From the NCBI GenBank assembly GCA_023129715.1, contig JAGMBO010000008.1, positions 58,340 to 122,339 on the forward strand: DNA of 64,000 bases. The letters are read 5' to 3'. The notes under the pieces were generated by a model that saw only the letters and a program-made list of their open reading frames with translations, was not told the origin of the DNA and searched no databases. This document shows positions 1 to 64,000 of the stretch, one piece after another; the stretch's first letter is position 1; each line of letters starts with the position of its first letter. A program made the translations under genes and the position numbers. The stretch comes from Candidatus Eiseniibacteriota bacterium (GTDB lineage: Bacteria > Eisenbacteria > RBG-16-71-46 > CAIMUX01 > WJJG01).

Positions 1-384
1 ACCGAATACATGCAGCGGGGGCAGCGCATCGAGGGACTGGGCCATCGCGTCCACACTCAGGATCCCCGCCGGAATGTGTTATGGTCGATGGCGGAGCGCT
101 GGGGGGTCGCAGGGCCGTGCACGGCGGTTTCAAAGATTGTCGGGGACATTTTCGAGAAGGTCCGTGGGATGTCCCTACCCATCAACGTCGACGGTGTGAT
201 CGGTGCCATCGTGGCCGACATGGGCCTGCGGACCGACTTGGCCAAGGCGCTGTTCGTCTACGGCCGGGTCGCCGGCCTCTCGGCACACTACTTCGAGGAG
301 GTAGCTAGCCAACCGCAGATGCGTCGGATCAACTTCGCGGAGGCTGTCTACAAGGGAAAAGCGGCGCGGAGCTTCCCGGACTAG
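1..384 (+). CDS. citrate synthase family protein, C-terminal fragment (5' end lies outside window)
   Basis: ORF 10..384 stays in frame back to position 1. GHRVHTQDPR resembles the citrate synthase GHRVY..DPR signature. Stop TAG at 382-384. Confidence 0.5.
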   Translation, partial: TEYMQRGQRIEGLGHRVHTQDPRRNVLWSMAERWGVAGPCTAVSKIVGDIFEKVRGMSLPINVDGVIGAIVADMGLRTDLAKALFVYGRVAGLSAHYFEEVASQPQMRRINFAEAVYKGKAARSFPD

Positions 385-398
385 GAGGTTGTTGAGGT

Positions 399-3002
399 AT
401 GAGCCCACAAGGAGTCAAAGAGGATGTCTGGATTCCCACGTCGTGTGGGGGTTGCTACGCCCAGTGCGGAATCCTGGCCCATCGGGTCGACGGAGTGCTC
501 GTCGACCTGACGGGGAACCCGGAGACGCCGGCCGGCAGTGGGAGGATCTGTGGAAAGGGGGTTGCCCAATTGCACACCCTCTATGATCGGCACCGGATCA
601 ACTATCCGGTCAAGCGGACCAACCCGGAGAAGGGCGTGCATGCCGACCCGAAGTGGCAGCGCATCTCCTGGGACGAGGCGCTGGACACGATCGTCTCCAA
701 GTTCAAGAACATGAAGGACCGGCGGGGCTGCTACTTCCAGGCGACCACGGTGCAGACCAGTGAAATCCGCTTCGCCATCCCCGCCTTCATGCGCTCCTTC
801 GGGTTCAAGAACTACTGGGTCTCCGGCGGTGGCCTCTGGTGCGGCAATGGCGCCCACTTCATGAACGGCATCACGCATGCGGCCTGGTCGATCATCCCCG
901 ACTGGACCTACAACAACTACACCCTCTACTTCGGCTGCTCGAAGGGGCATGGTGCCGGCCACGCGGCCCTGCAGAGCTCGCAATGGGTGGCGGATGCCCG
1001 CGCGCGCGGCATGAAGGCGGTGGTCTTTGACCCCTTCCTCTCGACCCAAGCCTCCAAGGCCCACGAGTGGGTGCCGATCCGAGTGGGCACCGACGCGGCC
1101 GCAGCCCTCGGAATGCTCAACGTCATCCTGAACGAGATCGGACAGTGGGATGAGGAGTACCTGAAGCTCAAGACGAATGCCCCGTACCTGATCGGGCCCG
1201 ATGAGCACTATGTCCGCGACCGGGACACCGGCAAGCCGCTCGTCTGGGATGCAGGCGCCGGGAGGCCTAAGACGTTCGACGACGCGTCGATCCAAGACTA
1301 TGCCCTGCTCGGCGAGTTCGAGGCCCAGGGGGTCAAGTGCCAGCCCTCGTTCGCGCTCTTGCGGGAGCATGTGAAGAAGTATTCGCTGGAGAGGGTCGAG
1401 GAGATCACGAGCGTTCCCGCCTCGACGCTGCGGCGCGTGGCGCACGAGTTCGTCGAGCATGCCCAGATCGGCAGCAGCGTCAAGATCGACGGCCAGACGC
1501 TGCCGCTGCGCCCGTCGGCGGCGATCTTCTTCCGCGGCAGCCAGGGACATGTCAACTCGGGCTGGAACTGCCTGGCGATTGACTTGCTCAATCAGGTTGT
1601 CGGGGCCGCCGACGTCCCCGGCGGCGCGATGGGGCATGGCCCTCCAGTTTGCCACGGCCATCCGGACACCGGCAAGCCGGAGACGATCCCCTATACCTGT
1701 AAGGATGGGTTGATGATCGTGAAGGGGTGGGTCTACGACCACAAACCCTACCCCCTGCGCGAGCCGAAGCCCCCGACCCGGCTCGATTTGCAGGACATGT
1801 TCCCCTGCTCGGTCTACAACGCATTCACGATCATGTCGCCCGACTGGGAGAAGTACCTCGAGGACTTCAAGATCGACTACCGGCCAGAGATCATGATCAA
1901 CTTCGGCTCCAACTCCGTGATGACGATGGGCAACGCCGAGGATGTCACCGAGAACTTCCTGAAGAAGTTCGGTTTCGTCTTCTCGTTCAACATCTATCAG
2001 AATGAGTTCACCGAGGCGGTCGCGGACATCGTGCTGCCCGACTGCTCATTCCTCGAGCGCTATACACCCTGTGTTACCTTCCCCTCGACGTTCTGCCATC
2101 CTACGGGCATGGACCACTGGGTTTGGCAGATCCGGCAGCCCGTCGTCGATCCGCTCTTCGAGCGGCGCGACTTCAACGAGGTCATGCTCGAGCTGGCCAA
2201 GCGCCTTGGAATCCAGGAGAAGTACTACGCCGAGACCAACAAGTTGATCCCGGTCCGCTACGGCGGGGAGATGAGCCCCGAGTATGCGCTGGATCCGAAG
2301 GGGGACTACAGTTGGCAGGACATCTGCGACCGCGTGCTCAAGGATCGCCTGGGTCCGGACAAGGGACTCGAGGCGCTCAAGCAGACCGGCCTCGAGAAGT
2401 GGCCGACCAAGGTCGAGGAGATGTACTGGCGCTGGTTCGTTTCGGTTCGGATCCCGATCTACTTCGAGTTCTTCAAGGAGTCCGGTGAGAAAGCCAGGAA
2501 GTTGTGCGCTTCCTTCGGACGGGAGAACATCCAGGACTGGAGCTTCTATAGGCCGTTGGCGGAGTGGTTCCCCTGTCCCTCGCACGAAGAGACCGATCCC
2601 GACTTCGATCTCACCGCCTTCTCTTGGAGGCCGTCTTTCCATACGCAGTCCTCGACACAGAACAACCCGTGGCTGGATGAGATCTCGGTCAACGACCCCT
2701 ACGTCTATCTGATCCAGCTCAATGAGGACACCGGGAAGGCGAAGGGCCTGAAGGATGGTGATGACATCTGGGTCGAGAACAAGCTCGGTCGCCGGATCAA
2801 GGGGCCGGTGCGGCTGGTTCAGGGCATGCACCCCGATCAGCTGGGGATTGCCGGCTGCCACGGCCACTGGGCACGCGGAACCCCGATATCCCGGGACAAG
2901 GGGCAGTTCTTCGATGACCTGGTCATCGTCGATGAGAAGCACACCGACTCGCTCACGCAAGGCACCGATGCCTGTGTTCGGGTGAAGATCTACAAGGCCT
3001 AG
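399..3002 (+). CDS. molybdopterin oxidoreductase catalytic subunit (complex iron-sulfur molybdoenzyme, PsrA/PhsA/SoeA-like)
   Basis: 867 aa. N-terminal CGGCYAQCG...RICGKG 4Fe-4S cysteine cluster typical of bis-MGD enzymes. RBS ggaggt 8 nt upstream. No twin-arginine motif in the first 15 residues. Confidence 0.8.
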   Translation: MSPQGVKEDVWIPTSCGGCYAQCGILAHRVDGVLVDLTGNPETPAGSGRICGKGVAQLHTLYDRHRINYPVKRTNPEKGVHADPKWQRISWDEALDTIVSKFKNMKDRRGCYFQATTVQTSEIRFAIPAFMRSFGFKNYWVSGGGLWCGNGAHFMNGITHAAWSIIPDWTYNNYTLYFGCSKGHGAGHAALQSSQWVADARARGMKAVVFDPFLSTQASKAHEWVPIRVGTDAAAALGMLNVILNEIGQWDEEYLKLKTNAPYLIGPDEHYVRDRDTGKPLVWDAGAGRPKTFDDASIQDYALLGEFEAQGVKCQPSFALLREHVKKYSLERVEEITSVPASTLRRVAHEFVEHAQIGSSVKIDGQTLPLRPSAAIFFRGSQGHVNSGWNCLAIDLLNQVVGAADVPGGAMGHGPPVCHGHPDTGKPETIPYTCKDGLMIVKGWVYDHKPYPLREPKPPTRLDLQDMFPCSVYNAFTIMSPDWEKYLEDFKIDYRPEIMINFGSNSVMTMGNAEDVTENFLKKFGFVFSFNIYQNEFTEAVADIVLPDCSFLERYTPCVTFPSTFCHPTGMDHWVWQIRQPVVDPLFERRDFNEVMLELAKRLGIQEKYYAETNKLIPVRYGGEMSPEYALDPKGDYSWQDICDRVLKDRLGPDKGLEALKQTGLEKWPTKVEEMYWRWFVSVRIPIYFEFFKESGEKARKLCASFGRENIQDWSFYRPLAEWFPCPSHEETDPDFDLTAFSWRPSFHTQSSTQNNPWLDEISVNDPYVYLIQLNEDTGKAKGLKDGDDIWVENKLGRRIKGPVRLVQGMHPDQLGIAGCHGHWARGTPISRDKGQFFDDLVIVDEKHTDSLTQGTDACVRVKIYKA

Positions 3003-3009
3003 GGAGGAG

Positions 3010-3648
3010 GTGATCGAGGTGGCACGCTACGGATTCGTCATTGATCTGAAGAGATGCTACGGGTGCTACACCTGCCAGGTAGTCTGCAAGGCCGCCAATC
3101 ACACCCCGAAGGGCATCGACTGGGCACGGTGTGTGCAGGCGGAGACGGGGAGCTTCCCGTCCACCCTGCGGCAGATGCTGCCGATGGTCTGCATGCAATG
3201 CGCCGAGCCTGCCTGTCTGGAGGTCTGTCCGACCGGGGCGACCCAGCAAGATGAGAATGGGATCGTTACGGTGGACCAGGACCTCTGCATGGGCTGCAAG
3301 TACTGCATGATGGCCTGTCCCTACGGATCGCGGCAGGTGGTCGATGCGTGGGAGACCTACTTCCCGGATGCGGAGGGCGCGCTCGACCCGTACGAGGCCT
3401 ATGCACGCAAGAAGTGGGATGAGAAGTACGGCAGCGGTGTCGCCACGAAGTGCGACTACTGCATGGACCGGGTGAAGCAGGGGTTGCAGCCAGCCTGTGT
3501 CGAGGCCTGCCCGTCGAAGGCTCGCACCTTCGGCGACCTGGATGACCCGGAGAGCGAGATTTCGATCCTGATTAGGCGCGAGGGTGGATTCCAGCTCAAT
3601 CCGGAGTTTGGAACGGATCCCTCCTGTTACTACCTGCCGGTGAGGTGA
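3010..3648 (+). CDS. 4Fe-4S ferredoxin-type electron-transfer subunit (PsrB/DmsB/NrfC-like)
   Basis: 212 aa with four Cys clusters (CYGCYTCQVVC, CMQCAEPACLEVCP, CMGCKYCMMACP, CDYCMDRV..ACVEACP). Immediately follows the catalytic subunit. Confidence 0.8.
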   Translation: MIEVARYGFVIDLKRCYGCYTCQVVCKAANHTPKGIDWARCVQAETGSFPSTLRQMLPMVCMQCAEPACLEVCPTGATQQDENGIVTVDQDLCMGCKYCMMACPYGSRQVVDAWETYFPDAEGALDPYEAYARKKWDEKYGSGVATKCDYCMDRVKQGLQPACVEACPSKARTFGDLDDPESEISILIRREGGFQLNPEFGTDPSCYYLPVR

Positions 3649-3654
3649 GAGACC

Positions 3655-4566
3655 ATGTTGATTCTAAAGGCACAGACCAAGTGGCGTTGGATCATTGCGG
3701 GCTACCTCTTCCTCGCCGGTCTCGGGGCCGGCGCCTACATCACCGGCGTCGTGGCCGGCTTCCTCGGGGACGAGTGGGCCCAACTGTCGAAGATCGGCGT
3801 GGCGCTCGGGTTTCCCTGTGTAGCGGTGGGGTGCGGCCTATTGATCTTCGACCTGGGGAGGCCGCTCAACTTCTGGCGGGCGGCAATGCGCCCGAACACG
3901 TCCTGGATGGCGCGAGGAACGATCATCATCTCGACGTTCATGGTGCTCGGCGCGATTCACATCGCGTTCTGGATCTGGCCCTTCGGGGGGCTTTCCGCCG
4001 GGGCACGCGCGGTGATCGGGATGCTGGGGATCGTTTTCGCCTTCAGCACGATGGTCTACACCGGCATCCTGCTGGGCGCCGCCAGACCGATCGCATTCTG
4101 GAGCACGGCCCTGCTGCCGGTGCTTTTCTTCATCTCCGCGGCGTCGACCGGTGTGATGGCCGTCATTCTGACGGCTTCCCTGATGGGCGTGCCGCATAGC
4201 GGGGCGATTACCACCTTGGCGCGCGCCGACATTATTCTGCTCATCCTCGAGGTGTTCGCCGTCGCGATGTACTTCCAGGCGACCCACCGCGTGCCGGAAG
4301 GCCGGGAATCGGCACGCCTGGTTCTCCGGGGACAGGTGGCACCGCTGTTCTGGCTGGGGTTCGCGCTGCTCGGGCTGGTGATCCCGCTCGCGCTCGAAGT
4401 CGTCGGCGTCTTCGCGCTCCACGACGGAGGGGCAGCCACGGCGGCGATCGTCGCATCGATCAGCGGGATCATCGGCGGCCTGATCCTGCGGCAGGTCGTC
4501 CTGTCCGGTGGGATCCACGCACCACTCAGGGCCGGGCGATTCGAGTTCGGTCTGCCGATTATCTAG
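3655..4566 (+). CDS. NrfD/PsrC-type polytopic membrane anchor subunit
   Basis: 303 aa, hydrophobic throughout (~8 predicted TM segments). Third gene of a CISM operon, with 4-8 nt intergenic gaps. Confidence 0.7.
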   Translation: MLILKAQTKWRWIIAGYLFLAGLGAGAYITGVVAGFLGDEWAQLSKIGVALGFPCVAVGCGLLIFDLGRPLNFWRAAMRPNTSWMARGTIIISTFMVLGAIHIAFWIWPFGGLSAGARAVIGMLGIVFAFSTMVYTGILLGAARPIAFWSTALLPVLFFISAASTGVMAVILTASLMGVPHSGAITTLARADIILLILEVFAVAMYFQATHRVPEGRESARLVLRGQVAPLFWLGFALLGLVIPLALEVVGVFALHDGGAATAAIVASISGIIGGLILRQVVLSGGIHAPLRAGRFEFGLPII

Positions 4567-4705
4567 GTTCACCCGGATCGCAGACTGGAGGCCGCCGGCG
4601 ATCGTCGGCTTCCCCGCCGCCCCGGCGGCGCCCCGCGCCGGTGGGAGCTGCGTGCCCGCAGGGGTTGCAGCACGAGATCGGTCATGTACGCCGTGCAGCC
4701 CGGAT

Positions 4706-6643
4706 TCAGTGGGAATGGCCTCGCCGCGGGGGGGGCGGATCAGCGGTTGTCTCGAAGGGAGCCGTCCTCCGGCGGCCGCGGGGTGTGCCGGGGACGGTGG
4801 CGCTCAGATCGAGGGTCACGTGGTGGCACCCATCTTCGAAGGTGGATTCCATCGGGACGCTCGCCCGGCGGAAGACCCGCAGCATCGCCTGGTTCTCCCG
4901 CAAGACCATAGCGAACACTCGCCGGATGCCCCGATCCTGCGCCATCGAGATCAGCGTCTTGAGAAGACAGGTCGCAATGCCCTGGCAGCGAAAGGAACTC
5001 GCCGTGGTAAACGCAACCTCGGCCTGGTCAGTCAGTGAGTCGTAGAGGTACTGTCCGATGGCCAGGACCTCCTCCTCCCCACCGCGGTCGCCAAGGCGGA
5101 TACCGAGAATCGTGACCGTGCCCTCGTAGTCCACGTTGACGAAGCTCTGCACGCGGTCGTGGTGCAGCGACTCCAGTTTGCCATGGAAGCGGTAGCGGAT
5201 GCTCGCCTCGTCCATTCCGTAGAGGAACGACTGGACCTTCCGCTCGTCTGTCGGGCGGGCGGGGCGCACGAGGATCGGAGTTCCGTCGGCCGTCGTAGAC
5301 CGAGACTCCACGTAGTCGGGATAGGCGATGTGTTCCTGGAGCATCTGGTCGGCATGGACGTAGTTCCTCGCTCGGGCGGCATACATCAGCTCGTCCCGGA
5401 ACTTCGGGTGGGCGACATGAATCAGTGCCAGTGCCCGTTCCCGGATCGTCCTCCCGACCAACTCCGCAATGCCATATTCCGTAATCACGTAGTGGATATC
5501 GTCCCGATTCGTCGCCATCGCGATCCCGTACTTCTGATCGAAATCCATGACGATATTCGACTCGGCCTCATCAGGCGTAGCCGAGGGCAGGGTGACGATC
5601 GAGCGGCCCTCGCGGGCGTGACTGGCCCCGATCATGAAACTGCTGCCGAATCGGGGACCCACGTAGCGCATGCAAACGGATCCGGTCAGGTCCACCTGGC
5701 CCACCTCGTTGATCGCGACCATCCGGTCGTGCCGCGCCACGATGAAGGGGTCATTCACATACTCGGCGGGATGGAACTCGATCTCACAGTTGTCGGCTAC
5801 GTATTCGTAGGTCTCCCGGGACCCAAAACACAAGCTCGTGATGATCTTCCCGGCATTGATGGTCTTGCAGGCATTCGTGATCACTCCCTGCTTCGCAAGC
5901 TCGATCAGCGGAGGCGTGAGGATATCCGTATGGACTCCCAGGTCGTTGCGCCGACGCAGGTACTTGGATAGGGCATATGTCACGGGCGTATAGCCCACAT
6001 GAATCGTCGCGCCATCACCGATCAGGCGACTGCAGTGGCGCGCAATCTCATCGGAGACACGGTCGACCTCACGGGCGGGGGCCTCGAGCAAAAGATTCGT
6101 CGAGAGAACGAAGGCATCGATCTGCTCGACATGCAGCCGCGTATCCCCGCACGTCCGCGGCATGTTCGGATTGACTTCAGCAATGACACAGTCGGCGCAT
6201 TCGGCAGCTGTCTTGCTGATCCCCACCGTGATCCCCATGCTCACGTAGCCCCCATCGTCGGGCGGAGATACTTGGATCAGGGACACGTCGAGCAGCAGGC
6301 GTCGGTCTCTTAGGAGGCGGCAGATCTGGTACTTGTTCGTCGGTGTGAAGTCCGCCCGGCCTTCACGGACGGCTCCGGCAACATCGGAGCCGACGAAGAA
6401 CGCATTGTGACGGAATCGATTCTCGTACTTCGAGCTAGTATAGGGCGCCAGCCCGATCGTCATCAGGTGGATGAGCTCGATGTCGGCGATCTTGCTGCCG
6501 AGGTGGACGAGTTCGTCGATGAGGAGCTGGGGCCGGCCGCACCCCCCAGCCATGAAGACTCGCGAGCCGGAGCGGATCGCGCTCAGCGCCTGGCGCGAAT
6601 CCATTGTGCGGGCTTCGTAGAGGGATCGCCAGTCGTCGGGCAT
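4706..6643 (-). CDS. acetyl-CoA hydrolase/transferase family protein fused to a C-terminal GNAT acetyltransferase domain
   Basis: 645 aa. The N-terminal ~480 aa match the 4-hydroxybutyrate/acetyl-CoA hydrolase-transferase fold (SGSRVFMAGGCGRPQ...). The C-terminal ~150 aa have a GNAT-like core (RCQGIATCLLKTLISMAQDRGIRRVF). Confidence 0.65.
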   Translation of the reverse strand: MPDDWRSLYEARTMDSRQALSAIRSGSRVFMAGGCGRPQLLIDELVHLGSKIADIELIHLMTIGLAPYTSSKYENRFRHNAFFVGSDVAGAVREGRADFTPTNKYQICRLLRDRRLLLDVSLIQVSPPDDGGYVSMGITVGISKTAAECADCVIAEVNPNMPRTCGDTRLHVEQIDAFVLSTNLLLEAPAREVDRVSDEIARHCSRLIGDGATIHVGYTPVTYALSKYLRRRNDLGVHTDILTPPLIELAKQGVITNACKTINAGKIITSLCFGSRETYEYVADNCEIEFHPAEYVNDPFIVARHDRMVAINEVGQVDLTGSVCMRYVGPRFGSSFMIGASHAREGRSIVTLPSATPDEAESNIVMDFDQKYGIAMATNRDDIHYVITEYGIAELVGRTIRERALALIHVAHPKFRDELMYAARARNYVHADQMLQEHIAYPDYVESRSTTADGTPILVRPARPTDERKVQSFLYGMDEASIRYRFHGKLESLHHDRVQSFVNVDYEGTVTILGIRLGDRGGEEEVLAIGQYLYDSLTDQAEVAFTTASSFRCQGIATCLLKTLISMAQDRGIRRVFAMVLRENQAMLRVFRRASVPMESTFEDGCHHVTLDLSATVPGTPRGRRRTAPFETTADPPPPRRGHSH

Positions 6644-6676
6644 CCCGTCGCGCCTCCTGGAGGGCCCGCCCTCCTA

Positions 6677-6692
6677 CCCCCCCCCGGGGGGG
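6677..6692. repeat. C9G7 homopolymer palindrome
   Basis: cccccccccggggggg in the 3' region between the GATase-like gene and the CoA-transferase promoter. Confidence 0.5.
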
Positions 6693-6796
6693 TCGCAGAG
6701 CGGACGGTTGCGCATGGTTCCCTCGCGCTGCGGCAAGGTGCAACAGAATTAGATCAACTAATACTGATTATCGCCCATCAGCATCATGCTGCGCAA

Positions 6797-6858
6797 GGGT
6801 CGACCGCCCCGGGTCGACTGCCCCGCCTGTTGCTGCCCGCCTATGGTCGACTGGCCCG
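6797..6858. promoter_or_regulatory. three direct repeats containing palindromic GTCGAC in the upstream region of the CoA-transferase/GNAT gene
   Basis: gggtcgaccgcccc / gggtcgactgcccc / tggtcgactggccc, located 150-215 nt upstream of the minus-strand start at 6643. Confidence 0.35.
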
Positions 6859-6910
6859 CACCCCCGCGCCCAGGCACCGAGTGCCCTGTGGGCCTCTTGC
6901 TCGTTGCTCA

Positions 6911-9823
6911 TCAGTCGACGATGAGCATCCGCCGTGTCCAGACCCGGCTGCCAAGACGGAGGCGGCAGACGTAGAGACCTGCGGCAAGGCCTAGGCCCGC
7001 GTCGTCCGCGGACCAGCGCACTGCGCCGTCTTCAACGCCGCGCGCACCGCGCCAGACGAGCCTGCCCGAGATGTCGGAGATCTCCAGCTCGAGCTGGGTG
7101 ATGCCTCCCGAAATGTGCACCGGGATCCGAAACTCACCGAGGCAGGGATTCGGGCGGACGACCCCGATGGCGGTCCCACCCTCCTCATCGGGTGCATCCT
7201 CATCGGCGCCTTCCAGCGTCACATCCCCAAGCCCCCAATCGGGGTGGGTGACGGCCGTCGCCACCACGACCGGCTCCGGGCTTCCCGGAGTATGGAGCTC
7301 GACGCGCAGCTCCCAGCTCGATGGCGGCAGGCTGTCGGGCCAGGCGGTATGCCCCGAGCAGGCCTGCAGGCAGAGGGTGTCGGGCGCTGCGCCGCTGATC
7401 GTCCGATAGCGGGTGCTGCCGACATCGGTCCACGTCTCGCCATCCGGGCTCAGGAAGAGCGCCAGCGAGACCTGGGTCGTGCCACCGACGCAATCGGGGT
7501 CGCCGCAAACCTCGAGGGCGGTGAAGAAACCATCCCCATCCTCGTCTCCCGTCAAGGTGACCCACACCGCGGCCAGCGAGAGCTCTGGTTCGTCGAGTGC
7601 GAGAAACTGGGGCACCTCCCCCGGAATGAAGACCGCCAGGGTCTGCTCGGGAATCGGCGCCCAGCCGCCCTGCCCCGAGCCGAGCGACTCGGAAGCGACC
7701 ACCCAGAAGGGCGAGGCCTCCCCGTTGCGCCCGGCGGGCGCCGGGTAGTAGTGCTCGAAGTTGTATCCCGGTCCATAGTGCTGCAGCGCGTAGAGCGTGT
7801 CCCCCCGGGTGAGGACGAAATTGAGCATCTGTTCGTAGTCGTCGTGCAAGCCGGCATCCGCAACGATCGTACGCACAGCCGAGAGCAGGGCCGTCGTGAA
7901 ATCATCCTCTGGACGCTCGTCGATCAACTTGAACAGATAAAGCAGATAGAGCTCGGAGTCGATGTATCCGGTCCCGGGCGCACCGGGCGAATGATCGGGG
8001 GGATTGCAGAAGAGAAAGCTCGATCCCAGGCGGTCCTCCAATGCATCGGCATCGAGCCCCCCGTTGTGGGCGAAGAGGATCCCGCGGTGTTGGAAGGGAT
8101 GGGGATTGGGAATGCCACAGTGCCCCGAGCTGCCCCGCCGCACATGGGCAATCACCGCCGGCGGGAGGATCGCGGCGATCTCTTCGACCGCAAGTCTATA
8201 CTCCGGTTCGTGGGTGTCGCGGGCGGGAGGACCGCCCCGGCGGATCAGTGGCCGCCGCAGGGGAAGCTCGAGGTCGGCGGGGAGAAAACAGCCGATGCCC
8301 CACCCGTCGTCGTTGGTCTGCCCGAGTTCTCTCAAGTTCTGCCGTGATCCGTTCCAGAGGTGGTCGGTCACCATCTCGGAGGTGTAGTCCTGGCCGATCA
8401 GGCTCCAGAACCTGCAATTGTGCGCCACCGCGGGGACCGCCCGCTGTGGGCTCGTGGGCGGGCGCTCCTCGGGAAGGATCCCGCTCTGCGCGCGGTGGAC
8501 TGCGTGCGCCCCTGCCGCCGCGTCCGTCCCCGCGCCGGACGCCGCCCGATCTCCGCCGGCCGCATCGACGGACAGGAAGGTGGGCTCTTCACCGGGCACG
8601 AAGACGGCCAAGGTGCGCGGGGGGATCTGCGCCCAGGCGAGCGCATCCGAGCCGAGCGGTTCGGAGGCGACGGCCCAATAGGGCGAATCCTGCTTGCCCC
8701 CCGCGCCAGAGGAGCCCGCGCCCCGGCGCCCGCCCGGCGTATAGACCAGCGCATTGCTCGAACCGCTGCCATAGTAGTGCAACGCATAGAGGGTGTCGGC
8801 ACGGGTCAGCACGAAATTGAGCGCGGGCGACCCGCCCACGATTCGCGGATCGGCGGCGAAGGCGGCAACGGCCGCAACGAGTGCCTCGGTGAACTCGAGC
8901 GCGGGATGCTCACCGGCGTATTTCAGCAGACCGAGAAAGAGCAGCTCCGAGTCGATGTGTCCGGTCCCGCTGAAACCTTCCTTGTAGTCGGGGGGATGGC
9001 CGGTCAGATACTTGTCGAGATAGGCTTCGAGGCCCGCCTCGCGCACCCCGCCGTTGTGGGCGAAGAGCATCCCTTGATGGCGGAAGGGGTGGGGGTTGGG
9101 AATGCCCCAGTGGCCGGAGGTGCCGAAACGGACGTGGGCGATCGCCGCCTTGGGGCTGAGATCGGCCATCTCGGCCACCGTGAGACCATACTCGGGCTCG
9201 TGGGGATGCCCGGCGTAGGGACCGCCACGCCGGATGACCGCCATCTGCAGGGGGACGCGAGCGGAGTCGGACGGGAAGTAGCCGATGCCCCAGCCATCCG
9301 GGTTCTCCTGCCCCAAGCGCATCAGGTTCTCGTGACTGCCGTCGCGCAGGTGATCGGTGATCAGGTGGGCCGGACAGCCGCTTCCGATCAGGCCCCAGAG
9401 CCGGCAATTGTGGGGCACGGCGCCCAGGTTGCCGCCGTGGGGCCCGGCACCCACGCTGCCGCTGTGGGACTCGGCGCCCTCGCTGCCGCCGTGGGACTCG
9501 GCGCCGACGTTGCCGCTGTAGGACTCGGCGCCGACGTTGCCGCCGTGGGACTCGGCGCCGACGTTGCCGCTGTAGGACTCGGCGCCGACGTTGCCGCCGC
9601 CCGGAGATCCCGGGGGCACCACGGGCACCGAGAGTTCGCTTGGTCCTGCGAGCACCAAGAGCCCGGCCAGGGCGACCGGCCACAGCGCCGGCCCAAGGGC
9701 CCGGGCCCGGCGCCGGCCCGAATCGGCAGGCGCCGCCCCGCGCGGGACGGCTTTCTCCCGGATTGCGACTACGGCCTTCCAGGCGTAGAGTAACCCCTTC
9801 GGACTCATGGATTTCATCCGCAT
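6911..9823 (-). CDS. secreted protein with two tandem class-II glutamine amidotransferase-like (Ntn-hydrolase, YafJ/EgtC-type) domains, N-terminal 10-aa repeats and a T9SS C-terminal sorting domain
   Basis: 970 aa. Two homologous domains each begin HNCR(L/F)W(G/S)LIG and contain ...AHVR.G.SGH.GIPNPHPF.H.G.LFAHNGG. A GNVGAESxxG repeat region precedes them. The C-terminal ...GLYVCRLRLGSRVWTRRMLIVD resembles the Por/T9SS CTD. The N-terminus is hydrophobic and signal-like. Confidence 0.6.
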   Translation of the reverse strand: MRMKSMSPKGLLYAWKAVVAIREKAVPRGAAPADSGRRRARALGPALWPVALAGLLVLAGPSELSVPVVPPGSPGGGNVGAESYSGNVGAESHGGNVGAESYSGNVGAESHGGSEGAESHSGSVGAGPHGGNLGAVPHNCRLWGLIGSGCPAHLITDHLRDGSHENLMRLGQENPDGWGIGYFPSDSARVPLQMAVIRRGGPYAGHPHEPEYGLTVAEMADLSPKAAIAHVRFGTSGHWGIPNPHPFRHQGMLFAHNGGVREAGLEAYLDKYLTGHPPDYKEGFSGTGHIDSELLFLGLLKYAGEHPALEFTEALVAAVAAFAADPRIVGGSPALNFVLTRADTLYALHYYGSGSSNALVYTPGGRRGAGSSGAGGKQDSPYWAVASEPLGSDALAWAQIPPRTLAVFVPGEEPTFLSVDAAGGDRAASGAGTDAAAGAHAVHRAQSGILPEERPPTSPQRAVPAVAHNCRFWSLIGQDYTSEMVTDHLWNGSRQNLRELGQTNDDGWGIGCFLPADLELPLRRPLIRRGGPPARDTHEPEYRLAVEEIAAILPPAVIAHVRRGSSGHCGIPNPHPFQHRGILFAHNGGLDADALEDRLGSSFLFCNPPDHSPGAPGTGYIDSELYLLYLFKLIDERPEDDFTTALLSAVRTIVADAGLHDDYEQMLNFVLTRGDTLYALQHYGPGYNFEHYYPAPAGRNGEASPFWVVASESLGSGQGGWAPIPEQTLAVFIPGEVPQFLALDEPELSLAAVWVTLTGDEDGDGFFTALEVCGDPDCVGGTTQVSLALFLSPDGETWTDVGSTRYRTISGAAPDTLCLQACSGHTAWPDSLPPSSWELRVELHTPGSPEPVVVATAVTHPDWGLGDVTLEGADEDAPDEEGGTAIGVVRPNPCLGEFRIPVHISGGITQLELEISDISGRLVWRGARGVEDGAVRWSADDAGLGLAAGLYVCRLRLGSRVWTRRMLIVD
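9420..9605. repeat. ~30-bp tandem repeat array (~5-6 copies) inside the secreted GATase-II-like gene
   Basis: ggactcggcgccgacgttgccgc(c/t)gt(g/a)g repeated head-to-tail. Encodes GNVGAESxxG peptide repeats on the minus strand. Confidence 0.7.
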
Positions 9824-9850
9824 CGCCCTCTGGCCGGAGGTTTCCCCACG

Positions 9851-10924
9851 ATGTCCTCACGAGTCTACCTGCAGCGCATCGAGGATTGGAAGGATTTCGC
9901 CGGTGTGGCGGTCTCCTTCCGCAACTTACTGGAAGAGAGCAAGATCCTGGACATGGTCCGCGCCGACCGTCCCGCAGCGATCAAGCTGACCTTCGGTGAG
10001 GCAGGCAATCAGGGACACCCCCCGGTCCCGCTGGTGCGGGAACTGGTCGTCGCGCTGCGCGCCCGGGGCGGCCACCCCTTCCTGACCGAGACCAACACGC
10101 TCTACAACGGCCGGCGCAAGAACGCGCTCGATCACCTCGAGCTCGCCCGCGAACATGGCTTCGCCTTCGAGAACGTCGGCGCCCCGATCCTCTTTGGCGA
10201 CGGTCTGCTCGGACGGGAAACCTTCGATGTCACCTTGCCCTCGGACGACGTTCCGGTGGCGCATCTTGTACCCACAGTGAGAGATACGGATTCGCTGGTC
10301 GGTCTCGCCCACGCCACCGGCCATCTTCTGACCGGGTTCGGCGGCGCGATCAAGAACATCGGCATGGGGCTCGCCAGTCGCGTGGGCAAGCTCGAGATGC
10401 ACTCGGTCGTCAGTCCCCTCGTCCGCGAGGAGCAGTGCATCCTCTGTCTCGCCTGCATCGGCGCCTGTGCCCACGAGGCGATCCGCCGGGGAGAGACAGC
10501 CGTGGCGATCGACGGACAGCGCTGCACCGGGTGTGCGGAATGCCTCGCGGTCTGTCCCACCGGCGCAATCGGAATCGACTGGAGCAAGGACTCACGGCGC
10601 ATTCAGGAGCGGATGGCCGAATACGCGCTGGCGGTCTGCCGCGTGCTGGAGCCGCGGATCGCCTTCGTCAATCTCCTCAACCACATCTCGGATCACTGTG
10701 ACTGCATCGGACCGACCCCGAATCTGATCGCGCCCGACATCGGCATCGCCCTCTCCCGGGACCCGGTGGCCCTCGACCAGGCCACCCTCGACCTGGTCCG
10801 CGAGGCGGCCGGGGGCGACCCCTTCCGGGCGGCCTGGCCCGAGGCCGATGCGGAGGCCCAGCTTGCCCACGCCGAGGCGATCGCCTTGGGCAGCCGCCAC
10901 TACGAGTTGGTCGAGACCGGCTAA
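9851..10924 (+). CDS. DUF362 domain protein with inserted 2x[4Fe-4S] ferredoxin domain
   Basis: 357 aa. CILCLACIGACAHEA and CTGCAECLAVCPTGA ferredoxin motifs sit inside a DUF362-like scaffold. Confidence 0.55.
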   Translation: MSSRVYLQRIEDWKDFAGVAVSFRNLLEESKILDMVRADRPAAIKLTFGEAGNQGHPPVPLVRELVVALRARGGHPFLTETNTLYNGRRKNALDHLELAREHGFAFENVGAPILFGDGLLGRETFDVTLPSDDVPVAHLVPTVRDTDSLVGLAHATGHLLTGFGGAIKNIGMGLASRVGKLEMHSVVSPLVREEQCILCLACIGACAHEAIRRGETAVAIDGQRCTGCAECLAVCPTGAIGIDWSKDSRRIQERMAEYALAVCRVLEPRIAFVNLLNHISDHCDCIGPTPNLIAPDIGIALSRDPVALDQATLDLVREAAGGDPFRAAWPEADAEAQLAHAEAIALGSRHYELVETG

Positions 10925-10927
10925 CAA

Positions 10928-10968
10928 CCCGTGGCGGAGATGCTCCGTGGTCTGACTTCTGCCACGGG
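10928..10968 (+). terminator. candidate intrinsic terminator hairpin downstream of the DUF362 gene
   Basis: cccgtggc ...23 nt... gccacggg. 8-bp stem starting 4 nt after stop codon 10922-10924. No clear U-tract. Confidence 0.3.
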
Positions 10969-11084
10969 CTGCGGGGCCCGGAATTGGCCGAGATCCGCTA
11001 GAGGGGCGGGAAAGGGGATTGCTCTGGAACCACCGCAGCCGATAGCTTTATAGGATACAGAAACGGCTCCATCGAGGAGGAGAC

Positions 11085-12092
11085 ATGACCCGACACCACT
11101 CTGCCCTGCTCGCGCTGCTCGCGGCCCTGGTCTTGACGGTCGGCGGCTGCAGCTTCGGCTTCCTCGGCTCGAAGAGCGACTCGGGGTTGCGCCCGACCAA
11201 TGTCGAGGTGCGCATCATCTCCCAGAGTTGCTTTCAAGGAGAGATCGAGCCCTGTGGGTGACACGGCAAGAAGGGTGGGCTGGCCCGGCGGGCCGCCTTC
11301 ATCGATTCACTACGCACGGTCAGCGACCGGCTTCTGCTGATGGATGTGGGAGACTTCATGGGACGTCTCGCCGGCCGTGACCAACCGAAGTCGGTGCTGA
11401 TCTGGAAGGAATTCGAGCGCCTCGGCTACGATGCGGTGACCCTGGGCGAAATCGAACTACGCCACTGGGATCTGCTCCCCGAGTTGATGGAGCAGCACCC
11501 GATCCCTCTGGTCTGCACGAATCTTGAACAGCTTCAGGATGGGCATTGGGCGCCTCTGGGTGAAAAGTACCTGATTATCGATGCCGACGGCGTCAAGGTC
11601 GGAGTGCTCGGCGTGATCTCCGAGAGCCTCGTCAGTGCCCACATCGTCCGGGCGACCAACGAGGAGATCCGCGTGCTCCCGCCCATGGAGGAAATCGACC
11701 GGCTGGTCCCGATCCTCGCGGAGCAGACCGACGTGATCGTCGTGCTGGCCCATATGGAAGCCCAGGCCTTCGAGCAATTTGCCTCGCTGCTCAACGGTGT
11801 CGACGTCCTGTTGGGCGGGCATGTGACCCGCCGGGACGAGGCGCCACTGCAGATCGCCGATGTGATCGTCAATCGCTCCGGCACCCGCGGCCAGGCGTTG
11901 GCCTCAACCCGCATGATCATCTCACCCCATGGCGAGGTGATCGACTTCGGCGGCCGCAATGCCATCCTGCTGCCCGAGTACCCTGAAGACCCGGTGGTCC
12001 TCGAGGCAATTGCCCAGGCGAACCGCATCGCCATGGATCAGCGCAAGGACGAACACAAAGCGCGGCCCCGAGGGGCGACCACCGGCCAGTAG
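11085..12092 (+). pseudogene. 5'-nucleotidase/calcineurin-like metallophosphoesterase family lipoprotein interrupted by an in-frame TGA (codon 59)
   Basis: An ATG at 11085 opens a lipoprotein signal (LLALLAALVLTVGGCS). An in-frame TGA at 11259-11261 is followed, in the same frame, by HGKKGGLARRAAFIDSLR...LLLMDVGDF and the ORF 11340..12092. These segments show 5'-nucleotidase N-domain similarity. GNHE is replaced by GEIE, so catalytic motifs look degenerate. Confidence 0.5.
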
Positions 12093-12178
12093 CGCAAGGC
12101 GGCCGGGCACACCAACCATGACGTGCGACCGGCCCCGGCAGACGCACCCCCGACCCACGGGCGCCATCAGGAGGGCCG

Positions 12179-12763
12179 ATGGAAGAACATCCCCCCACCG
12201 CAAGCGGACGATCCCCGCTCCAGGATCCCGTGGCCGAGATCGTGCGCATCGTGATCCGGACGCTCTGGATCCTCTTCGCCGGCTTCTGCCTGGCCCCGGC
12301 CGCCTATCTTCTCGTATTGCTCGCGATCGCCCCCGGCGAGGGCGCCGGGATGCAGGGCCTCGCGGGCGAGGCGCCGGCGCAGTGGGATCAATGGCAGTTC
12401 CTCTTCGCCGCGACCGGGATCGTCTGCATCTACGCCTCCTTCCGGCTGCGGCGATACGTGCTGAATCCGACCAGCCTTCGCGACCGGGCGCTGCAGAGCG
12501 TCGAGAAGGAGGCCGCGGCCCGGGGAGGGGGCGCGCTGCCCCAGATGATCCAGGGCCTGATTGGACGCCTGGCGCTTGGACATGTGCTTTTGTGGGCGTT
12601 GGTCGAGATCCCCGCGATCCTCGGGGTCGTCGACCGCTTTGTCAGCGGCGAGACGCGCTTTTTCGTCGGGCTGGTCATCTTGACCGGCATCGGCCTCTAC
12701 GCCCAGCGCCCCTCGCGCAAGTGGATCGCCGGATTGCTCCACGACGTGCTCCGGGCGCGCTAA
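12179..12763 (+). CDS. hypothetical membrane protein
   Basis: 194 aa with several hydrophobic helices (RTLWILFAGFCLAPAAYLLVLLAIAP; LLWALVEIPAILGVV; FFVGLVILTGIGLYA). Confidence 0.4.
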   Translation: MEEHPPTASGRSPLQDPVAEIVRIVIRTLWILFAGFCLAPAAYLLVLLAIAPGEGAGMQGLAGEAPAQWDQWQFLFAATGIVCIYASFRLRRYVLNPTSLRDRALQSVEKEAAARGGGALPQMIQGLIGRLALGHVLLWALVEIPAILGVVDRFVSGETRFFVGLVILTGIGLYAQRPSRKWIAGLLHDVLRAR

Positions 12764-12822
12764 TCCTTCCCAACTCCGTGGCGCCTTTGATAGACTGGCT
12801 GGTCGCCTAATCCACAGGCCTG

Positions 12823-14082
12823 TTGTCGCCAAAGGGGGAGAGATCGAGCATGGAGTCCGCAACCGGAGAACGCATCGAGGCCAACCGCAGCCGCCGTCTG
12901 ATCGAACTCGCCGAACGGTTCGGTGCCCACAACTACCATCCTCTGGATGTCGTCATCGAACGCGGTGAGGGGATCTGGGTCTGGGATGCGGATGGGCGGA
13001 AGTACGTCGACTGTCTCTCCGCCTACTCGGCGCTCAATCAGGGACACTGCCATCCGGCGATCATCCAGGCCTTGGTCGAGCAGTCGCGGCACCTCACCTT
13101 GACCTCGCGGGCCTTTCACAATGCGGAGATGGGCCCGTTTCTCGAGGAGCTGTGCGACTACGTCGGCATGGAGATGGCATTGCCGATGAACACCGGCGCC
13201 GAGGCGGTCGAGACGGCGATCAAGACGGTGCGCAAGTGGGGCTACACGTACAAGGGGGTGCCCGACGATAAGGCCGAGATCATCGTCTGCGAGGGCAACT
13301 TCCATGGGCGCACGACGACGATCGTCGGGTTCTCATCGGATACTCAGTACCAGGAGGGCTTCGGCCCCTTCACCCCCGGATTCACGATCATCCCCTACGG
13401 TGATGCGGAGGCGCTACGCAAGGCGATCACTCCCCATACCGTCGGCTTCCTCGTCGAACCGATCCAGGGAGAAGGCGGGGTCATGGTGCCGCCGGCGGGA
13501 TACCTGCGCGAGACGAAGCAGATTTGCGAGACTCAGCGCGTCCTCTTTGTCGCCGATGAAATCCAGACCGCCTTCGGCCGCACCGGCCGGCGCCTCTGTT
13601 GCGACCACGAAGATGTCGCCCCCGACGTGATCATCCTCGGCAAGGCCCTCGGCGGGGGGGTCTATCCCGTCTCCGCCGTCTGCGCTTCGCGAGAGATCCT
13701 GGGCGTCTTCCGTCCCGGGGACCATGGATCGACCTTCGGCGGCAATCCCCTCGCGGCAGCGGTCGCCCGGGCGGCGCTGCGCGTGCTGCGCGAAGAACGG
13801 CTGGCCGAGCGGGCGGCGGAGTTGGGACCGTACTTCATGGAGCAGCTGCGCGCGATCGAATCCCCGGTGGTCGAGCAAGTGCGCGGCAAGGGGCTGCTGG
13901 TCGGCGTGGTGATCAAGGAAGAAGCCGGCCCGGCGCGTCCCTTCTGCGAAGCCCTGCGCGAAGAGGGCATCCTCGCCAAGGAGACCCACGGGCAGGTGAT
14001 CCGCTTCGCCCCGCCGCTGGTCATCGGGCGGGAAGAAATCGATTGGATCCTCGCCCGCGTACGCAAGGTGTTGCCGCAGTAG
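12823..14082 (+). CDS. rocD: ornithine aminotransferase (class III PLP-dependent aminotransferase)
   Basis: Strong match to the ornithine--oxo-acid transaminase pattern: HNYHPL.VVI.RGEG..VWD..GRKY.D.LSAYSA.NQGHCHP.I..AL..Q...LTLTSRAF.N, then [18 protein letters not shown] and CEGNFHGRT. An alternative start lies at 12850. Confidence 0.8.
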
Positions 14083-14134
14083 GCCGCGTCGGGCGATCAG
14101 AGGCGTTGCCCCAGTAGACCATCTCGCGGCAGAG

Positions 14135-14838
14135 CTATCCCTGCCACGGCCGCGCGGTTCCGCAGTAGGCTCTCAGCTTGCCCCGGACACGGAACAGGTC
14201 GCTGCGCACGAGGCTCAAGACCACCCAGTCGTACCGCCCACGGCGCCCGGGAATCGACTCCGCTTTGCGCAGCACTCCTTCGCGGACGAAACCGAGCTTG
14301 CGTACAACGCGCAGACTGGGCGCATTGCCGCTGGCCACCTCGACGGCGACGCGTTCGAGGCGCAGGCGGCTGAAAGCCCAGAGCAGCACGGCAGCGCACG
14401 CCTCGGTGCCGTGTCCCTGTCCCGTGCAAGGCGTGCGAATCCAGTAGCCGATCGTCCCGACCTTCTGATCGAGCGAGATCTGGTGCATGCCGAGGGTGCC
14501 GCAAAAGCGCCCCGCCGGACGCCGGCGAGGCCGCGCGCGCGGGCCGCGCGGAGAGCCTCCTGACTCGCCGCTCCCCGGCTGGCCGCTCCTCGCGGCGGCG
14601 AGCGCGTCACGCTCCCAAATCCCCCAGGCGATCGAGCTACGACTGCGCCCGGTGCTGCGAATGAAGGCCCGGGTCTTCTCGACGTCGAAATCGGTCGCGG
14701 CAAAAGGCAACCAGCGCCGCAGCACGCGGCGGCTCTCCTCGATCGCAGCAAAGACCTCGCCCGCGTCCCGAGGGTGCAACGGAGCGAGGATCAATCGCCG
14801 CGTCGCCAACCGAGGGCGTTCGAGCTTGCTGGGTGGCG
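14135..14838 (-). CDS. GNAT family N-acetyltransferase (RimJ/RimL-like)
   Basis: GNAT core (RLILAPLHPRDAGEVF...; VGTIGYWIRTPCTGQGHGTEA; ...VREGVLRKAE) with an Arg/Pro-rich insertion. The start is set at the internal ATG (MPAPPSKLERP) because the upstream ORF extension is low-complexity. Confidence 0.5.
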
Positions 14839-15391
14839 CCGGCATGCGTGACCTCCCCTGTTGCGCCTTCGCGGTGCTCTCCGTGACCATCGACTTCTCT
14901 TGTCCCATCTTGGGCCGAAGCGAGCCTGGTTTTCGCCTGCGGGCGCGCTCGGGAGGGAGCGTGGTCGTCAAACGAGGCCCGCGAGACTGGCCACGACCTG
15001 CGACGGCGACCCCTTGGACGGCACCGAGCTCGTCGTCAATTATCGGCAACTGCGCCAACAATCCCACTACCTGGGACATCGGCGCGAGTGTCGAGGAATG
15101 CGACGACTGGTGGTGGGGAAAGAAAGCTGATGAGGTAATCAACACGATCTTCGAGGAGCAGGACTAGCACTGCTCCTCGCGAGACGGAACCGCGCGAGTC
15201 ATGGCGAGCCTGTCGCCGGGCTCGGCGGCAAAGGAACCACGCGTTGGGAGTTGGGCGACTCTCGGATCCGGTCGGTGCGCCTTCATGCGTACCGACCGTT
15301 CCCTTCTGCTGGACAAACCGGTCAGCCCCGACCTACCCTCAGAATGGGGTGTCGATTCCCGCGACACCGCTCACCTCAAGGATGGAACGCG

Positions 15392-16315
15392 ATGCACGAG
15401 CCCGCCTATCTGGCCCTTCATCAGCAGGGCGAGCTTGCCCGGCGCGCCGCCGCCGCGCAGGCGCGTCTCGCCGCCTGCGATCTCTGCCCCCGGCGATGCG
15501 GGGTCGAGCGGACCACCGGGGAGTTCGGCTTCTGCGCGACCGGCCGGCATGCGCTGCTCTCGAGTGCGGAAGCCCATTTCGGTGAGGAGGCCCCGCTCAC
15601 CGGCCGGCGGGGATCGGGTACGATCTTTGTCAGCGGGTGCAACCTGGGATGCGATTTCTGCCAGAACGCCGAGATCAGCCATGCCAGGATCGGTCGCGAG
15701 GTGACCGCCGATGAATGGGCCGAGGCGATGCTCGCCCTGCAGCGGCAGGGCTGCCACAACGTCAACATCGTGACGCCCACCCACGTCGTTCCCGCATTGC
15801 TCGAAGCGCTCGAGATCGCCGCCGCCCACGACCTCCACCTGCCCCTTGTCTACAACAGCGGCGGCTACGACGCCCCCGACGCACTGGCGCTTCTGGAGGG
15901 GGTGGTCGACATCTACATGCCCGACTTCAAGTTCTGGGATCCCGACGTGGCCGGTCGTTACGCCCAGGCTCCCGACTACCCCGAGTGGGCGCGCCGCGCG
16001 ATCCGGGAGATGCACCGGCAGGTCGGGGACCTCCAGCTCGACCCCGCGGGTATTGCCGAGCGAGGGTTGCTCGTGCGCCATCTCGTGCTGCCCGACGGTC
16101 TCGCTGGAACCAAGAGCGTGTGCCGCTTTCTGGCTGCGGAGATCTCGCCGGAGACCTACGTGAATATCATGGAGCAGTATCATCCCGCGGGGCGAATCAG
16201 CGGTGATGATCCGCTCGCCCGGCGCACGTCACAGGAAGAACACGAAGAAGCCCTGCGGGAAGCCCGCTCCGCGGGGTTGCGGAGGCTCGATGAACGATCG
16301 GCACGAGTTCTCTAG
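15392..16315 (+). CDS. radical SAM protein, PflX-like (pyruvate formate-lyase activating enzyme homolog, COG1313)
   Basis: CNLGCDFCQN CxxxCxxC motif follows GFCATGRHALLSS...GSGTIFVSG. The N-terminus MHEPAYLALHQQGELARRA...CDLCPRRCGVERT is typical of PflX. The start is set at the internal ATG. Confidence 0.65.
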   Translation: MHEPAYLALHQQGELARRAAAAQARLAACDLCPRRCGVERTTGEFGFCATGRHALLSSAEAHFGEEAPLTGRRGSGTIFVSGCNLGCDFCQNAEISHARIGREVTADEWAEAMLALQRQGCHNVNIVTPTHVVPALLEALEIAAAHDLHLPLVYNSGGYDAPDALALLEGVVDIYMPDFKFWDPDVAGRYAQAPDYPEWARRAIREMHRQVGDLQLDPAGIAERGLLVRHLVLPDGLAGTKSVCRFLAAEISPETYVNIMEQYHPAGRISGDDPLARRTSQEEHEEALREARSAGLRRLDERSARVL

Positions 16316-17252
16316 GCTGCGTCTCCCGGGGAGTGCGCGGAGGATCTACTCCTCGCTCCTCTGGAGCGTGGTCTGCTTCAGTCTGGCGGCCGGCCTGTCG
16401 ACGGGCTGCGGCTATACGGTGATGCAGAAATCGGGGGCAGACGACGCCCCGCCGCATGGCGCGCACGCCGCGCGGCCCGGCCCGGGGAGCGAAACGCAAC
16501 GGCCGGAAGCGATGCCGGGCAATGATCTGCTGCTTCCACCCGATCATCCCCGAATCCTCGCTCCCGAGGAGTGGGTCGGCCGCAGTTTCCTCGATGATCT
16601 GCTCGGCGAGGACGACCCCCTGCGCTTCGAGAACCTGCGACGCCATCCCCATGCCGGCGCACCGACCCACCACGCCATCGTAACCTTTCGGATCACCGTC
16701 GGCGGGCCCGCCGTCGCCGATGTATGGCAGGTGCGCATGGATGAGTTCGGCTGGGTCACGGTGACCTACTGGATGCAGGGGGCCGCGGGGCCGGTGCTCG
16801 ATGAATCGCTCGCCACGCGCCGGGCGGAGTTCCGCCTTGCGCGCGAGAGTGAGGCGGCGCTGCGCGCGATGATCATCGAGCTGCTCCCGCAGTCGCTCGA
16901 CGCCCCCCGGTTGGCGCGCCCGGAGGCCTTGCGGGATCTCCCGATCGAGTACTGGCCGCATGGGGATCCCGGCGTGCTCGAGATCGAGTATCGCATCGAG
17001 ACGCTCGGCCGCGCCGACCCCGAGGACTGGCCCGGTGGCCGCGTCAGCGCACCGCTCGACTTGATGCAGCTGCTCATCCGCACCTGGGAGAACGCGCCCC
17101 CGCTCTGGCTGCGCCGGGCCGTACGCGACCTGGCCGCTCACCGGCCGAGCCTGGTCAGCATGGCGATGGTCACCGAGGCGATCACGCTGGCCTGGGAAGT
17201 CGAGGGTTACAACGATGAGGCGGTGGAGCTGCCGCTGCAGGTCGGCCGCTAG
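16290..17252 (+). CDS. hypothetical lipoprotein
   Basis: Internal ATG gives MNDRHEF...LLWSVVCFSLAAGLSTGCG, a signal peptide plus lipobox. No recognisable domain. Overlaps the radical SAM gene's 3' end by 26 nt. Confidence 0.4.
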   Translation: MNDRHEFSRLRLPGSARRIYSSLLWSVVCFSLAAGLSTGCGYTVMQKSGADDAPPHGAHAARPGPGSETQRPEAMPGNDLLLPPDHPRILAPEEWVGRSFLDDLLGEDDPLRFENLRRHPHAGAPTHHAIVTFRITVGGPAVADVWQVRMDEFGWVTVTYWMQGAAGPVLDESLATRRAEFRLARESEAALRAMIIELLPQSLDAPRLARPEALRDLPIEYWPHGDPGVLEIEYRIETLGRADPEDWPGGRVSAPLDLMQLLIRTWENAPPLWLRRAVRDLAAHRPSLVSMAMVTEAITLAWEVEGYNDEAVELPLQVGR

Positions 17253-17309
17253 TGTGGTGACACAGAAGTGCATTCACACGCATTCATGCGACCCGGTACA
17301 CACACACTC

Positions 17310-19358
17310 CTACTCGACGATTGCTTTCGCGAAAGCGTCCACGGAGTCTGAGTAGAAATCGATCGTGATCTTGGTCGCCAGGTCATCGGGCAGATCGAAG
17401 AGCTGCCGGCGCGAGGAGATCGGCATGAGCAATTGCAGCGCGCCCTTCTCGACAGCCAGCTCAGCAATGGCGACCGGATTGGGAATCATCTCCACGGATC
17501 CGCCGAGGTTCAAAGCCCCGACGACGATCAAGCCGCCCTTGATGCTCCTCTCGATGAGTCCGCCGCACAGGGCGAGGAGAACCGGCAGGCCGAGCCCGGC
17601 CCCGGAGCGTTCAACGTCCATCGCGCGCATCTGGATGGAGAACTCATGGCCTCGTGGGTCCCGGTCTCCAACCAGCTCCCTGGCGCGCGTATAGAGGTTC
17701 TGCTCCCCGTAGCGCACGCTCTCGCTGAAGGCGGGTGGCTTGGGGGCATTGAGGATCTTGACCCCACTACCACGTCCCACGCTGACCTCGATCCGATAGA
17801 GGGAGACTGCCCCCTCCTGACCACCCGGGCTGATCGCCCAGATCTGTCCGGGCGGCAACGGATCGGTTTCGATCGCGTCGTCGCTATGCAGCTCAGGAGT
17901 GGCAACAAACTGCTCGACCCCATCGACACCCATGAAGAAGCTGAAGTGGGTGTTGCGGAACTCCGCCTTGAGGCAGCGCTTCTGCTGCTCCTTCACCCGG
18001 CGCCGCGCTTCCAGAGCCCAGCGCACGATCGTCTCCAGTTCCTCATCTGGAACAGGCGTGGCGGGATCCGGGAAGATGAGTTTCAGCAAGCCGCTGGTGG
18101 TCTTGTGCACCGCTTCGATGTCGCGTCCGCTCAGGGCACCCCCCCAGTTTACCCGCCCCTGCAATGCGGGAACCCGACTACCGGTGCGTAGTTTATTCCA
18201 GCATTCGGAGAGGAAGTCGCTGACCAATCCAAAATGGTCGGTCAGATGCTCGCTGGCATTCAGTTTCGGGAAATCCCAGCCGGGAGCGTAGGCGTGCAGA
18301 CGGTCCATGAAGGCCGTGTCCCTACGCATCTCAGGTGGCAGGGGATCGAGCAGGTGACTGATGCGCTGCTGTTGTTCGACATCCAGGTCGAGGTTGCCCA
18401 CCATCACGATGGCACCGGAGGCCCGAATGCTCTCCTTCCCGCGAGAAAACTCACCCGAGGCCATGTAGCCCTTCATGATGTTGACGCCATCCTTCTTGTC
18501 GAAGGCGATCCCGGCCACCTCGTCGAAGCAGACGACATCGTAGAGGCAGACCAGCCCCCGCTGGCCATTGGCCATGTTGACGAACATCTTGGCGACGGTC
18601 GCCTTGCCGCCGGAGATCAGGTGGGCGTAGGGAGAGATCTGTTGGTAAAGATGACTCTTGCCAGTACCGCGGGGACCGAGTTCGACGAAATTGTAGTTAC
18701 TCTCGACGAAGGGAACCATGCGCAGCAGGGTCACCATCTTGGCGCGCTCCGACAGGGCTTCGGGCTCAAGGCCGATCGAGCGGATCAGCAGGTTCTTCCA
18801 TTCCTCGGTGGTGAACTGCGTGCGCGCCTTCTGGAGCACGGCCAGGACATCTGGCTTTGACAACTGGATGGCACGCAGGCTCTCGATGGCAAAGGGACGA
18901 CCGTTACGTTCCTCGGCAATCGTCGCACTGTAAGTGAGTTTGACCTCGGCGTAGAAGCCGTCGGTCAGCATCCGCTCGTGCTCATGAACCAGGTCATCAC
19001 CGATACGGACATCCCGGAGACCCACACTGGTCAGCTCCACCAGGAAACAATCGTTGCGGGAATCGAGGCGCGCCTTGACCAGATCGATCAGTTTGACCGA
19101 TCCCTTCTCGCGTGCGCGGGCCTTGAAAAGCTCCTGCTCCCCGGTCCGAACAGTCCGATCCTGAAGCTGGCGCTCCACCACTTGGAGACCTTCCTCGATC
19201 TCGGTCTCGTCGACCGTCGCACAATAGCGTCCCAGGAGGAATTCCACGACATAGGTCGGCACCGGATACTGTCGGCTGTACTTACGGACCAGGTCCTTGC
19301 GAACCAGGTATCCATCCAGAGCCGCTGCCGCGAGTTTGTCGAGGTGATCAAGTTCCAT
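17310..19358 (-). CDS. brxL: BREX system Lon protease-like protein BrxL
   Basis: 682 aa. Central P-loop region (ELGPRGTGKSHLYQQISPY), C-terminal Lon-protease-like domain and size match BrxL. Terminal gene of a brxABC-pglXZ-brxL cluster. Confidence 0.85.
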   Translation of the reverse strand: MELDHLDKLAAAALDGYLVRKDLVRKYSRQYPVPTYVVEFLLGRYCATVDETEIEEGLQVVERQLQDRTVRTGEQELFKARAREKGSVKLIDLVKARLDSRNDCFLVELTSVGLRDVRIGDDLVHEHERMLTDGFYAEVKLTYSATIAEERNGRPFAIESLRAIQLSKPDVLAVLQKARTQFTTEEWKNLLIRSIGLEPEALSERAKMVTLLRMVPFVESNYNFVELGPRGTGKSHLYQQISPYAHLISGGKATVAKMFVNMANGQRGLVCLYDVVCFDEVAGIAFDKKDGVNIMKGYMASGEFSRGKESIRASGAIVMVGNLDLDVEQQQRISHLLDPLPPEMRRDTAFMDRLHAYAPGWDFPKLNASEHLTDHFGLVSDFLSECWNKLRTGSRVPALQGRVNWGGALSGRDIEAVHKTTSGLLKLIFPDPATPVPDEELETIVRWALEARRRVKEQQKRCLKAEFRNTHFSFFMGVDGVEQFVATPELHSDDAIETDPLPPGQIWAISPGGQEGAVSLYRIEVSVGRGSGVKILNAPKPPAFSESVRYGEQNLYTRARELVGDRDPRGHEFSIQMRAMDVERSGAGLGLPVLLALCGGLIERSIKGGLIVVGALNLGGSVEMIPNPVAIAELAVEKGALQLLMPISSRRQLFDLPDDLATKITIDFYSDSVDAFAKAIVE

Positions 19359-19360
19359 GA

Positions 19361-21820
19361 CTACTCCTCACCACCGATTGTGGTGGCCGTCTTGCCCAGC
19401 ACGCGTCCGGACGGATCCAGAATGACCAGGCTAACGATCGTGCCTTCCAGAGAATCATCTTCCACGAGGAGTCCCGCCCGGCCGTCCGGGTCGAGCGATT
19501 TGGGTTGCGTGACACTTGAAGTGGGATCATTCGGCTTGGTGCGCAGGTCCGCCGTGAGCTGCGCGGTTGCAGCTTCCACCGCCATAGGCGCGCCCGAGGC
19601 TTCCACGGTGACCCGGCAGCGAAGCCCTCGCCACTGGATGTCGGTGATGGTTGCTTCCCGCGGTGCCACCTGGCTGCCGGCGGCAAGGCGCAGATCGGGG
19701 ATCAGGCACTCCTGCAGGCTGACGCCACCATGGGCGTACTCATTCCCACTCAGGAAGCAATGCACACCAGGACCATAGGCAAATCGCTCGTGCTCGTTCC
19801 AGTGCCATGCGGCAGTCGGAACATCCAAGTGGGAGCTATCCTTGATTGACGCACAGCGGCTCCAGCGGCTCTCGGTCAAGTACTTGGGCAACTTGACCGT
19901 CGGCAACCCGCCGGGAACCAGCAACCAGCCGTGATCGGTCACAACGCGCACCCGCTGCCATCCACTCTCGAGCAGACCCGTGATGCGCTCCAGGAGAAGA
20001 TCCAGTTGCTCATCGATTCGGGCTGCTAGCTTCGCTTTCAGACTGTGGCCGAGCTTGTCGAACTCCCCATACTCAGTCCAGCCGCGAGCGTTCGGCGCGT
20101 GGGGATCTCCCTTCTCGTCCGGCTCGAGGATCTGATGGCCGGAAGCAGACAGCAGCTTGCGAAAGCGAGCGGTGTTGATCGGCTGATGGCCGTCGATCGT
20201 CTCGGGCTGAAACCCCGACTCGGGCCGATGACCTGTCAGTTCCTCAGCAACAGGCGAAACAGCCGGCTTGGCGGTGGCGGTCACGGTGGGCAAGGCTGCC
20301 CAGCGCCAGCCGGCCACAACCTGAAGCCCGGCTTCCACGGCCGAGTCGACCAACCGCTGGGCAATGTCGAATCGAAGGCCATCGACAAAGAGAATGCACT
20401 CGCCCGTCTCAGCGCTAACGCGTACGGACCCGGGAAGACTTGAAGAACCAGGGAAACCAGAAGACCCGGAGGAAGCAGGACGCCCGGCAACCTCACTAAC
20501 CTGCCCGTGAGTTGACCGTTGGAGCCCGGCAGTCTCGACCTGGGACTGCAACCGCCGCGCAGAATCCTCCAGCCATGAGAGATAGAGACAGCGCACGGCA
20601 GCCTGGATGGCCTGGCAATCCTCGTCACTCTTGACCTCCGCGACGGCCCTTAGCGCCGCATCATCGGCGCGATAGGCTCCCTCCACATACAACTGCGCCA
20701 TGAAATCGGGAGAGTCGCCGCCGATCGCCTTCGCCGTTCGCTCGCTCAGGATCGTCAGGTGCCGAAGCGCTTGAGCCAGGGGACACATATCCAGCTTGGC
20801 CCAGACCCAGTCGCGGCGTGCGCCATGCTCTTCCTCCAATGCGGTGATCTTCTCCCGTCCTGCCGATGCGGGGATATCCCGCAACGCGAGCAGCTCAAGC
20901 CGGAGGGCGTCTTCGGCCGCATCGTTCTCATCCGGCCAGGAGTGCTTGTCGAAGATGATCTCTCCCGCGGGCTTGGCGCGTCGCAGGAGATCAGGGATCC
21001 CTGGGTAGAGGGCTGGCGACTCGGCGTAGCGCTGCCAGACCCCCTGCCAGGCATCGCGGCCGAGTCCGAGCTTCTCACCACCGACGATCTCACCGTCGTC
21101 CTCGGGATCGAAGGCGTAATCCTCCCGGCAGCGGGACCGAAATGCCGACCAGGCGGCTTCATCCCACTCCGCTCGCGTGCCGGCCGGATCTCCCAGCCAG
21201 AGGAGCAAGTCGCGGGGGATGTCCCCGATCATCAGCTCATCGAAATCCTTGGCCGTGAGCCGCCGACCGCGCAGCCGCGAGAGCGAGGTGGTGGTTATTA
21301 CGGAAAGTGCACCAAGCATCGCCTGACGAGTATGTGTGTCACGGACCATATCCAGACCCAGACCGCCGTCTTCCGATACCAGGAAGGCCTCGACAGTCCA
21401 GTCCTTGCCATTCTTCTGCGCCCAGGTTGTGCCGCGAAACTGCAGCTCGACCAAAGGCTTCATCGCATCGGGACACTCTTCTGCCGCGCGCAGCAGTTGG
21501 CGGCCAACTTCCGGCAGGTAGATAATCGGGGTCGCAGCTTCGGGCAGCGTGACTTCCGGCAAGCTGCGCTCGATCACACATCGCAGCCAGATGGCCGGTC
21601 CAGTTCGGGCGTTGGGGTTGTACTCCCCCAGGGTCAGTAGTTCCGGGAGCAACGACCGCAGCTGCTTGACGACCGGCCGCCACTGGCCATCCGGATCGGT
21701 CCACAGTATGGCGGCCGGTGCAACCACATCGGCAGGGTTGAATCGCCCGGCCTCCATGACAGAGGTCTTGACCGCCTCGAGCAGGGTGGCGTGCTGTTGA
21801 GTTGAGTGTTGCATCGTCAC
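19361..21820 (-). CDS. pglZ: BREX alkaline-phosphatase-superfamily protein PglZ
   Basis: 819 aa. VVTDHGWLLVPGG motif of the PglZ domain. Overlaps pglX by 4 nt and sits 3 nt upstream of brxL. Confidence 0.85.
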   Translation of the reverse strand: MTMQHSTQQHATLLEAVKTSVMEAGRFNPADVVAPAAILWTDPDGQWRPVVKQLRSLLPELLTLGEYNPNARTGPAIWLRCVIERSLPEVTLPEAATPIIYLPEVGRQLLRAAEECPDAMKPLVELQFRGTTWAQKNGKDWTVEAFLVSEDGGLGLDMVRDTHTRQAMLGALSVITTTSLSRLRGRRLTAKDFDELMIGDIPRDLLLWLGDPAGTRAEWDEAAWSAFRSRCREDYAFDPEDDGEIVGGEKLGLGRDAWQGVWQRYAESPALYPGIPDLLRRAKPAGEIIFDKHSWPDENDAAEDALRLELLALRDIPASAGREKITALEEEHGARRDWVWAKLDMCPLAQALRHLTILSERTAKAIGGDSPDFMAQLYVEGAYRADDAALRAVAEVKSDEDCQAIQAAVRCLYLSWLEDSARRLQSQVETAGLQRSTHGQVSEVAGRPASSGSSGFPGSSSLPGSVRVSAETGECILFVDGLRFDIAQRLVDSAVEAGLQVVAGWRWAALPTVTATAKPAVSPVAEELTGHRPESGFQPETIDGHQPINTARFRKLLSASGHQILEPDEKGDPHAPNARGWTEYGEFDKLGHSLKAKLAARIDEQLDLLLERITGLLESGWQRVRVVTDHGWLLVPGGLPTVKLPKYLTESRWSRCASIKDSSHLDVPTAAWHWNEHERFAYGPGVHCFLSGNEYAHGGVSLQECLIPDLRLAAGSQVAPREATITDIQWRGLRCRVTVEASGAPMAVEAATAQLTADLRTKPNDPTSSVTQPKSLDPDGRAGLLVEDDSLEGTIVSLVILDPSGRVLGKTATTIGGEE

Positions 21821-24800
21821 CTGCTGACCTCTTTCTCTGTGTCATTCTTCGCCCGAGCCTTGCGCTTGACAGCGATGGTGTAGTGACAGGCGTTGTATCG
21901 ATTGCCGTCGAACCTGCTGCCGCCCATCCAATCGGTTGTGCGCTCGTCCCAGCCCCAGAACCATGGATGCTCCTCGCGCTCCCTGCTGGGCTCCTTCCCG
22001 CGATCCTTGCCCCACTTGATGTTGGGCTTCCAGCGCAGGATCCCGGCACCCCTGCGCCCATTCGGCAAGTCACTGGCCAGGAACGGGCGGATGTTCAAGC
22101 GCACGCCATCGTTGATGTCGGGCTCCCAGCCGATGGGCTGTTCGGCGAGGGGTTTCCAGCGCACGAAGATGTCGAAGGGTGGCTCACCTGCGAGGATCGC
22201 CTCCAGGCGTTGCTTGAGTTCCATCGCCGCGGTTAAACGTTCTTCCGCACCGCCGGCACCTCGCTTGACACCATCCTTCTGACAGGTGATCCAGTCACCC
22301 AAATAGCTGTAGGTCAGGTTCTCAAGGAGCATGCGGGCTTGGGCCTTTCCCTCGGCCAGCCGGTGGTAGTTGACCAGCGCGTGGAACCCATCGCGCTTGC
22401 GCCCATCCCAGATGTGCCAGATGAAGGGGCGATGGTGTAACAGCTTGCAGTGTTGCTGGAAGAAGTCGCTGCGGAGCCAGTCGTCGAGGTCCTTGGCGGG
22501 CGATCCGCTCTCGGAAATGAGCGCCGCTTCCCTGTCTGGTGACCAGTCGGTGCCGTAGGCAGTGGCCAGGAGTGCGCGCAAGCGTTCGGCGGCAGGATCT
22601 TCACCGCGAACGGATGCGATGCAGACGATGCCGTCGCGGTCCGAATACCTCTCGAGTTCGCCACAGCGACCGATCAGTTCCCGGGCCTCGGTGGAGAGGC
22701 GCATCTCCTTGTCGGTCTCCGCCGGCCAGCGGTAGCCGAGGAGGCGACCGACGGCCACCTGCAGCGGAGCCGTCGAGACTTCGGGGCGACCGTGGAAGAG
22801 CCATTGGGTTGGGTCGTCGGAGTAGGGTTCGGGAAGACCGTGGGGGTATTTCTCGTCGGCAACCTTCTGCCAGTGTTCGAGATCGAAGGGGACTTTCGTA
22901 ATCGTGGCTGCTGTGACATTCAACTTCTGGTCGATCAATCGAACGCCTCTATGAAAGCCAGAAGATGAGACGTACGCCCACAGTGCGGGGATTATGGATG
23001 GATCATCCGGACATATCGGGCACACATTGTCATCAAAGACCTCGCCCAAGTACAAGAACGGCTCCAAGTCCCGCATCTTATTGACCGCGACGCCTAGACG
23101 TTCCCATACATCTTGACCACGGAGCCAGCATCCGAACTGGGAGACAAGATCTGGATGATCAAGGGGGCACACGCAGAATCGCTCGCGTCCCGACCAAGGA
23201 TCACCCGATTGAGGGGAATTCAACCAGAGGACGGCATCAGTAGAAATGCGAGCCACAGTCCAGAAATGCCGAAGGAACCGTGGGGCGTCTCCAGTGGTGC
23301 TGCCCTTGCCATAACGCGCGCATTCGCTCAGCCACGGGCCAGCCTCCGTCCCCTGACCAATAATCCTGGAATCCGGATTCTCCAACTGCCCTGCCTGGCC
23401 GACCATCCGTACCGCGCCCCAAGGCACATCGGAAGATGCCGCAACCCTGGACACGCCCGGCGAGCCTCCCCCTCCGTCACTGACGGCGCCCTCCTCCGGC
23501 GGCGCCCAACGCACCTCACCCCCCTCCCCTCGCAACATCGCCGCCTTTACCTTGGGATCCCGCGGCTCGGAGGCATCGAGACCGGCAAACCGATGCTCTG
23601 CTGCCGGGCGCGATCGCGTCAGGGAGAGGAGCGCTGTGAATGCCCCCGCTGCTTGTGAGCTCTGAAACCCGTTCTCCCCCAACCTCGCCACCACATCCCA
23701 CTGAACCTCCACCAAAAGCTCCTGGCGCAGCTTCTTGTACGATCCCAGAAAGAGCCAGTTCTGCGGCGTGACCAGTGCGGCCGTGCCGCCAGAAGCACAG
23801 AAAGCCCGGGCGCGCGCGACAAAGGCCGTGGCGAGATCATGCTTGGCCTTGTTGTGGCGCAGTTCAATGAATTCCTTGAGGATCGGAGCCTGCTTACCAC
23901 GAGCGAGGTAGGGTACATTGGTAATCACCAAGTGATAGATACTCCCAAGAAGGCCCACCGCATCAGCCACGCCGCGGGTCGAGACAGCCAACTCGTGGCG
24001 ATCGTAGTCACGCCCTCCGGGACTAGCCTGAGCTGCCTCTTCCAGCACCGAGCGCAGTTCATCGAACCCCGCCTCCAGCAGATCATCATGTGTCGCGCGA
24101 GCGGGGTCGATGAGGCTCCCCAGCGTGGGCGCCTCCTGAAAGAGTTTGTGCAAGCGCTCAATGCCCTTCTGCGTACGAAGATCATCACCGGCCAGGGCGC
24201 ACCAGTCGGCCTGACTTGCTTGCGGTGCGATGCCTGAGCAGGCGATGCGGATCTCGGGAAGCTTCCGATGCCCTCCCGCGTCCGGATAGGTCCATGCGCA
24301 CAGGGCGATCGCGAAAGCGGCGATTTGCGTGCAGCGCTCATCGATCTCGAGACCAGACAGATTCTCGCGCAGGACTGCATCCACAGCATCCCGAGCTGTG
24401 AAACCCTCCTCGGCCATGCGGATTGGCACGAGATGACGGATCAAACTCACCAAGAAGTGGCCGGAACCGCAACAGGGATCAAGCACCCGCAAGTCGGCCG
24501 CCGCTCGTGGCCAGCCCGGGAAGATACCCGCCGCCGGCTGCCAGGGCCTGTCACCATCGTCACCGCGTACGAAGCGCAGGTAGTCCCAGGTCACGCCAGG
24601 AAGAGACAGCGCCCGGCGGAGCTGTTCCTCACTCTCGGCGGAGGTTGCCAGAGATGGATCCTTCGATAGCTTTCTGCCGGCCCACCAGGCCCCCAGCGTG
24701 TTGTGGATCAAGAAGCTCACCATGTAAGGCTCGGTGAAGAGCTGGGTCACCGCCGGCAGCTCATCGGCGCCGATCTTCTCCCCGGATGCGTTGACCTCGG

Positions 24801-25377
24801 CCTTGCGCTTGCTTTGCCAGTACTGATAGACCCAGCCGAGGGCATCGGCCGCCGTGAAAGTTGCCGGGTGCAGTCCATTCAGGAGACGTTCCAGCTTGAG
24901 CTGATGCTCGCGTGCCAAGCCAACTCTGAGTAGGGGATCATCAGGGCGAAAGATCTGCGGCAACATGCGCTCGGCACACCGGCTGGCATAGCCCCATCGG
25001 TCAACGCCGCTCGCTTTACCCAGCTCCTCGGCCTCATCGAGACTGATCGGCATCTGGCTCTCGGGCTCGATGAGCAGAGCATTTTCAGCAAGGAAACGCG
25101 CAAAGAGCATCCGGTGCCAATGCTCGTAGGCACATTCCTGCACAAGGCGGAGAAGCTGCAGACGCCCGGACCGGTCCTGAGCATCCCCGAGTTGGCGTGC
25201 CCGGGCGCGCAAGTGATTGCGCAGGTGCCGGGCGTTGGAATCCATGTGCGTGTAGGGCTCGTGGTGGTGAACGGCAAGGGATTCGAGGGCGGTTCGGGCG
25301 CCTTCCTCGGCAGCTTCACGCGCCTCGATGATGGCTCGCTCGAGCTTACTGCGCAATTCGGATGCAAGTGCAGTCAT
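21817..25377 (-). CDS. pglX: BREX adenine-specific DNA methyltransferase PglX
   Basis: 1186 aa. AdoMet motif I VLDPCCGSGHFLV. Motif IV region reads VITNVPYLARGKQ (NVPY instead of the canonical NPPY). Size and position match PglX. Confidence 0.85.
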   Translation of the reverse strand: MTALASELRSKLERAIIEAREAAEEGARTALESLAVHHHEPYTHMDSNARHLRNHLRARARQLGDAQDRSGRLQLLRLVQECAYEHWHRMLFARFLAENALLIEPESQMPISLDEAEELGKASGVDRWGYASRCAERMLPQIFRPDDPLLRVGLAREHQLKLERLLNGLHPATFTAADALGWVYQYWQSKRKAEVNASGEKIGADELPAVTQLFTEPYMVSFLIHNTLGAWWAGRKLSKDPSLATSAESEEQLRRALSLPGVTWDYLRFVRGDDGDRPWQPAAGIFPGWPRAAADLRVLDPCCGSGHFLVSLIRHLVPIRMAEEGFTARDAVDAVLRENLSGLEIDERCTQIAAFAIALCAWTYPDAGGHRKLPEIRIACSGIAPQASQADWCALAGDDLRTQKGIERLHKLFQEAPTLGSLIDPARATHDDLLEAGFDELRSVLEEAAQASPGGRDYDRHELAVSTRGVADAVGLLGSIYHLVITNVPYLARGKQAPILKEFIELRHNKAKHDLATAFVARARAFCASGGTAALVTPQNWLFLGSYKKLRQELLVEVQWDVVARLGENGFQSSQAAGAFTALLSLTRSRPAAEHRFAGLDASEPRDPKVKAAMLRGEGGEVRWAPPEEGAVSDGGGGSPGVSRVAASSDVPWGAVRMVGQAGQLENPDSRIIGQGTEAGPWLSECARYGKGSTTGDAPRFLRHFWTVARISTDAVLWLNSPQSGDPWSGRERFCVCPLDHPDLVSQFGCWLRGQDVWERLGVAVNKMRDLEPFLYLGEVFDDNVCPICPDDPSIIPALWAYVSSSGFHRGVRLIDQKLNVTAATITKVPFDLEHWQKVADEKYPHGLPEPYSDDPTQWLFHGRPEVSTAPLQVAVGRLLGYRWPAETDKEMRLSTEARELIGRCGELERYSDRDGIVCIASVRGEDPAAERLRALLATAYGTDWSPDREAALISESGSPAKDLDDWLRSDFFQQHCKLLHHRPFIWHIWDGRKRDGFHALVNYHRLAEGKAQARMLLENLTYSYLGDWITCQKDGVKRGAGGAEERLTAAMELKQRLEAILAGEPPFDIFVRWKPLAEQPIGWEPDINDGVRLNIRPFLASDLPNGRRGAGILRWKPNIKWGKDRGKEPSREREEHPWFWGWDERTTDWMGGSRFDGNRYNACHYTIAVKRKARAKNDTEKEVSR

Positions 25378-25608
25378 TTCAGGGCCTTCTCATTACTGGC
25401 GCTCTATAACAAAGCTCCATTCTCGATCTGCATGAGTCATATCGCCTGCACATTTCCAGGCTCGAAGAACGTCTGGCCAGATTTGGCCTCATCCCAGCAC
25501 ATCCGCGTTCGGAACCGCGTAACATCCACAACCATAATGGATTGCAGAACACTCAGGACATGCTGGCCGCGACCGACAAGACCCCAAACGGCCATCTCCG
25601 CTGACAAG

Positions 25609-25633
25609 GCCGGATTTGGCCGGATTTGGCCGA
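25609..25633. repeat. tandem 10-nt repeat (cggatttggc x2.5) in the non-coding block between the DUF4062 gene and pglX
   Basis: cggatttggc cggatttggc cgaat. A related ccagatttggcc lies ~130 nt upstream. Confidence 0.5.
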
Positions 25634-25974
25634 ATAGCAATCACGGGGCAGTTCCTGTGCGGCCTTGCCCCAAGGGCGGCCAGATGGAGGCGCTTCGCTC
25701 CGCGCACATGGGCGCACATGAGCAACCCCTTCCCTCAAAGCACGTTACGCCGATCCACAGCTCGAAAAATCCGCGCCCGTCACATGGCGCCACATATCCT
25801 CCTACGCCCAGAATGGCAGATAACGCGTATCCTTTCGTGACCCTCCGCCCTCCTTCTTAACCAGCTGTTGCCGGTGGAGAAGAATCGCGCATAGTTGGTG
25901 AAGGAGTGTTGAGTCCCGACTCTCGTCGCGCCCTGGATCTGCAGGGCGGTGCATCGGTGAGCCGATTGACCCAT

Positions 25975-27462
25975 TTATGAGCCATTTCCGGAACCATCGC
26001 CCGCTGATGAGCCGCTTGAGTCGTTTATGGGCCGTTTCCGTGGCACCTCGTAGTGGGCGCCGCGCCCAGCACCCGCCAGGACCAACAGGCCTTTGCTCAC
26101 CAGGTCGTCCAAGTCGCGTTTGGCGGTCGCCCGGCTGATGCCGGCAAGCTCCTGATACCGCCGGTTCGTAATCCGTCCCTCCCGTCGGGCAACGACCACG
26201 CTCTTTCTCTGCCGCTCGTTGAGTTCCATACCGGCCAGCACCTCCGTCGTCAGCCAATCCCGCCACAGTGCCTGGACGAACTGGCCTCCTTCCTGCCTGA
26301 ACTCAGGCTCGGGTAAGCCCGCCCCCCGGCACAGGGCGATCATGTCCAGCGTGCCGGTGCCGGCGCGTTCGATATAGTGGGCGAGAAAGAGCGCTTCGCT
26401 CAGAAGCGGGTTGCGGGGAATGGACGCGTGCGGGACGCGCAGCTGCGCCAGGGTCAGCTCCGGCGGCAGCTCCCCAGGGTTCCAAACCTCCAGCCGGTCG
26501 GCAAAGAGCATCACCTGGACGCTGGCGTTGCTAGCGTAGTCGCGGTGCGCCACGGCGTTGACGATGGCCTCAGCCACGGCTTCGCGCGGGAACTCGTACG
26601 CGACGGGCGCCTGCGGACCCCGGGCGCGTGTGCCCACGGAGCGGGTGACCTTGGACATCACAAAGTCGACCGCCTGATCCACCAGCTCGAACGCCGTGCC
26701 CTTGTAGACCTGGTAGGACGGGATGGGCTTGCGCACCTCGGTGCCGTGGAAGTGCAGGCACTTGACTTCGGAGGCGAGCAGGAAGCGTTGCGGCTGGTTG
26801 GCGAACAGAAGGATGGCGGCGTGGCTGGGCCGCCCGGCGTCGAGCAGGTTGAGATGGGCTAGCACTTCGGCTGGTGGCGTTTCCTCGCCGAGCGGGTACT
26901 GTCGCTCGCGGCGGGCGCTGCCGAGGAACCACCGCACCTTCTCCGCCGAGATGTCCTCGACTGAGGCTTCCGGACAGGCCGCCGCATCGAAAGGCCGCGT
27001 GCGGAGCTTGCCGGTTCGCTCGAGGTGCTCGACCAGGCTGGCGTACAGGGCGCCGGTCAGCTCGGGAATGCCCGCGAACCGACGGCGAATCACCTGCCCA
27101 CCCGCCTGGCGGATTAGCGCCCGCATCTTCGGGTGTCGTCCTTTGTTGGTCGAACCCTTCACGAAGATGAGCCGGACCTTGTTTTGGGCCGTGGCCTTAT
27201 CGAACTCTTGCTCGGTGGGTGAGATCCCCTCGGCATCCTCACTGCCGTACTCGTTGCCCAAGAGCCCCAGGTAGAGGGCGCAGCGGCCCACCTCGTCGAG
27301 GTAGACGTCATCAGCCCGGCGATCGGAGGCGGGCAGACCTTCGAAGAGGAAAACATCGAAGAAGCGCCGCAGCAGGGCATCGCCGCGGACGAAGGCCCGA
27401 ACGGCGGCCCGTTCGTCTTGGAGTTCCTTCTGGACGCTGCTGACGAAGATGCGCTCGATCAT
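25975..27462 (-). CDS. DUF4062-domain / HATPase_c_4 (RecG-C-terminal-like) / winged-HTH protein (COG2865-like without AlbA_2 head), embedded in the BREX operon
   Basis: Start at MIERIFVSS. The N-terminal ~140 aa match the DUF4062 pattern (IFVSS..EL..ER.AV...V....L...F..F.FE.LPA.D..ADDVYLDEV..C.LYLGLLGNEYGS). The middle region has LTNAGLLLFG-like LLFANQPQRFLLASEVKCLHF. The HATPase_c_4 signature is AEAIVNAVAHRDY...DRLEVWNPGELP. The C-terminal wHTH is ITNRRYQELAGISRATAKRDLDDLVSKGLL. Confidence 0.6.
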   Translation of the reverse strand: MIERIFVSSVQKELQDERAAVRAFVRGDALLRRFFDVFLFEGLPASDRRADDVYLDEVGRCALYLGLLGNEYGSEDAEGISPTEQEFDKATAQNKVRLIFVKGSTNKGRHPKMRALIRQAGGQVIRRRFAGIPELTGALYASLVEHLERTGKLRTRPFDAAACPEASVEDISAEKVRWFLGSARRERQYPLGEETPPAEVLAHLNLLDAGRPSHAAILLFANQPQRFLLASEVKCLHFHGTEVRKPIPSYQVYKGTAFELVDQAVDFVMSKVTRSVGTRARGPQAPVAYEFPREAVAEAIVNAVAHRDYASNASVQVMLFADRLEVWNPGELPPELTLAQLRVPHASIPRNPLLSEALFLAHYIERAGTGTLDMIALCRGAGLPEPEFRQEGGQFVQALWRDWLTTEVLAGMELNERQRKSVVVARREGRITNRRYQELAGISRATAKRDLDDLVSKGLLVLAGAGRGAHYEVPRKRPINDSSGSSAGDGSGNGS

Positions 27463-28065
27463 CGGGACCCCTCCGCGAAGCCGAGGGTCGGCTCTCCGAT
27501 GTTCTTGATGCGGCGTCTGGCCATGAGTCCATCCATGGGTTTGCATAGGTGGGCGGTTGATTTTCCGTTCGCGCCGGGCGTGAAGACCCCTCGGAAGCGG
27601 GCCCCTTGGTCTTGCCTGCGCCTTCCCGTTCTACCGAGGCAACCGACCCAGGCCCGACATCCTATCGCTCTCCGTGGGCGGTTGCATCCCCGCGGAGTGC
27701 TGTTGGCAGTGGAGAAAACCGCGCTTGGCCTGCGCTCTCCGGCGGGCGCGTGGAACCGCTGTACCAACCCCCGGTCGATGGCATCTCGGATGACGCGAGA
27801 AGCCATCGAGTAGTTCTTCTTGTCTATTCGCAGGCGTTCTCGCAGCGTGCTGTTGCTCATCTGTCTTCCAGATACATGGCAGAGACATGCATGCTGGTAG
27901 CAGGCACGAACCGCAGATCGGCGTTGCTCTCCTTGAACTCGACCCATTCAGTCTCTTTGGGAAGAGCGCACAGAGAATGCACTCGCTGTGCCAACTCCTC
28001 CGCGCTCATCAGGCCATGCGCACGCTCTGCCACATACCCCTGGTTCATCAGGCTCTGTCCCTCCA

Positions 28066-31000
28066 TCACGTGATCACGATCGGGCCATCCTTGAGCTTGC
28101 TCACGAGCTCGCTCTCGGTTTGAGCAAGCCAGCGCTTCACATCCGCTTCCGTCTTGAGTGTTGCGCTAACCAGACGAACAGACTGCACCTTCGGCTCCAG
28201 CAGCCTGGCGGCCGCCACCGCTGCCTTGGCGAATTGCTGCGGAAGCGCATCCGTTTTCGTTTGCCAGGTGGGCAGCGGGGTTTCTTCAAGAGAGCGGAGC
28301 AACTCGGCTTCGTCGCCGATCGAAAGCGGGAGCACCGCGACGATGCCCTCGGAGGCCAATAGATCTTTCCGCTGCTCGGCCGAAAGGCTCTTCCAGATCT
28401 CGCTTGCCGTTAGCGCGGCCATTTGGGCGTCGAAGGTCTTGGTGAACCTGGCATGCTCTTCTTTGACAGCGCGGCGCAACGCATTCACCGCCTGTTTGCG
28501 GATCTCCGGTAGAAGATCGGTGGCCTCCAGCAACCGTCTCTCAGCTTTGACCGACTCGGCCTGACTTCTCAGGTCGTCAGCCTCGGGTAGGGTGACGGCA
28601 TGGTCGATCAATCGCACCAGCTGCTCCCAGGCGGGCATGCGCTTGGCCGCTAGATCGGCCAGCTTCGTCCAACTCGCGACTTGCTCGCTCAAAACATCAT
28701 GTTGGCTGAGCATCTCGCCGAGCTGTTCGTTGCCGGCCAGAGCGCGCAGGGTATCGAGATGCTCCGTCTTTGGCCTCTCAGGCAAGGGCATCTCTCCACC
28801 CGCCCGGTCGGCCAGATCAGCCAAGCGCGCCAGAAACTCGCCGGCCTTGAGAGACTCCTCGTTGGGGTTACAGGTCACGTCCAAGCCACGGAACAGCTTG
28901 CGAAGCTTGATCCGCTCGGGAGTACTGACGATGACTGACTCGATCCGGAAATCGGTGACCGAGATCTTGGCCTGGTCGAGCTGCCCGGCCTTCAGTGCTG
29001 CGCCTTTGTGGGTCGCCAGCAGCTGCCCCGCAGTGAAGAGAGTCAGGAGAGCTGCGTCCACCGCGTCACGTGGCCAGCCGTAGGGACTCGTCTCGAGCGT
29101 ATCCCGGATCTCCTTGCCCCGCCTTCCCGAACCCACCTCGTTGCGAACGACCGCACAGACCGAATGGTTCGCCGCCGGCTGGTCCCAATCGACAGCCTGC
29201 AAGGCACTCTCATCGCCATTTCGTGCCCGGCGAATCACCGCCGGCCAGCGTTCGTCATCGGCATCCTTGAAGTCAGGGAAAAGCCGATCGAGAGAAGCCT
29301 TCGCCGCAGCACGGATCTTCTCGACCAGTTTTAGCTCGAAACGCTCATTGCCCCCGCCCTGGACAACCTTCCCCCGATCGATCACCTCAGCAATGATCTG
29401 GTCGCGGGCAGCCAGGGCAGCGCCCATTCGCGTCGTCATCGCATCGCGTGCTTCGAGCCCCTCGGGGGAGGTGGGCGTTCCCTTGAAACCGAGTGTGGCC
29501 CGGGCGGCTTCGTATTCGAGGATCGCCTTCTTGAGATCCTCGGCACTGGACTTCGGAATGTGAACGTAGATGATCGGACTGTCGTGCCCGGCGGCTCGCG
29601 CATCTCCCAAAACGGTGGCCTCGCTTTCTCCCCAACCATCCCGAATCCAGACCGGGATCTCCCTCCCGGCACTGGCGGGCGGCTCGGGGCCGAAGTGGGG
29701 CGTCAGCTTGCGGGGCTCCTTGCAGGCGCCCTGGAGCATCTTGATGCTCTTGAGCACGCCCGCGCAGCCGTCGGTGATCAGGGCGGCGTGTTTACTGGCG
29801 AGCGTGGTCAAATCACTGCCGAGCCGCGTTCGGCGATTACGGAACTCACGATCCCACTCGCTGCTCTCGCGGGTCTGTAGGCTGTACTCGTCATCGAGCT
29901 TGATCAGGATGCCCTTTTCAACGAGTTGGTCCAGTACCGGCGGGAGCTCCTTACGCAACCGTGTGCCATCGCTGGCCAGATCACTGACCAGAAGATCCGC
30001 CAGCGTGGCCGGGGTGGCCCGCACGCCGATATCTGCCACTTCCTCGCGGGGGAGTTTCCGGATCAGAAAGACCAGACCGCACACCCGCTTGGCGAAGCGG
30101 CCCTCGGGGGTACTGTTGTCAAGGTTGCGGATCGTCTCATCGATCTCCCGCAAGAGCACGCCGCTGCGCAGCAAGCCGGGCTGGAGCTGATCAAAGATGA
30201 AATCACCCGGCACCACGTTGCCCAGCTCTTCATCGGCCAGCTCGCGGACCGAGTCGTAGACAATGCGCAGTTGGGTGCGGAGCTGGCTGCTGGTGCCGGG
30301 CACATCGACGGCCCGCAGCGTGTGTTCCCAGAACCTGCGGCGCACCGGAAGGAGCGGATAGTCGTCAACCATCACGGCACGGTCAGCACTGCGAGCAGCG
30401 ATGCGGGTGCCCGAGAGCTGGCGGTCGATCTCGCCGGCGTGGGATGTCAGCATTTCCTCGATCGCCTTGCGTCGATCGGCCTTCTTGGCTAGCACCACGC
30501 GCCGGGTGACGGTCTCAACATCGGTGTCCGACAACTCGATCGGAATCGTGAAGCGCCCTATCATCCGCTGCAGAAGAGGATCGCTTCCCGCCAGGGCGAT
30601 CTGCCCGGCCCCAACCAGCAGCACGCGACTGTCGAGCTGCTTACAGAGTGCCTCGGCCACCTCCTGGACATCAGTCGACCGAGTTGCGCTGCCCCCAATG
30701 AAGAGCTGGATCTCATCCAGGACAACCACTGTACTAGGAATCTGGCCATCGCGCGTCAGGACGTCGCGGATGATCCGGATGAAGTCGCTGGTGGGCAGAT
30801 CTTCCAGAACCGGGAACTGTGCCCGCAGAGCCATGCGTGCCTGTTTCAGATCGGGCGCGAATGTTGGATCGGCCGTGAGAACCGCCTCGGCCAACAGGGG
30901 GCTGACATAGAGATCATGCAGCTCCTCTCTGAAATCCCGGCGGGCAGCCGTCACCGCATCCCTGACATGGTCAAGGATCCCGTTCTTCTGCAGCCACAGG

Positions 31001-31512
31001 CAGAATTGCGCCTGCGGCAACGACTCCGGGAGACCGGCCGATCGCAGGATGATGCCGAGTACCGCCAGCCGGACACTCTCCCCACCACCGGATGGCAATG
31101 TCCCGGAGGCCGCGTGGAGACCACCGCAGCGCTTTCCGAAGGTATCCAGCTCCTTGAGGAGATCCCGCACATCCTGCGGCAGCCGGGCCAGGCCGCGGGC
31201 GCTAGCCCCGTCGGACTCGAAGCAGGTGTCTACCCACAGGTGACGAAACATCTTGAGCAAGTGGGACTTGCCGCTCCCGTAGAAGCCGCTCACCCAGGCC
31301 GCCGGCTGGGTCGCTGAATCGACGCTGCCAAGGTAGGATTCCAGGATGCGCGTCAGACCATCCTCGTATTGCCCCTCGCAGACGAAGTGCTCCAGCTCGG
31401 AGCGCAGGGTTTCGATTTCCTTCGGGGTAGTAGCCTCACCTACCGCCGCCACACCATCGTTGACCAGCCGTGCGACGGCAGGGTCACGCTGAAAGATCTC
31501 TCGGTTCTTCAT
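28066..31512 (-). CDS. brxC: BREX P-loop ATPase BrxC
   Basis: 1148 aa with Walker A GFYGSGKSHLLKM near the N-terminus. Large alpha-helical remainder. Positioned after brxB. Confidence 0.85.
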   Translation of the reverse strand: MKNREIFQRDPAVARLVNDGVAAVGEATTPKEIETLRSELEHFVCEGQYEDGLTRILESYLGSVDSATQPAAWVSGFYGSGKSHLLKMFRHLWVDTCFESDGASARGLARLPQDVRDLLKELDTFGKRCGGLHAASGTLPSGGGESVRLAVLGIILRSAGLPESLPQAQFCLWLQKNGILDHVRDAVTAARRDFREELHDLYVSPLLAEAVLTADPTFAPDLKQARMALRAQFPVLEDLPTSDFIRIIRDVLTRDGQIPSTVVVLDEIQLFIGGSATRSTDVQEVAEALCKQLDSRVLLVGAGQIALAGSDPLLQRMIGRFTIPIELSDTDVETVTRRVVLAKKADRRKAIEEMLTSHAGEIDRQLSGTRIAARSADRAVMVDDYPLLPVRRRFWEHTLRAVDVPGTSSQLRTQLRIVYDSVRELADEELGNVVPGDFIFDQLQPGLLRSGVLLREIDETIRNLDNSTPEGRFAKRVCGLVFLIRKLPREEVADIGVRATPATLADLLVSDLASDGTRLRKELPPVLDQLVEKGILIKLDDEYSLQTRESSEWDREFRNRRTRLGSDLTTLASKHAALITDGCAGVLKSIKMLQGACKEPRKLTPHFGPEPPASAGREIPVWIRDGWGESEATVLGDARAAGHDSPIIYVHIPKSSAEDLKKAILEYEAARATLGFKGTPTSPEGLEARDAMTTRMGAALAARDQIIAEVIDRGKVVQGGGNERFELKLVEKIRAAAKASLDRLFPDFKDADDERWPAVIRRARNGDESALQAVDWDQPAANHSVCAVVRNEVGSGRRGKEIRDTLETSPYGWPRDAVDAALLTLFTAGQLLATHKGAALKAGQLDQAKISVTDFRIESVIVSTPERIKLRKLFRGLDVTCNPNEESLKAGEFLARLADLADRAGGEMPLPERPKTEHLDTLRALAGNEQLGEMLSQHDVLSEQVASWTKLADLAAKRMPAWEQLVRLIDHAVTLPEADDLRSQAESVKAERRLLEATDLLPEIRKQAVNALRRAVKEEHARFTKTFDAQMAALTASEIWKSLSAEQRKDLLASEGIVAVLPLSIGDEAELLRSLEETPLPTWQTKTDALPQQFAKAAVAAARLLEPKVQSVRLVSATLKTEADVKRWLAQTESELVSKLKDGPIVIT

Positions 31513-32072
31513 CCGTCAAATGCTCCATTGTGTAACGTGATCGGGACAGCCAGGTAGTTCCAGCCGTCGCGGGCATCCAACAAGCGGTAGTTGTTGTCGT
31601 CGAACTCGCCTGGAAAGAAAAGCACCAAGCGTCCGCGGATGTCCCTGGCGATCTCTTTCAGGATCAAGGAGACCTTGGCGAAACCGAACAAACTGGCAAC
31701 GCCGTGAACCGCGACCACGGTCTCCTCATCTACCTCATCGTCGGTCAGGGACGCACGCAGGCGCTCGGCCGCGAACTTCACGAAGTCACTGCGCAGTTTC
31801 ATGCCGATCGACTCCGGCTCCTCGAAGTAGACCTGGCGATATTCAGTGCCGGCCATCCAGCGAGCAAACACCCCCGTGAAGTCGAAGCCCTTCCACTTGT
31901 GCCCCGCCCCGGTCGTCGCCATTTCGAAGAGCTCGATGCGGGCACGCAACCTCCGCTCATCCGTCTTTGGGTAGACGACGAAGATCGTTTTCTGGTCCCC
32001 GGCGAGGTTTCGTAGCCAGGGAGCGGAGATGTGATTCCTGTAGCGCCCGGCGAGATCTTCAATGCGTCCCAT
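31509..32072 (-). CDS. brxB: BREX protein BrxB (DUF1788)
   Basis: 187 aa with a DUF1788-like sequence (IFVVYPKTDERRLRARIELFE...). 4-nt overlap with brxC. Confidence 0.8.
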   Translation of the reverse strand: MGRIEDLAGRYRNHISAPWLRNLAGDQKTIFVVYPKTDERRLRARIELFEMATTGAGHKWKGFDFTGVFARWMAGTEYRQVYFEEPESIGMKLRSDFVKFAAERLRASLTDDEVDEETVVAVHGVASLFGFAKVSLILKEIARDIRGRLVLFFPGEFDDNNYRLLDARDGWNYLAVPITLHNGAFDG

Positions 32073-32880
32073 TGAGCAGCTGCCTTTCCTTCGGCGTCAG
32101 GAGCCGAGCAAAGGAGACCTCCACAACGCCTCCAGACTGGGTCACATCGAGGAGTCCGAGACGTCTGGCATCGATCGCCTGCTGAACCAAGCTCTCCGGT
32201 GGACTATCGAGGATCTGGGCCCAGAAGGAATGAAAGAACCCCATTCCACGTGTCCCGGTAGCGTGGGCAAGCAGCAGCGCGAAAGCGGTCACGGCAGGTG
32301 TCGGCTGCACCTGTTGGCGGACCTTTCGTCCCCGTCCCCTCAAGTGTCCAGACTGGGTCCATGATGCAGCGGCGTTTCGCACAACCTTGTCTACGGTGCT
32401 ACTGCTGAGCCGCCCGTGGACACTGCCGGCAATGGCATCGGTGAGTTGTTGGCGGGCAAGCTCCTCGCCCTCTTGCATGCGGCTGATGACCTCGGCGGTG
32501 CTTCGCAGAAGAGGATCGCGCGCCAGTGCGGTCAGTAGGGCGAGCAATGGACGACCGCTGCGCTCTGCTTGCCAGAGAAGACGCAGGAGTCGGAAGAGAG
32601 GTATCGCGGGATCCAGGCCGTAGAGCTCACGAAGCCGCTGGAGGGACAGCTTCCGCGTCGCAGCCGTACGCTTGCCCAGGCAATTGCGCGCAAGGATGGC
32701 TTCGGCATACCTCTCCCTAGCGGCCTGGATGGGGCATTCCTCAAGCGCGCGCGCCAGCTCGGGCAGCATGATGGTCCGACTGGTGTGCGTCCCTTTGTCT
32801 CCAAGGCGGATGCCGAACTCTCTCAGATGGTCATGCGTGATGGACTTGGGCAACCGCGCTTCAATTGGGTCATGTTGCAC
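32059..32880 (-). CDS. brxA: BREX protein BrxA (DUF1819)
   Basis: 273 aa. First gene of the cluster. Helical protein with a DUF1819-like profile. 14-nt overlap with brxB. Confidence 0.7.
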   Translation of the reverse strand: MQHDPIEARLPKSITHDHLREFGIRLGDKGTHTSRTIMLPELARALEECPIQAARERYAEAILARNCLGKRTAATRKLSLQRLRELYGLDPAIPLFRLLRLLWQAERSGRPLLALLTALARDPLLRSTAEVISRMQEGEELARQQLTDAIAGSVHGRLSSSTVDKVVRNAAASWTQSGHLRGRGRKVRQQVQPTPAVTAFALLLAHATGTRGMGFFHSFWAQILDSPPESLVQQAIDARRLGLLDVTQSGGVVEVSFARLLTPKERQLLNGTH

Positions 32881-33175
32881 GCCAGAATCATAGCAGATCG
32901 CCGGCTAGTATGCCGGCGAAAAATCAACGATCTTGGGAGGTATTTCACACCTGTCGGAACGCGTCGCGGTCGGCGCCCTATCCTGCTATTCTGCAAACAG
33001 ATACGTGGCCGGCCCGGGCCTAGTGGACGCTGATAGGGGCAGCATTGCTCGGAGACAAACGCTGCCTGGAGTCGGTGCGCCGCCTGGAGCATGACGGAAG
33101 TGGATCTGAGCCTGCCGGCGACATCTCGCGTGGGATGGTAGCGCCCAGGAGGGGGCCATGCAGCAGACGAGTCGC

Positions 33176-34120
33176 TTAGCCCGCGTCGCGGGGCATCCAG
33201 ATCGGCAGATGCATTTCTCCAAGTTGCCGGGCGATCTGCTTGCGCAGGTGGCGAGCGACCGCCTTCAGCTCTGCGGGAGTCGGAAAAGCGACCTCATCAT
33301 CGCTCAAGTGCAAGGCGCCCGAACGGGGGCGCCCACTATCGTTGTACCCAAGTGCCATCCCATAGCGGGCCCCGTCATAGACGAAGATGGCGAGTCCGGC
33401 CATCTTCGTGTCATCGAGGGAACCGCCCATGATTGCATCGAGCCAACCATCGATATCGAGTTCGATGTAGCCTTCGACGATCGCCAGCAGGGTCACGTTG
33501 TGGATCTCGAGCGTATGCGGAGCTTCCTCGCCCGGGTTGGGAACGGACATGCGCGGCAGACGCCACGCCCGGACAGTGATCCGCTGCGAGCTGACCAGCC
33601 GCCCCGGATGGTAACCGAGGATGCTGTAGGGAATCGCCACGCGCAGGTTCTCGACGAACTCCGCCCGCGACCAGACCTCCAGCCCGCGGGCATCGCGCAT
33701 GCTCTGCACACTGGCGATCCGACAACAGGGGACCCGGCTCTTGCCCCCGCTGGAATCGAGCACCGCCTGAAGATGCTCACCGGTGACCAGACCGAAGGTA
33801 TCCCGATCGAGCAGACCGACTAGATAGGCGAAAATCGGGTCCTTGATGTCTTCGGGCATGTAGGGCTCAGCCGGTAGGTCCAGCGTATCGGCGCGCGCCA
33901 GGGCGGCATCGATGCGCGGCTCCCAGACCCGCAGGTAGTGCTCGCGCGAGGCAAGCGATTGAAAGGGGCTGACCATGACGGTCTCATCCGTCTTCGGCGA
34001 CGCATCCCGCGCCTCCTCCGCAACTCCCGGAGAGCTCAACCCAGTACAGAGGGCGAGCAGGAGAATCGTCACACCGCCGAGCGTCCCCGGGGGGCCTGCC
34101 CCGCCCGCGCAAGTTCTCAT
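33176..34120 (-). CDS. hypothetical secreted protein
   Basis: Internal start MRTCAGG..VTILLLALCTGLSSPGVAEEA looks like a signal peptide. No recognisable domain. The upstream ORF extension encodes the 24-bp tandem repeat. Confidence 0.4.
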   Translation of the reverse strand: MRTCAGGAGPPGTLGGVTILLLALCTGLSSPGVAEEARDASPKTDETVMVSPFQSLASREHYLRVWEPRIDAALARADTLDLPAEPYMPEDIKDPIFAYLVGLLDRDTFGLVTGEHLQAVLDSSGGKSRVPCCRIASVQSMRDARGLEVWSRAEFVENLRVAIPYSILGYHPGRLVSSQRITVRAWRLPRMSVPNPGEEAPHTLEIHNVTLLAIVEGYIELDIDGWLDAIMGGSLDDTKMAGLAIFVYDGARYGMALGYNDSGRPRSGALHLSDDEVAFPTPAELKAVARHLRKQIARQLGEMHLPIWMPRDAG

Positions 34121-34156
34121 CAATCCGCTCCCATCTCGACGCGCACGCCCGCGCAT

Positions 34157-34204
34157 TCCCACCATCCCGCCTTCGCGCACTCCCACCATCCCGCCTTCGC
34201 GCCA
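34157..34204. repeat. 24-bp perfect tandem duplication upstream of hypothetical gene 33176..34120
   Basis: tcccaccatcccgccttcgcgcac x2 (one mismatch). Confidence 0.6.
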
Positions 34205-34435
34205 TCCCCTGGGAAGAGCCGGTGTTCTCCCGCCGACCCACCCGCTGCTCCGGGCACAGGTTCCGGTAGTCTGCCGGGAGCGGCGGCCGGCTGCAAGTGC
34301 CCGGGCGGGTAACCCGGCTGCAGGCGCCCCCCCCCGTCGGGCATGGACAACGCGCCGCCGTGGCTGTAATCATGCCGTCAGTCGAGGCTCGGGGAAGAAG
34401 ACCCACGAAGACCGACGAACAAAGGAGCGGAACCG

Positions 34436-37400
34436 ATGTGCCCTAGACGACGCGACCGGACCAGGCCGATCCCCCCTCTCGCCAACCCACGCATCCGGCC
34501 AGCGTGCGTGTCAGGCGTGGCCCTTCTTCTCCTCGCTGCCGCAGTCTGCGGAACCCTGCCGGCGCACGCCGCGGACGAGTTCGCCGCGCTCGAAGAAGGC
34601 GCCTTGCTCGCGGGATTCCAGGCCGTCGCGCGCTACGAGGCCGAGGACGCCCGTCCCATCGGCGCCCGCTTCGTGCACCTGGCCACCGGCACGCCGGTCG
34701 ATCTGCTGCGTTTCGATACGGTGCCCCAAGCCTTCGTCTGGGTCCGCACGATCCCGGCCTCCGACGGCGGCGAACCCCACGCCGGCGAGCATCTCGTGCT
34801 CGGCAAGGGCACCAAGGGCCGTCACTACGCCCTGCTGACCGACATGTCGATCGGCAACCACTCCGCCTCGACCTGGCGGGACAAGACGATCTACCACTGC
34901 CACACTGCCGGCGGCACGGCAGCCTTCAGCGAGCTGCTCTACCGCATGCTCGACGCTCTCGTGCGCGCCGACTTCAGCGACGAGGAGATCCGCCGGGAAC
35001 TCTGCCACCATGGCGTTCTGGAAGACCAGGCGACCGGAACTCTCTCGCTCGAGGAGAAGGGCACCGTCTACGTCGAGATGGTCAGCGCCTACGAGAAGCC
35101 GGGAACGATCGTTTGGAACGAGATCCTGCGCCGCTGCTTCGGCCCCGGCCATCCCCTCGGCTGGGAATCGGGCGGGCGGCCCGACGCGATCCGCGAGGTG
35201 ACCCCTGCGGGCATCCGCCGCTTCTTCGCCGACTGTTACGATCTCGGGCCGGCCCTGGGCCTGATCCTTGCATTGCCCGGCTCCTTCGCCCTGCAAGCGA
35301 CCCTGGCCGATGTCGATCGCATTCTGACCGAGCTCTCCGGAACCGCGGGCGAGACGGGAGCACACGCGGCAGCGTCCGAACCCGGCAGGCGCCCGGATCC
35401 GCTCGCCCTGCTGCCGCCCCTCCCCGAAACACTAGATGCGCAGATCACGCTGCATCCCTTCCCCAGCGACAACCCCGCAACGCCGGGTCAGGCGGCCTTC
35501 GCCTGGCTGCCTCGCGCCGGGCTCGAGGCCTACGACACGATCGCGCTGGAAGCACTCTGGCACCTTCTGGCGGGCGATGAGGCCTCCTACCTCTACCGGG
35601 ATCTCGTCGACCAATCCCAGCGCATCGGGCCCGCGGGAATCACCAGCGTCAGCGGCTTTCTCGGCTCGATGGTTGGCCAGCCCCCGATGCTCTGGCTGAG
35701 CGGGCTCGACCCGGCGATCCTCGATGCCGCGTCCCTGGCCGATGTGCGACGCATCGTCACCGAGCGTCTCGCCCGGATCGCCGCGCTGGAACCGGGAACG
35801 CCCGAGTTCGCCGAGCTGCGCGAGCGGGCGGCAAACTATCTGATCGGTGAGCGCCGGGTCCTGCTCGAGAACATTGATGCGCCCCCGCGCTTCGGGTTCC
35901 GCGGCACAGGCGACTTCTGGTACCAGCACCTGCAACTCCTCGAGCGCGCGGGTGGATTCCACCGCGACCTCCTGCTGCAAGCGAGCCACCAACGCCTCGA
36001 GGAAGCGTTGGCCCAGGGGAATCCCTGGGCCGACTTGATCCCGCGGCTGGCACTCGCTGATGCCCCCGCGGTGGTGGCCGCCTTCCCCGACACGGCCATG
36101 CCGGCCCGCCTGGGAGCCGAGAAGCGGGACCGCCTCCGCCGGGCGACCGCGGAACTCACCCGGCGCTACGGCGTCGACGATGAGCAGGAGGCGCTGCGCC
36201 GCTACCGGGCGGAGTTCGATGCGACCACCGAGACGCTCCGCGAGATCGAGGCGCGCGTGCCCCAGCCCGACTTCCTCCCCGATCCCCCACTGACGCTTGA
36301 CGACTTGATCGATGCCCAGATCGTCGAGCTGCCGCTCGCATTCACCGGAACAACGCCGCTCTGCGTGACGCGCTTCCACCACACGGCCCAGATCGACTTC
36401 GGGCTCTACTTCGATGTCACCGCCACGCCCGGCGACGACCTGATCGTACTCGCGCTCTTGCCCGCGCTGATCACCGACATCGGCGCCTGGGACGGCGCTG
36501 ACTGGCTCCCCTACGACCAAGTCGCCGAACGACTGCGGCGCGATACCGGCGGGGTCGAGGCAACCTATGCCGCCCTCCCGCGCGAGTCGGGCTGCCGGGT
36601 CGAACTCGCCCTCTACGGCGGCGGGCTCACGCCGGATGAGGCCCGCGCGGCGGTCGCTTGGACTCGCCGGCTCCTAAAGAGCGCCACGCGCATCGAGCCG
36701 AGCGTGCTGCCCCGGCTGCGGGATGTGGTCGCCCGCGAGATCGCCTCGCTGCGCCAGACGATGATGGGATCGGAAGAAGACTGGGCCTGGAATCCTCCCC
36801 ACGCCTACCGCCACCAGCACGAGGGAGCCTATCTCTCCGCGCTCGCGATCTTCACCCGCCTGCATCACCTCAACCGGCTCGCCTGGATGCTGACCGATCC
36901 CCCCGCGCCGGAAGAGCTCGATGCCCTGCGGGCGAAGCTGGAACGCGTCGGATCCCGCCACGGAGCAACCCGTGAGGATCTGGCCACCTATCTCACCGGC
37001 TTGATCGAGGCGCAGGGCGCGGAGCCGGAGCCCGGGTCCCTCGGCACATCCGCCACACCGGATCCGACGCCCTCCACGCTGCGCATGACTTGTGAGTACC
37101 TGCTGGCGGAGTTGGGCACGTTGCCCGATGAGACCTTTCGTGACGACTGCGACCGGCTCGCCGGTCAAGTCTTGACCGACCTGCCGATCGCCCCCGCCGT
37201 GGTCCTGGCTCGATTGAGCGCCTGCGTCGAGCGACTCTGGGCGGCGGGCCCGGCCCGCGCGCACCTGACCGCCGCGCGCGAGACAGCCGAGGAGATCCAA
37301 CCCGAACTCGCCCGGCTGATCCGGGGGTTCGGCACGCACTGGGAACCGCACCATCCCCCCGCGGCTCCGATCACCGGCCACATCACCCGCAATCTGAGCG

Positions 37401-38146
37401 GGCGCTACCCCGAGGCTCGCGCGCGTCACTCCCCGGTGGCCCTCGTCCATGAATCCTCCCGCAACGGTCTCTTCGCCAACTCGGCACCGCTGATCACCTA
37501 CGCGCACGCCGACCGGGAAGCGCTGCTCGACTACCTGACCGCACGGGTCATCGGCGGCCAAGGCGGCCACAGCCTCTTCATGCAGACCTGGGCCGCGGGA
37601 CTGGCCTACTCCAACGGGGTCGGCTGCAGCCCGCGCCGGGGCTACCTGACCTACTACGCCGAACGATGCACCGATGCCGCCGCCACGCTTGCCTTCGTCA
37701 TCGACAAGCTCGCGCAGGCCGACGAGACGCTCACCGATCCGGCCCTGCTCGACTACGCTCTGGCCAACACCTTCTCCGACTACCGCGGCGCGGACACCTA
37801 TGTCGCGCGCGGTCGCGCGATCGCGGCGGATCTGACCGACGGCATCACCCCCGATCGCGTGCGCCGGTTCAAGGAAGCGCTCATGGAGCTGCGCGCCGCA
37901 TGGCAGGACCCGGAGGAGGCGCGGACCCTCCTGGCCGATCTGCGCCGCCGCCTGCCAGCGCTGGCTGGGCGGGTGGTGCCCGGGTATGGACAGGCGCCCG
38001 CGGAGCCCCAGGGGGCGATCACCTTCCTGATCGGGCCCGAGACGCAGATCACGAAGGTCGAGGCGTTGCTGGCCCAGCGGGGCCGTCCGCAGCGCTTCTT
38101 GCGCCTGCGCCCACGCGACTATTGGATCGACGCCGGCGGCGACTGA
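34436..38146 (+). CDS. M16 family (pitrilysin/insulinase-like) zinc metallopeptidase, secreted
   Basis: 1236 aa. Inverted zincin motif HAGEHLVLGKGTKG (HxxEH). N-terminal hydrophobic signal (VALLLLAAAVCGTLPAHA). The large size suggests two M16 lobes. Confidence 0.7.
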   Translation: MCPRRRDRTRPIPPLANPRIRPACVSGVALLLLAAAVCGTLPAHAADEFAALEEGALLAGFQAVARYEAEDARPIGARFVHLATGTPVDLLRFDTVPQAFVWVRTIPASDGGEPHAGEHLVLGKGTKGRHYALLTDMSIGNHSASTWRDKTIYHCHTAGGTAAFSELLYRMLDALVRADFSDEEIRRELCHHGVLEDQATGTLSLEEKGTVYVEMVSAYEKPGTIVWNEILRRCFGPGHPLGWESGGRPDAIREVTPAGIRRFFADCYDLGPALGLILALPGSFALQATLADVDRILTELSGTAGETGAHAAASEPGRRPDPLALLPPLPETLDAQITLHPFPSDNPATPGQAAFAWLPRAGLEAYDTIALEALWHLLAGDEASYLYRDLVDQSQRIGPAGITSVSGFLGSMVGQPPMLWLSGLDPAILDAASLADVRRIVTERLARIAALEPGTPEFAELRERAANYLIGERRVLLENIDAPPRFGFRGTGDFWYQHLQLLERAGGFHRDLLLQASHQRLEEALAQGNPWADLIPRLALADAPAVVAAFPDTAMPARLGAEKRDRLRRATAELTRRYGVDDEQEALRRYRAEFDATTETLREIEARVPQPDFLPDPPLTLDDLIDAQIVELPLAFTGTTPLCVTRFHHTAQIDFGLYFDVTATPGDDLIVLALLPALITDIGAWDGADWLPYDQVAERLRRDTGGVEATYAALPRESGCRVELALYGGGLTPDEARAAVAWTRRLLKSATRIEPSVLPRLRDVVAREIASLRQTMMGSEEDWAWNPPHAYRHQHEGAYLSALAIFTRLHHLNRLAWMLTDPPAPEELDALRAKLERVGSRHGATREDLATYLTGLIEAQGAEPEPGSLGTSATPDPTPSTLRMTCEYLLAELGTLPDETFRDDCDRLAGQVLTDLPIAPAVVLARLSACVERLWAAGPARAHLTAARETAEEIQPELARLIRGFGTHWEPHHPPAAPITGHITRNLSGRYPEARARHSPVALVHESSRNGLFANSAPLITYAHADREALLDYLTARVIGGQGGHSLFMQTWAAGLAYSNGVGCSPRRGYLTYYAERCTDAAATLAFVIDKLAQADETLTDPALLDYALANTFSDYRGADTYVARGRAIAADLTDGITPDRVRRFKEALMELRAAWQDPEEARTLLADLRRRLPALAGRVVPGYGQAPAEPQGAITFLIGPETQITKVEALLAQRGRPQRFLRLRPRDYWIDAGGD

Positions 38147-38290
38147 ACGCGACTGAACGCCCGGAGTCGGCCTCGACGCCCTTGATGGCGTTCGGGGCCA
38201 CGGGCGGGCTGCAGGGTGGACAGATCCCACCGGCCCCGGTGCAGGACGGACAGATCCGACCGACCCCACCGCGCCCTGGCCCGGGTCACG

Positions 38291-38343
38291 GGCATCGCAG
38301 ACGCTTGCCAGAGCACGGACATCGCAGGCGCTTGCCAGAGCAT
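38291..38343. repeat. two tandem ~26-nt direct repeats upstream of the SHMT-like gene
   Basis: ggcatcgcagacgcttgccagagcac / ggacatcgcaggcgcttgccagagcat. Additional short tandem repeats at 38141-38160 and 38215-38270. Confidence 0.55.
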
Positions 38344-38421
38344 GCCTTTTCCGGAGCCGAGACCGTGTGCTAGGCTCCCTTCCTTGCGCTTGGCAGCTCA
38401 TAGACCTGGGAGGAGGAGGCG

Positions 38422-39852
38422 ATGAACCTGAGCGAACAGACCCGCAAGCTCGTCGACCGGGTGATCGAGAACAACGATTGGCGCCAGCAGCGATGCTTCA
38501 ATCTGATCCCCTCGGAGAACACCCCCAGCCTGCTGGTCAAGGCGATGGAGATCTCCGACCCATCCGGCCGCTACGCCGAACACCGGACGATGAAGGGCCG
38601 GGAGGTCTACTTCTATCAGGGCATCGATCTGATCCGCGACGTCGAGGAGGAGTGCCGGGAAGCGATCTGCACCTACTTCGGGTGCCCCCGGGCCGAGTTG
38701 CGGCCGGTCAGCGGCCAGATGGCCAACGAGGTGGTCTTCAAGGCGGTAACCGCCTTTGTCAACCGCGGCCGCGGCGAAGGCGAGCCCTGGCGGCGGATCA
38801 GCTGCGTGATGAACAACGAGTTGACTCTCGGGGGACATCTCTCCTCGCAACCGATGGGCGCCCTGTTCAACTACGTCGACTTCGACAGCGCGGGCAAGGA
38901 ACGCGTCGTCAGCTTCCCGATCCGCTCGGATAACCTCTACAAGATCGACACCGAGGCACTCGGCAACCTGCTGCCCGAGACCCGGCCCGAGCTGATCATC
39001 TTCGGCAAGAGCATGTTCCTCCATCCCGAACCGGTCTCGTTCGTTCGCGAGATCATCAAGGACTGGGATCCCCGCCCAGTCGTGATGTACGACATGGCCC
39101 ACGTGCTGGGTCTCTACGGCGCCTTCCAGGATCCGCTCGCCGAAGGCGCCGACATCGTCACCGGCAGCACCCACAAGACCTTCTTCGGTCCGCAGCGGGG
39201 AGTGATCGCCTCGACCCTCGAGAAGGGCCACCCTCTCTCGAAGCTTTGGCTCAACATCAAGGGCCGCGCCTTCCCTGGCTCGACCAGCAATCACCACCTC
39301 GGCACGCTGCTGGGGCTGCTGATGGCGACCTACGAGATGAACGCATACAAGCAGGAGTATCAGGATCAGGTGCGCCGCAATGCGAAGGCCTGGGCTAAGG
39401 CGCTCAAGGCAACGGGGCTCGACGTCCAGGGAGATCCGGCCGACGGCTACACCGAGACGCATCAAGTCGTGATCCGCGTCTCCGAGCATGGGCCGGCCGA
39501 CCAGATCGCCCGCCGGCTCGAGGACAACAACATCGTCTGCAACTACCAGGCGCTCCCCGACGACGAGACCTTCCTGCAGTCGAGCGGACTGCGCACCGGT
39601 GTCCCGGAGATGACGCGCTTCGGCATGCAGGAGGAGGACTTCGGGCCGCTGGCGCAGTTCTTTGCCGACTGCGTGATCCGAGACAAGCCGGTCGCCGATG
39701 AGGTCGCCGCCTACCGGCAGAAGTTCCTGACGATGCGCTATTGCCTGCCCGCCGCGGAAGCCGCCCCGCTTGCCGCCCGCGTGCTGCATGGGATCTTCCC
39801 GCGCTCGGACTACGCCAAGCAGTTCGCTGAGAACCTGCTCGCGCTCTGCTAA
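38422..39852 (+). CDS. serine hydroxymethyltransferase family protein (divergent, fold-type I PLP enzyme)
   Basis: LIPSENTPS.. (cf. LIASENF), VTGSTHKTFFGPQRG (cf. TTTTHKTLRGPRGG, PLP lysine retained) and MYDMAHV (cf. DMAHI). 476 aa, longer than canonical GlyA. Confidence 0.6.
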   Translation: MNLSEQTRKLVDRVIENNDWRQQRCFNLIPSENTPSLLVKAMEISDPSGRYAEHRTMKGREVYFYQGIDLIRDVEEECREAICTYFGCPRAELRPVSGQMANEVVFKAVTAFVNRGRGEGEPWRRISCVMNNELTLGGHLSSQPMGALFNYVDFDSAGKERVVSFPIRSDNLYKIDTEALGNLLPETRPELIIFGKSMFLHPEPVSFVREIIKDWDPRPVVMYDMAHVLGLYGAFQDPLAEGADIVTGSTHKTFFGPQRGVIASTLEKGHPLSKLWLNIKGRAFPGSTSNHHLGTLLGLLMATYEMNAYKQEYQDQVRRNAKAWAKALKATGLDVQGDPADGYTETHQVVIRVSEHGPADQIARRLEDNNIVCNYQALPDDETFLQSSGLRTGVPEMTRFGMQEEDFGPLAQFFADCVIRDKPVADEVAAYRQKFLTMRYCLPAAEAAPLAARVLHGIFPRSDYAKQFAENLLALC

Positions 39853-39907
39853 TCGGCGAGGGCTCTACGCAGTCCTCAGGTCACCGCAGAGAACCGTCCC
39901 CCGCGCA

Positions 39908-40330
39908 TCAGTCCTTGCGGCCGGATCCCCTGAACTGATCGTCGCGGTAGCGGAAGAAGATGTTGAAGGATGTCAGGGAGCCGTAGATGGTCGTGATGTA
40001 CTGCTGCATCTCGACCTTCTCCGCATCGCTCAGCTTGGGATTACTGTTGAGCTTCTGCTCGAGCACCCGCAGGCGATCGCGCACCATCACGATCTTGTGG
40101 AAGAAGGTGTCGAGCGGCATGGACTTCTCCTGCGTGCCCCCGACCCCGGGCTTCAGGATCAGCTCGCCGCCCTCCCACCGCAGAGCCATCTCGGCCTGCG
40201 GTTCGTCCTCGGCGCGCACCGACTGCGCAACCAACTGCCGGAACTCTTCTACAGTCAGCGAGAGCACCGGAGAGTGCTCCTGATAGCTCTGCGCGCCCTG
40301 GCAGGTATGTTCGGATGTCGACTCGATCAT
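39908..40330 (-). CDS. hypothetical protein
   Basis: 140-aa ORF with locally lower GC. No recognisable domain. Convergent with the SHMT-like gene. Confidence 0.35.
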   Translation of the reverse strand: MIESTSEHTCQGAQSYQEHSPVLSLTVEEFRQLVAQSVRAEDEPQAEMALRWEGGELILKPGVGGTQEKSMPLDTFFHKIVMVRDRLRVLEQKLNSNPKLSDAEKVEMQQYITTIYGSLTSFNIFFRYRDDQFRGSGRKD

Positions 40331-40421
40331 GCTGGCCTCCTCCGCAGCGGGTGCACGCGCGATTGGCTCACCCTCCGCCCTGTGCGCTCGGGTGCCCGCG
40401 TTGCGGCACCCCGCTCCGACC

Positions 40422-40793
40422 TCAGTCCTTCTCGAGCGACCGCACGTCGCTCGATGGCTGGATCGGAATCAGGCAAATGAACCGCAGGACTTCATCGCCG
40501 GGATTGCGGAACTGATGCGGTGTGCCCGGCCGGATGAAGACGACACTGCCCTGCTCGAGAGACAAGATGCGTCTGCCCTCCGTGACCTCGCCCCGGCCCT
40601 CGAGGATGAAGATCTCATGTTCGTAGTCATGCTGGTGCAGCGGCGTGTGTCCGCCCGGCGCGACATCGAAAACCCGCATGGCGAAGTTGGGGGCCCCATC
40701 CCGGGCGGTGATCAGGTTGCGGATGAGCACGTCTTCCGCCCCCTCCATCGCCACCGGGAGTGCCGCCACCTCGGTATAGTGTCTGACGATCAT
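40422..40793 (-). CDS. cupin domain protein
   Basis: Start at MIVRHY. Cupin motifs GGHTPLHQHDYEHEIFILEG and FIRPGTPHQFRN. Confidence 0.55.
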   Translation of the reverse strand: MIVRHYTEVAALPVAMEGAEDVLIRNLITARDGAPNFAMRVFDVAPGGHTPLHQHDYEHEIFILEGRGEVTEGRRILSLEQGSVVFIRPGTPHQFRNPGDEVLRFICLIPIQPSSDVRSLEKD

Positions 40794-40924
40794 GGCACCC
40801 TCCTCGCCGCGCGCCGAAATGCCCAACGGCCGAGAATCCCCCCATGCCGCCCGCACGGAGGGATTCCCACGTTGGCGCAACGGCCTCACTGCAGCCAAGG
40901 CCGTCTCTACTCAGCAGTGGACTA

Positions 40925-41644
40925 CTACTGGCCCACGGGGAATTTCAACCCACCCTGGATATAGAGGTAGTCGAAACCGCCGTTGGAGTTGAAGCCGGCC
41001 CGGAAGGTCGGCATCATGCCTTCTCCCGATCCGATGTCGGCTCCGGCGCCGAAATTGAAGCCAATCTCGAGATCCGAGTGCGAATAACCCTCGTCAACCC
41101 ACTCCACCCCGCAGCCGCTGCAATCGACATCTGCATCCGCCTTCCAGAAGTGGAACCCGAGGCCCCCGAAGAGGAATGGCGCGAAGCTGCCCTCAGTCTG
41201 GATGTCGTAGCGTACGTTTCCGATGAAGGCGATCGTCGACCATGAGTAATCCCACGTGCAATTGCAGCCACCGTATCCATCGCTTCCCTCATCCAAGCCC
41301 TTGGTCCAGAAGTCGATCCCGGCTTCCAGACCTAGATCGGGGGAGAGCTGGCCGAGATCGGCACCAGCGCTGATCATGAAGGTGCTGCCTCCAGGAGCTT
41401 CCAGGTCGACGAAGCCGATGCGCCCCTCGATCGCCTGAAGACCGATTTCACCCGCCGCCGGAAGCGTACCCAGACTCATCACCAGACCTGCACCACCATC
41501 ATCGCCCACAACACTCTTGACCTGTTCACGAAACCCTCCTCCTCCGTGACCATTCGGAGATGCCTGTCCCATGCGTGACTGATTCGATCTCGAGGCGGGC
41601 CATCCCGCCGGGAGAAACCTAACCCAAATCGGGAATCCTGTCAC
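40925..41644 (-). CDS. Gly/Asp-rich hypothetical protein with beta-strand-like periodicity (possible beta-barrel)
   Basis: 239 aa. Alternating hydrophobic pattern and C-terminal ...FDYLYIQGGLKFPVGQ. ATGA start/stop overlap with the upstream SagB-type gene. No signal peptide at the predicted start. Confidence 0.35.
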   Translation of the reverse strand: MTGFPIWVRFLPAGWPASRSNQSRMGQASPNGHGGGGFREQVKSVVGDDGGAGLVMSLGTLPAAGEIGLQAIEGRIGFVDLEAPGGSTFMISAGADLGQLSPDLGLEAGIDFWTKGLDEGSDGYGGCNCTWDYSWSTIAFIGNVRYDIQTEGSFAPFLFGGLGFHFWKADADVDCSGCGVEWVDEGYSHSDLEIGFNFGAGADIGSGEGMMPTFRAGFNSNGGFDYLYIQGGLKFPVGQ

Positions 41645-42381
41645 CTAGCAGCTGGAGCGGGGTGACCAACCGGCACCAGCAGCAGGGGAATCTCCCCGGT
41701 AGGTAGGCCGACGACATTGCGGACGTGATCGTCGTCGAAGGCTCCGACGGCAACCGCCCCTAGGCCGCGGGCCACAGCCTCAAGCAGGAGATTCTGGCAG
41801 GCAAAACCTGCCTCCATTGTGGCATAGCGCTCACCGCGGATGCCGTACTTGACCGTCGTGCGCGACGGATCGGCCGCGATCACGACGATCAGCGGAACAT
41901 CCTTGAAGCAGCGCTGCCCGTAGGCCGCCCCACTCAGACCCGCGCGCCGGTCGATCTCCTGGTGCCACTCGATTGAATGATCGACAACGCTGTAGCGCCC
42001 CACCCCCGATGAGGCGACGACATAGATCTCCAACGGATAGAGGGCACCGGCGGAGGGAACCGTCCGGTGCGTGAAACGCTCGCCGGCGTGCGTCTGTCCC
42101 CCCGCGGCCCAGAGCAACTGACCGACTTCCGCCGCGGTCAGCGTATCGGAGGCGAACGCGCGCACGGAGACGCGCTCCTGCAGCAGCGTCTCGAGCGGGC
42201 GGGATCCGGTCCGGTCGGGGGCGGGCAAGGCGTCGGTGCGCAATACCGAGAGCGCCGCCGCTGAGGCCGCCTCGCTCTCGGCGGCCCGGGCGTCTAAGGC
42301 GTGCGGACCGCCGCAAAGGGTCAGGAGCAGGACACTGCCCACCATGAGGAATTGACGACCCGATCGCATCGGCGTGTACAT
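41641..42381 (-). CDS. SagB-type dehydrogenase / nitroreductase-family domain protein with N-terminal signal peptide
   Basis: PSAGALYPLEIYVV signature of the SagB-type dehydrogenase domain. N-terminal RSGRQFLMVGSVLLLTLCGGPHALDARA resembles a signal peptide. Confidence 0.6.
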   Translation of the reverse strand: MYTPMRSGRQFLMVGSVLLLTLCGGPHALDARAAESEAASAAALSVLRTDALPAPDRTGSRPLETLLQERVSVRAFASDTLTAAEVGQLLWAAGGQTHAGERFTHRTVPSAGALYPLEIYVVASSGVGRYSVVDHSIEWHQEIDRRAGLSGAAYGQRCFKDVPLIVVIAADPSRTTVKYGIRGERYATMEAGFACQNLLLEAVARGLGAVAVGAFDDDHVRNVVGLPTGEIPLLLVPVGHPAPAAR

Positions 42382-42447
42382 GTGCGCCTCCTTCTCGACT
42401 TGGGCCCCACGCGCGAACCGGGATCGAGGCCCCGCCGGGATGTCGGG

Positions 42448-44853
42448 CTAGCTGCCGAGCCCCATGAACCGCAGCATGCCCGCGGACGCCTGGCGGCCGG
42501 CGCCCATGGCGAGAATGACCGTCGCACCGCCGGTGACGATGTCTCCGCCGGCGAAGACCCCGGGGATCGAGGTCATCTGGGTCTCCTCATCAACGGATAT
42601 ATAGCCCCACTTGTTCGTCTCGAGACCCGGCGTCGTCTGCGGGATCATCGGATTCGCCTGGTTGCCCAGGGCGTTGACCACCGTGTCGCATGGAATCACG
42701 AAGTTGGTCCCTTCCTTGGGAAGCGGACGCCGGCGCCCGGACGCATCCGGCTCGCCGAGCTTCATCTCGATGCACTCCATCCCGGTCGCCCAGCCACGCT
42801 CATCGCCAATGATCTTCACCGGCGCGGTCAACCAGTGGAACTTGATCCCTTCCTCGATGGCATGCTCGAGCTCCTCGATCCTGGCCGGCGCCTCGGCCCG
42901 GGAACGGCGATAGACGACGATGACCTCATCGGCCCCCATGCGCAGCGAGACGCGCGCGGAATCCATGGCCGTATTGCCCGCACCAATCACTGCAACCCGC
43001 TTGCCCGCCCCGACGGGCGTGTCGTACTGGGGATGGAGGTACCCCTTCATCAGGTTGCAACGGGTCAAGTACTCGTTGGCCGAGAAGACGCCGTTGAGCG
43101 CCTCGCCGGGAATCCGCAGGAAGCTCGGCGCTCCAGCACCGACCCCGATGAACACCGTATCGTAGCCCATCTCCTCCATGAGCTGCGGAATCGTGAAGGT
43201 CGTCCCGATGACAGCATTCGTGCGGATCTCGACCCCTAGCTTGCGCAGGCCGCTGATCTCGTAGTCGATGATGTCGGTCGGCAGACGGAAGTCGGGGATC
43301 CCGTAGCGCAGAACCCCGCCGGCATCGTGGAGGGCCTCGAAGATCGTCACCGCCACGCCCGCCTTGGCCAGATCGGCCGCACAGGTCAGCCCCGCCGGTC
43401 CCGAGCCGATGATTGCCACCTTCTTCCCCGTCGGCGTGATCTCGCGGATCTCGTCCCAATCCCGCCCCATGGCGGCATCAGCCACGAATCGCTCGAGCCG
43501 GCCGATGGCGACCGGCTGCATCTTCTTGCCGAGAACGCACTCGGCCTCGCACTGGACTTCCTGTGGGCAAACGCGTCCGCAGACCGCCGGCAGAGCGTTG
43601 GCGTCCTTCAGAATGCGATAGGACTCCCGCAGATTGCGGTTGGTCAGCGCCTTGATGAACGCCGGGATGTCGATCGACACCGGACAGCCGGCGACACAGC
43701 GCGGTTTGGGGCATTGGATGCAACGGGAGGCTTCGATGAGGGCGGCGTCGACATCGTAGCCGAGGGCGACCTCCTTGAAGCTGCGGGCGCGTTCGTGCGG
43801 ATCCCGCTCGGGCATCGGGGCCTTCTCGCAGGGGATCTCACTGATCTTCTTGCGCCCGGCGGCCTCGGTCTCTCGGGAGGCATCTTCCTGCAGCAGAGCC
43901 ATCAACTTGCGCGCCGCCGGACTCTGCGGTTGTGCGTCGAGCGCTTTCGCCGGCCGCGCCGCGGCTCCCGCCTCGCGCGACTGGAGCGACTGGCGCACGG
44001 CCAGGGTCGGATCCTCTCCCTGCGCCACCGCAAGGTTGTAGAGCTCAAGCGACTCGCTTTCCTCGCGCCGGTAGCGCACCTGGCGATGCATCAACTCCTC
44101 AAAGTCCACCTCGTGTCCGTCGAAATCGGGGCCGTCGACACAGGCAAACCTCATCTTGCCGCCGACGGTCACCCGGCAGGATCCGCACATCCCAGTGCCG
44201 TCGACCATGATCGAGTTGAGGCTGACGATCGTCGGGATCTCGAAAGGGCGCGTGACATCACAGCAGGCCTTCATCATCACCATCGGCCCGACGGCAATGC
44301 AGCGTTCGGGACGCGGATCGCTCTTTTCGAGGACCTCCTGTAGCAGGGCGGTGACAAAGCCCTTCGTGCCGTAGGAACCGTCATCGGTGGCCACATGGAG
44401 TTCATCGCTGAACTCGCGAAACCTCTCCTCCCAGAAGACGAGATCCTTGTTGCGGAAGCCGATGATCGAGATCGTGCGGTTGCCGGCCTGCTTGATCGCC
44501 CGCAGCTGGGGGTAGACGGGCGCCACGCCGAGCCCGCCGCCCACGAGCACGACCGTGCCGAAGCGCTCGACTTCGCTGGGCAGCCCCAACGGGCCGGCGA
44601 AGTCGAGGCAAGCGGAACCCTCCTCGATCTCCATCATCTGCTTGGTCGTCTTGCCGACGACCTGGACCACCAGGGTGATCGTGCCCCGCTCGCGATCGAA
44701 GTCGGCAATCGTCAGCGGGATGCGTTCGCCCTGCTCGTGCAGGCGCAAGATGATGAACTGCCCCGGCTGCGCCGCGCGGGCGACATCGGGGGCCTCGACC
44801 TCCCACAAGAACGACTGCGGCGAGACAACCTCGCGCCTCACGATGCGGTACAT
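42448..44853 (-). CDS. fused NfnA/NfnB-like oxidoreductase (PyrK-like FAD/NAD/2Fe-2S domain + GltD-like glutamate-synthase small-chain domain; sulfide dehydrogenase/NADH-dependent ferredoxin:NADP oxidoreductase family)
   Basis: Start at MYRIVRRE. N-terminal PyrK-like (GPLG, VGGGLGVAPV, C-terminal CGSCRV...C). Then CIQCPKPRCVAGCP / CGRVCPQEVQCEAEC Fe-S motifs. The GltD-like part has VAIIGSGPAGL...VAVIGAGNTAMD dinucleotide folds. Confidence 0.75.
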   Translation of the reverse strand: MYRIVRREVVSPQSFLWEVEAPDVARAAQPGQFIILRLHEQGERIPLTIADFDRERGTITLVVQVVGKTTKQMMEIEEGSACLDFAGPLGLPSEVERFGTVVLVGGGLGVAPVYPQLRAIKQAGNRTISIIGFRNKDLVFWEERFREFSDELHVATDDGSYGTKGFVTALLQEVLEKSDPRPERCIAVGPMVMMKACCDVTRPFEIPTIVSLNSIMVDGTGMCGSCRVTVGGKMRFACVDGPDFDGHEVDFEELMHRQVRYRREESESLELYNLAVAQGEDPTLAVRQSLQSREAGAAARPAKALDAQPQSPAARKLMALLQEDASRETEAAGRKKISEIPCEKAPMPERDPHERARSFKEVALGYDVDAALIEASRCIQCPKPRCVAGCPVSIDIPAFIKALTNRNLRESYRILKDANALPAVCGRVCPQEVQCEAECVLGKKMQPVAIGRLERFVADAAMGRDWDEIREITPTGKKVAIIGSGPAGLTCAADLAKAGVAVTIFEALHDAGGVLRYGIPDFRLPTDIIDYEISGLRKLGVEIRTNAVIGTTFTIPQLMEEMGYDTVFIGVGAGAPSFLRIPGEALNGVFSANEYLTRCNLMKGYLHPQYDTPVGAGKRVAVIGAGNTAMDSARVSLRMGADEVIVVYRRSRAEAPARIEELEHAIEEGIKFHWLTAPVKIIGDERGWATGMECIEMKLGEPDASGRRRPLPKEGTNFVIPCDTVVNALGNQANPMIPQTTPGLETNKWGYISVDEETQMTSIPGVFAGGDIVTGGATVILAMGAGRQASAGMLRFMGLGS

Positions 44854-44992
44854 CCCTGATCCCCTCCTCGGTAACAGCAAGCAGATCGGCGGATTATACC
44901 CGTCCGACCCCCGCGCGCAAAGCCGCTTGATGGCCTGATCCGGGACCGCCTGGTGGCGTAGGAGAGAGGTCGGCGAGACCTCGGCTGGGATC

Positions 44993-45021
44993 TTGAAAGC
45001 GATCGGATGCTGAGGTAGAAT
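44993..45021 (+). promoter_or_regulatory. candidate sigma70-type promoter (TTGAAA-17nt-TAGAAT) for the GreA-fusion gene
   Basis: TTGAAA at 44993-44998 and TAGAAT at 45016-45021 with a 17-nt spacer, ~65 nt upstream of ATG 45084. A GGGCCCCGGGCCC palindrome lies in the leader. Confidence 0.35.
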
Positions 45022-45083
45022 CGTTGGGTTATTGTCGCGGATTTTGACCTCGGGCCCCGGGCCCACCCTGCAATGGGGGACAC

Positions 45084-47813
45084 ATGGCGGACTGGAAGCA
45101 GCTACTGGAGGAAGTTCTGGGACCCGCGGACGCCTCGGCGTCCGTTCTGGATGCCGAGGCGCGCCAAGCCGCTGAGCGCATCCTGGCCGAGGCCTCCGCT
45201 TCGAACGAAACGGAGGCCTTACTGCATGAGCTGGACACCCACTACCCGGCCCGCGGCAACGGCGGGACCTTGATTCCCTCGCGAGCCTATCTGCGGGGGC
45301 GGTCCCTCCTCGAGCTCAACCGCGATGCGGAGGCGCTCGAGAGCCTGTTGCCCTCCTGTGAGAAGCTCGAGCAGCAGGGGAATTGGCCCGATCTGGCCGC
45401 AACGGCCGATGAGATCCTCCAGCAGACTGCCAGTGTCGAGGCCGCCCGCTACCTCGCTAAGGCCGCCGAGCAGGGGGGGGCGGAGGTGATCCCGGAAGGC
45501 AGCCTGACGCGCGCCCTCGAGCTCTTCCCCGACGAACACCGGCTCTGCTGGCTCGTGGCCGAGCAGCTCGAACGTGAAGGCGACTCGGAACGGGCCTTGG
45601 GCCTCTACACCGGTTGCCTGCCGGCGTTGATCGAAGGCAAGCGCCTCGACCGGGCCGAGGAGATCTTCGTGCGCCTCGAGGAGCACGAAGATACCGAGAC
45701 CGTCGAGATCATGCTCCACGCCTGCGTCAAGCTCACCAATCAGAAACAATGGAACTTGGCCGACACTTACCTCGAACCGCTGCTGCCCAAGATCAAGAAG
45801 GCGGGTCTGGCCCGAGAGGCCTGGGACTTCTTCCTGAAGCTCCTCCCGAAGGCGCCGCCCGAATCGAACCTGCGGCGTTTCATGATGGACATTGCCCCCG
45901 ACGCCTTGCCCGATGTCGATGGGGTTCTCGACTTGTTGGCCCGCAGCGGCATCCTCGACCCCAAGATCAAGGTCGAGACCGCCCGGAAGGCGCTCGACGA
46001 GCTGTTCGAGTTCGCCCCCGGGTACCGCGTCCTCCATCAGAGCTGGCTGGCCGGGCGTGTGCGCACCAACGAGGGCGACGCCCTGATCATCGACTTCGCC
46101 GGCCGCCCCGGACACCGCATGACGATCTCGCTGGCCCGCAGGGCACTGAAGGTGATCCCCGCCGACGATCTCCGGGTCCAGATGCTCGAGCATCCGGAGG
46201 AGGTCAAGGCGATGGTGCGCGAAAAGCCGGCCGAGGTGGCCTTCCTCGCGATTCGCGAGCTGGGCGGACGGGTCACGACCCAGGAGCTGCGCCGCCGGTT
46301 GACCGGCGACGTCATGCCGACCTCGCGCTGGAACACCTGGTGGAAGGATGCCCGCCGGGCGATGGAGGAGGACGAACGCTTCGATCTCTCCGGAAGCTTT
46401 CGCCAGACCTACGCGATCCGCGTGCGCAGTACCAAAGACGACGAGGACATGATCCTGCCGCGTCTCGACCGGCGCCGGGGCATCCGCGCCAATCTCAATC
46501 TCCTGCGTCGCTTCCTCGGTCAGCATCCGACCCACCATCAGCGCGCATTGCGTATGTACACGCCGGTGCTGACGCGCTGGCTGCGTGACGAGAAGACCAA
46601 CCCCGAGGCCGCCATGGCGATCTGCCTTCTGTTGCGCCGCTGGCAGCGCCTCGACGAGGAGGATCTGCGGCGCGGTCTCCGCGCGATCCTCACCGACGGC
46701 ATCGAGATCTCCGTGTTCGCCGACGAGAGCGACCAGCGCTTCATGGTCGAGCAGGCGCTGGAGATCGCCAAGCTCGGGCGCCCCGCGATCCTCTTCGCCC
46801 TCGGTTCGCGCTACGAGGCAATCCGCACCTTGGCCCTCGATCGCATCGCCGCCGATCCGGCCCGCTTCGAAGGCCTGCTCACCGAGATGCTCAATCACCC
46901 GGAGGAGCGGCCTCACACGGCGATGACGGTGATCGGGATGACGATCAGCGAAGAGCGGGAGAAACCCGCCTACCTGCCGTCTCCCTGGGTGGCGGCGGTG
47001 GCGCTCTGCCGGCTCGTCGAACGCACGGGGCGCGATATCCTCCGCAACCAGGCGATGCGCCTCTTCAAACCGACGTCTGCGTTGGCGCGGGCCCTGCAGA
47101 CCCATCCGGTCTCCGATGAGGCACGTGGCTCCCTCGAAGATGAGCTCAAGCGCTGGCGCGAATCGGAGCGCTTCCTCTTCCCGATTCTGAACTTCTTCCA
47201 CGAAATGGGACTCACCGAGATCACCGCCATGGTCCGCGAGGAACGCTCAGCGGCAACGAATCGCTTCCTGCGTACGTCGGATGGTCAAGGGGACAAGTAC
47301 ACCGGAATTTTCGTGACCCGCGCGACACGCGACCGCCTCGAGGAGGAGCGCGACCGTCTAGCCTGGGAACTGAAAAACACGATCGCCGACGCCATCCGCC
47401 ACGCGCGTGAACATGGCGATCTCTCCGAAAACGCCGAGTACGATGCAGCCAAGGACAAGCAGGCCAAGCACGCCCAGCGCATCGGCGCCATCAACGAGAT
47501 GCTGAGCAAGGCGACGATGATCGAGCACGTCACCGTCCCGCCCGGCGAGGTCGGCCCCGGCTCGCTGGTCACCGTGCGCTGGCAGGCGAGCGACGCCGAT
47601 GCCCAGGAAACGACCCAGAGCTTCTGGCTCCTCGGTGACGGCGACAGCCGATTCGGCCGTGATGTCGTCTCCTGCTCCGCCCCGATCGGTCAGGCGCTGT
47701 TGGGGCGCAAGGTGGGCGACCCGGTGGTCGTCGAGCTGCCGGATGGCACGCGGCGCGGCGAGATCGTCGCCACCGAGCAGCGACTCCCCTCCGCGGGAAC
47801 GACCGCTGGGTAG
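45084..47813 (+). CDS. large protein (909 aa) with C-terminal full-length GreA/GreB-type transcript-cleavage-factor domain and ~740-aa N-terminal helical extension of unknown function
   Basis: C-terminal ...REHGDLSENAEYDAAKDKQAKHAQRIGAI (Gre coiled-coil with acidic tip) followed by the FKBP-like SAPIGQALLGRKVGDPVVVELPDG. The N-terminal region is helical and TPR-like, with a possible wHTH (ELGGRVTTQELRRRL). Confidence 0.6.
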   Translation: MADWKQLLEEVLGPADASASVLDAEARQAAERILAEASASNETEALLHELDTHYPARGNGGTLIPSRAYLRGRSLLELNRDAEALESLLPSCEKLEQQGNWPDLAATADEILQQTASVEAARYLAKAAEQGGAEVIPEGSLTRALELFPDEHRLCWLVAEQLEREGDSERALGLYTGCLPALIEGKRLDRAEEIFVRLEEHEDTETVEIMLHACVKLTNQKQWNLADTYLEPLLPKIKKAGLAREAWDFFLKLLPKAPPESNLRRFMMDIAPDALPDVDGVLDLLARSGILDPKIKVETARKALDELFEFAPGYRVLHQSWLAGRVRTNEGDALIIDFAGRPGHRMTISLARRALKVIPADDLRVQMLEHPEEVKAMVREKPAEVAFLAIRELGGRVTTQELRRRLTGDVMPTSRWNTWWKDARRAMEEDERFDLSGSFRQTYAIRVRSTKDDEDMILPRLDRRRGIRANLNLLRRFLGQHPTHHQRALRMYTPVLTRWLRDEKTNPEAAMAICLLLRRWQRLDEEDLRRGLRAILTDGIEISVFADESDQRFMVEQALEIAKLGRPAILFALGSRYEAIRTLALDRIAADPARFEGLLTEMLNHPEERPHTAMTVIGMTISEEREKPAYLPSPWVAAVALCRLVERTGRDILRNQAMRLFKPTSALARALQTHPVSDEARGSLEDELKRWRESERFLFPILNFFHEMGLTEITAMVREERSAATNRFLRTSDGQGDKYTGIFVTRATRDRLEEERDRLAWELKNTIADAIRHAREHGDLSENAEYDAAKDKQAKHAQRIGAINEMLSKATMIEHVTVPPGEVGPGSLVTVRWQASDADAQETTQSFWLLGDGDSRFGRDVVSCSAPIGQALLGRKVGDPVVVELPDGTRRGEIVATEQRLPSAGTTAG

Positions 47814-47945
47814 CGGGATGGAATCATGCCCGGCAGGAAGTGATCATGCCCGGCGCGGGGCAGAGATGGCCGCCACGGGGCAAAGACGACCAGCGGAGTG
47901 CTGCCATGACCGGCGGGGTGCAGCCGTGACCGGCGCGGGGCAGAG

Positions 47946-48686
47946 ATGACCGGCGGGGTGCTCTTCGATTTCGATGGAACGCTGGTCGATACGTTTGACG
48001 ATATCGTCGAGGGCGTGCAACGCATGCGGGAGCAGTCGGGCGGCCCACGCTTGAGTACGGCTGCGATTCGCCGGCACGTCGGCTGGGGTGCGGGCAACCT
48101 GGTCGGCCAATGCCACCCCCGCCTCGACGACTTGCGCCCCGACCGGCTACCGCCTGATGGCGAGCCGCTGCCGCTCGACGCCGCCGAGATCGAATCCGCG
48201 TTGCAGTCCTTCCGCCAGTTCTATGACCAGATCTTCCTGGAGCACTCTCGCCCCTATGACGGGATCCCGGAGCTGCTGGGCGCCCTGGCGCGGGATGGGT
48301 TCGACCTGGCGGTCGTCAGTAACAAGCCCGAGCGTTTTGTGCGCCAGATGCTGGCGGGGCTCGGGTTGATCGATCCGCTGCGGGTCGTCTTGGGCGGCGA
48401 TTCCTTGCCGGTATGCAAGCCCGATCCCGAACCCCTGCGTGCCGCCGCCGCGCAGATGGGGTTGCCGGCCGAACGCTGTCTGATGGTCGGCGATGGGCCG
48501 CTCGACATCGCCGCCGCACAGGCCGCCGGCATCCCGGGCTGCGCCGTCAGCTGGGGACTGCTGCCCGAAGCGGAGCTGATCGCCTTGGGCCCCGCCTGTC
48601 TGGTCCACTCGGTCGCCGAGCTGGAAGCCTGGATCCGCAAGACCCTGCGCGCGATCGCCTACTCGCCGGCGCCCGCCGGGAAGTGA
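47946..48686 (+). CDS. HAD-superfamily hydrolase (phosphoglycolate phosphatase Gph-like)
   Basis: N-terminal LFDFDGTLVDT (DxDGT motif I), C-terminal MVGDGPLDIAAAQAAG (motif IV). 246 aa. Confidence 0.7.
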   Translation: MTGGVLFDFDGTLVDTFDDIVEGVQRMREQSGGPRLSTAAIRRHVGWGAGNLVGQCHPRLDDLRPDRLPPDGEPLPLDAAEIESALQSFRQFYDQIFLEHSRPYDGIPELLGALARDGFDLAVVSNKPERFVRQMLAGLGLIDPLRVVLGGDSLPVCKPDPEPLRAAAAQMGLPAERCLMVGDGPLDIAAAQAAGIPGCAVSWGLLPEAELIALGPACLVHSVAELEAWIRKTLRAIAYSPAPAGK

Positions 48687-50407
48687 TTCTCACCGCGCCG
48701 ACGGCCCCCAAGCGACCCGATCTCGAAACTGTAGGCCTCCTCGGCGTGGCCTTCCCCGAGAACGCGAAAGAGGGTGACCTTGGCGTTGACCTGGGCTCTG
48801 GCTTTGGGTCCAGCCCGGGCTTTGGCCTGGGCTCTGGTCTGGATTCTGGCCTGGGATTCAGTGTTGGCGTCGGCTTCGATTCTCCCCCCCTGCCCCAGCC
48901 CCGTACTCCGCCGCGCGGTTCGGACCTCGAGCACGGAGTAGAAAGTGTGATCGGATTCACTGGCGAAGAAAAGCGAGGGGTGACCATGGGGCTCAGGCGC
49001 AACCCGTCCGTCGGGCAGGAAGCACGCGGGTGGGAAGCCGGCTCCCATGTGACTCGATTCGAAGTAGTGTACGCCGCGGATGTGGTGATGATTGACGGCA
49101 TGGTTGTGCCCACCGATCACAAGATCGGCCCACTGCTCGAACAACGGCACGAGATGCGTCACCAAGTGATCGCCGGCATAGTCGATCGGATCCCCAAAGG
49201 GCGGGCGCGCGTTGTACCCTTGGGCGAAGGGCGGGTGATGCGCGAGGACGATCCGCAGCGGGCGGGCGCGCTCCGTGATCCATCGCCGGTCCGGCTCGCC
49301 GACTGATTCGGCCTCGATCTGCCCGCGCAACCACTCGTACTGCGGCGCCCCCGGCTGCACCGACGCGAAGGTGAAGCGGCCCGGAGGCTCGTAACAGGGG
49401 CCCGTGCGAGTATCGTGATCTCCCCTGACCCAGCGCCGGGCAGCAAAGAGCGAGATGACATCCACCGGCCCGATGCGTGTCCGGTACCAGCCGCGGACGC
49501 GCCCCGCCCTCTCCGGAGTCTCTGTCTTCTCTGGCGGACCCGTCTTCCCTGTCGAACCTGGCTTGTCTGTCGAACCCGGCCTGTCCATCGGACCCGTCTT
49601 CCCTGGCGCACGCGCCTCCGCCGGCGTGTTCCTCCTCCACGAAGCTCCCGAATCGTCCGGCAGGAACAACGCCGCAAAGGTCGCGATGGTCCAGTTCCCC
49701 GGCGTCACGCCGCGGAAGCGTTCCTCCGCCGTGACCGGAACGGACCCCCCAGCGGGACCGCTCGAAACCTCATGGTTCCCGGGGCAGGCGACGCAGGGCA
49801 GCGTCGAGATCAGGGGCCAGCCCGTCGGCGCCCGTGCCTCGCACGTCTTGGATTCGGGGAGGAAGAGATGCGCGACGGGGGCCCCCAGACTGTCGAAGAA
49901 GCCGCGACCCTGCGCGTCTCCCGCCCAGCTCTCCAGGCGATCGGGAATATGGGTCAGATCGCCGGCGAAGAGCAGCCCATTGAAGGCCCCGCCGGCGGCC
50001 TGACGGCGGATGGCCGTGAGGGTTCGGAGCACTCCGGGTTGGAGCTGGTGATCGGAGAGGAGCAGGAAGCGCCAGGTGCCAGGGTCCTCTTGCGGGCGCT
50101 GTAGCAGAATCCAGGGCGTACCGAGTTCTCCGCAGCGCACGCGATAGCGCAGCCGGCTACCGCCCTGCGCCCCCGGTCCGGCGGTGAGCGACATCGATGC
50201 GCTCGCCCGCCTGATTGCCGGCCCCAGGGGCGTCGAGCTCAACCTCATCGAGCAGCATCCGGCCCGTTCGGCAGATCCTTCGTCTTGCCAGAGGAGCACG
50301 GGTGCCTCCGGCGCAACGGCGGTCGAGCAGGAGACGAGCAAGCGGATCTCGCACTCCTCTGCGTGTGGCTGGATCACCCAAGGAACCGTGAGCGGCTCGA
50401 GCGCCAT
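48659..50407 (-). CDS. calcineurin-like metallophosphoesterase with internal tandem peptide repeats and low-complexity C-terminal tail
   Basis: GDLTH, GNHE and GHNHAVNHHH motifs. Internal DRPGSTDKPGSTGKTGP repeats are encoded by 18-nt tandem DNA repeats. The Ala/Lys/Gln-rich C-terminus overlaps a GS-repeat DNA segment. Confidence 0.55.
   Translation of the reverse strand: MALEPLTVPWVIQPHAEECEIRLLVSCSTAVAPEAPVLLWQDEGSAERAGCCSMRLSSTPLGPAIRRASASMSLTAGPGAQGGSRLRYRVRCGELGTPWILLQRPQEDPGTWRFLLLSDHQLQPGVLRTLTAIRRQAAGGAFNGLLFAGDLTHIPDRLESWAGDAQGRGFFDSLGAPVAHLFLPESKTCEARAPTGWPLISTLPCVACPGNHEVSSGPAGGSVPVTAEERFRGVTPGNWTIATFAALFLPDDSGASWRRNTPAEARAPGKTGPMDRPGSTDKPGSTGKTGPPEKTETPERAGRVRGWYRTRIGPVDVISLFAARRWVRGDHDTRTGPCYEPPGRFTFASVQPGAPQYEWLRGQIEAESVGEPDRRWITERARPLRIVLAHHPPFAQGYNARPPFGDPIDYAGDHLVTHLVPLFEQWADLVIGGHNHAVNHHHIRGVHYFESSHMGAGFPPACFLPDGRVAPEPHGHPSLFFASESDHTFYSVLEVRTARRSTGLGQGGRIEADANTESQARIQTRAQAKARAGPKARAQVNAKVTLFRVLGEGHAEEAYSFEIGSLGGRRRGENHFPAGAGE
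49535..49606. repeat. 18-nt tandem repeats (x4) inside the metallophosphoesterase gene
   Basis: ggacccgtcttccctgtc / gaacctggcttgtctgtc / gaacccggcctgtccatc / ggacccgtcttccctggc. Confidence 0.6.
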
Positions 50408-50608
50408 GGGTCCTCCCCTCCTTCACAACGGTACCCGTATCGTACGGGACACCATCGTGCAGACGAAAGCCCCTCGGCCGGACGCCCCTCGGCCGGACGG
50501 AACCCCGGCCGGACGGAGCGAACCGGGCCCGGGCCCGTCGGGAGCGACCACGGGCTCGCCCCGGCGTTGGCGCTTGCTGCCCGCCTGCCGGCGCGCTATA
50601 GCAGGATC

Positions 50609-51634
50609 ATGTTCTCTCGTGCTCTGATTCTCGGTGCGACCGGCATGATCGGCGCTCACGCCCTGCGCGCCTGTCTGCGCCGGGGCATCGCCGTGCGGGC
50701 GCTGATCCGCCCGCAGAGCGACCGCCGGCTCCTTGAAGGTCGTGATGTCGAGATTGCGCTCGGCGACCTGTTCGACCGGGGATCGCTGGAGCGCGCGCTG
50801 GCCGGATGCGACCTCGCCATCCACTGCGCCGCCGCCTACCCGACGCGCTACTTCGGCAAGCGGGCCTTCCTGACCCATGCCCGCACTGGCATGGCCAACG
50901 TGCTCGCGGCCGCTGCCGCGGCCACCGGCAACGCCGGCCCCGGTGACAGCGGGCTCCGCCGGCTGGTCTATGTCAGCAGCGCAACCACCATCGGCCGGCC
51001 TCCCGGCACCGAATCATCAGCCGCGCGGCCGGCGCGGGAGGACGATCTCCTGCGCGTACCCGATCAGTCCCCCTACTTCGCGGCGAAATCTCTGATGGAG
51101 GACCTGGCACGCGATGCCGCTGCCGAAGGGGTTCCGCTGGTCATCGTCAATCCGACCTTCTGCGTCGACGAGTATGACGATCATCGCACGACGGCCCAGC
51201 TGATGATCCCGCTCGCCAAGGGTCAGATCCCCGCCTACTTGCCGGGGACGCTCAACGCAGTTCCCACGCGCGACGTCGGAGAGGGGATCGTGCGGGCGGC
51301 AGAACGGGGACGGATCGGAGAGCGCTACATCCTGGGTGGGGAGAACCTAACCAGCCGCGAGTTCCTGGCACGCTGTGCGGAGACGGTGGGCGTCTCTCCC
51401 CCTCGGGTCGCGATGCCGATTCCGCTCGCCGAGGCGCTGAGCTGGATCACCGAGGCGTTCGCCCATCTGGGCGGCGGACGGCCCCTGTTCCCCATGGCGG
51501 GTATCCGTATGATGAAGTGGAGTCAGCCCTACGCCACCGATCGCGCCAGAGAAGAGCTCGGCTACACTCCGAGCTCGGTCACCGCGGCGATCGAGCGCGC
51601 CTATGCCTACTACCGGGCGCGGGGCTGGCTGTGA
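50609..51634 (+). CDS. NAD-dependent epimerase/dehydratase family (extended SDR) protein
   Basis: Start at MFSRALILGATGMIGAH (Rossmann GxxGxxG). The typical SDR-e layout continues (..CAAAYPTRY.. region). The upstream ORF extension is discounted. Confidence 0.65.
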   Translation: MFSRALILGATGMIGAHALRACLRRGIAVRALIRPQSDRRLLEGRDVEIALGDLFDRGSLERALAGCDLAIHCAAAYPTRYFGKRAFLTHARTGMANVLAAAAAATGNAGPGDSGLRRLVYVSSATTIGRPPGTESSAARPAREDDLLRVPDQSPYFAAKSLMEDLARDAAAEGVPLVIVNPTFCVDEYDDHRTTAQLMIPLAKGQIPAYLPGTLNAVPTRDVGEGIVRAAERGRIGERYILGGENLTSREFLARCAETVGVSPPRVAMPIPLAEALSWITEAFAHLGGGRPLFPMAGIRMMKWSQPYATDRAREELGYTPSSVTAAIERAYAYYRARGWL

Positions 51635-51727
51635 CGGCTGGTCATTCCGGCGGCGGGAGCGACGCCGCGGTCCGGCAGGATGCGCCAGCACCCCGCCGGA
51701 CCGCGGCCCACACGCCACAATGGGCTA

Positions 51728-52675
51728 TTACTCGCCGCCGCCGCAGATGACCAGCATGAAGGGCGCGTCGCTCACATCGGATGCGCCGCTCTCCAGGTCG
51801 GTCACCTGGATCGAGTATCCCGTGCTATCCAGACTGCAGCCAAAGATGTTCTCCCAGTCATACTCACCCCAATTGGGGGCGCCGGGAGTGATCTCTTGGC
51901 ATACCGTCCCGTACTGAAGCAGCTCGATCATCACCGTCGCACCAATCCCACCACAGGCGTCGCCGGCCCACTCCCAGGTAATGACATCCGAGCCACCGAG
52001 GCAGATCCTCTCGCCGCCGTTGGGATAGGTCACCGTGACTGCGCAGATGGGCGGCGTGAGCGTACATTCCTGTATGGTGTAGTGGAGGTAGGTGGCCCAG
52101 CTACTGCCGGGAAATCCGGGCCCTTCCGCCCAGGCGGTTTCCTCTTGGACGACGCCACTTCCCTCTTCCATGCGCTCGACGGCAGCGTGCACCGCGAGAA
52201 CGAGTGTGTCGCCCAGCAGATAGCCATAGTCAGCGATGCTGATCTCGTACGTGAAGGAGGTGACCGGGGGATCATGCTCGGTCGCCAAGTCGAAGTGCCC
52301 GACCTTGGGATTGCCTGAGCCTGTCTGGGGAAGGGTCTCAAGCGTCCGGGCCACAGCAGCGTGGGATTCCGTCAAGTACCACCCATTCGCCGTCACGATC
52401 TCGATGGATAGGTAGTCGGCGTCATTGGAGATCGTGACACTCCCCGCATCGATGTACTGCCCGGCCCACAGTGTCACCACCTTCGTGTCACCGCATGGAT
52501 TGAGCATTGAGATCGGCACAGCATCAGCCGGGGCCATGCTCCTGTCGGGAGCTACTGTTTCGGAGCAGCCGAGCACGCCTGCAATGACCGTGATCAGTGC
52601 AATGACGAGGGTTCTCGAGTTGTTCAACGTAATCCTCCTTCCGCTGTGAGGCAATCCGGACACACTGACCCGCAC
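51728..52675 (-). CDS. hypothetical secreted lipoprotein
   Basis: N-terminal ...LVIALITVIAGVLGCSETVAP (signal peptide plus lipobox). Cys-rich, no recognised domain. Confidence 0.4.
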   Translation of the reverse strand: MRVSVSGLPHSGRRITLNNSRTLVIALITVIAGVLGCSETVAPDRSMAPADAVPISMLNPCGDTKVVTLWAGQYIDAGSVTISNDADYLSIEIVTANGWYLTESHAAVARTLETLPQTGSGNPKVGHFDLATEHDPPVTSFTYEISIADYGYLLGDTLVLAVHAAVERMEEGSGVVQEETAWAEGPGFPGSSWATYLHYTIQECTLTPPICAVTVTYPNGGERICLGGSDVITWEWAGDACGGIGATVMIELLQYGTVCQEITPGAPNWGEYDWENIFGCSLDSTGYSIQVTDLESGASDVSDAPFMLVICGGGE

Positions 52676-52992
52676 CGGCGCTCTCAGACGCCATGTGGCG
52701 CGGGATGCAAAGCTCGGGGATCACTCTTTGCAATGCTACCCAACATACTGGGTATCGGCAGGTATCCGGAAGAGAGCGGCGAGAAGATGCTTCATGGATC
52801 CTAGGAACTTCGGCTCGCCCGAGCAAAGTGGCTGGAATCGTCCACCTGGAGCTCGGTGGCAGCGCGTCCGGGAAGCACCGGTTCTTGATCGTTTCGGACC
52901 CGTAGATCCTGCGGATCAAAGCCAGGACGCCAGCCCCGAACGCGTGCGGGGGCGCTGCACGCAGCCGGGGCTCCCAGCGCGAGGGTTTTCAA

Positions 52993-55677
52993 CTATCGCA
53001 CGAGCAGCAAACGCGCAGTTCGTGTCTCGCCGGCAGCCCGGAGTCGCAGCACATAGGCCCCAGTCGGAACCTGGCGGCCGCGCTGATCGCGGCCATCCCA
53101 GATGACGCGATGGTCTCCCGCGGGACGCCGCTCAGAGACCAGTGCCCGCACTTGTCGGCCGATCAGATCGAAGACGGCCAAGTTCACATCGCTCCGGGCC
53201 GGCAACGCAAAACCGATCGAACTGCTCCCGACGGCCGGGTTGGGCCACGGGCATTGCAGCGTCAGCGCCCGCGGCACACCACGAGCTCCCGGCCCATTGT
53301 CGACCGCCGCCTGCCCGCCGACCACCTCGAGGGCCACCAGCGCGGCCGCGCTGCGCGACTCACCCACCATGACGACAATCTCGGCCTCGTGGGATCCCGC
53401 GGCCAGGTCTGCGGCCGAGGCGTCCAGCTCGATAAGCGCCACCGCACCCGCCGCAATCGTGCCGGCGGTGGGAGTGGCACGCAGCCACGACACGCTCTCA
53501 CCAGAATCGATGTTCAGTAGACGGATGCGGAAAGAGAGCGGCTCGACACCTTGAGCGGCAAGCACGATACGAAGCTCCCCAGTGCGCGACCCACCAACCT
53601 CGAGCACCCAGGAAAGCCCCGCGGGGTTGAGATCCACGACCGGCGGCACTTTCTCCTCGACATCGATCAAAGCCACATGGGGAATGTGATTGAAGCCGGT
53701 CACCGTCAGGGTGATCGCCTCGTGCCGGGGCAGCGGGGCCAACCCCTCGATACGCGCATCACCGGATTCGTCGGTCAGTGCCGATCCCAGTGTGGTTCCC
53801 TGGAAACTGAGGGCGCAGAGCGCACCGGCCACGCCCGGCACGGAGAGCGTGAAGCTTTCCGCCTCGGGATCGATGCGCCGCGCGTGATCGACCGCAAGCG
53901 GTTCGGGGGTGTCACAGCGCACGACCATCGAGGGATCGCCGAAGATGTGCCAGTGCAGGAACTCGCTGCGGCCGCCCGGGTCGTACTCGTCCATCATCAG
54001 GAGGCTGCCCCGGTAGCAGAGCGCCCCAAAGACGGTCTCGCTCTCGGCGACCAGGAGATCGACCGTCTCGTCTTGAGCGGCCATCGGCGGCGCCCAGGCC
54101 ATGTCGGCGGAGGAGGCATACATGCCGACCGCACCTGTCGGCATACCGTTGTGGCTGGCCCGTAACCAGGCCTCGGCGAAACAGGTGCCCGAGGCGAAGC
54201 GCCCGTTCTTGCAGGCTACCGAGAAGACCCACGGCAGCTGGTTGTGATTCTCCAACGCACCGACCTGCTCATTGCTGAAGCCGGTCGTCGTCCAGCGCAT
54301 CGAGGAGCCGTGGCCGCAGTAGTTGATGATGCTGCGGCCCGCATTGACGGCATCGGTGACCATCTGCGCGGTCGCCTGGTAGGGAATCGCCGCGTAGATC
54401 GTGTCGACTTGCGTATAGGTGAAGTTGAGCAGATCGGTGCGGATGTAGTCGATGTGAATGAAGTCCGCCTCGTCGTCGTCTCCGTACTCATCCCCCTGTC
54501 CCGAACCGATGCCGACACCCTTGTGGTACCAGCTTCCACCGACCTCGGGACTCTGCTCGTAGTCGACGAACTTGCGGACCTGCAGGATCACTCCCTCGAC
54601 CGTCTCGGCCGAGAGGCGACCAACGATGAGATCCGGGTAGTAGTCGTCGCCCTCGACCAGCGAGTAGGAAGGGTCGGAGTATCCGAACGGAACGTAGGGC
54701 GACGGGACTTGCGCCGCATCCCCGACGAGCAGCACGTAGGCCAGATTGTGAATCCGATAGAGGCTCTGGATGTAGGCCAGCAGCAAATCGGGATCCGTCG
54801 CCCCGGCACCCGTATGCGAGAGCGGGACCAGCATGGTCGGCAGGCCGCGCTGGTTCTTCCAGGTGACGAAGGGCTCCATGTAGGGCACGAACTCATCGTG
54901 GGCAATGATCAGCATCTTGCCCGGCGCCAACTGATCGTTCGAATTGGGAGGCACGAAGTTGAGGAAGTGCTCGGCGTAGAGACCGGCAAAGACGGGCGCC
55001 ATCTTCTCCGGGGTCCTGGAGCGAGTCAGCAGGTTGTGCTCGGCGGCGCCGACGGGCACGACCTCCACCTCCACACGGTCATAGACCCGCAGCCGGCGCT
55101 GCCCGGGATTGTACTGCACCGGATGAAGCTCGACCACCAAGCCCCGGTAGTCGCGCAGGACATAGGGCTCGCGCCGAGCGAGGAGATCCTCTGGGTACCA
55201 GCGATCCTCCCCGTAGACAGCCCCGAACTCATAAGGAATAGTGGCCGGATCTACCGTGCGCAGCAGCGGACCCTTCGACGGAATGACATCCAGGTCGGAA
55301 TACTCACGAAAGCTGGACGCAACCACCCGCACATCCATGCGGGCGTCATCGGGGATGATGATACTGCGGCAGACATACGGGAGCGCCGGCGCGCCCCTTT
55401 CTCGCAGCTGCGGCTCTCCATCGATCCGCACATCGACATGGCGACGCCCGTCGATCTCGACCGGAACTATCCGGAAGCCTTCCAGATCGAAGACCAGACG
55501 GGTGCCCCCGGCGGCGAGTTCATCGGTCGCGACGCTGACCCATTCCGTTGAACTCAAGGTGGAGGCGGCCCCATCCAGGGGCACCAGCGTGCCCGAGTCC
55601 GCGGCCGGCGCCGGCGTTGAGACGCCCGCAGCCCAGATGAGCCCGATGATGATCGATGAGTAGTAACAGCCCCTCAT
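52993..55677 (-). CDS. peptidase C25 (gingipain-like) family protein with T9SS C-terminal sorting domain
   Basis: Start at MRGCYYSSIIIGLIWAAGVSTPAPAA (signal). Catalytic-domain motifs NYCGHGS (His) and VFSVACKNG (Cys). The C-terminal ...WPNPAVGSSSIGFALP...GAYVLRLRAAGETRTARLLLVR matches the Por_Secre_tail pattern. Confidence 0.65.
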   Translation of the reverse strand: MRGCYYSSIIIGLIWAAGVSTPAPAADSGTLVPLDGAASTLSSTEWVSVATDELAAGGTRLVFDLEGFRIVPVEIDGRRHVDVRIDGEPQLRERGAPALPYVCRSIIIPDDARMDVRVVASSFREYSDLDVIPSKGPLLRTVDPATIPYEFGAVYGEDRWYPEDLLARREPYVLRDYRGLVVELHPVQYNPGQRRLRVYDRVEVEVVPVGAAEHNLLTRSRTPEKMAPVFAGLYAEHFLNFVPPNSNDQLAPGKMLIIAHDEFVPYMEPFVTWKNQRGLPTMLVPLSHTGAGATDPDLLLAYIQSLYRIHNLAYVLLVGDAAQVPSPYVPFGYSDPSYSLVEGDDYYPDLIVGRLSAETVEGVILQVRKFVDYEQSPEVGGSWYHKGVGIGSGQGDEYGDDDEADFIHIDYIRTDLLNFTYTQVDTIYAAIPYQATAQMVTDAVNAGRSIINYCGHGSSMRWTTTGFSNEQVGALENHNQLPWVFSVACKNGRFASGTCFAEAWLRASHNGMPTGAVGMYASSADMAWAPPMAAQDETVDLLVAESETVFGALCYRGSLLMMDEYDPGGRSEFLHWHIFGDPSMVVRCDTPEPLAVDHARRIDPEAESFTLSVPGVAGALCALSFQGTTLGSALTDESGDARIEGLAPLPRHEAITLTVTGFNHIPHVALIDVEEKVPPVVDLNPAGLSWVLEVGGSRTGELRIVLAAQGVEPLSFRIRLLNIDSGESVSWLRATPTAGTIAAGAVALIELDASAADLAAGSHEAEIVVMVGESRSAAALVALEVVGGQAAVDNGPGARGVPRALTLQCPWPNPAVGSSSIGFALPARSDVNLAVFDLIGRQVRALVSERRPAGDHRVIWDGRDQRGRQVPTGAYVLRLRAAGETRTARLLLVR

Positions 55678-55867
55678 GCAGTCGTCCCCTCCATGCAGCG
55701 GTCTCTTCCGTCCGCTCGTGACCAGGGACCACCTGCTGCCGCCGACGCAACGACCCACCGGGCAGAGGGCAGACGGCCTGCCTCGGACAGTCCCTCATCT
55801 GTTCGAAGTAGAACAAGTATAGCAAAGTACGGCAGATGGGTTCTCGCCGGAGGCAGGATTTCTCCAT

Positions 55868-55911
55868 TTGGCCCCTGCTTGGCCCCTGTTTGGCCCCTGT
55901 TTGGCCGCTGC
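55868..55911. promoter_or_regulatory. four tandem 11-nt repeats (TTGGCCCCTGT-like) in divergent promoter region
   Basis: ttggcccctgc / ttggcccctgt / ttggcccctgt / ttggccgctgc. Period 11 nt (about one helical turn). Lies between the divergently transcribed C25 peptidase and aminotransferase genes. Confidence 0.4.
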
Positions 55912-56060
55912 CCCCAACCCAGGAGCGGTTGTGGGTGCCCCGTACCGCCCCATTTCCCTTGGGCATAGGCAATTCGACTGATACACTCCATGCTTGAGAA
56001 GCAGTCTCGGCCTCAGGCTGCCCCACCCAGGCCGCACGATCACCAGCCAAGGAGATCGGC

Positions 56061-57524
56061 ATGAAGCAGCGTAATCCCCCCGGCCGCAATTGCCCTGGTC
56101 TCTCCCGGCGCGCCTTCCTCGGCGCCACTCTCGGCGGTGCGGCCCTTGGGTTGATCCCCCCGGCACCGGCTGCGGCCCGGCCGTCCGGCGCGAGTGGGCA
56201 CCTCGCGACCGCGGGGGAGCTCTTCCGCGACTACACCGGCCGGTTGTGCTACAACGAAAACCCTCTCGGTCCGTCTCCGCTGGCGATGACCGCGATGGCC
56301 GACAGCATCCCGATGGGACACCGCTACACCGATTGGTATGCCGAGTCCCTACGGAGCGATCTCGCCACCCTGCACAGCGTCGGCAGCAACCAGATCATCG
56401 CGGGATGTGGAGCGACCGAGATCCTGCGCCTCTGTGCGCTCGCCTTCGCCGACCCCGCGGGCAATGTGGTCAGTCCCTATCCTTCCTACTCGCAGTTCCC
56501 GAGCGATGCCGGGTTCCTGGGGGCGAGTGTGCGCTACGCCGACCTCGATGCGAACTACGCTGTCGATCTCTCGGCAATGGCGGCGCAAGTCGACGCGAAT
56601 ACGACCGTGCTCATTCTGACTAACCCGAACAACCCGACCGGCCCCGTTCTGGGCGCGAGCGAGATCAGCGCCTTCATCGACGCCCTTCCCGCACACGTGG
56701 CGGTGATCATCGATGAGGCCTATCACGAGTACATCCAGGATGCCGGGTACGCCTCGGCGATGGAGGATGTACGCCAGGGGCGCAAGGTCGTCGTCATCCG
56801 GACCTTCTCGAAGGTCTTCGGCCTGGCCGGCGTACGGATCGGATATGCGGTCGGCCATCAAGATCTGATCTCGGCGGTGCGCAGCTGGCAGACCTACGGT
56901 ACCGTCTCGCGTCCCGCCATGGATGCGGCCCGCGCGGCCCTGGGCGACAGCCAGCACATCACCGACACCGTCACCCTGTGCAATCAGGCCAAGCAGTACT
57001 GCTTCGATGAACTCGACCTGATGGGCCTCGACTACATCCCCTCGGAGACGAACTTCTTCATGGTCGATGTCGACAATGGCGCCTGGGTGCGCTCAGAGCT
57101 GGCCAACGCGGGAATCCTGGTACGGCAGGGTTGGGGCATGCCGCAACACATCCGCGTCTCGACCGGCACCATGCAGGAGATGGAGGACTTCATCACCGAG
57201 TTGCAGAACATCCTGGCGGCCATGGCCAGAGGTGAGCCGGGGCTGCCGCGAATCACGTCGCTCGACGGCAATCAGCCCAATCCATTCCGCGGAGCGACCT
57301 CGATCGGGTTCGGGCTGGCGCACTCCGGACGCGTGCGCCTGGAGGTATTCAGCATCGAGGGGCGGCGATTGCGCACCCTCATCGACGGGCCCGTGGAGGC
57401 AGGCCGGCACACGCTGCGCTGGGATGGCCGGGATACCCAGGGCCACCCGGTCGGCGCGGGCTCCTATTTCTATCGGCTGATCGCGGGCGATGTGCGAGAG
57501 ACGCGCCGGATGATCCGGCTCTGA
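56061..57524 (+). CDS. class I/II (HisC-like) PLP-dependent aminotransferase with Tat signal peptide and T9SS C-terminal sorting domain
   Basis: N-terminal SRRAFLGATLGGAALGL twin-arginine motif. Aminotransferase motifs LTNPNNPTG and TFSKVFGLAGVRIGYAVG (PLP lysine). The C-terminal ~85 aa (QPNPFRGATSIGFGLA...GSYFYRLIAGDVRETRRMIRL) match the Por_Secre_tail pattern. Confidence 0.7.
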   Translation: MKQRNPPGRNCPGLSRRAFLGATLGGAALGLIPPAPAAARPSGASGHLATAGELFRDYTGRLCYNENPLGPSPLAMTAMADSIPMGHRYTDWYAESLRSDLATLHSVGSNQIIAGCGATEILRLCALAFADPAGNVVSPYPSYSQFPSDAGFLGASVRYADLDANYAVDLSAMAAQVDANTTVLILTNPNNPTGPVLGASEISAFIDALPAHVAVIIDEAYHEYIQDAGYASAMEDVRQGRKVVVIRTFSKVFGLAGVRIGYAVGHQDLISAVRSWQTYGTVSRPAMDAARAALGDSQHITDTVTLCNQAKQYCFDELDLMGLDYIPSETNFFMVDVDNGAWVRSELANAGILVRQGWGMPQHIRVSTGTMQEMEDFITELQNILAAMARGEPGLPRITSLDGNQPNPFRGATSIGFGLAHSGRVRLEVFSIEGRRLRTLIDGPVEAGRHTLRWDGRDTQGHPVGAGSYFYRLIAGDVRETRRMIRL

Positions 57525-57606
57525 TTTGGTCCTGCCGGACCGCCCAACGCCCCGAACGAATTCTCGGTCTCGGAGCCCTGGTCTGGAATCCCCGGTGTCT
57601 GGTTCT

Positions 57607-57648
57607 CGGTCTCTGGCCTTCGGTCTCTGGCCTTCGGTCTCTGGGTCT
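57607..57648. repeat. 14-nt tandem repeats (x3) in convergent intergenic region
   Basis: cggtctctggcctt x2 then cggtctctgggtct. Embedded in a (GGTCTC)-rich low-complexity stretch, 57560-57660. Confidence 0.5.
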
Positions 57649-57667
57649 CGCTCTCAGTTCCCCGGCC

Positions 57668-59077
57668 CTAATGCGGATCTCGGAACATGCTCCGCAACCG
57701 GCCCCAGCTCGGGACTTCCACCGAAGTCTCGTCGCAGGCCGCGCCATAGCGACCCATCTGGCCTACGCACCCGCCGGGGACCTGGGATGAGGCGCAGGGC
57801 GAGTCGAAGGTGATCGTAAGATCCCCCAACGGCGCATCGCAGAACTTCGGATCCTGGAAGATGTTGCCGTTCGCCGGCGAGGGCGGGGAACAGACCTCGA
57901 CATCGCCCGCGAAGTTGTCCCAGAAGGCGTTGCAGGCCACGGCAGGCGTACCGCTACAGTAGATCGCCGCCGTGCCGTCGTGCCGGCAGAAGATGTTCTG
58001 AACGATGTTGGGGGATCCGAAGTAGACGTAGATTGCGGAGCCGAACGCACTGCCCTCATTGCCATAGAAGGTGCAGTATTCGATCACATCCGCGAAATCA
58101 TCCTGGTAGATCGCACCACCCTCCGCCGCGGTGTTCTCGACGAAGAGATTGCGCGTGATCGTTGCGTCGGCGACATCGCCGGCGGCATACAGGGCACCAC
58201 CACGGGAGTCGGCCGTGTTGAGGCGGAAGGTATTGTCGGCGATCTCATCGCCCGAGATGCTCGCGACATAGATGGCGCCACCCAGGTAGTCGCAATGGTT
58301 GTTCTCGAAGATGCAGTTGCGAATCTGGCTCTCATGGCAGATGAAGTAGATCGCGCCGCCATAGAGCGCGTCGCAGTGACGGAACTCACAGTTCTCGATG
58401 GTCAAGCCGGTGCAGCGGGCGTCGATTGCTCCGCCGTCCGCGAATGTCGTGCAATATTCGAAGGTGGAGTTGGCAATGCGGGAAGTGGTCCCGGACGGAT
58501 TGTAGGTGTAGATCGCGGCCCCCCCATAGAGCGTTCCCGTGGCCTCGAGATGTGAGAAGGTACACTCATTGACATCGATGGAGCAGGAGTCGACGTAGAT
58601 GCCGAGTCCCCCCCCGGTGGCGGTGAGATTCTCGAAAGTACAGTTCCAGATCTTACAGGGTTCCTGGGTGTAAATCTCGATCGCCGACCCGTTGCCGGTG
58701 AAACGAATGCCGTAGATCTCGAGCGTGGCGCCGCTGTCGACAAAGAGGGTGCGCCCGTTGTGCGGCTGCCAGTTGACCTGCCCAAACACCTCAGCGATGA
58801 AGACCAGGTCTTCGGTGAAGCTGACGAATTCGGTGTAGGTCCCAGAGGCGATCTGGATCGTGTCCCCGTTGCTCGCCGAAGAAACCGCGCCCCCAATCGT
58901 CGGCGAGTCGCCGCCGCCGCCAGGATCGACGATGTAGGTCGTTGCCTGCGCGGCGCCCGGGAAGACGAGCGTCAGGCCCAGAGCCAGAGCGAGCAGGCCC
59001 ACGACCATCGGATGAAAGCCCAGGTCGAGAAGGGGCCGGCGGGGCTCTCTGGTGGGAAGCGTCCGGGGGATCTTCAT
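57668..59077 (-). CDS. right-handed parallel beta-helix repeat protein, secreted
   Basis: Start at MKIPRTLP...MVVGLLALALGLTLVFPGAAQA (signal). Repeated GGAIY/GGALY-containing ~22-aa units are typical of pectate-lyase-fold beta-helices. Confidence 0.6.
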   Translation of the reverse strand: MKIPRTLPTREPRRPLLDLGFHPMVVGLLALALGLTLVFPGAAQATTYIVDPGGGGDSPTIGGAVSSASNGDTIQIASGTYTEFVSFTEDLVFIAEVFGQVNWQPHNGRTLFVDSGATLEIYGIRFTGNGSAIEIYTQEPCKIWNCTFENLTATGGGLGIYVDSCSIDVNECTFSHLEATGTLYGGAAIYTYNPSGTTSRIANSTFEYCTTFADGGAIDARCTGLTIENCEFRHCDALYGGAIYFICHESQIRNCIFENNHCDYLGGAIYVASISGDEIADNTFRLNTADSRGGALYAAGDVADATITRNLFVENTAAEGGAIYQDDFADVIEYCTFYGNEGSAFGSAIYVYFGSPNIVQNIFCRHDGTAAIYCSGTPAVACNAFWDNFAGDVEVCSPPSPANGNIFQDPKFCDAPLGDLTITFDSPCASSQVPGGCVGQMGRYGAACDETSVEVPSWGRLRSMFRDPH

Positions 59078-59576
59078 GGCATCCTCCTGGGAAACGGGGC
59101 ACCGTGTGCGCATCGCCCCGGATCTGTTTCGCGCTCGGCATCTCCGTGCCGGCGAGGGCCGGGAACGGTCACAGGTTCATCATTCGGCGCAAGCGCAGAT
59201 ATTCGTTAGTGATCCGGAGACGAACGTCGATCGCTGCAGATGGCCCCGCCCGGCGGATCGGCCGACGTGGCAGGGCATTGCCCACCAGACCCAGACATGG
59301 TCCCCGCCGGCCCGCCGGGTTCCCACTGGCACCGGCATTCGCAACCGAGGTATCCTGGAGCAGTTCCCGTGCCCCCGACGCTGGGGAAGGCGCCATGCGT
59401 GCCGTGAGTGAAGGCCTTGCTGGTAGGGGGACCGGGGATCGGGACCGTGGAGCAATGATTTCCGGAGACTCAGTAGGTGGCCGGGCCGCCCGCGAGTGCT
59501 CGGACGACAAGGGGGGTGGCTGAAACGACGTAGACGAAGGACGCCGGTCGGCGTTCCGTTGGCACGGAGGGGATCT

Positions 59577-60059
59577 ATGGGTGACACGCCAGACTTCGAC
59601 GTAGAAGCGGCACACAAGTACTTCTCAGTCGACTGCTTCAATCGGGTTTGGGGGCTCCTCGACAAACCAGAGCGTACGCCCCAAGAAGACCGGGACATCG
59701 TCCAGTTGTGCCTTGCCTCCGTGTGGCACTGGACGGGAAGAGAAGACTGCACCGATACGAACATGTCGATTGGCTACTGGCAGGCCTCTCGTGTGTTTGC
59801 CACGATTGGACTGCCAGACGAGGCAAGGAGATACGGGCAACTCTGCCTGGAGGCGAGCCAGGGGCCTGATATCCTTCCGTTCTATCTGGGGTATGCGTAC
59901 GAGGCATTGGCACGGGCGGAGGCCGTCGCCGGCAACGAGGACAAGGCGCGGGGACACCTGGCTGAGTCGCGTCGCATAGCCGAGGGCCTGCCGAATCCTG
60001 ACGCGAAGAAGCAGTTGCTCGCCGACCTCGATGCACTCGCCCCGCGGTTGACCGGCTGA
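59577..60059 (+). CDS. hypothetical protein
   Basis: Internal ATG (MGDTPDFDV) after an Arg-rich upstream extension. Locally lower GC. No recognised domain. Confidence 0.35.
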   Translation: MGDTPDFDVEAAHKYFSVDCFNRVWGLLDKPERTPQEDRDIVQLCLASVWHWTGREDCTDTNMSIGYWQASRVFATIGLPDEARRYGQLCLEASQGPDILPFYLGYAYEALARAEAVAGNEDKARGHLAESRRIAEGLPNPDAKKQLLADLDALAPRLTG

Positions 60060-60102
60060 TGATCCAGGCGGCCGGCCAACCAGCTCATGCAGCCCGAGTC
60101 GA

Positions 60103-61002
60103 TTGCCGCGATGTAGGAATATCGAAGGAAGTGTCCTGATGCGTGCAACCCTGGTCGCATGCCTAGTTGCGTCGCTGCCTCCCTTTGGGGCGTGTCCGAG
60201 CAGTGCAGTCGAGGAGAGCCCGAGAATGGACGTGCATCTTGAAGACCTGATCGTGACTGTCATCTATGACAACCGAGGGGGTGCCGAAGGGCTTGGGCCG
60301 GCCTGGGGATTCGCGTGTCTTGTCGAGGGGTTGGAAAAGACCATCCTCTTCGACACCGGCGGTGATAGCCCCACTCTGCTGGGGAACATGGCCAAACTCG
60401 GCGTTGAGCCCCAGGACATCGACGTGGTTGTGCTGTCCCACGCCCACCACGATCACACCGGCGGACTGGCTGGTTTCCTCGACGTGCACAACGACGTGAC
60501 GGTCTACCTTCTGGAGTCCTTTCCCAATGACATTGGAAGTGATGCGCGGAACCGAGGCGCCGAGGTGATCAAGGTCAGTCAGCCCACTGAGCTCTGCGGT
60601 GGAGCGACGCTGACAGGGGCGATGGTGGGCCGGGCGGGCATCCAGGAGCAGTCCCTGCTCCTCTCGACTGACTCAAGCGCGGCTGTCGTGACCGGCTGCG
60701 CTCACCCGGGCATCCTGAGCATCGTGGAGCGAGCGAAGGAAGTCACTGGCCGAGAGGTTCGCGTCATCATTGGAGGTTTTCACCTGTTCAGGGACAGCGA
60801 CGCCTCGATCCGGGGGACCGTATCGCGTCTGCAGGAGCTCGAGGTGCGCTGGGTCGTGCCCTGTCACTGCTCCGGCGATCTGGCGATCCAGAGATTCGCG
60901 GACGCCTATGATCATGCGTTCCTGCGCTGCTCTGTGGGTGCCGTGATTCCCGTAGGGGAGTTGCTTTGCACGGAGCATGGGGATGAGCAGCCACCTGATT
61001 AG
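60103..61002 (+). CDS. MBL-fold metallo-hydrolase
   Basis: VLSHAHHDHTGGLAGF (HxHxDH motif). N-terminal hydrophobic signal-like segment. Confidence 0.65.
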   Translation: MPRCRNIEGSVLMRATLVACLVASLPPFGACPSSAVEESPRMDVHLEDLIVTVIYDNRGGAEGLGPAWGFACLVEGLEKTILFDTGGDSPTLLGNMAKLGVEPQDIDVVVLSHAHHDHTGGLAGFLDVHNDVTVYLLESFPNDIGSDARNRGAEVIKVSQPTELCGGATLTGAMVGRAGIQEQSLLLSTDSSAAVVTGCAHPGILSIVERAKEVTGREVRVIIGGFHLFRDSDASIRGTVSRLQELEVRWVVPCHCSGDLAIQRFADAYDHAFLRCSVGAVIPVGELLCTEHGDEQPPD

Positions 61003-61116
61003 CGCTGCTGCTGACGGGCTTGACTGTCACAGCGGCTGCATGCCATGCGGCGCGCCAGCCTTGACGCTGGCGTCCGATGGGCGATCCGTTCGTTGTGCTC
61101 TGATGGAGACACGATG

Positions 61117-61602
61117 ATATCAATACGTGAATTGCGACCTGAAGATGACCTGGCTGCCGTCCTCACGCTGTGCAAAGACTTCTTGGCGGAGTATGAGGGT
61201 CATCACAGGGAGTTCTTCGACACCGGCAACCTGAGCGATGCTGATATCTCCGGCCGGTTTCTGCAGTCCATGGAATCAGACAGCAGCGCCACCATCATTG
61301 CCCTCGTTGATGACGCGATTGTCGGTTACGCCTCTCTCGCTGTGCGCGAGCAACCCCGTTTCTACAGAATCAAGAAGGTCGGCGTCATCTCCGGTCTCAT
61401 GGTAGCGAATGACCACCGGCGCAAGGGCATCGCTACGCGGCTGCTCGCGGCCGCGGAAGCCTACTTCCAGCGGAAGGCAATCGGATACTTCACGGCCTAC
61501 ACGGCAGTCGCCAATCACGCGGCAATCGAATTCTACGAGCACAATGGCATGGGAGCGCTCCACACAACATTCATCGGAGAAACGGGAAGCACAATCGGGT
61601 AG
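61117..61602 (+). CDS. GNAT family N-acetyltransferase
   Basis: Start at MISIRELRPED. Acetyl-CoA-binding motif ...MVANDHRRKGIATRLLAAAEAYF (R/Q-x-x-G-x-G/A). Confidence 0.6.
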   Translation: MSIRELRPEDDLAAVLTLCKDFLAEYEGHHREFFDTGNLSDADISGRFLQSMESDSSATIIALVDDAIVGYASLAVREQPRFYRIKKVGVISGLMVANDHRRKGIATRLLAAAEAYFQRKAIGYFTAYTAVANHAAIEFYEHNGMGALHTTFIGETGSTIG

Positions 61603-62160
61603 CCGGGGGCGTCTTGCCCTGATCCGACAAAAGCTCGGGGTATTCTCATCCCTCACCCCACCTCACCGCCGATCCAACACCCGGTAGGCCACCGCCTCGC
61701 CGACACGGGCTTCCTCGATCTCAGCGCACTCGGCTGGATCCGCGATCGTCCGCGCCAGACGCAGGATGCGGTGGCAGCCCGGCGGGGTTGTCCGTGGCTC
61801 TGCATATCCAGGACGTGCCGTCGCCATTCCGACAGGCTGCGCTCCCACTTGCCCGGAGCACTCCCAATGTCATGGTTCCCACCTCTCTCCGCCTAGCAGA
61901 GTACTGGCCGTCCGCGAGAAACGCGGCGGCCTCCGACTCACCCAGTTCTCCCTGGCGCAAGGAGACGCAACCGAGGTATCCTGCCTCCGTTGCGTCCCCA
62001 CAAAGGCCACGAGTTGGTTCGCTCCGTCAGCGTTGGTGGTCTCGACCGGATCGGGGGCGCGGGCCGCAGAGACCGTGGGATCACTGGAGTCAAGAGAACC
62101 AGTAGTTATGCCGCTCTGCATCGTTGGCACACCACAAACGGTATACGCAGAGTCAGAGTG

Positions 62161-63162
62161 ATGAGGGAAGCCTACGAGCATCGGGACGCACTCATGAACG
62201 CAGTTGTCATGGAACGCTACGGCACGCCCGACGTCCTGCAGCTGCGGGACGTGGCAAAGCCCACGCCCAAAGCCAATGAAGTCCTGGTTCGTGTGCACGC
62301 CGCCTCCGTCAACGATTGGGACTGGGGCCTCCTGCAGGGCACGCCGTTCGTGAATCGCATGATTAGCGGTCTTTTCACACCGAAGGTGCAGATCATTGGC
62401 GGTGATATCGCTGGGCGTGTTGAAGCCGTGGGCAAAGATGTCAAAGCGTTCGAGCCGGGTGATGAGGTCTACGGCGATTTGTGTATGAGCGGTTTCGGTG
62501 CGTTTGCAGAATACGCCTGTGCGCCGGAAGCGTGCCTCGCGCACAAACCGACCAGAATGACCTTTGAGCAAGCCGCCGCCATCCCGCAGGCGGGCATGCT
62601 GGCGGTGCAGGGCCTCATCGATGTGGGCCGGATTCAGTCCGGCCAAAAGCTGCTCCTGAACGGGGCAGGCGGGGGCGTTGGTACGTTTGCCTTGCAGGTG
62701 GCCAAACTCTACGAGACCGAGGTGACCGTGGTCGACAAGCCCGGCAAACTGGAAATGCTGCGTGCCATGGGCGCGGACTACCTCATTGATTGCCTCAAGG
62801 AGGACTTCACCAAGGGCGGCAAGTGCTATGATCTGATCCTCGATGTGAAGACCAACCGTTCGCCATTTGCCTACGCACGTGCACTGAATCCAAACGGCAC
62901 CTATGTCACCGTCGGCGGCAACACATTGCGCCTGATTCAGGCCCTGGTCCTGGGTCCGCCAATGTCGCGAATCTGCACCAAGCACGTGCGTATCGTCACC
63001 TTGAAACCCAACAAGGACCTCGCCTACATGAATGAGCTATTCGAAGCCGGCAAACTGGTACCGGTGATCGACGGGCCGTACAAGCTCGCCGATGTGCCTG
63101 AAGCGTTTCGGCTCTTTGGGACAGGCGATCATAAGGGCAAGATCATCGTCACCGTGGGGTGA
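62161..63162 (+). CDS. zinc-binding alcohol dehydrogenase / quinone oxidoreductase family (MDR superfamily) protein
   Basis: N-terminal GroES-like ...EVLVRVHAASVNDWDW, then Rossmann LLNGAGGGVGTFALQVAK. Start is uncertain (62161 or 62194). Lower GC and codon usage than the upstream genes. Confidence 0.7.
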   Translation: MREAYEHRDALMNAVVMERYGTPDVLQLRDVAKPTPKANEVLVRVHAASVNDWDWGLLQGTPFVNRMISGLFTPKVQIIGGDIAGRVEAVGKDVKAFEPGDEVYGDLCMSGFGAFAEYACAPEACLAHKPTRMTFEQAAAIPQAGMLAVQGLIDVGRIQSGQKLLLNGAGGGVGTFALQVAKLYETEVTVVDKPGKLEMLRAMGADYLIDCLKEDFTKGGKCYDLILDVKTNRSPFAYARALNPNGTYVTVGGNTLRLIQALVLGPPMSRICTKHVRIVTLKPNKDLAYMNELFEAGKLVPVIDGPYKLADVPEAFRLFGTGDHKGKIIVTVG

Positions 63163-63356
63163 ACGCCGAAACGCACGTACTGGGGCGCGGAACGCACGAC
63201 AGCGACGGGCGGTTCCAGTCTTCCACGGATTGGACGTGTCGCGTGAGTCCCCGGCATAGCAACCGGTTGCAGCGGACGGCGTTTGACGCCGCCGCTGAGC
63301 CGGAGCGTTAGGCTGCGGCTCGGGGCACGGAAACGGACAGGAATGGGGAAACCGGC

Positions 63357-63566
63357 ATGAAAGAACGGGCAGTGATTATCCCAGTGATCATCATAGTCAA
63401 TGCCTGCATATGGGGCTTCGCTATGATCATGTCGTCGCACACGCTGAGCGGCACCACTGCGTACCAGCAGATCCAGCACATCCTCGGTGGGTGCGCGGCG
63501 GCTTCGTTGCTGGTTGTGGGAGGCGGCATTGCCGGGATGTCAAGGAAGCCGAAGTCGGAGGAGTAG
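63357..63566 (+). CDS. small hypothetical membrane protein
   Basis: 69-aa ORF with two hydrophobic helices (VIIPVIIIVNACIWGFAMIM; AAASLLVVGGGIAGM). Confidence 0.25.
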   Translation: MKERAVIIPVIIIVNACIWGFAMIMSSHTLSGTTAYQQIQHILGGCAAASLLVVGGGIAGMSRKPKSEE

Positions 63567-63744
63567 GCACTGTCTGTCTGATTGTGTCGGCGTCTTCGGC
63601 GAGTGAGTTCCCTGCAGCCTAACTCGGATGCTGCCCCTGGGGCAGTGGGCGGCACTGGGGTCACGGAGATACCGTCCACGCATGCCCTCCGCGCCTGGAG
63701 CTCACGCGCGGTTGCCCGGGTCCGTGTCACAAGGGAGTATGCGG

Positions 63745-64000
63745 ATGAGAACGACCCTGATGATCCTCGGCGGCGCACTCCTCGTAGCTTCGATCATCCC
63801 AGCCATCTCGCTCGGTGAGGATGCGCCTGGGGACCGAGTTACCTACGACAACAAGACGTATCCGCTTTTTCCCGGCAGACTGGCCGAAGAACCTCGAGTA
63901 CCCTCTCCGTTGATCACAGAGGACGGCAGAGAGATCGTCACCTGCTTTACTCTGGATGGCAGGTACTTCCTGGTTCCTGTCACGGTTGAGAACGGTGAGC
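63745..64000 (+). CDS. hypothetical secreted protein, 5' partial (runs off window end)
   Basis: ATG followed by MRTTLMILGGALLVASIIPAISLGEDA (signal peptide). Open to the window end in this frame. Confidence 0.35.
   Translation, partial: MRTTLMILGGALLVASIIPAISLGEDAPGDRVTYDNKTYPLFPGRLAEEPRVPSPLITEDGREIVTCFTLDGRYFLVPVTVENGE

What the first reader, a model, noticed from the sequence alone, without database searches (positions are those of the whole stretch)
56061..57524. HisC-like PLP aminotransferase targeted by both a Tat signal and a T9SS C-terminal domain
Aminotransferases of this class are cytoplasmic housekeeping enzymes. This one keeps the catalytic hallmarks (NPNNPTG; SK-lysine in TFSKVFGLAG). 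It gains an N-terminal SRRAFLG twin-arginine signal, suitable for exporting a folded, cofactor-loaded enzyme. It also gains a C-terminal ~85-aa Por_Secre_tail-like domain, which directs T9SS secretion or cell-surface attachment. An extracellular or surface transaminase is unusual. It suggests extracellular amino-acid or keto-acid conversion. The repeat-bearing promoter is shared divergently with the C25 peptidase.
Basis: partly seen in the sequence, partly recalled or inferred. Interest (0 to 1): 0.6.

Follow-up and report, generated by a model that had tools for sequence, protein, structure and literature searches.

The report
Tat-exported aminotransferase with T9SS sorting domain
An uncultured Eisenbacteria genome encodes a vitamin-B6 enzyme with both a folded-protein export signal (Tat) and an outer-membrane secretion tag (T9SS CTD), a pairing that reviews say does not occur but that I also found in two other enzyme families.

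Summary

The design defines a family: more than 100 clusters in Eisenbacteria, Zixibacteria, Krumholzibacteriia, Marinimicrobia and Gemmatimonadota, with R16-R17-x-F19 invariant in 89 of 89 aligned members.

The Tat part is not new. The nearest CTD-less relatives are Tat-exported periplasmic transaminases of the PtaA/PRK09105 type. The CTD is the addition.

T9SS reviews state that all cargo is Sec-dependent. I found Tat leader plus type-A CTD in two more families: DUF362 proteins, and multicopper oxidases (115 of 120, including cultured Ignavibacterium album).

The likely route is Tat export of the folded holoenzyme, then T9SS secretion to the cell surface. The substrate is unknown. T9SS and Tat machinery genes in this genome could not be tested, and no experiment exists.

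The parts
56061..57524 (+). Complete gene (487 aa plus stop codon): Tat leader, HisC-like PLP aminotransferase and T9SS type-A-like CTD
   Evidence: ORF list; identical to the NCBI gene call MCK4412382.1; AF2 model with pLDDT 87.3
56052..56056 (+). Shine-Dalgarno sequence AGGAG, 4 nt upstream of the ATG
   Evidence: Read directly from the sequence. It supports the start codon and therefore translation of the leader.
56061..56177 (+). Twin-arginine (Tat) leader, residues 1-39. The S-R-R-A-F-L-G motif is at 56103-56123. It is followed by a weakly hydrophobic Ala/Gly/Leu h-region and an A-A-A|R putative signal-peptidase site (the cleavage site is inferred).
   Evidence: R16, R17 and F19 are invariant in 89 of 89 aligned homologues. 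The h-region statistics are typical of Tat signals and there is no lipobox. AF2 predicts a helix at 16-31 followed by a disordered stretch at 32-50. The PRK09105 and PtaA models align from residue 13-14. TIGR01409 is below threshold.
56223..57227 (+). PLP-dependent aminotransferase domain, fold type I, HisC-like, residues ~55-389
   Evidence: Pfam PF00155, 175 bits. hisC TIGR01141 scores 259 bits, below its cutoff of 276.55. Foldseek gives target-normalised TM-score 0.90 and rmsd 1.8 A to 3LY1. The PLP-binding residues map one-to-one onto E. coli HisC.
56811..56813 (+). Codon of K251, the Schiff-base lysine (equivalent to E. coli HisC K214)
   Evidence: Invariant in the family and aligned to HisC K214
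57228..57257 (+). Inter-domain linker, residues 390-399. This is the expected region of CTD cleavage if the CTD is processed (inferred).
   Evidence: No regular secondary structure in the AF2 model; sequence variable across the family
57258..57521 (+). C-terminal seven-strand beta-sandwich, residues 400-487: a T9SS type-A-like CTD of the FlgD_ig-like variety
55678..56060 (.). Divergent intergenic region (383 bp) containing four tandem 11-nt repeats, TTTGGCCCCTG, at 55867-55910
   Evidence: No sigma-70-like promoter was found. Function unknown.
52993..55677 (-). Divergent neighbour: a gingipain-like C25 peptidase (894 aa) with the same CTD but a Sec-type leader. It serves as a comparator cargo, not as PorU.
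   Evidence: Pfam Propeptide_C25, Peptidase_C25, C25_C and FlgD_ig. Its CTD scores 23.9 bits on TIGR04183 and 54 bits by phmmer against the aminotransferase CTD. The PorU model scores only 63 bits against a cutoff of 420. Leader sequence MRGCYYSSIIIGLIWAAGV.
6911..9817 (-). Third protein in the window with the same domain at its extreme C-terminus: 968 aa, with a class-II glutamine-amidotransferase (Ntn) domain, a choice-of-anchor H domain and the CTD
   Evidence: CTD HMM score 37, E 1.6e-10, ending at the last residue. Pfam GATase_4. NCBIfam choice-of-anchor H. Gene call.

Best explanation
The gene encodes an extracytoplasmic PLP-dependent transaminase that most likely takes a two-step route to the cell surface. 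In step 1 (inferred), the enzyme folds and binds PLP in the cytoplasm. It probably forms a dimer, as fold-type-I aminotransferases do. The Tat translocase then carries it across the inner membrane by means of its S-R-R-x-F-L leader, as shown experimentally for the related periplasmic transaminase PtaA. In step 2 (inferred), its C-terminal type-A CTD is recognised by a type IX secretion system. The folded enzyme passes the outer membrane and is then either released or attached to the surface. It descends from Tat-exported periplasmic HisC-like transaminases and gained the CTD within phyla allied to the FCB (Fibrobacteres-Chlorobi-Bacteroidetes) superphylum. The chemistry is transamination, or a related PLP reaction, on an alpha-amino acid-type substrate outside the cytoplasm. 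The substrate is unknown. What is shown here: the domain architecture, intact catalytic residues, co-conservation of leader and CTD across the family, and the structural kinship of the CTD. What is inferred: Tat dependence, T9SS dependence, the final location and the oligomeric state.
Confidence: 0.55

Rival explanations
1. The enzyme is periplasmic only. Tat delivers it to the periplasm, as for PtaA, and the C-terminal Ig-like domain is a structural or binding module (for tethering to peptidoglycan, the outer membrane or a partner protein) and not a secretion signal.
For: The Pfam match is FlgD_ig and the profile's best PDB sequence hits are FlgD (E 8e-9). The module also occurs as 9-15 internal tandem repeats in giant proteins. 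Generic Ig-like folds score as well as most CTDs. No T9SS machinery has been demonstrated in this genome. Every known T9SS cargo uses Sec.
Confidence: 0.22
2. It is ordinary Sec-dependent T9SS cargo. The twin arginine is only part of a positively charged n-region, and the protein crosses the inner membrane unfolded and acquires PLP in the periplasm.
For: TIGR01409 is below threshold on the window leader (11.4 bits, cutoff 16.7). This reading would agree with the literature rule that T9SS cargo is Sec-dependent.
Against: The full S/T-R-R-x-F-[LIMF] motif, not just positive charge, is invariant in 89 of 89 members. The homologue P0096 passes TIGR01409. The clade includes the experimentally Tat-dependent PtaA. 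CTD cargo that lacks cofactors, in the same loci and in the CTD-only database hits, shows no RR motif, and those with intact N-termini mostly have plain hydrophobic Sec leaders. No source of free PLP in the periplasm is known (my own knowledge).
Confidence: 0.08
3. The CTD is a sorting signal, but for a machinery other than canonical T9SS: either a divergent, lineage-specific outer-membrane export or anchoring system, or a CTD that is retained (PorU/PorZ-like) and holds the enzyme on the surface without cleavage.
For: The family lives in phyla where T9SS has never been studied. The CTD belongs to the FlgD_ig-like variety, with a beta5-beta6 insertion also seen in the unprocessed CTDs of PorU and PorZ. 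CTDs are poorly interchangeable even between Bacteroidota species.
Against: There is no positive evidence for another system. Reviews assign CTD proteins and T9SS jointly to the FCB superphylum. The CTD of the divergent family member P0122 looks like the canonical Bacteroidota type.
Confidence: 0.12

Closest known systems
PtaA (periplasmic transaminase A of Pseudomonas; NCBIfam NF051461) and the PRK09105 group (NF006580)
   Same: A HisC-like fold-type-I PLP aminotransferase with an N-terminal twin-arginine leader. PtaA is exported folded together with its PLP through Tat (PMC6206403). Both models align to the window protein from residue 13-14, so they cover the leader.
   Different: The scores are far below the family cutoffs (206 against 500, and 248 against 444), so it is not an orthologue. 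PtaA has no C-terminal domain and stays in the periplasm. There is no pyoverdine context here.
Histidinol-phosphate aminotransferase HisC (TIGR01141; E. coli 1FG3; closest solved structure 3LY1)
   Same: Same fold (target-normalised TM-score 0.90 to 3LY1) and the same PLP-binding residues and paired arginines.
   Different: It scores just below the hisC equivalog cutoff (259 against 276.55). It carries an export leader and a CTD. There is no his operon context. HisC D85 is Thr or Ser throughout the Tat-exported clade.
T9SS type-A CTD cargo (TIGR04183 / PF18962; RgpB, mirolase, NucA; the CTDs of PorU and PorZ)
   Same: A terminal seven-strand 3+4 beta-sandwich of about 85 aa with a PNP motif, the beta3-beta4 Gly and a basic, hydrophobic C-terminal strand. 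It passes the HMM cutoff and its best structural match is the PorU CTD.
   Different: The N-terminal signal is Tat-type, whereas all verified cargo is Sec-type. The hosts are Eisenbacteria and allied phyla, not Bacteroidota. The sequence is closer to the FlgD_ig flavour.
Tat-dependent substrates of the type II secretion system (for example P. aeruginosa phospholipase C PlcH)
   Same: Analogous logic: Tat carries a folded protein across the inner membrane, and a separate outer-membrane secretion system that accepts folded cargo then takes over. This comparison rests on my own knowledge; only notes that T2SS cargo can arrive by Sec or Tat.
   Different: A different outer-membrane machine and a different targeting signal. 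It is a functional analogy only.
CueO / FtsP(SufI)-type multicopper oxidases with a T9SS CTD in Ignavibacteria (for example Ignavibacterium album, P0496)
   Same: The same combination of a Tat leader and a type-A CTD on a cofactor-containing enzyme.
   Different: An unrelated catalytic domain and cofactor. These proteins are found in a cultured organism.

Membership tests
Fold-type-I (class I/II) PLP aminotransferase, HisC-like | Pfam PF00155 above its gathering score | tested here: met
   175.3 bits against 19.7, residues 62-379
Fold-type-I (class I/II) PLP aminotransferase, HisC-like | Schiff-base Lys and the PLP-binding Asp, Tyr, Asn, Arg and Ser/Thr residues | tested here: met
   K251, D218, Y221, N191, R259 and T248/S250 align to E. 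coli HisC K214, D184, Y187, N157, R222 and T211/S213. K251, D218, Y221, N191, R259, T248 and S250 are also invariant in 89 sequences.
Fold-type-I (class I/II) PLP aminotransferase, HisC-like | Three-dimensional fold | tested here: met
   AF2 model with pLDDT 87; Foldseek match to 3LY1 at E 2e-31, target-normalised TM-score 0.90, rmsd 1.8 A
Histidinol-phosphate aminotransferase proper (hisC equivalog TIGR01141) | Score at or above the curated equivalog cutoff | tested here: not met
   259 bits against 276.55
Histidinol-phosphate aminotransferase proper (hisC equivalog TIGR01141) | Cytoplasmic location and a histidine-biosynthesis context | tested here: not met
   A twin-arginine leader is present. 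No his genes occur in any of the eight neighbourhoods examined.
PtaA / PRK09105 Tat-exported periplasmic transaminases | Twin-arginine leader S/T-R-R-x-F-L-K followed by a weakly hydrophobic h-region | tested here: met
   S-R-R-A-F-L-G; R16, R17 and F19 invariant in 89 of 89; h-region statistics. The TIGR01409 HMM is below threshold on this sequence (11.4 against 16.7) but passes for the homologue P0096 (21.7).
PtaA / PRK09105 Tat-exported periplasmic transaminases | Score at or above the NF051461 or NF006580 cutoff | tested here: not met
   206 against 500, and 248 against 444. It is a related clade, not a member.
PtaA / PRK09105 Tat-exported periplasmic transaminases | Tat-dependent export of the PLP-loaded enzyme | not testable with these tools
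   This needs tatC or RR-to-KK genetics.
T9SS type-A CTD cargo | TIGR04183 / PF18962 match above threshold | tested here: met
   TIGR04183 scores 26.3 bits against 23 for the isolated domain; three tested homologue CTDs score 33-39 bits. PF18962 is precomputed on most homologues.
T9SS type-A CTD cargo | The domain lies at the extreme C-terminus | tested here: met
   It ends within a residue or so of the last residue in all locus ORFs tested and the conserved tail is present in 119 of 120 homologues.
T9SS type-A CTD cargo | Seven-strand 3+4 Ig-like beta-sandwich resembling solved CTDs | tested here: met
T9SS type-A CTD cargo | A conserved Gly in the beta3-beta4 loop and a conserved C-terminal motif (determinants described in PMC11285876) | tested here: met
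   G434 is invariant. T481, R482 and R483 are at least 90% conserved, and R482 is invariant in the 16-sequence alignment.
T9SS type-A CTD cargo | An N-terminal Sec-type signal peptide | tested here: not met
   The leader is Tat-type. Reviews and T9GPred require Sec.
T9SS type-A CTD cargo | The host genome encodes the T9SS core (SprA/Sov, PorV, PorU, PorK/L/M/N) | not testable with these tools
   None was found in the window plus about 13 kb of flanks. The C25 proteins in the loci do not reach the PorU cutoff. There was no way to scan the rest of GCA_030629055.1.
T9SS type-A CTD cargo | CTD-dependent secretion, with cleavage or attachment by PorU | not testable with these tools
   Experimental

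The most novel reading that the evidence does not exclude
Tat-to-T9SS is a real and general two-step export route that has gone unrecognised. In FCB-superphylum bacteria, enzymes that must fold and load cofactors in the cytoplasm would cross the inner membrane by Tat and are then handed, through a type-A CTD, to the type IX system for surface display or release. The examples found here are a PLP transaminase, DUF362 proteins and multicopper oxidases. The Eisenbacteria protein would then be a cell-surface or extracellular PLP transaminase, possibly secreted as a dimer. That would overturn the rule that all T9SS cargo is Sec-dependent and widen what the SprA translocon is thought to carry.
Probability: 0.4. 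Interest if true: 0.8.

Novelty: new variant of a known kind. Interest (0 to 1): 0.62.

Why it matters
T9SS reviews and the T9GPred prediction pipeline treat a Sec signal as a defining feature of cargo and discard proteins with Tat signals. Three unrelated enzyme families conserve a Tat leader together with a type-A CTD. If that pairing is functional, T9SS takes cargo that arrives pre-folded and cofactor-loaded, as T2SS does. Current cargo predictors would then be missing a class of secreted redox and PLP enzymes. For the protein itself, a surface or extracellular PLP transaminase would be an unusual activity. It raises the question of what amino or keto compound is converted outside the cell, and how PLP is regenerated there, in widespread uncultured sediment and soil phyla. 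The Ignavibacterium album multicopper oxidase offers a cultured organism in which to test the route.

Tried and rejected
1. T9SS machinery. I annotated nearly all of the window and about 13 kb of flanks with Pfam and NCBIfam and found no T9SS component. I tested whether the neighbouring C25 peptidase or other large C25 proteins are PorU; the best score was 88 bits against a cutoff of 420, so they are not. A literature search for Eisenbacteria plus type IX secretion returned nothing. I found no route with these tools to scan the rest of the genome.

2. Conserved synteny as a clue to the substrate. Seven further neighbourhoods were examined and no partner gene is conserved. C25 peptidases and MscS channels recur only sporadically. 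The idea of a functional pair with the C25 peptidase through a shared promoter is rejected as a general feature.

Only four full-length relatives were retrieved.

4. The Tat HMM TIGR01409 is too short to be reliable. It is below threshold on the window leader and silent on the DUF362 and oxidase leaders. The Tat call therefore rests on motif conservation and homology.

5. My early note that TIGR04183 was not hit was a display artefact: only the best 25 of 86 families were listed. One search corrected it.

6. Housekeeping HisC is rejected, because of the leader, the CTD, the absence of his context and the sub-cutoff score.

7. A pseudo-enzyme is rejected, because all catalytic residues are invariant.

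8. A mis-called start codon is rejected, because of the Shine-Dalgarno sequence and protein-level conservation of the leader.

9. Literature searches for any report of Tat-dependent T9SS cargo found none in the searchable library.

Full report
OBSERVATION. The ORF at 56061..57524 (+) is real and encodes 487 aa. It is identical to the NCBI gene call MCK4412382.1 on contig DAOVPT010000005.1 of assembly GCA_030629055.1. The adjacent gene's product is named as coming from 'Candidatus Eisenbacteria sp.'. An AGGAG Shine-Dalgarno sequence at 56052-56056, 4 nt upstream of the ATG, supports the start codon.

DOMAINS. Pfam places Aminotran_1_2 at residues 62-379 (E 2.7e-51) and FlgD_ig at 409-470 (33 bits, gathering score 27). 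NCBIfam ranks hisC TIGR01141 first at 259 bits, just below its cutoff of 276.55. PRK09105 (248 bits) and the pyoverdine transaminase PtaA (206 bits) follow, and both align from residue 13-14, so they include the leader. Scanned alone, the last 92 residues pass the curated T9SS type-A model TIGR04183 (26.3 bits against 23, profile positions 3-70 of 72). They also align to the CTD ends of the PorU, PorZ and T9SS-dependent protease models. My earlier impression that TIGR04183 did not hit was a display limit. The Tat HMM TIGR01409 is below threshold on this leader (11.4 against 16.7) but passes for the homologue P0096.

A CONSERVED FAMILY. The word-indexed search returned 822 homologues at E below 1e-10. 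The best 120 are nearly all about 480 aa and carry PF00155 plus PF13860, and most also carry PF18962 (Por_Secre_tail). About 105 of the 120 have [ST]RRxF within their first 90 residues; most of the rest are shorter than the family norm and look truncated. 119 of 120 end in the same strand. In an 89-sequence alignment R16, R17 and F19 are invariant. The uncharged stretch after the motif has a median length of 16 residues, is rich in Ala, Leu and Gly (mean Kyte-Doolittle 1.75), usually ends at a basic residue, and never contains a lipobox. Named members come from Eisenbacteria, Zixibacteria, Krumholzibacteriia, Neomarinimicrobiota and a Gemmatimonadota chromosome. In the library clustered at 50% identity, the full-length form collapses to about three clusters. 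Next come CTD-less proteins of about 370-395 aa at 34-46% identity, many of which match from query residue 13-15. All eight that I inspected have RR leaders, and one further relative (P0124) carries a different C-terminal extension. The Tat leader is therefore ancestral, and the CTD is the innovation.

IS THE C-TERMINAL DOMAIN A SORTING TAG? An HMM of the CTD finds it at the extreme C-terminus of unrelated proteins. In the window these are the divergent gingipain-like C25 peptidase (52993-55677) and a 968-aa Ntn-amidotransferase-like protein (6911-9817). In related loci they include giant C25/FG-GAP proteins and an LVIVD beta-propeller. Two of these proteins contain 'choice-of-anchor' B or H domains. 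From my own knowledge, I recall that those families are defined by pairing with whichever C-terminal sorting signal a lineage uses. These other cargo candidates have ordinary Sec-type leaders. In DUF362 relatives the CTD slot is sometimes filled by a dockerin, an extracellular anchoring module. The same Ig-like module also occurs as 9-15 internal tandem copies in giant proteins, so the fold alone does not prove a secretion role.

TAT PLUS CTD IS NOT UNIQUE TO THIS PROTEIN. Two DUF362 proteins lie next to the family member P0121 on Gemmatimonadota chromosome CP070758.1. They carry S-T-R-R-E-F-L-R and P-R-R-T-F-L-K leaders, and their CTDs pass TIGR04183 at 27.5 and 38.5 bits. A search shows about 45 clusters with DUF362 plus Por_Secre_tail. 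Nearly all with intact N-termini have [STP]RRxF[LI]K leaders. The 27 unrelated proteins that matched only through the CTD show no twin-arginine motif; those with intact N-termini mostly have hydrophobic Sec-type leaders. One of the CTD-only hits was a multicopper oxidase. Searching with it returned a large family of multicopper oxidase plus Por_Secre_tail proteins centred on Ignavibacteria, including cultured Ignavibacterium album. 115 of the best 120 start with M-K-R-R-[DE]-F-I-I-K. The I. album protein aligns to the E. coli CueO model from residue 1 and to the FtsP/SufI model from residue 2, and its CTD scores 35.9 bits. That CueO and SufI are classic Tat substrates is my own knowledge.

WHAT IS KNOWN. 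PtaA is a 'normal' PLP transaminase that is unusual only in working in the periplasm, which it reaches folded and with its PLP through Tat (PMC6206403). For T9SS the literature is explicit. [quoted passage not shown] T9GPred reports that none of 102 verified cargo proteins has a Tat signal and uses the absence of a Tat signal as a filter. T9SS carries folded cargo, including GFP and mCherry fusions. It is attributed to the FCB superphylum, with possible presence in Gemmatimonadetes, Ignavibacteriota, Cloacimonadota, Chlorobiota and Fibrobacterota. I found no paper connecting Tat with T9SS cargo.

MECHANISM. The best-supported reading has three steps. First, the enzyme folds in the cytoplasm, loads PLP and probably dimerises. 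Second, Tat exports it, as for PtaA. Third, the CTD is recognised by a T9SS, and the enzyme is released or attached to the surface. The substrate cannot be assigned. Synteny is not conserved in the eight neighbourhoods examined. The protein falls below the cutoff of every equivalog model. The change at the HisC D85 position suggests a substrate other than histidinol phosphate.

MAIN GAP. No T9SS or Tat machinery gene lies in the window or in about 13 kb of flanks. The C25 proteins are not PorU. I had no means of scanning the rest of the genome. Rivals: a periplasmic enzyme with a non-secretory Ig domain (0.22), a CTD serving a non-canonical system or retained on the surface (0.12), and ordinary Sec-dependent cargo (0.08).

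VERDICT. The interesting element is the conserved pairing of a Tat leader with a T9SS CTD. That pairing contradicts the stated rule and recurs in three unrelated enzyme families, one of them in a cultured organism. It is a new variant of known kinds (PtaA-type exported transaminases and T9SS cargo). Interest 0.62.

Noticed in passing
L090:14893-16218 and L090:16378-17736 (CP070758.1, Gemmatimonadota MAG); homologues P0275-P0318: DUF362 proteins with canonical twin-arginine leaders (STRREFLR, PRRTFLK) and type-A T9SS CTDs that pass TIGR04183. About 45 clusters share this architecture. Some relatives carry a dockerin in place of the CTD, and several of the CTD-less relatives have a Cys-containing, lipobox-like sequence after the RR leader.
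   Followed up: yes
P0393, P0395-P0513 (for example Ignavibacterium album P0495-P0497): A large family of CueO-like multicopper oxidases with a Por_Secre_tail CTD. 115 of the best 120 begin with an MKRR[DE]FIIK twin-arginine leader. It includes a cultured species, which gives a tractable test case for Tat-dependent T9SS cargo.
   Followed up: yes
window 6911-9817 (-): A 968-aa protein with a class-II glutamine-amidotransferase (Ntn, weakly EgtC-like) domain, a choice-of-anchor H domain and the same CTD. Its N-terminal region contains tandem GNVGAES(Y/H)(S/G) repeats and an arginine-rich leader (SGRRRARAL). It is another enzyme type usually found in the cytoplasm that carries a secretion tag.
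   Followed up: partly
window 55867-55910: Four tandem copies of the 11-nt unit TTTGGCCCCTG, about one helical turn apart, in the divergent intergenic region between the C25 peptidase and the aminotransferase. The unit occurs nowhere else in the window, and no sigma-70-like promoter was found nearby. It may be a regulator-binding array.
   Followed up: partly
window ~17310-34189 (-): A BREX-type defence island. It includes BrxL (17310-19358), an 819-aa ORF with no Pfam match (19361-21820), a 1186-aa MmeI/Eco57I-type methyltransferase, a DUF4062/HATPase_c_4 protein (25975-27546), a 1148-aa ORF with no Pfam match (28066-31512) and a weak BrxB match (31509-32072).
   Followed up: no
window 34436-38146 (+): A 1236-aa ORF with strong coding signal (GC3 0.85) and no Pfam match, adjacent to the defence island.
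   Followed up: no
L091:6491-9986 (contig just upstream of the window start) and window 399-4566: ATP-citrate-lyase-like gene pair (ATP-grasp_2 with Citrate_synth_N; CoA_binding with Ligase_CoA and Citrate_synt) together with aconitases, isocitrate dehydrogenase and pyruvate:ferredoxin oxidoreductase. This suggests a reductive TCA cycle in this Eisenbacteria MAG. It is followed by a Psr/Nrf-type molybdopterin oxidoreductase operon whose catalytic subunit shows no Tat leader as called.
   Followed up: no
P0125, P0127, P0128, P0132, P0177, P0251 (representative library): Giant proteins of 1,300-2,400 aa containing 9-15 tandem internal copies of a module similar to this CTD. The FlgD_ig-like sandwich is therefore also used as a repeating structural unit and not only as a terminal tag.
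   Followed up: no
P0124 (462 aa): A close CTD-less relative (46% identity) with a Tat leader and a different C-terminal extension of about 75 aa (…WYQIYRS…YFYRVRS…). This suggests that alternative C-terminal modules have been added to the same periplasmic transaminase scaffold.
   Followed up: no
window 57668-59113 (-): The convergent neighbour is a parallel beta-helix / PMP-repeat protein with a leader containing P-R-R-P-L-L and a long hydrophobic stretch, and no CTD. Whether its leader is Tat-type or Sec-type is unclear.
   Followed up: no
window 45084-47813 (+): A 909-aa protein that fuses an HTH_GRAD domain to GreA/GreB N- and C-terminal domains, which is unusually long for a Gre factor.
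   Followed up: no
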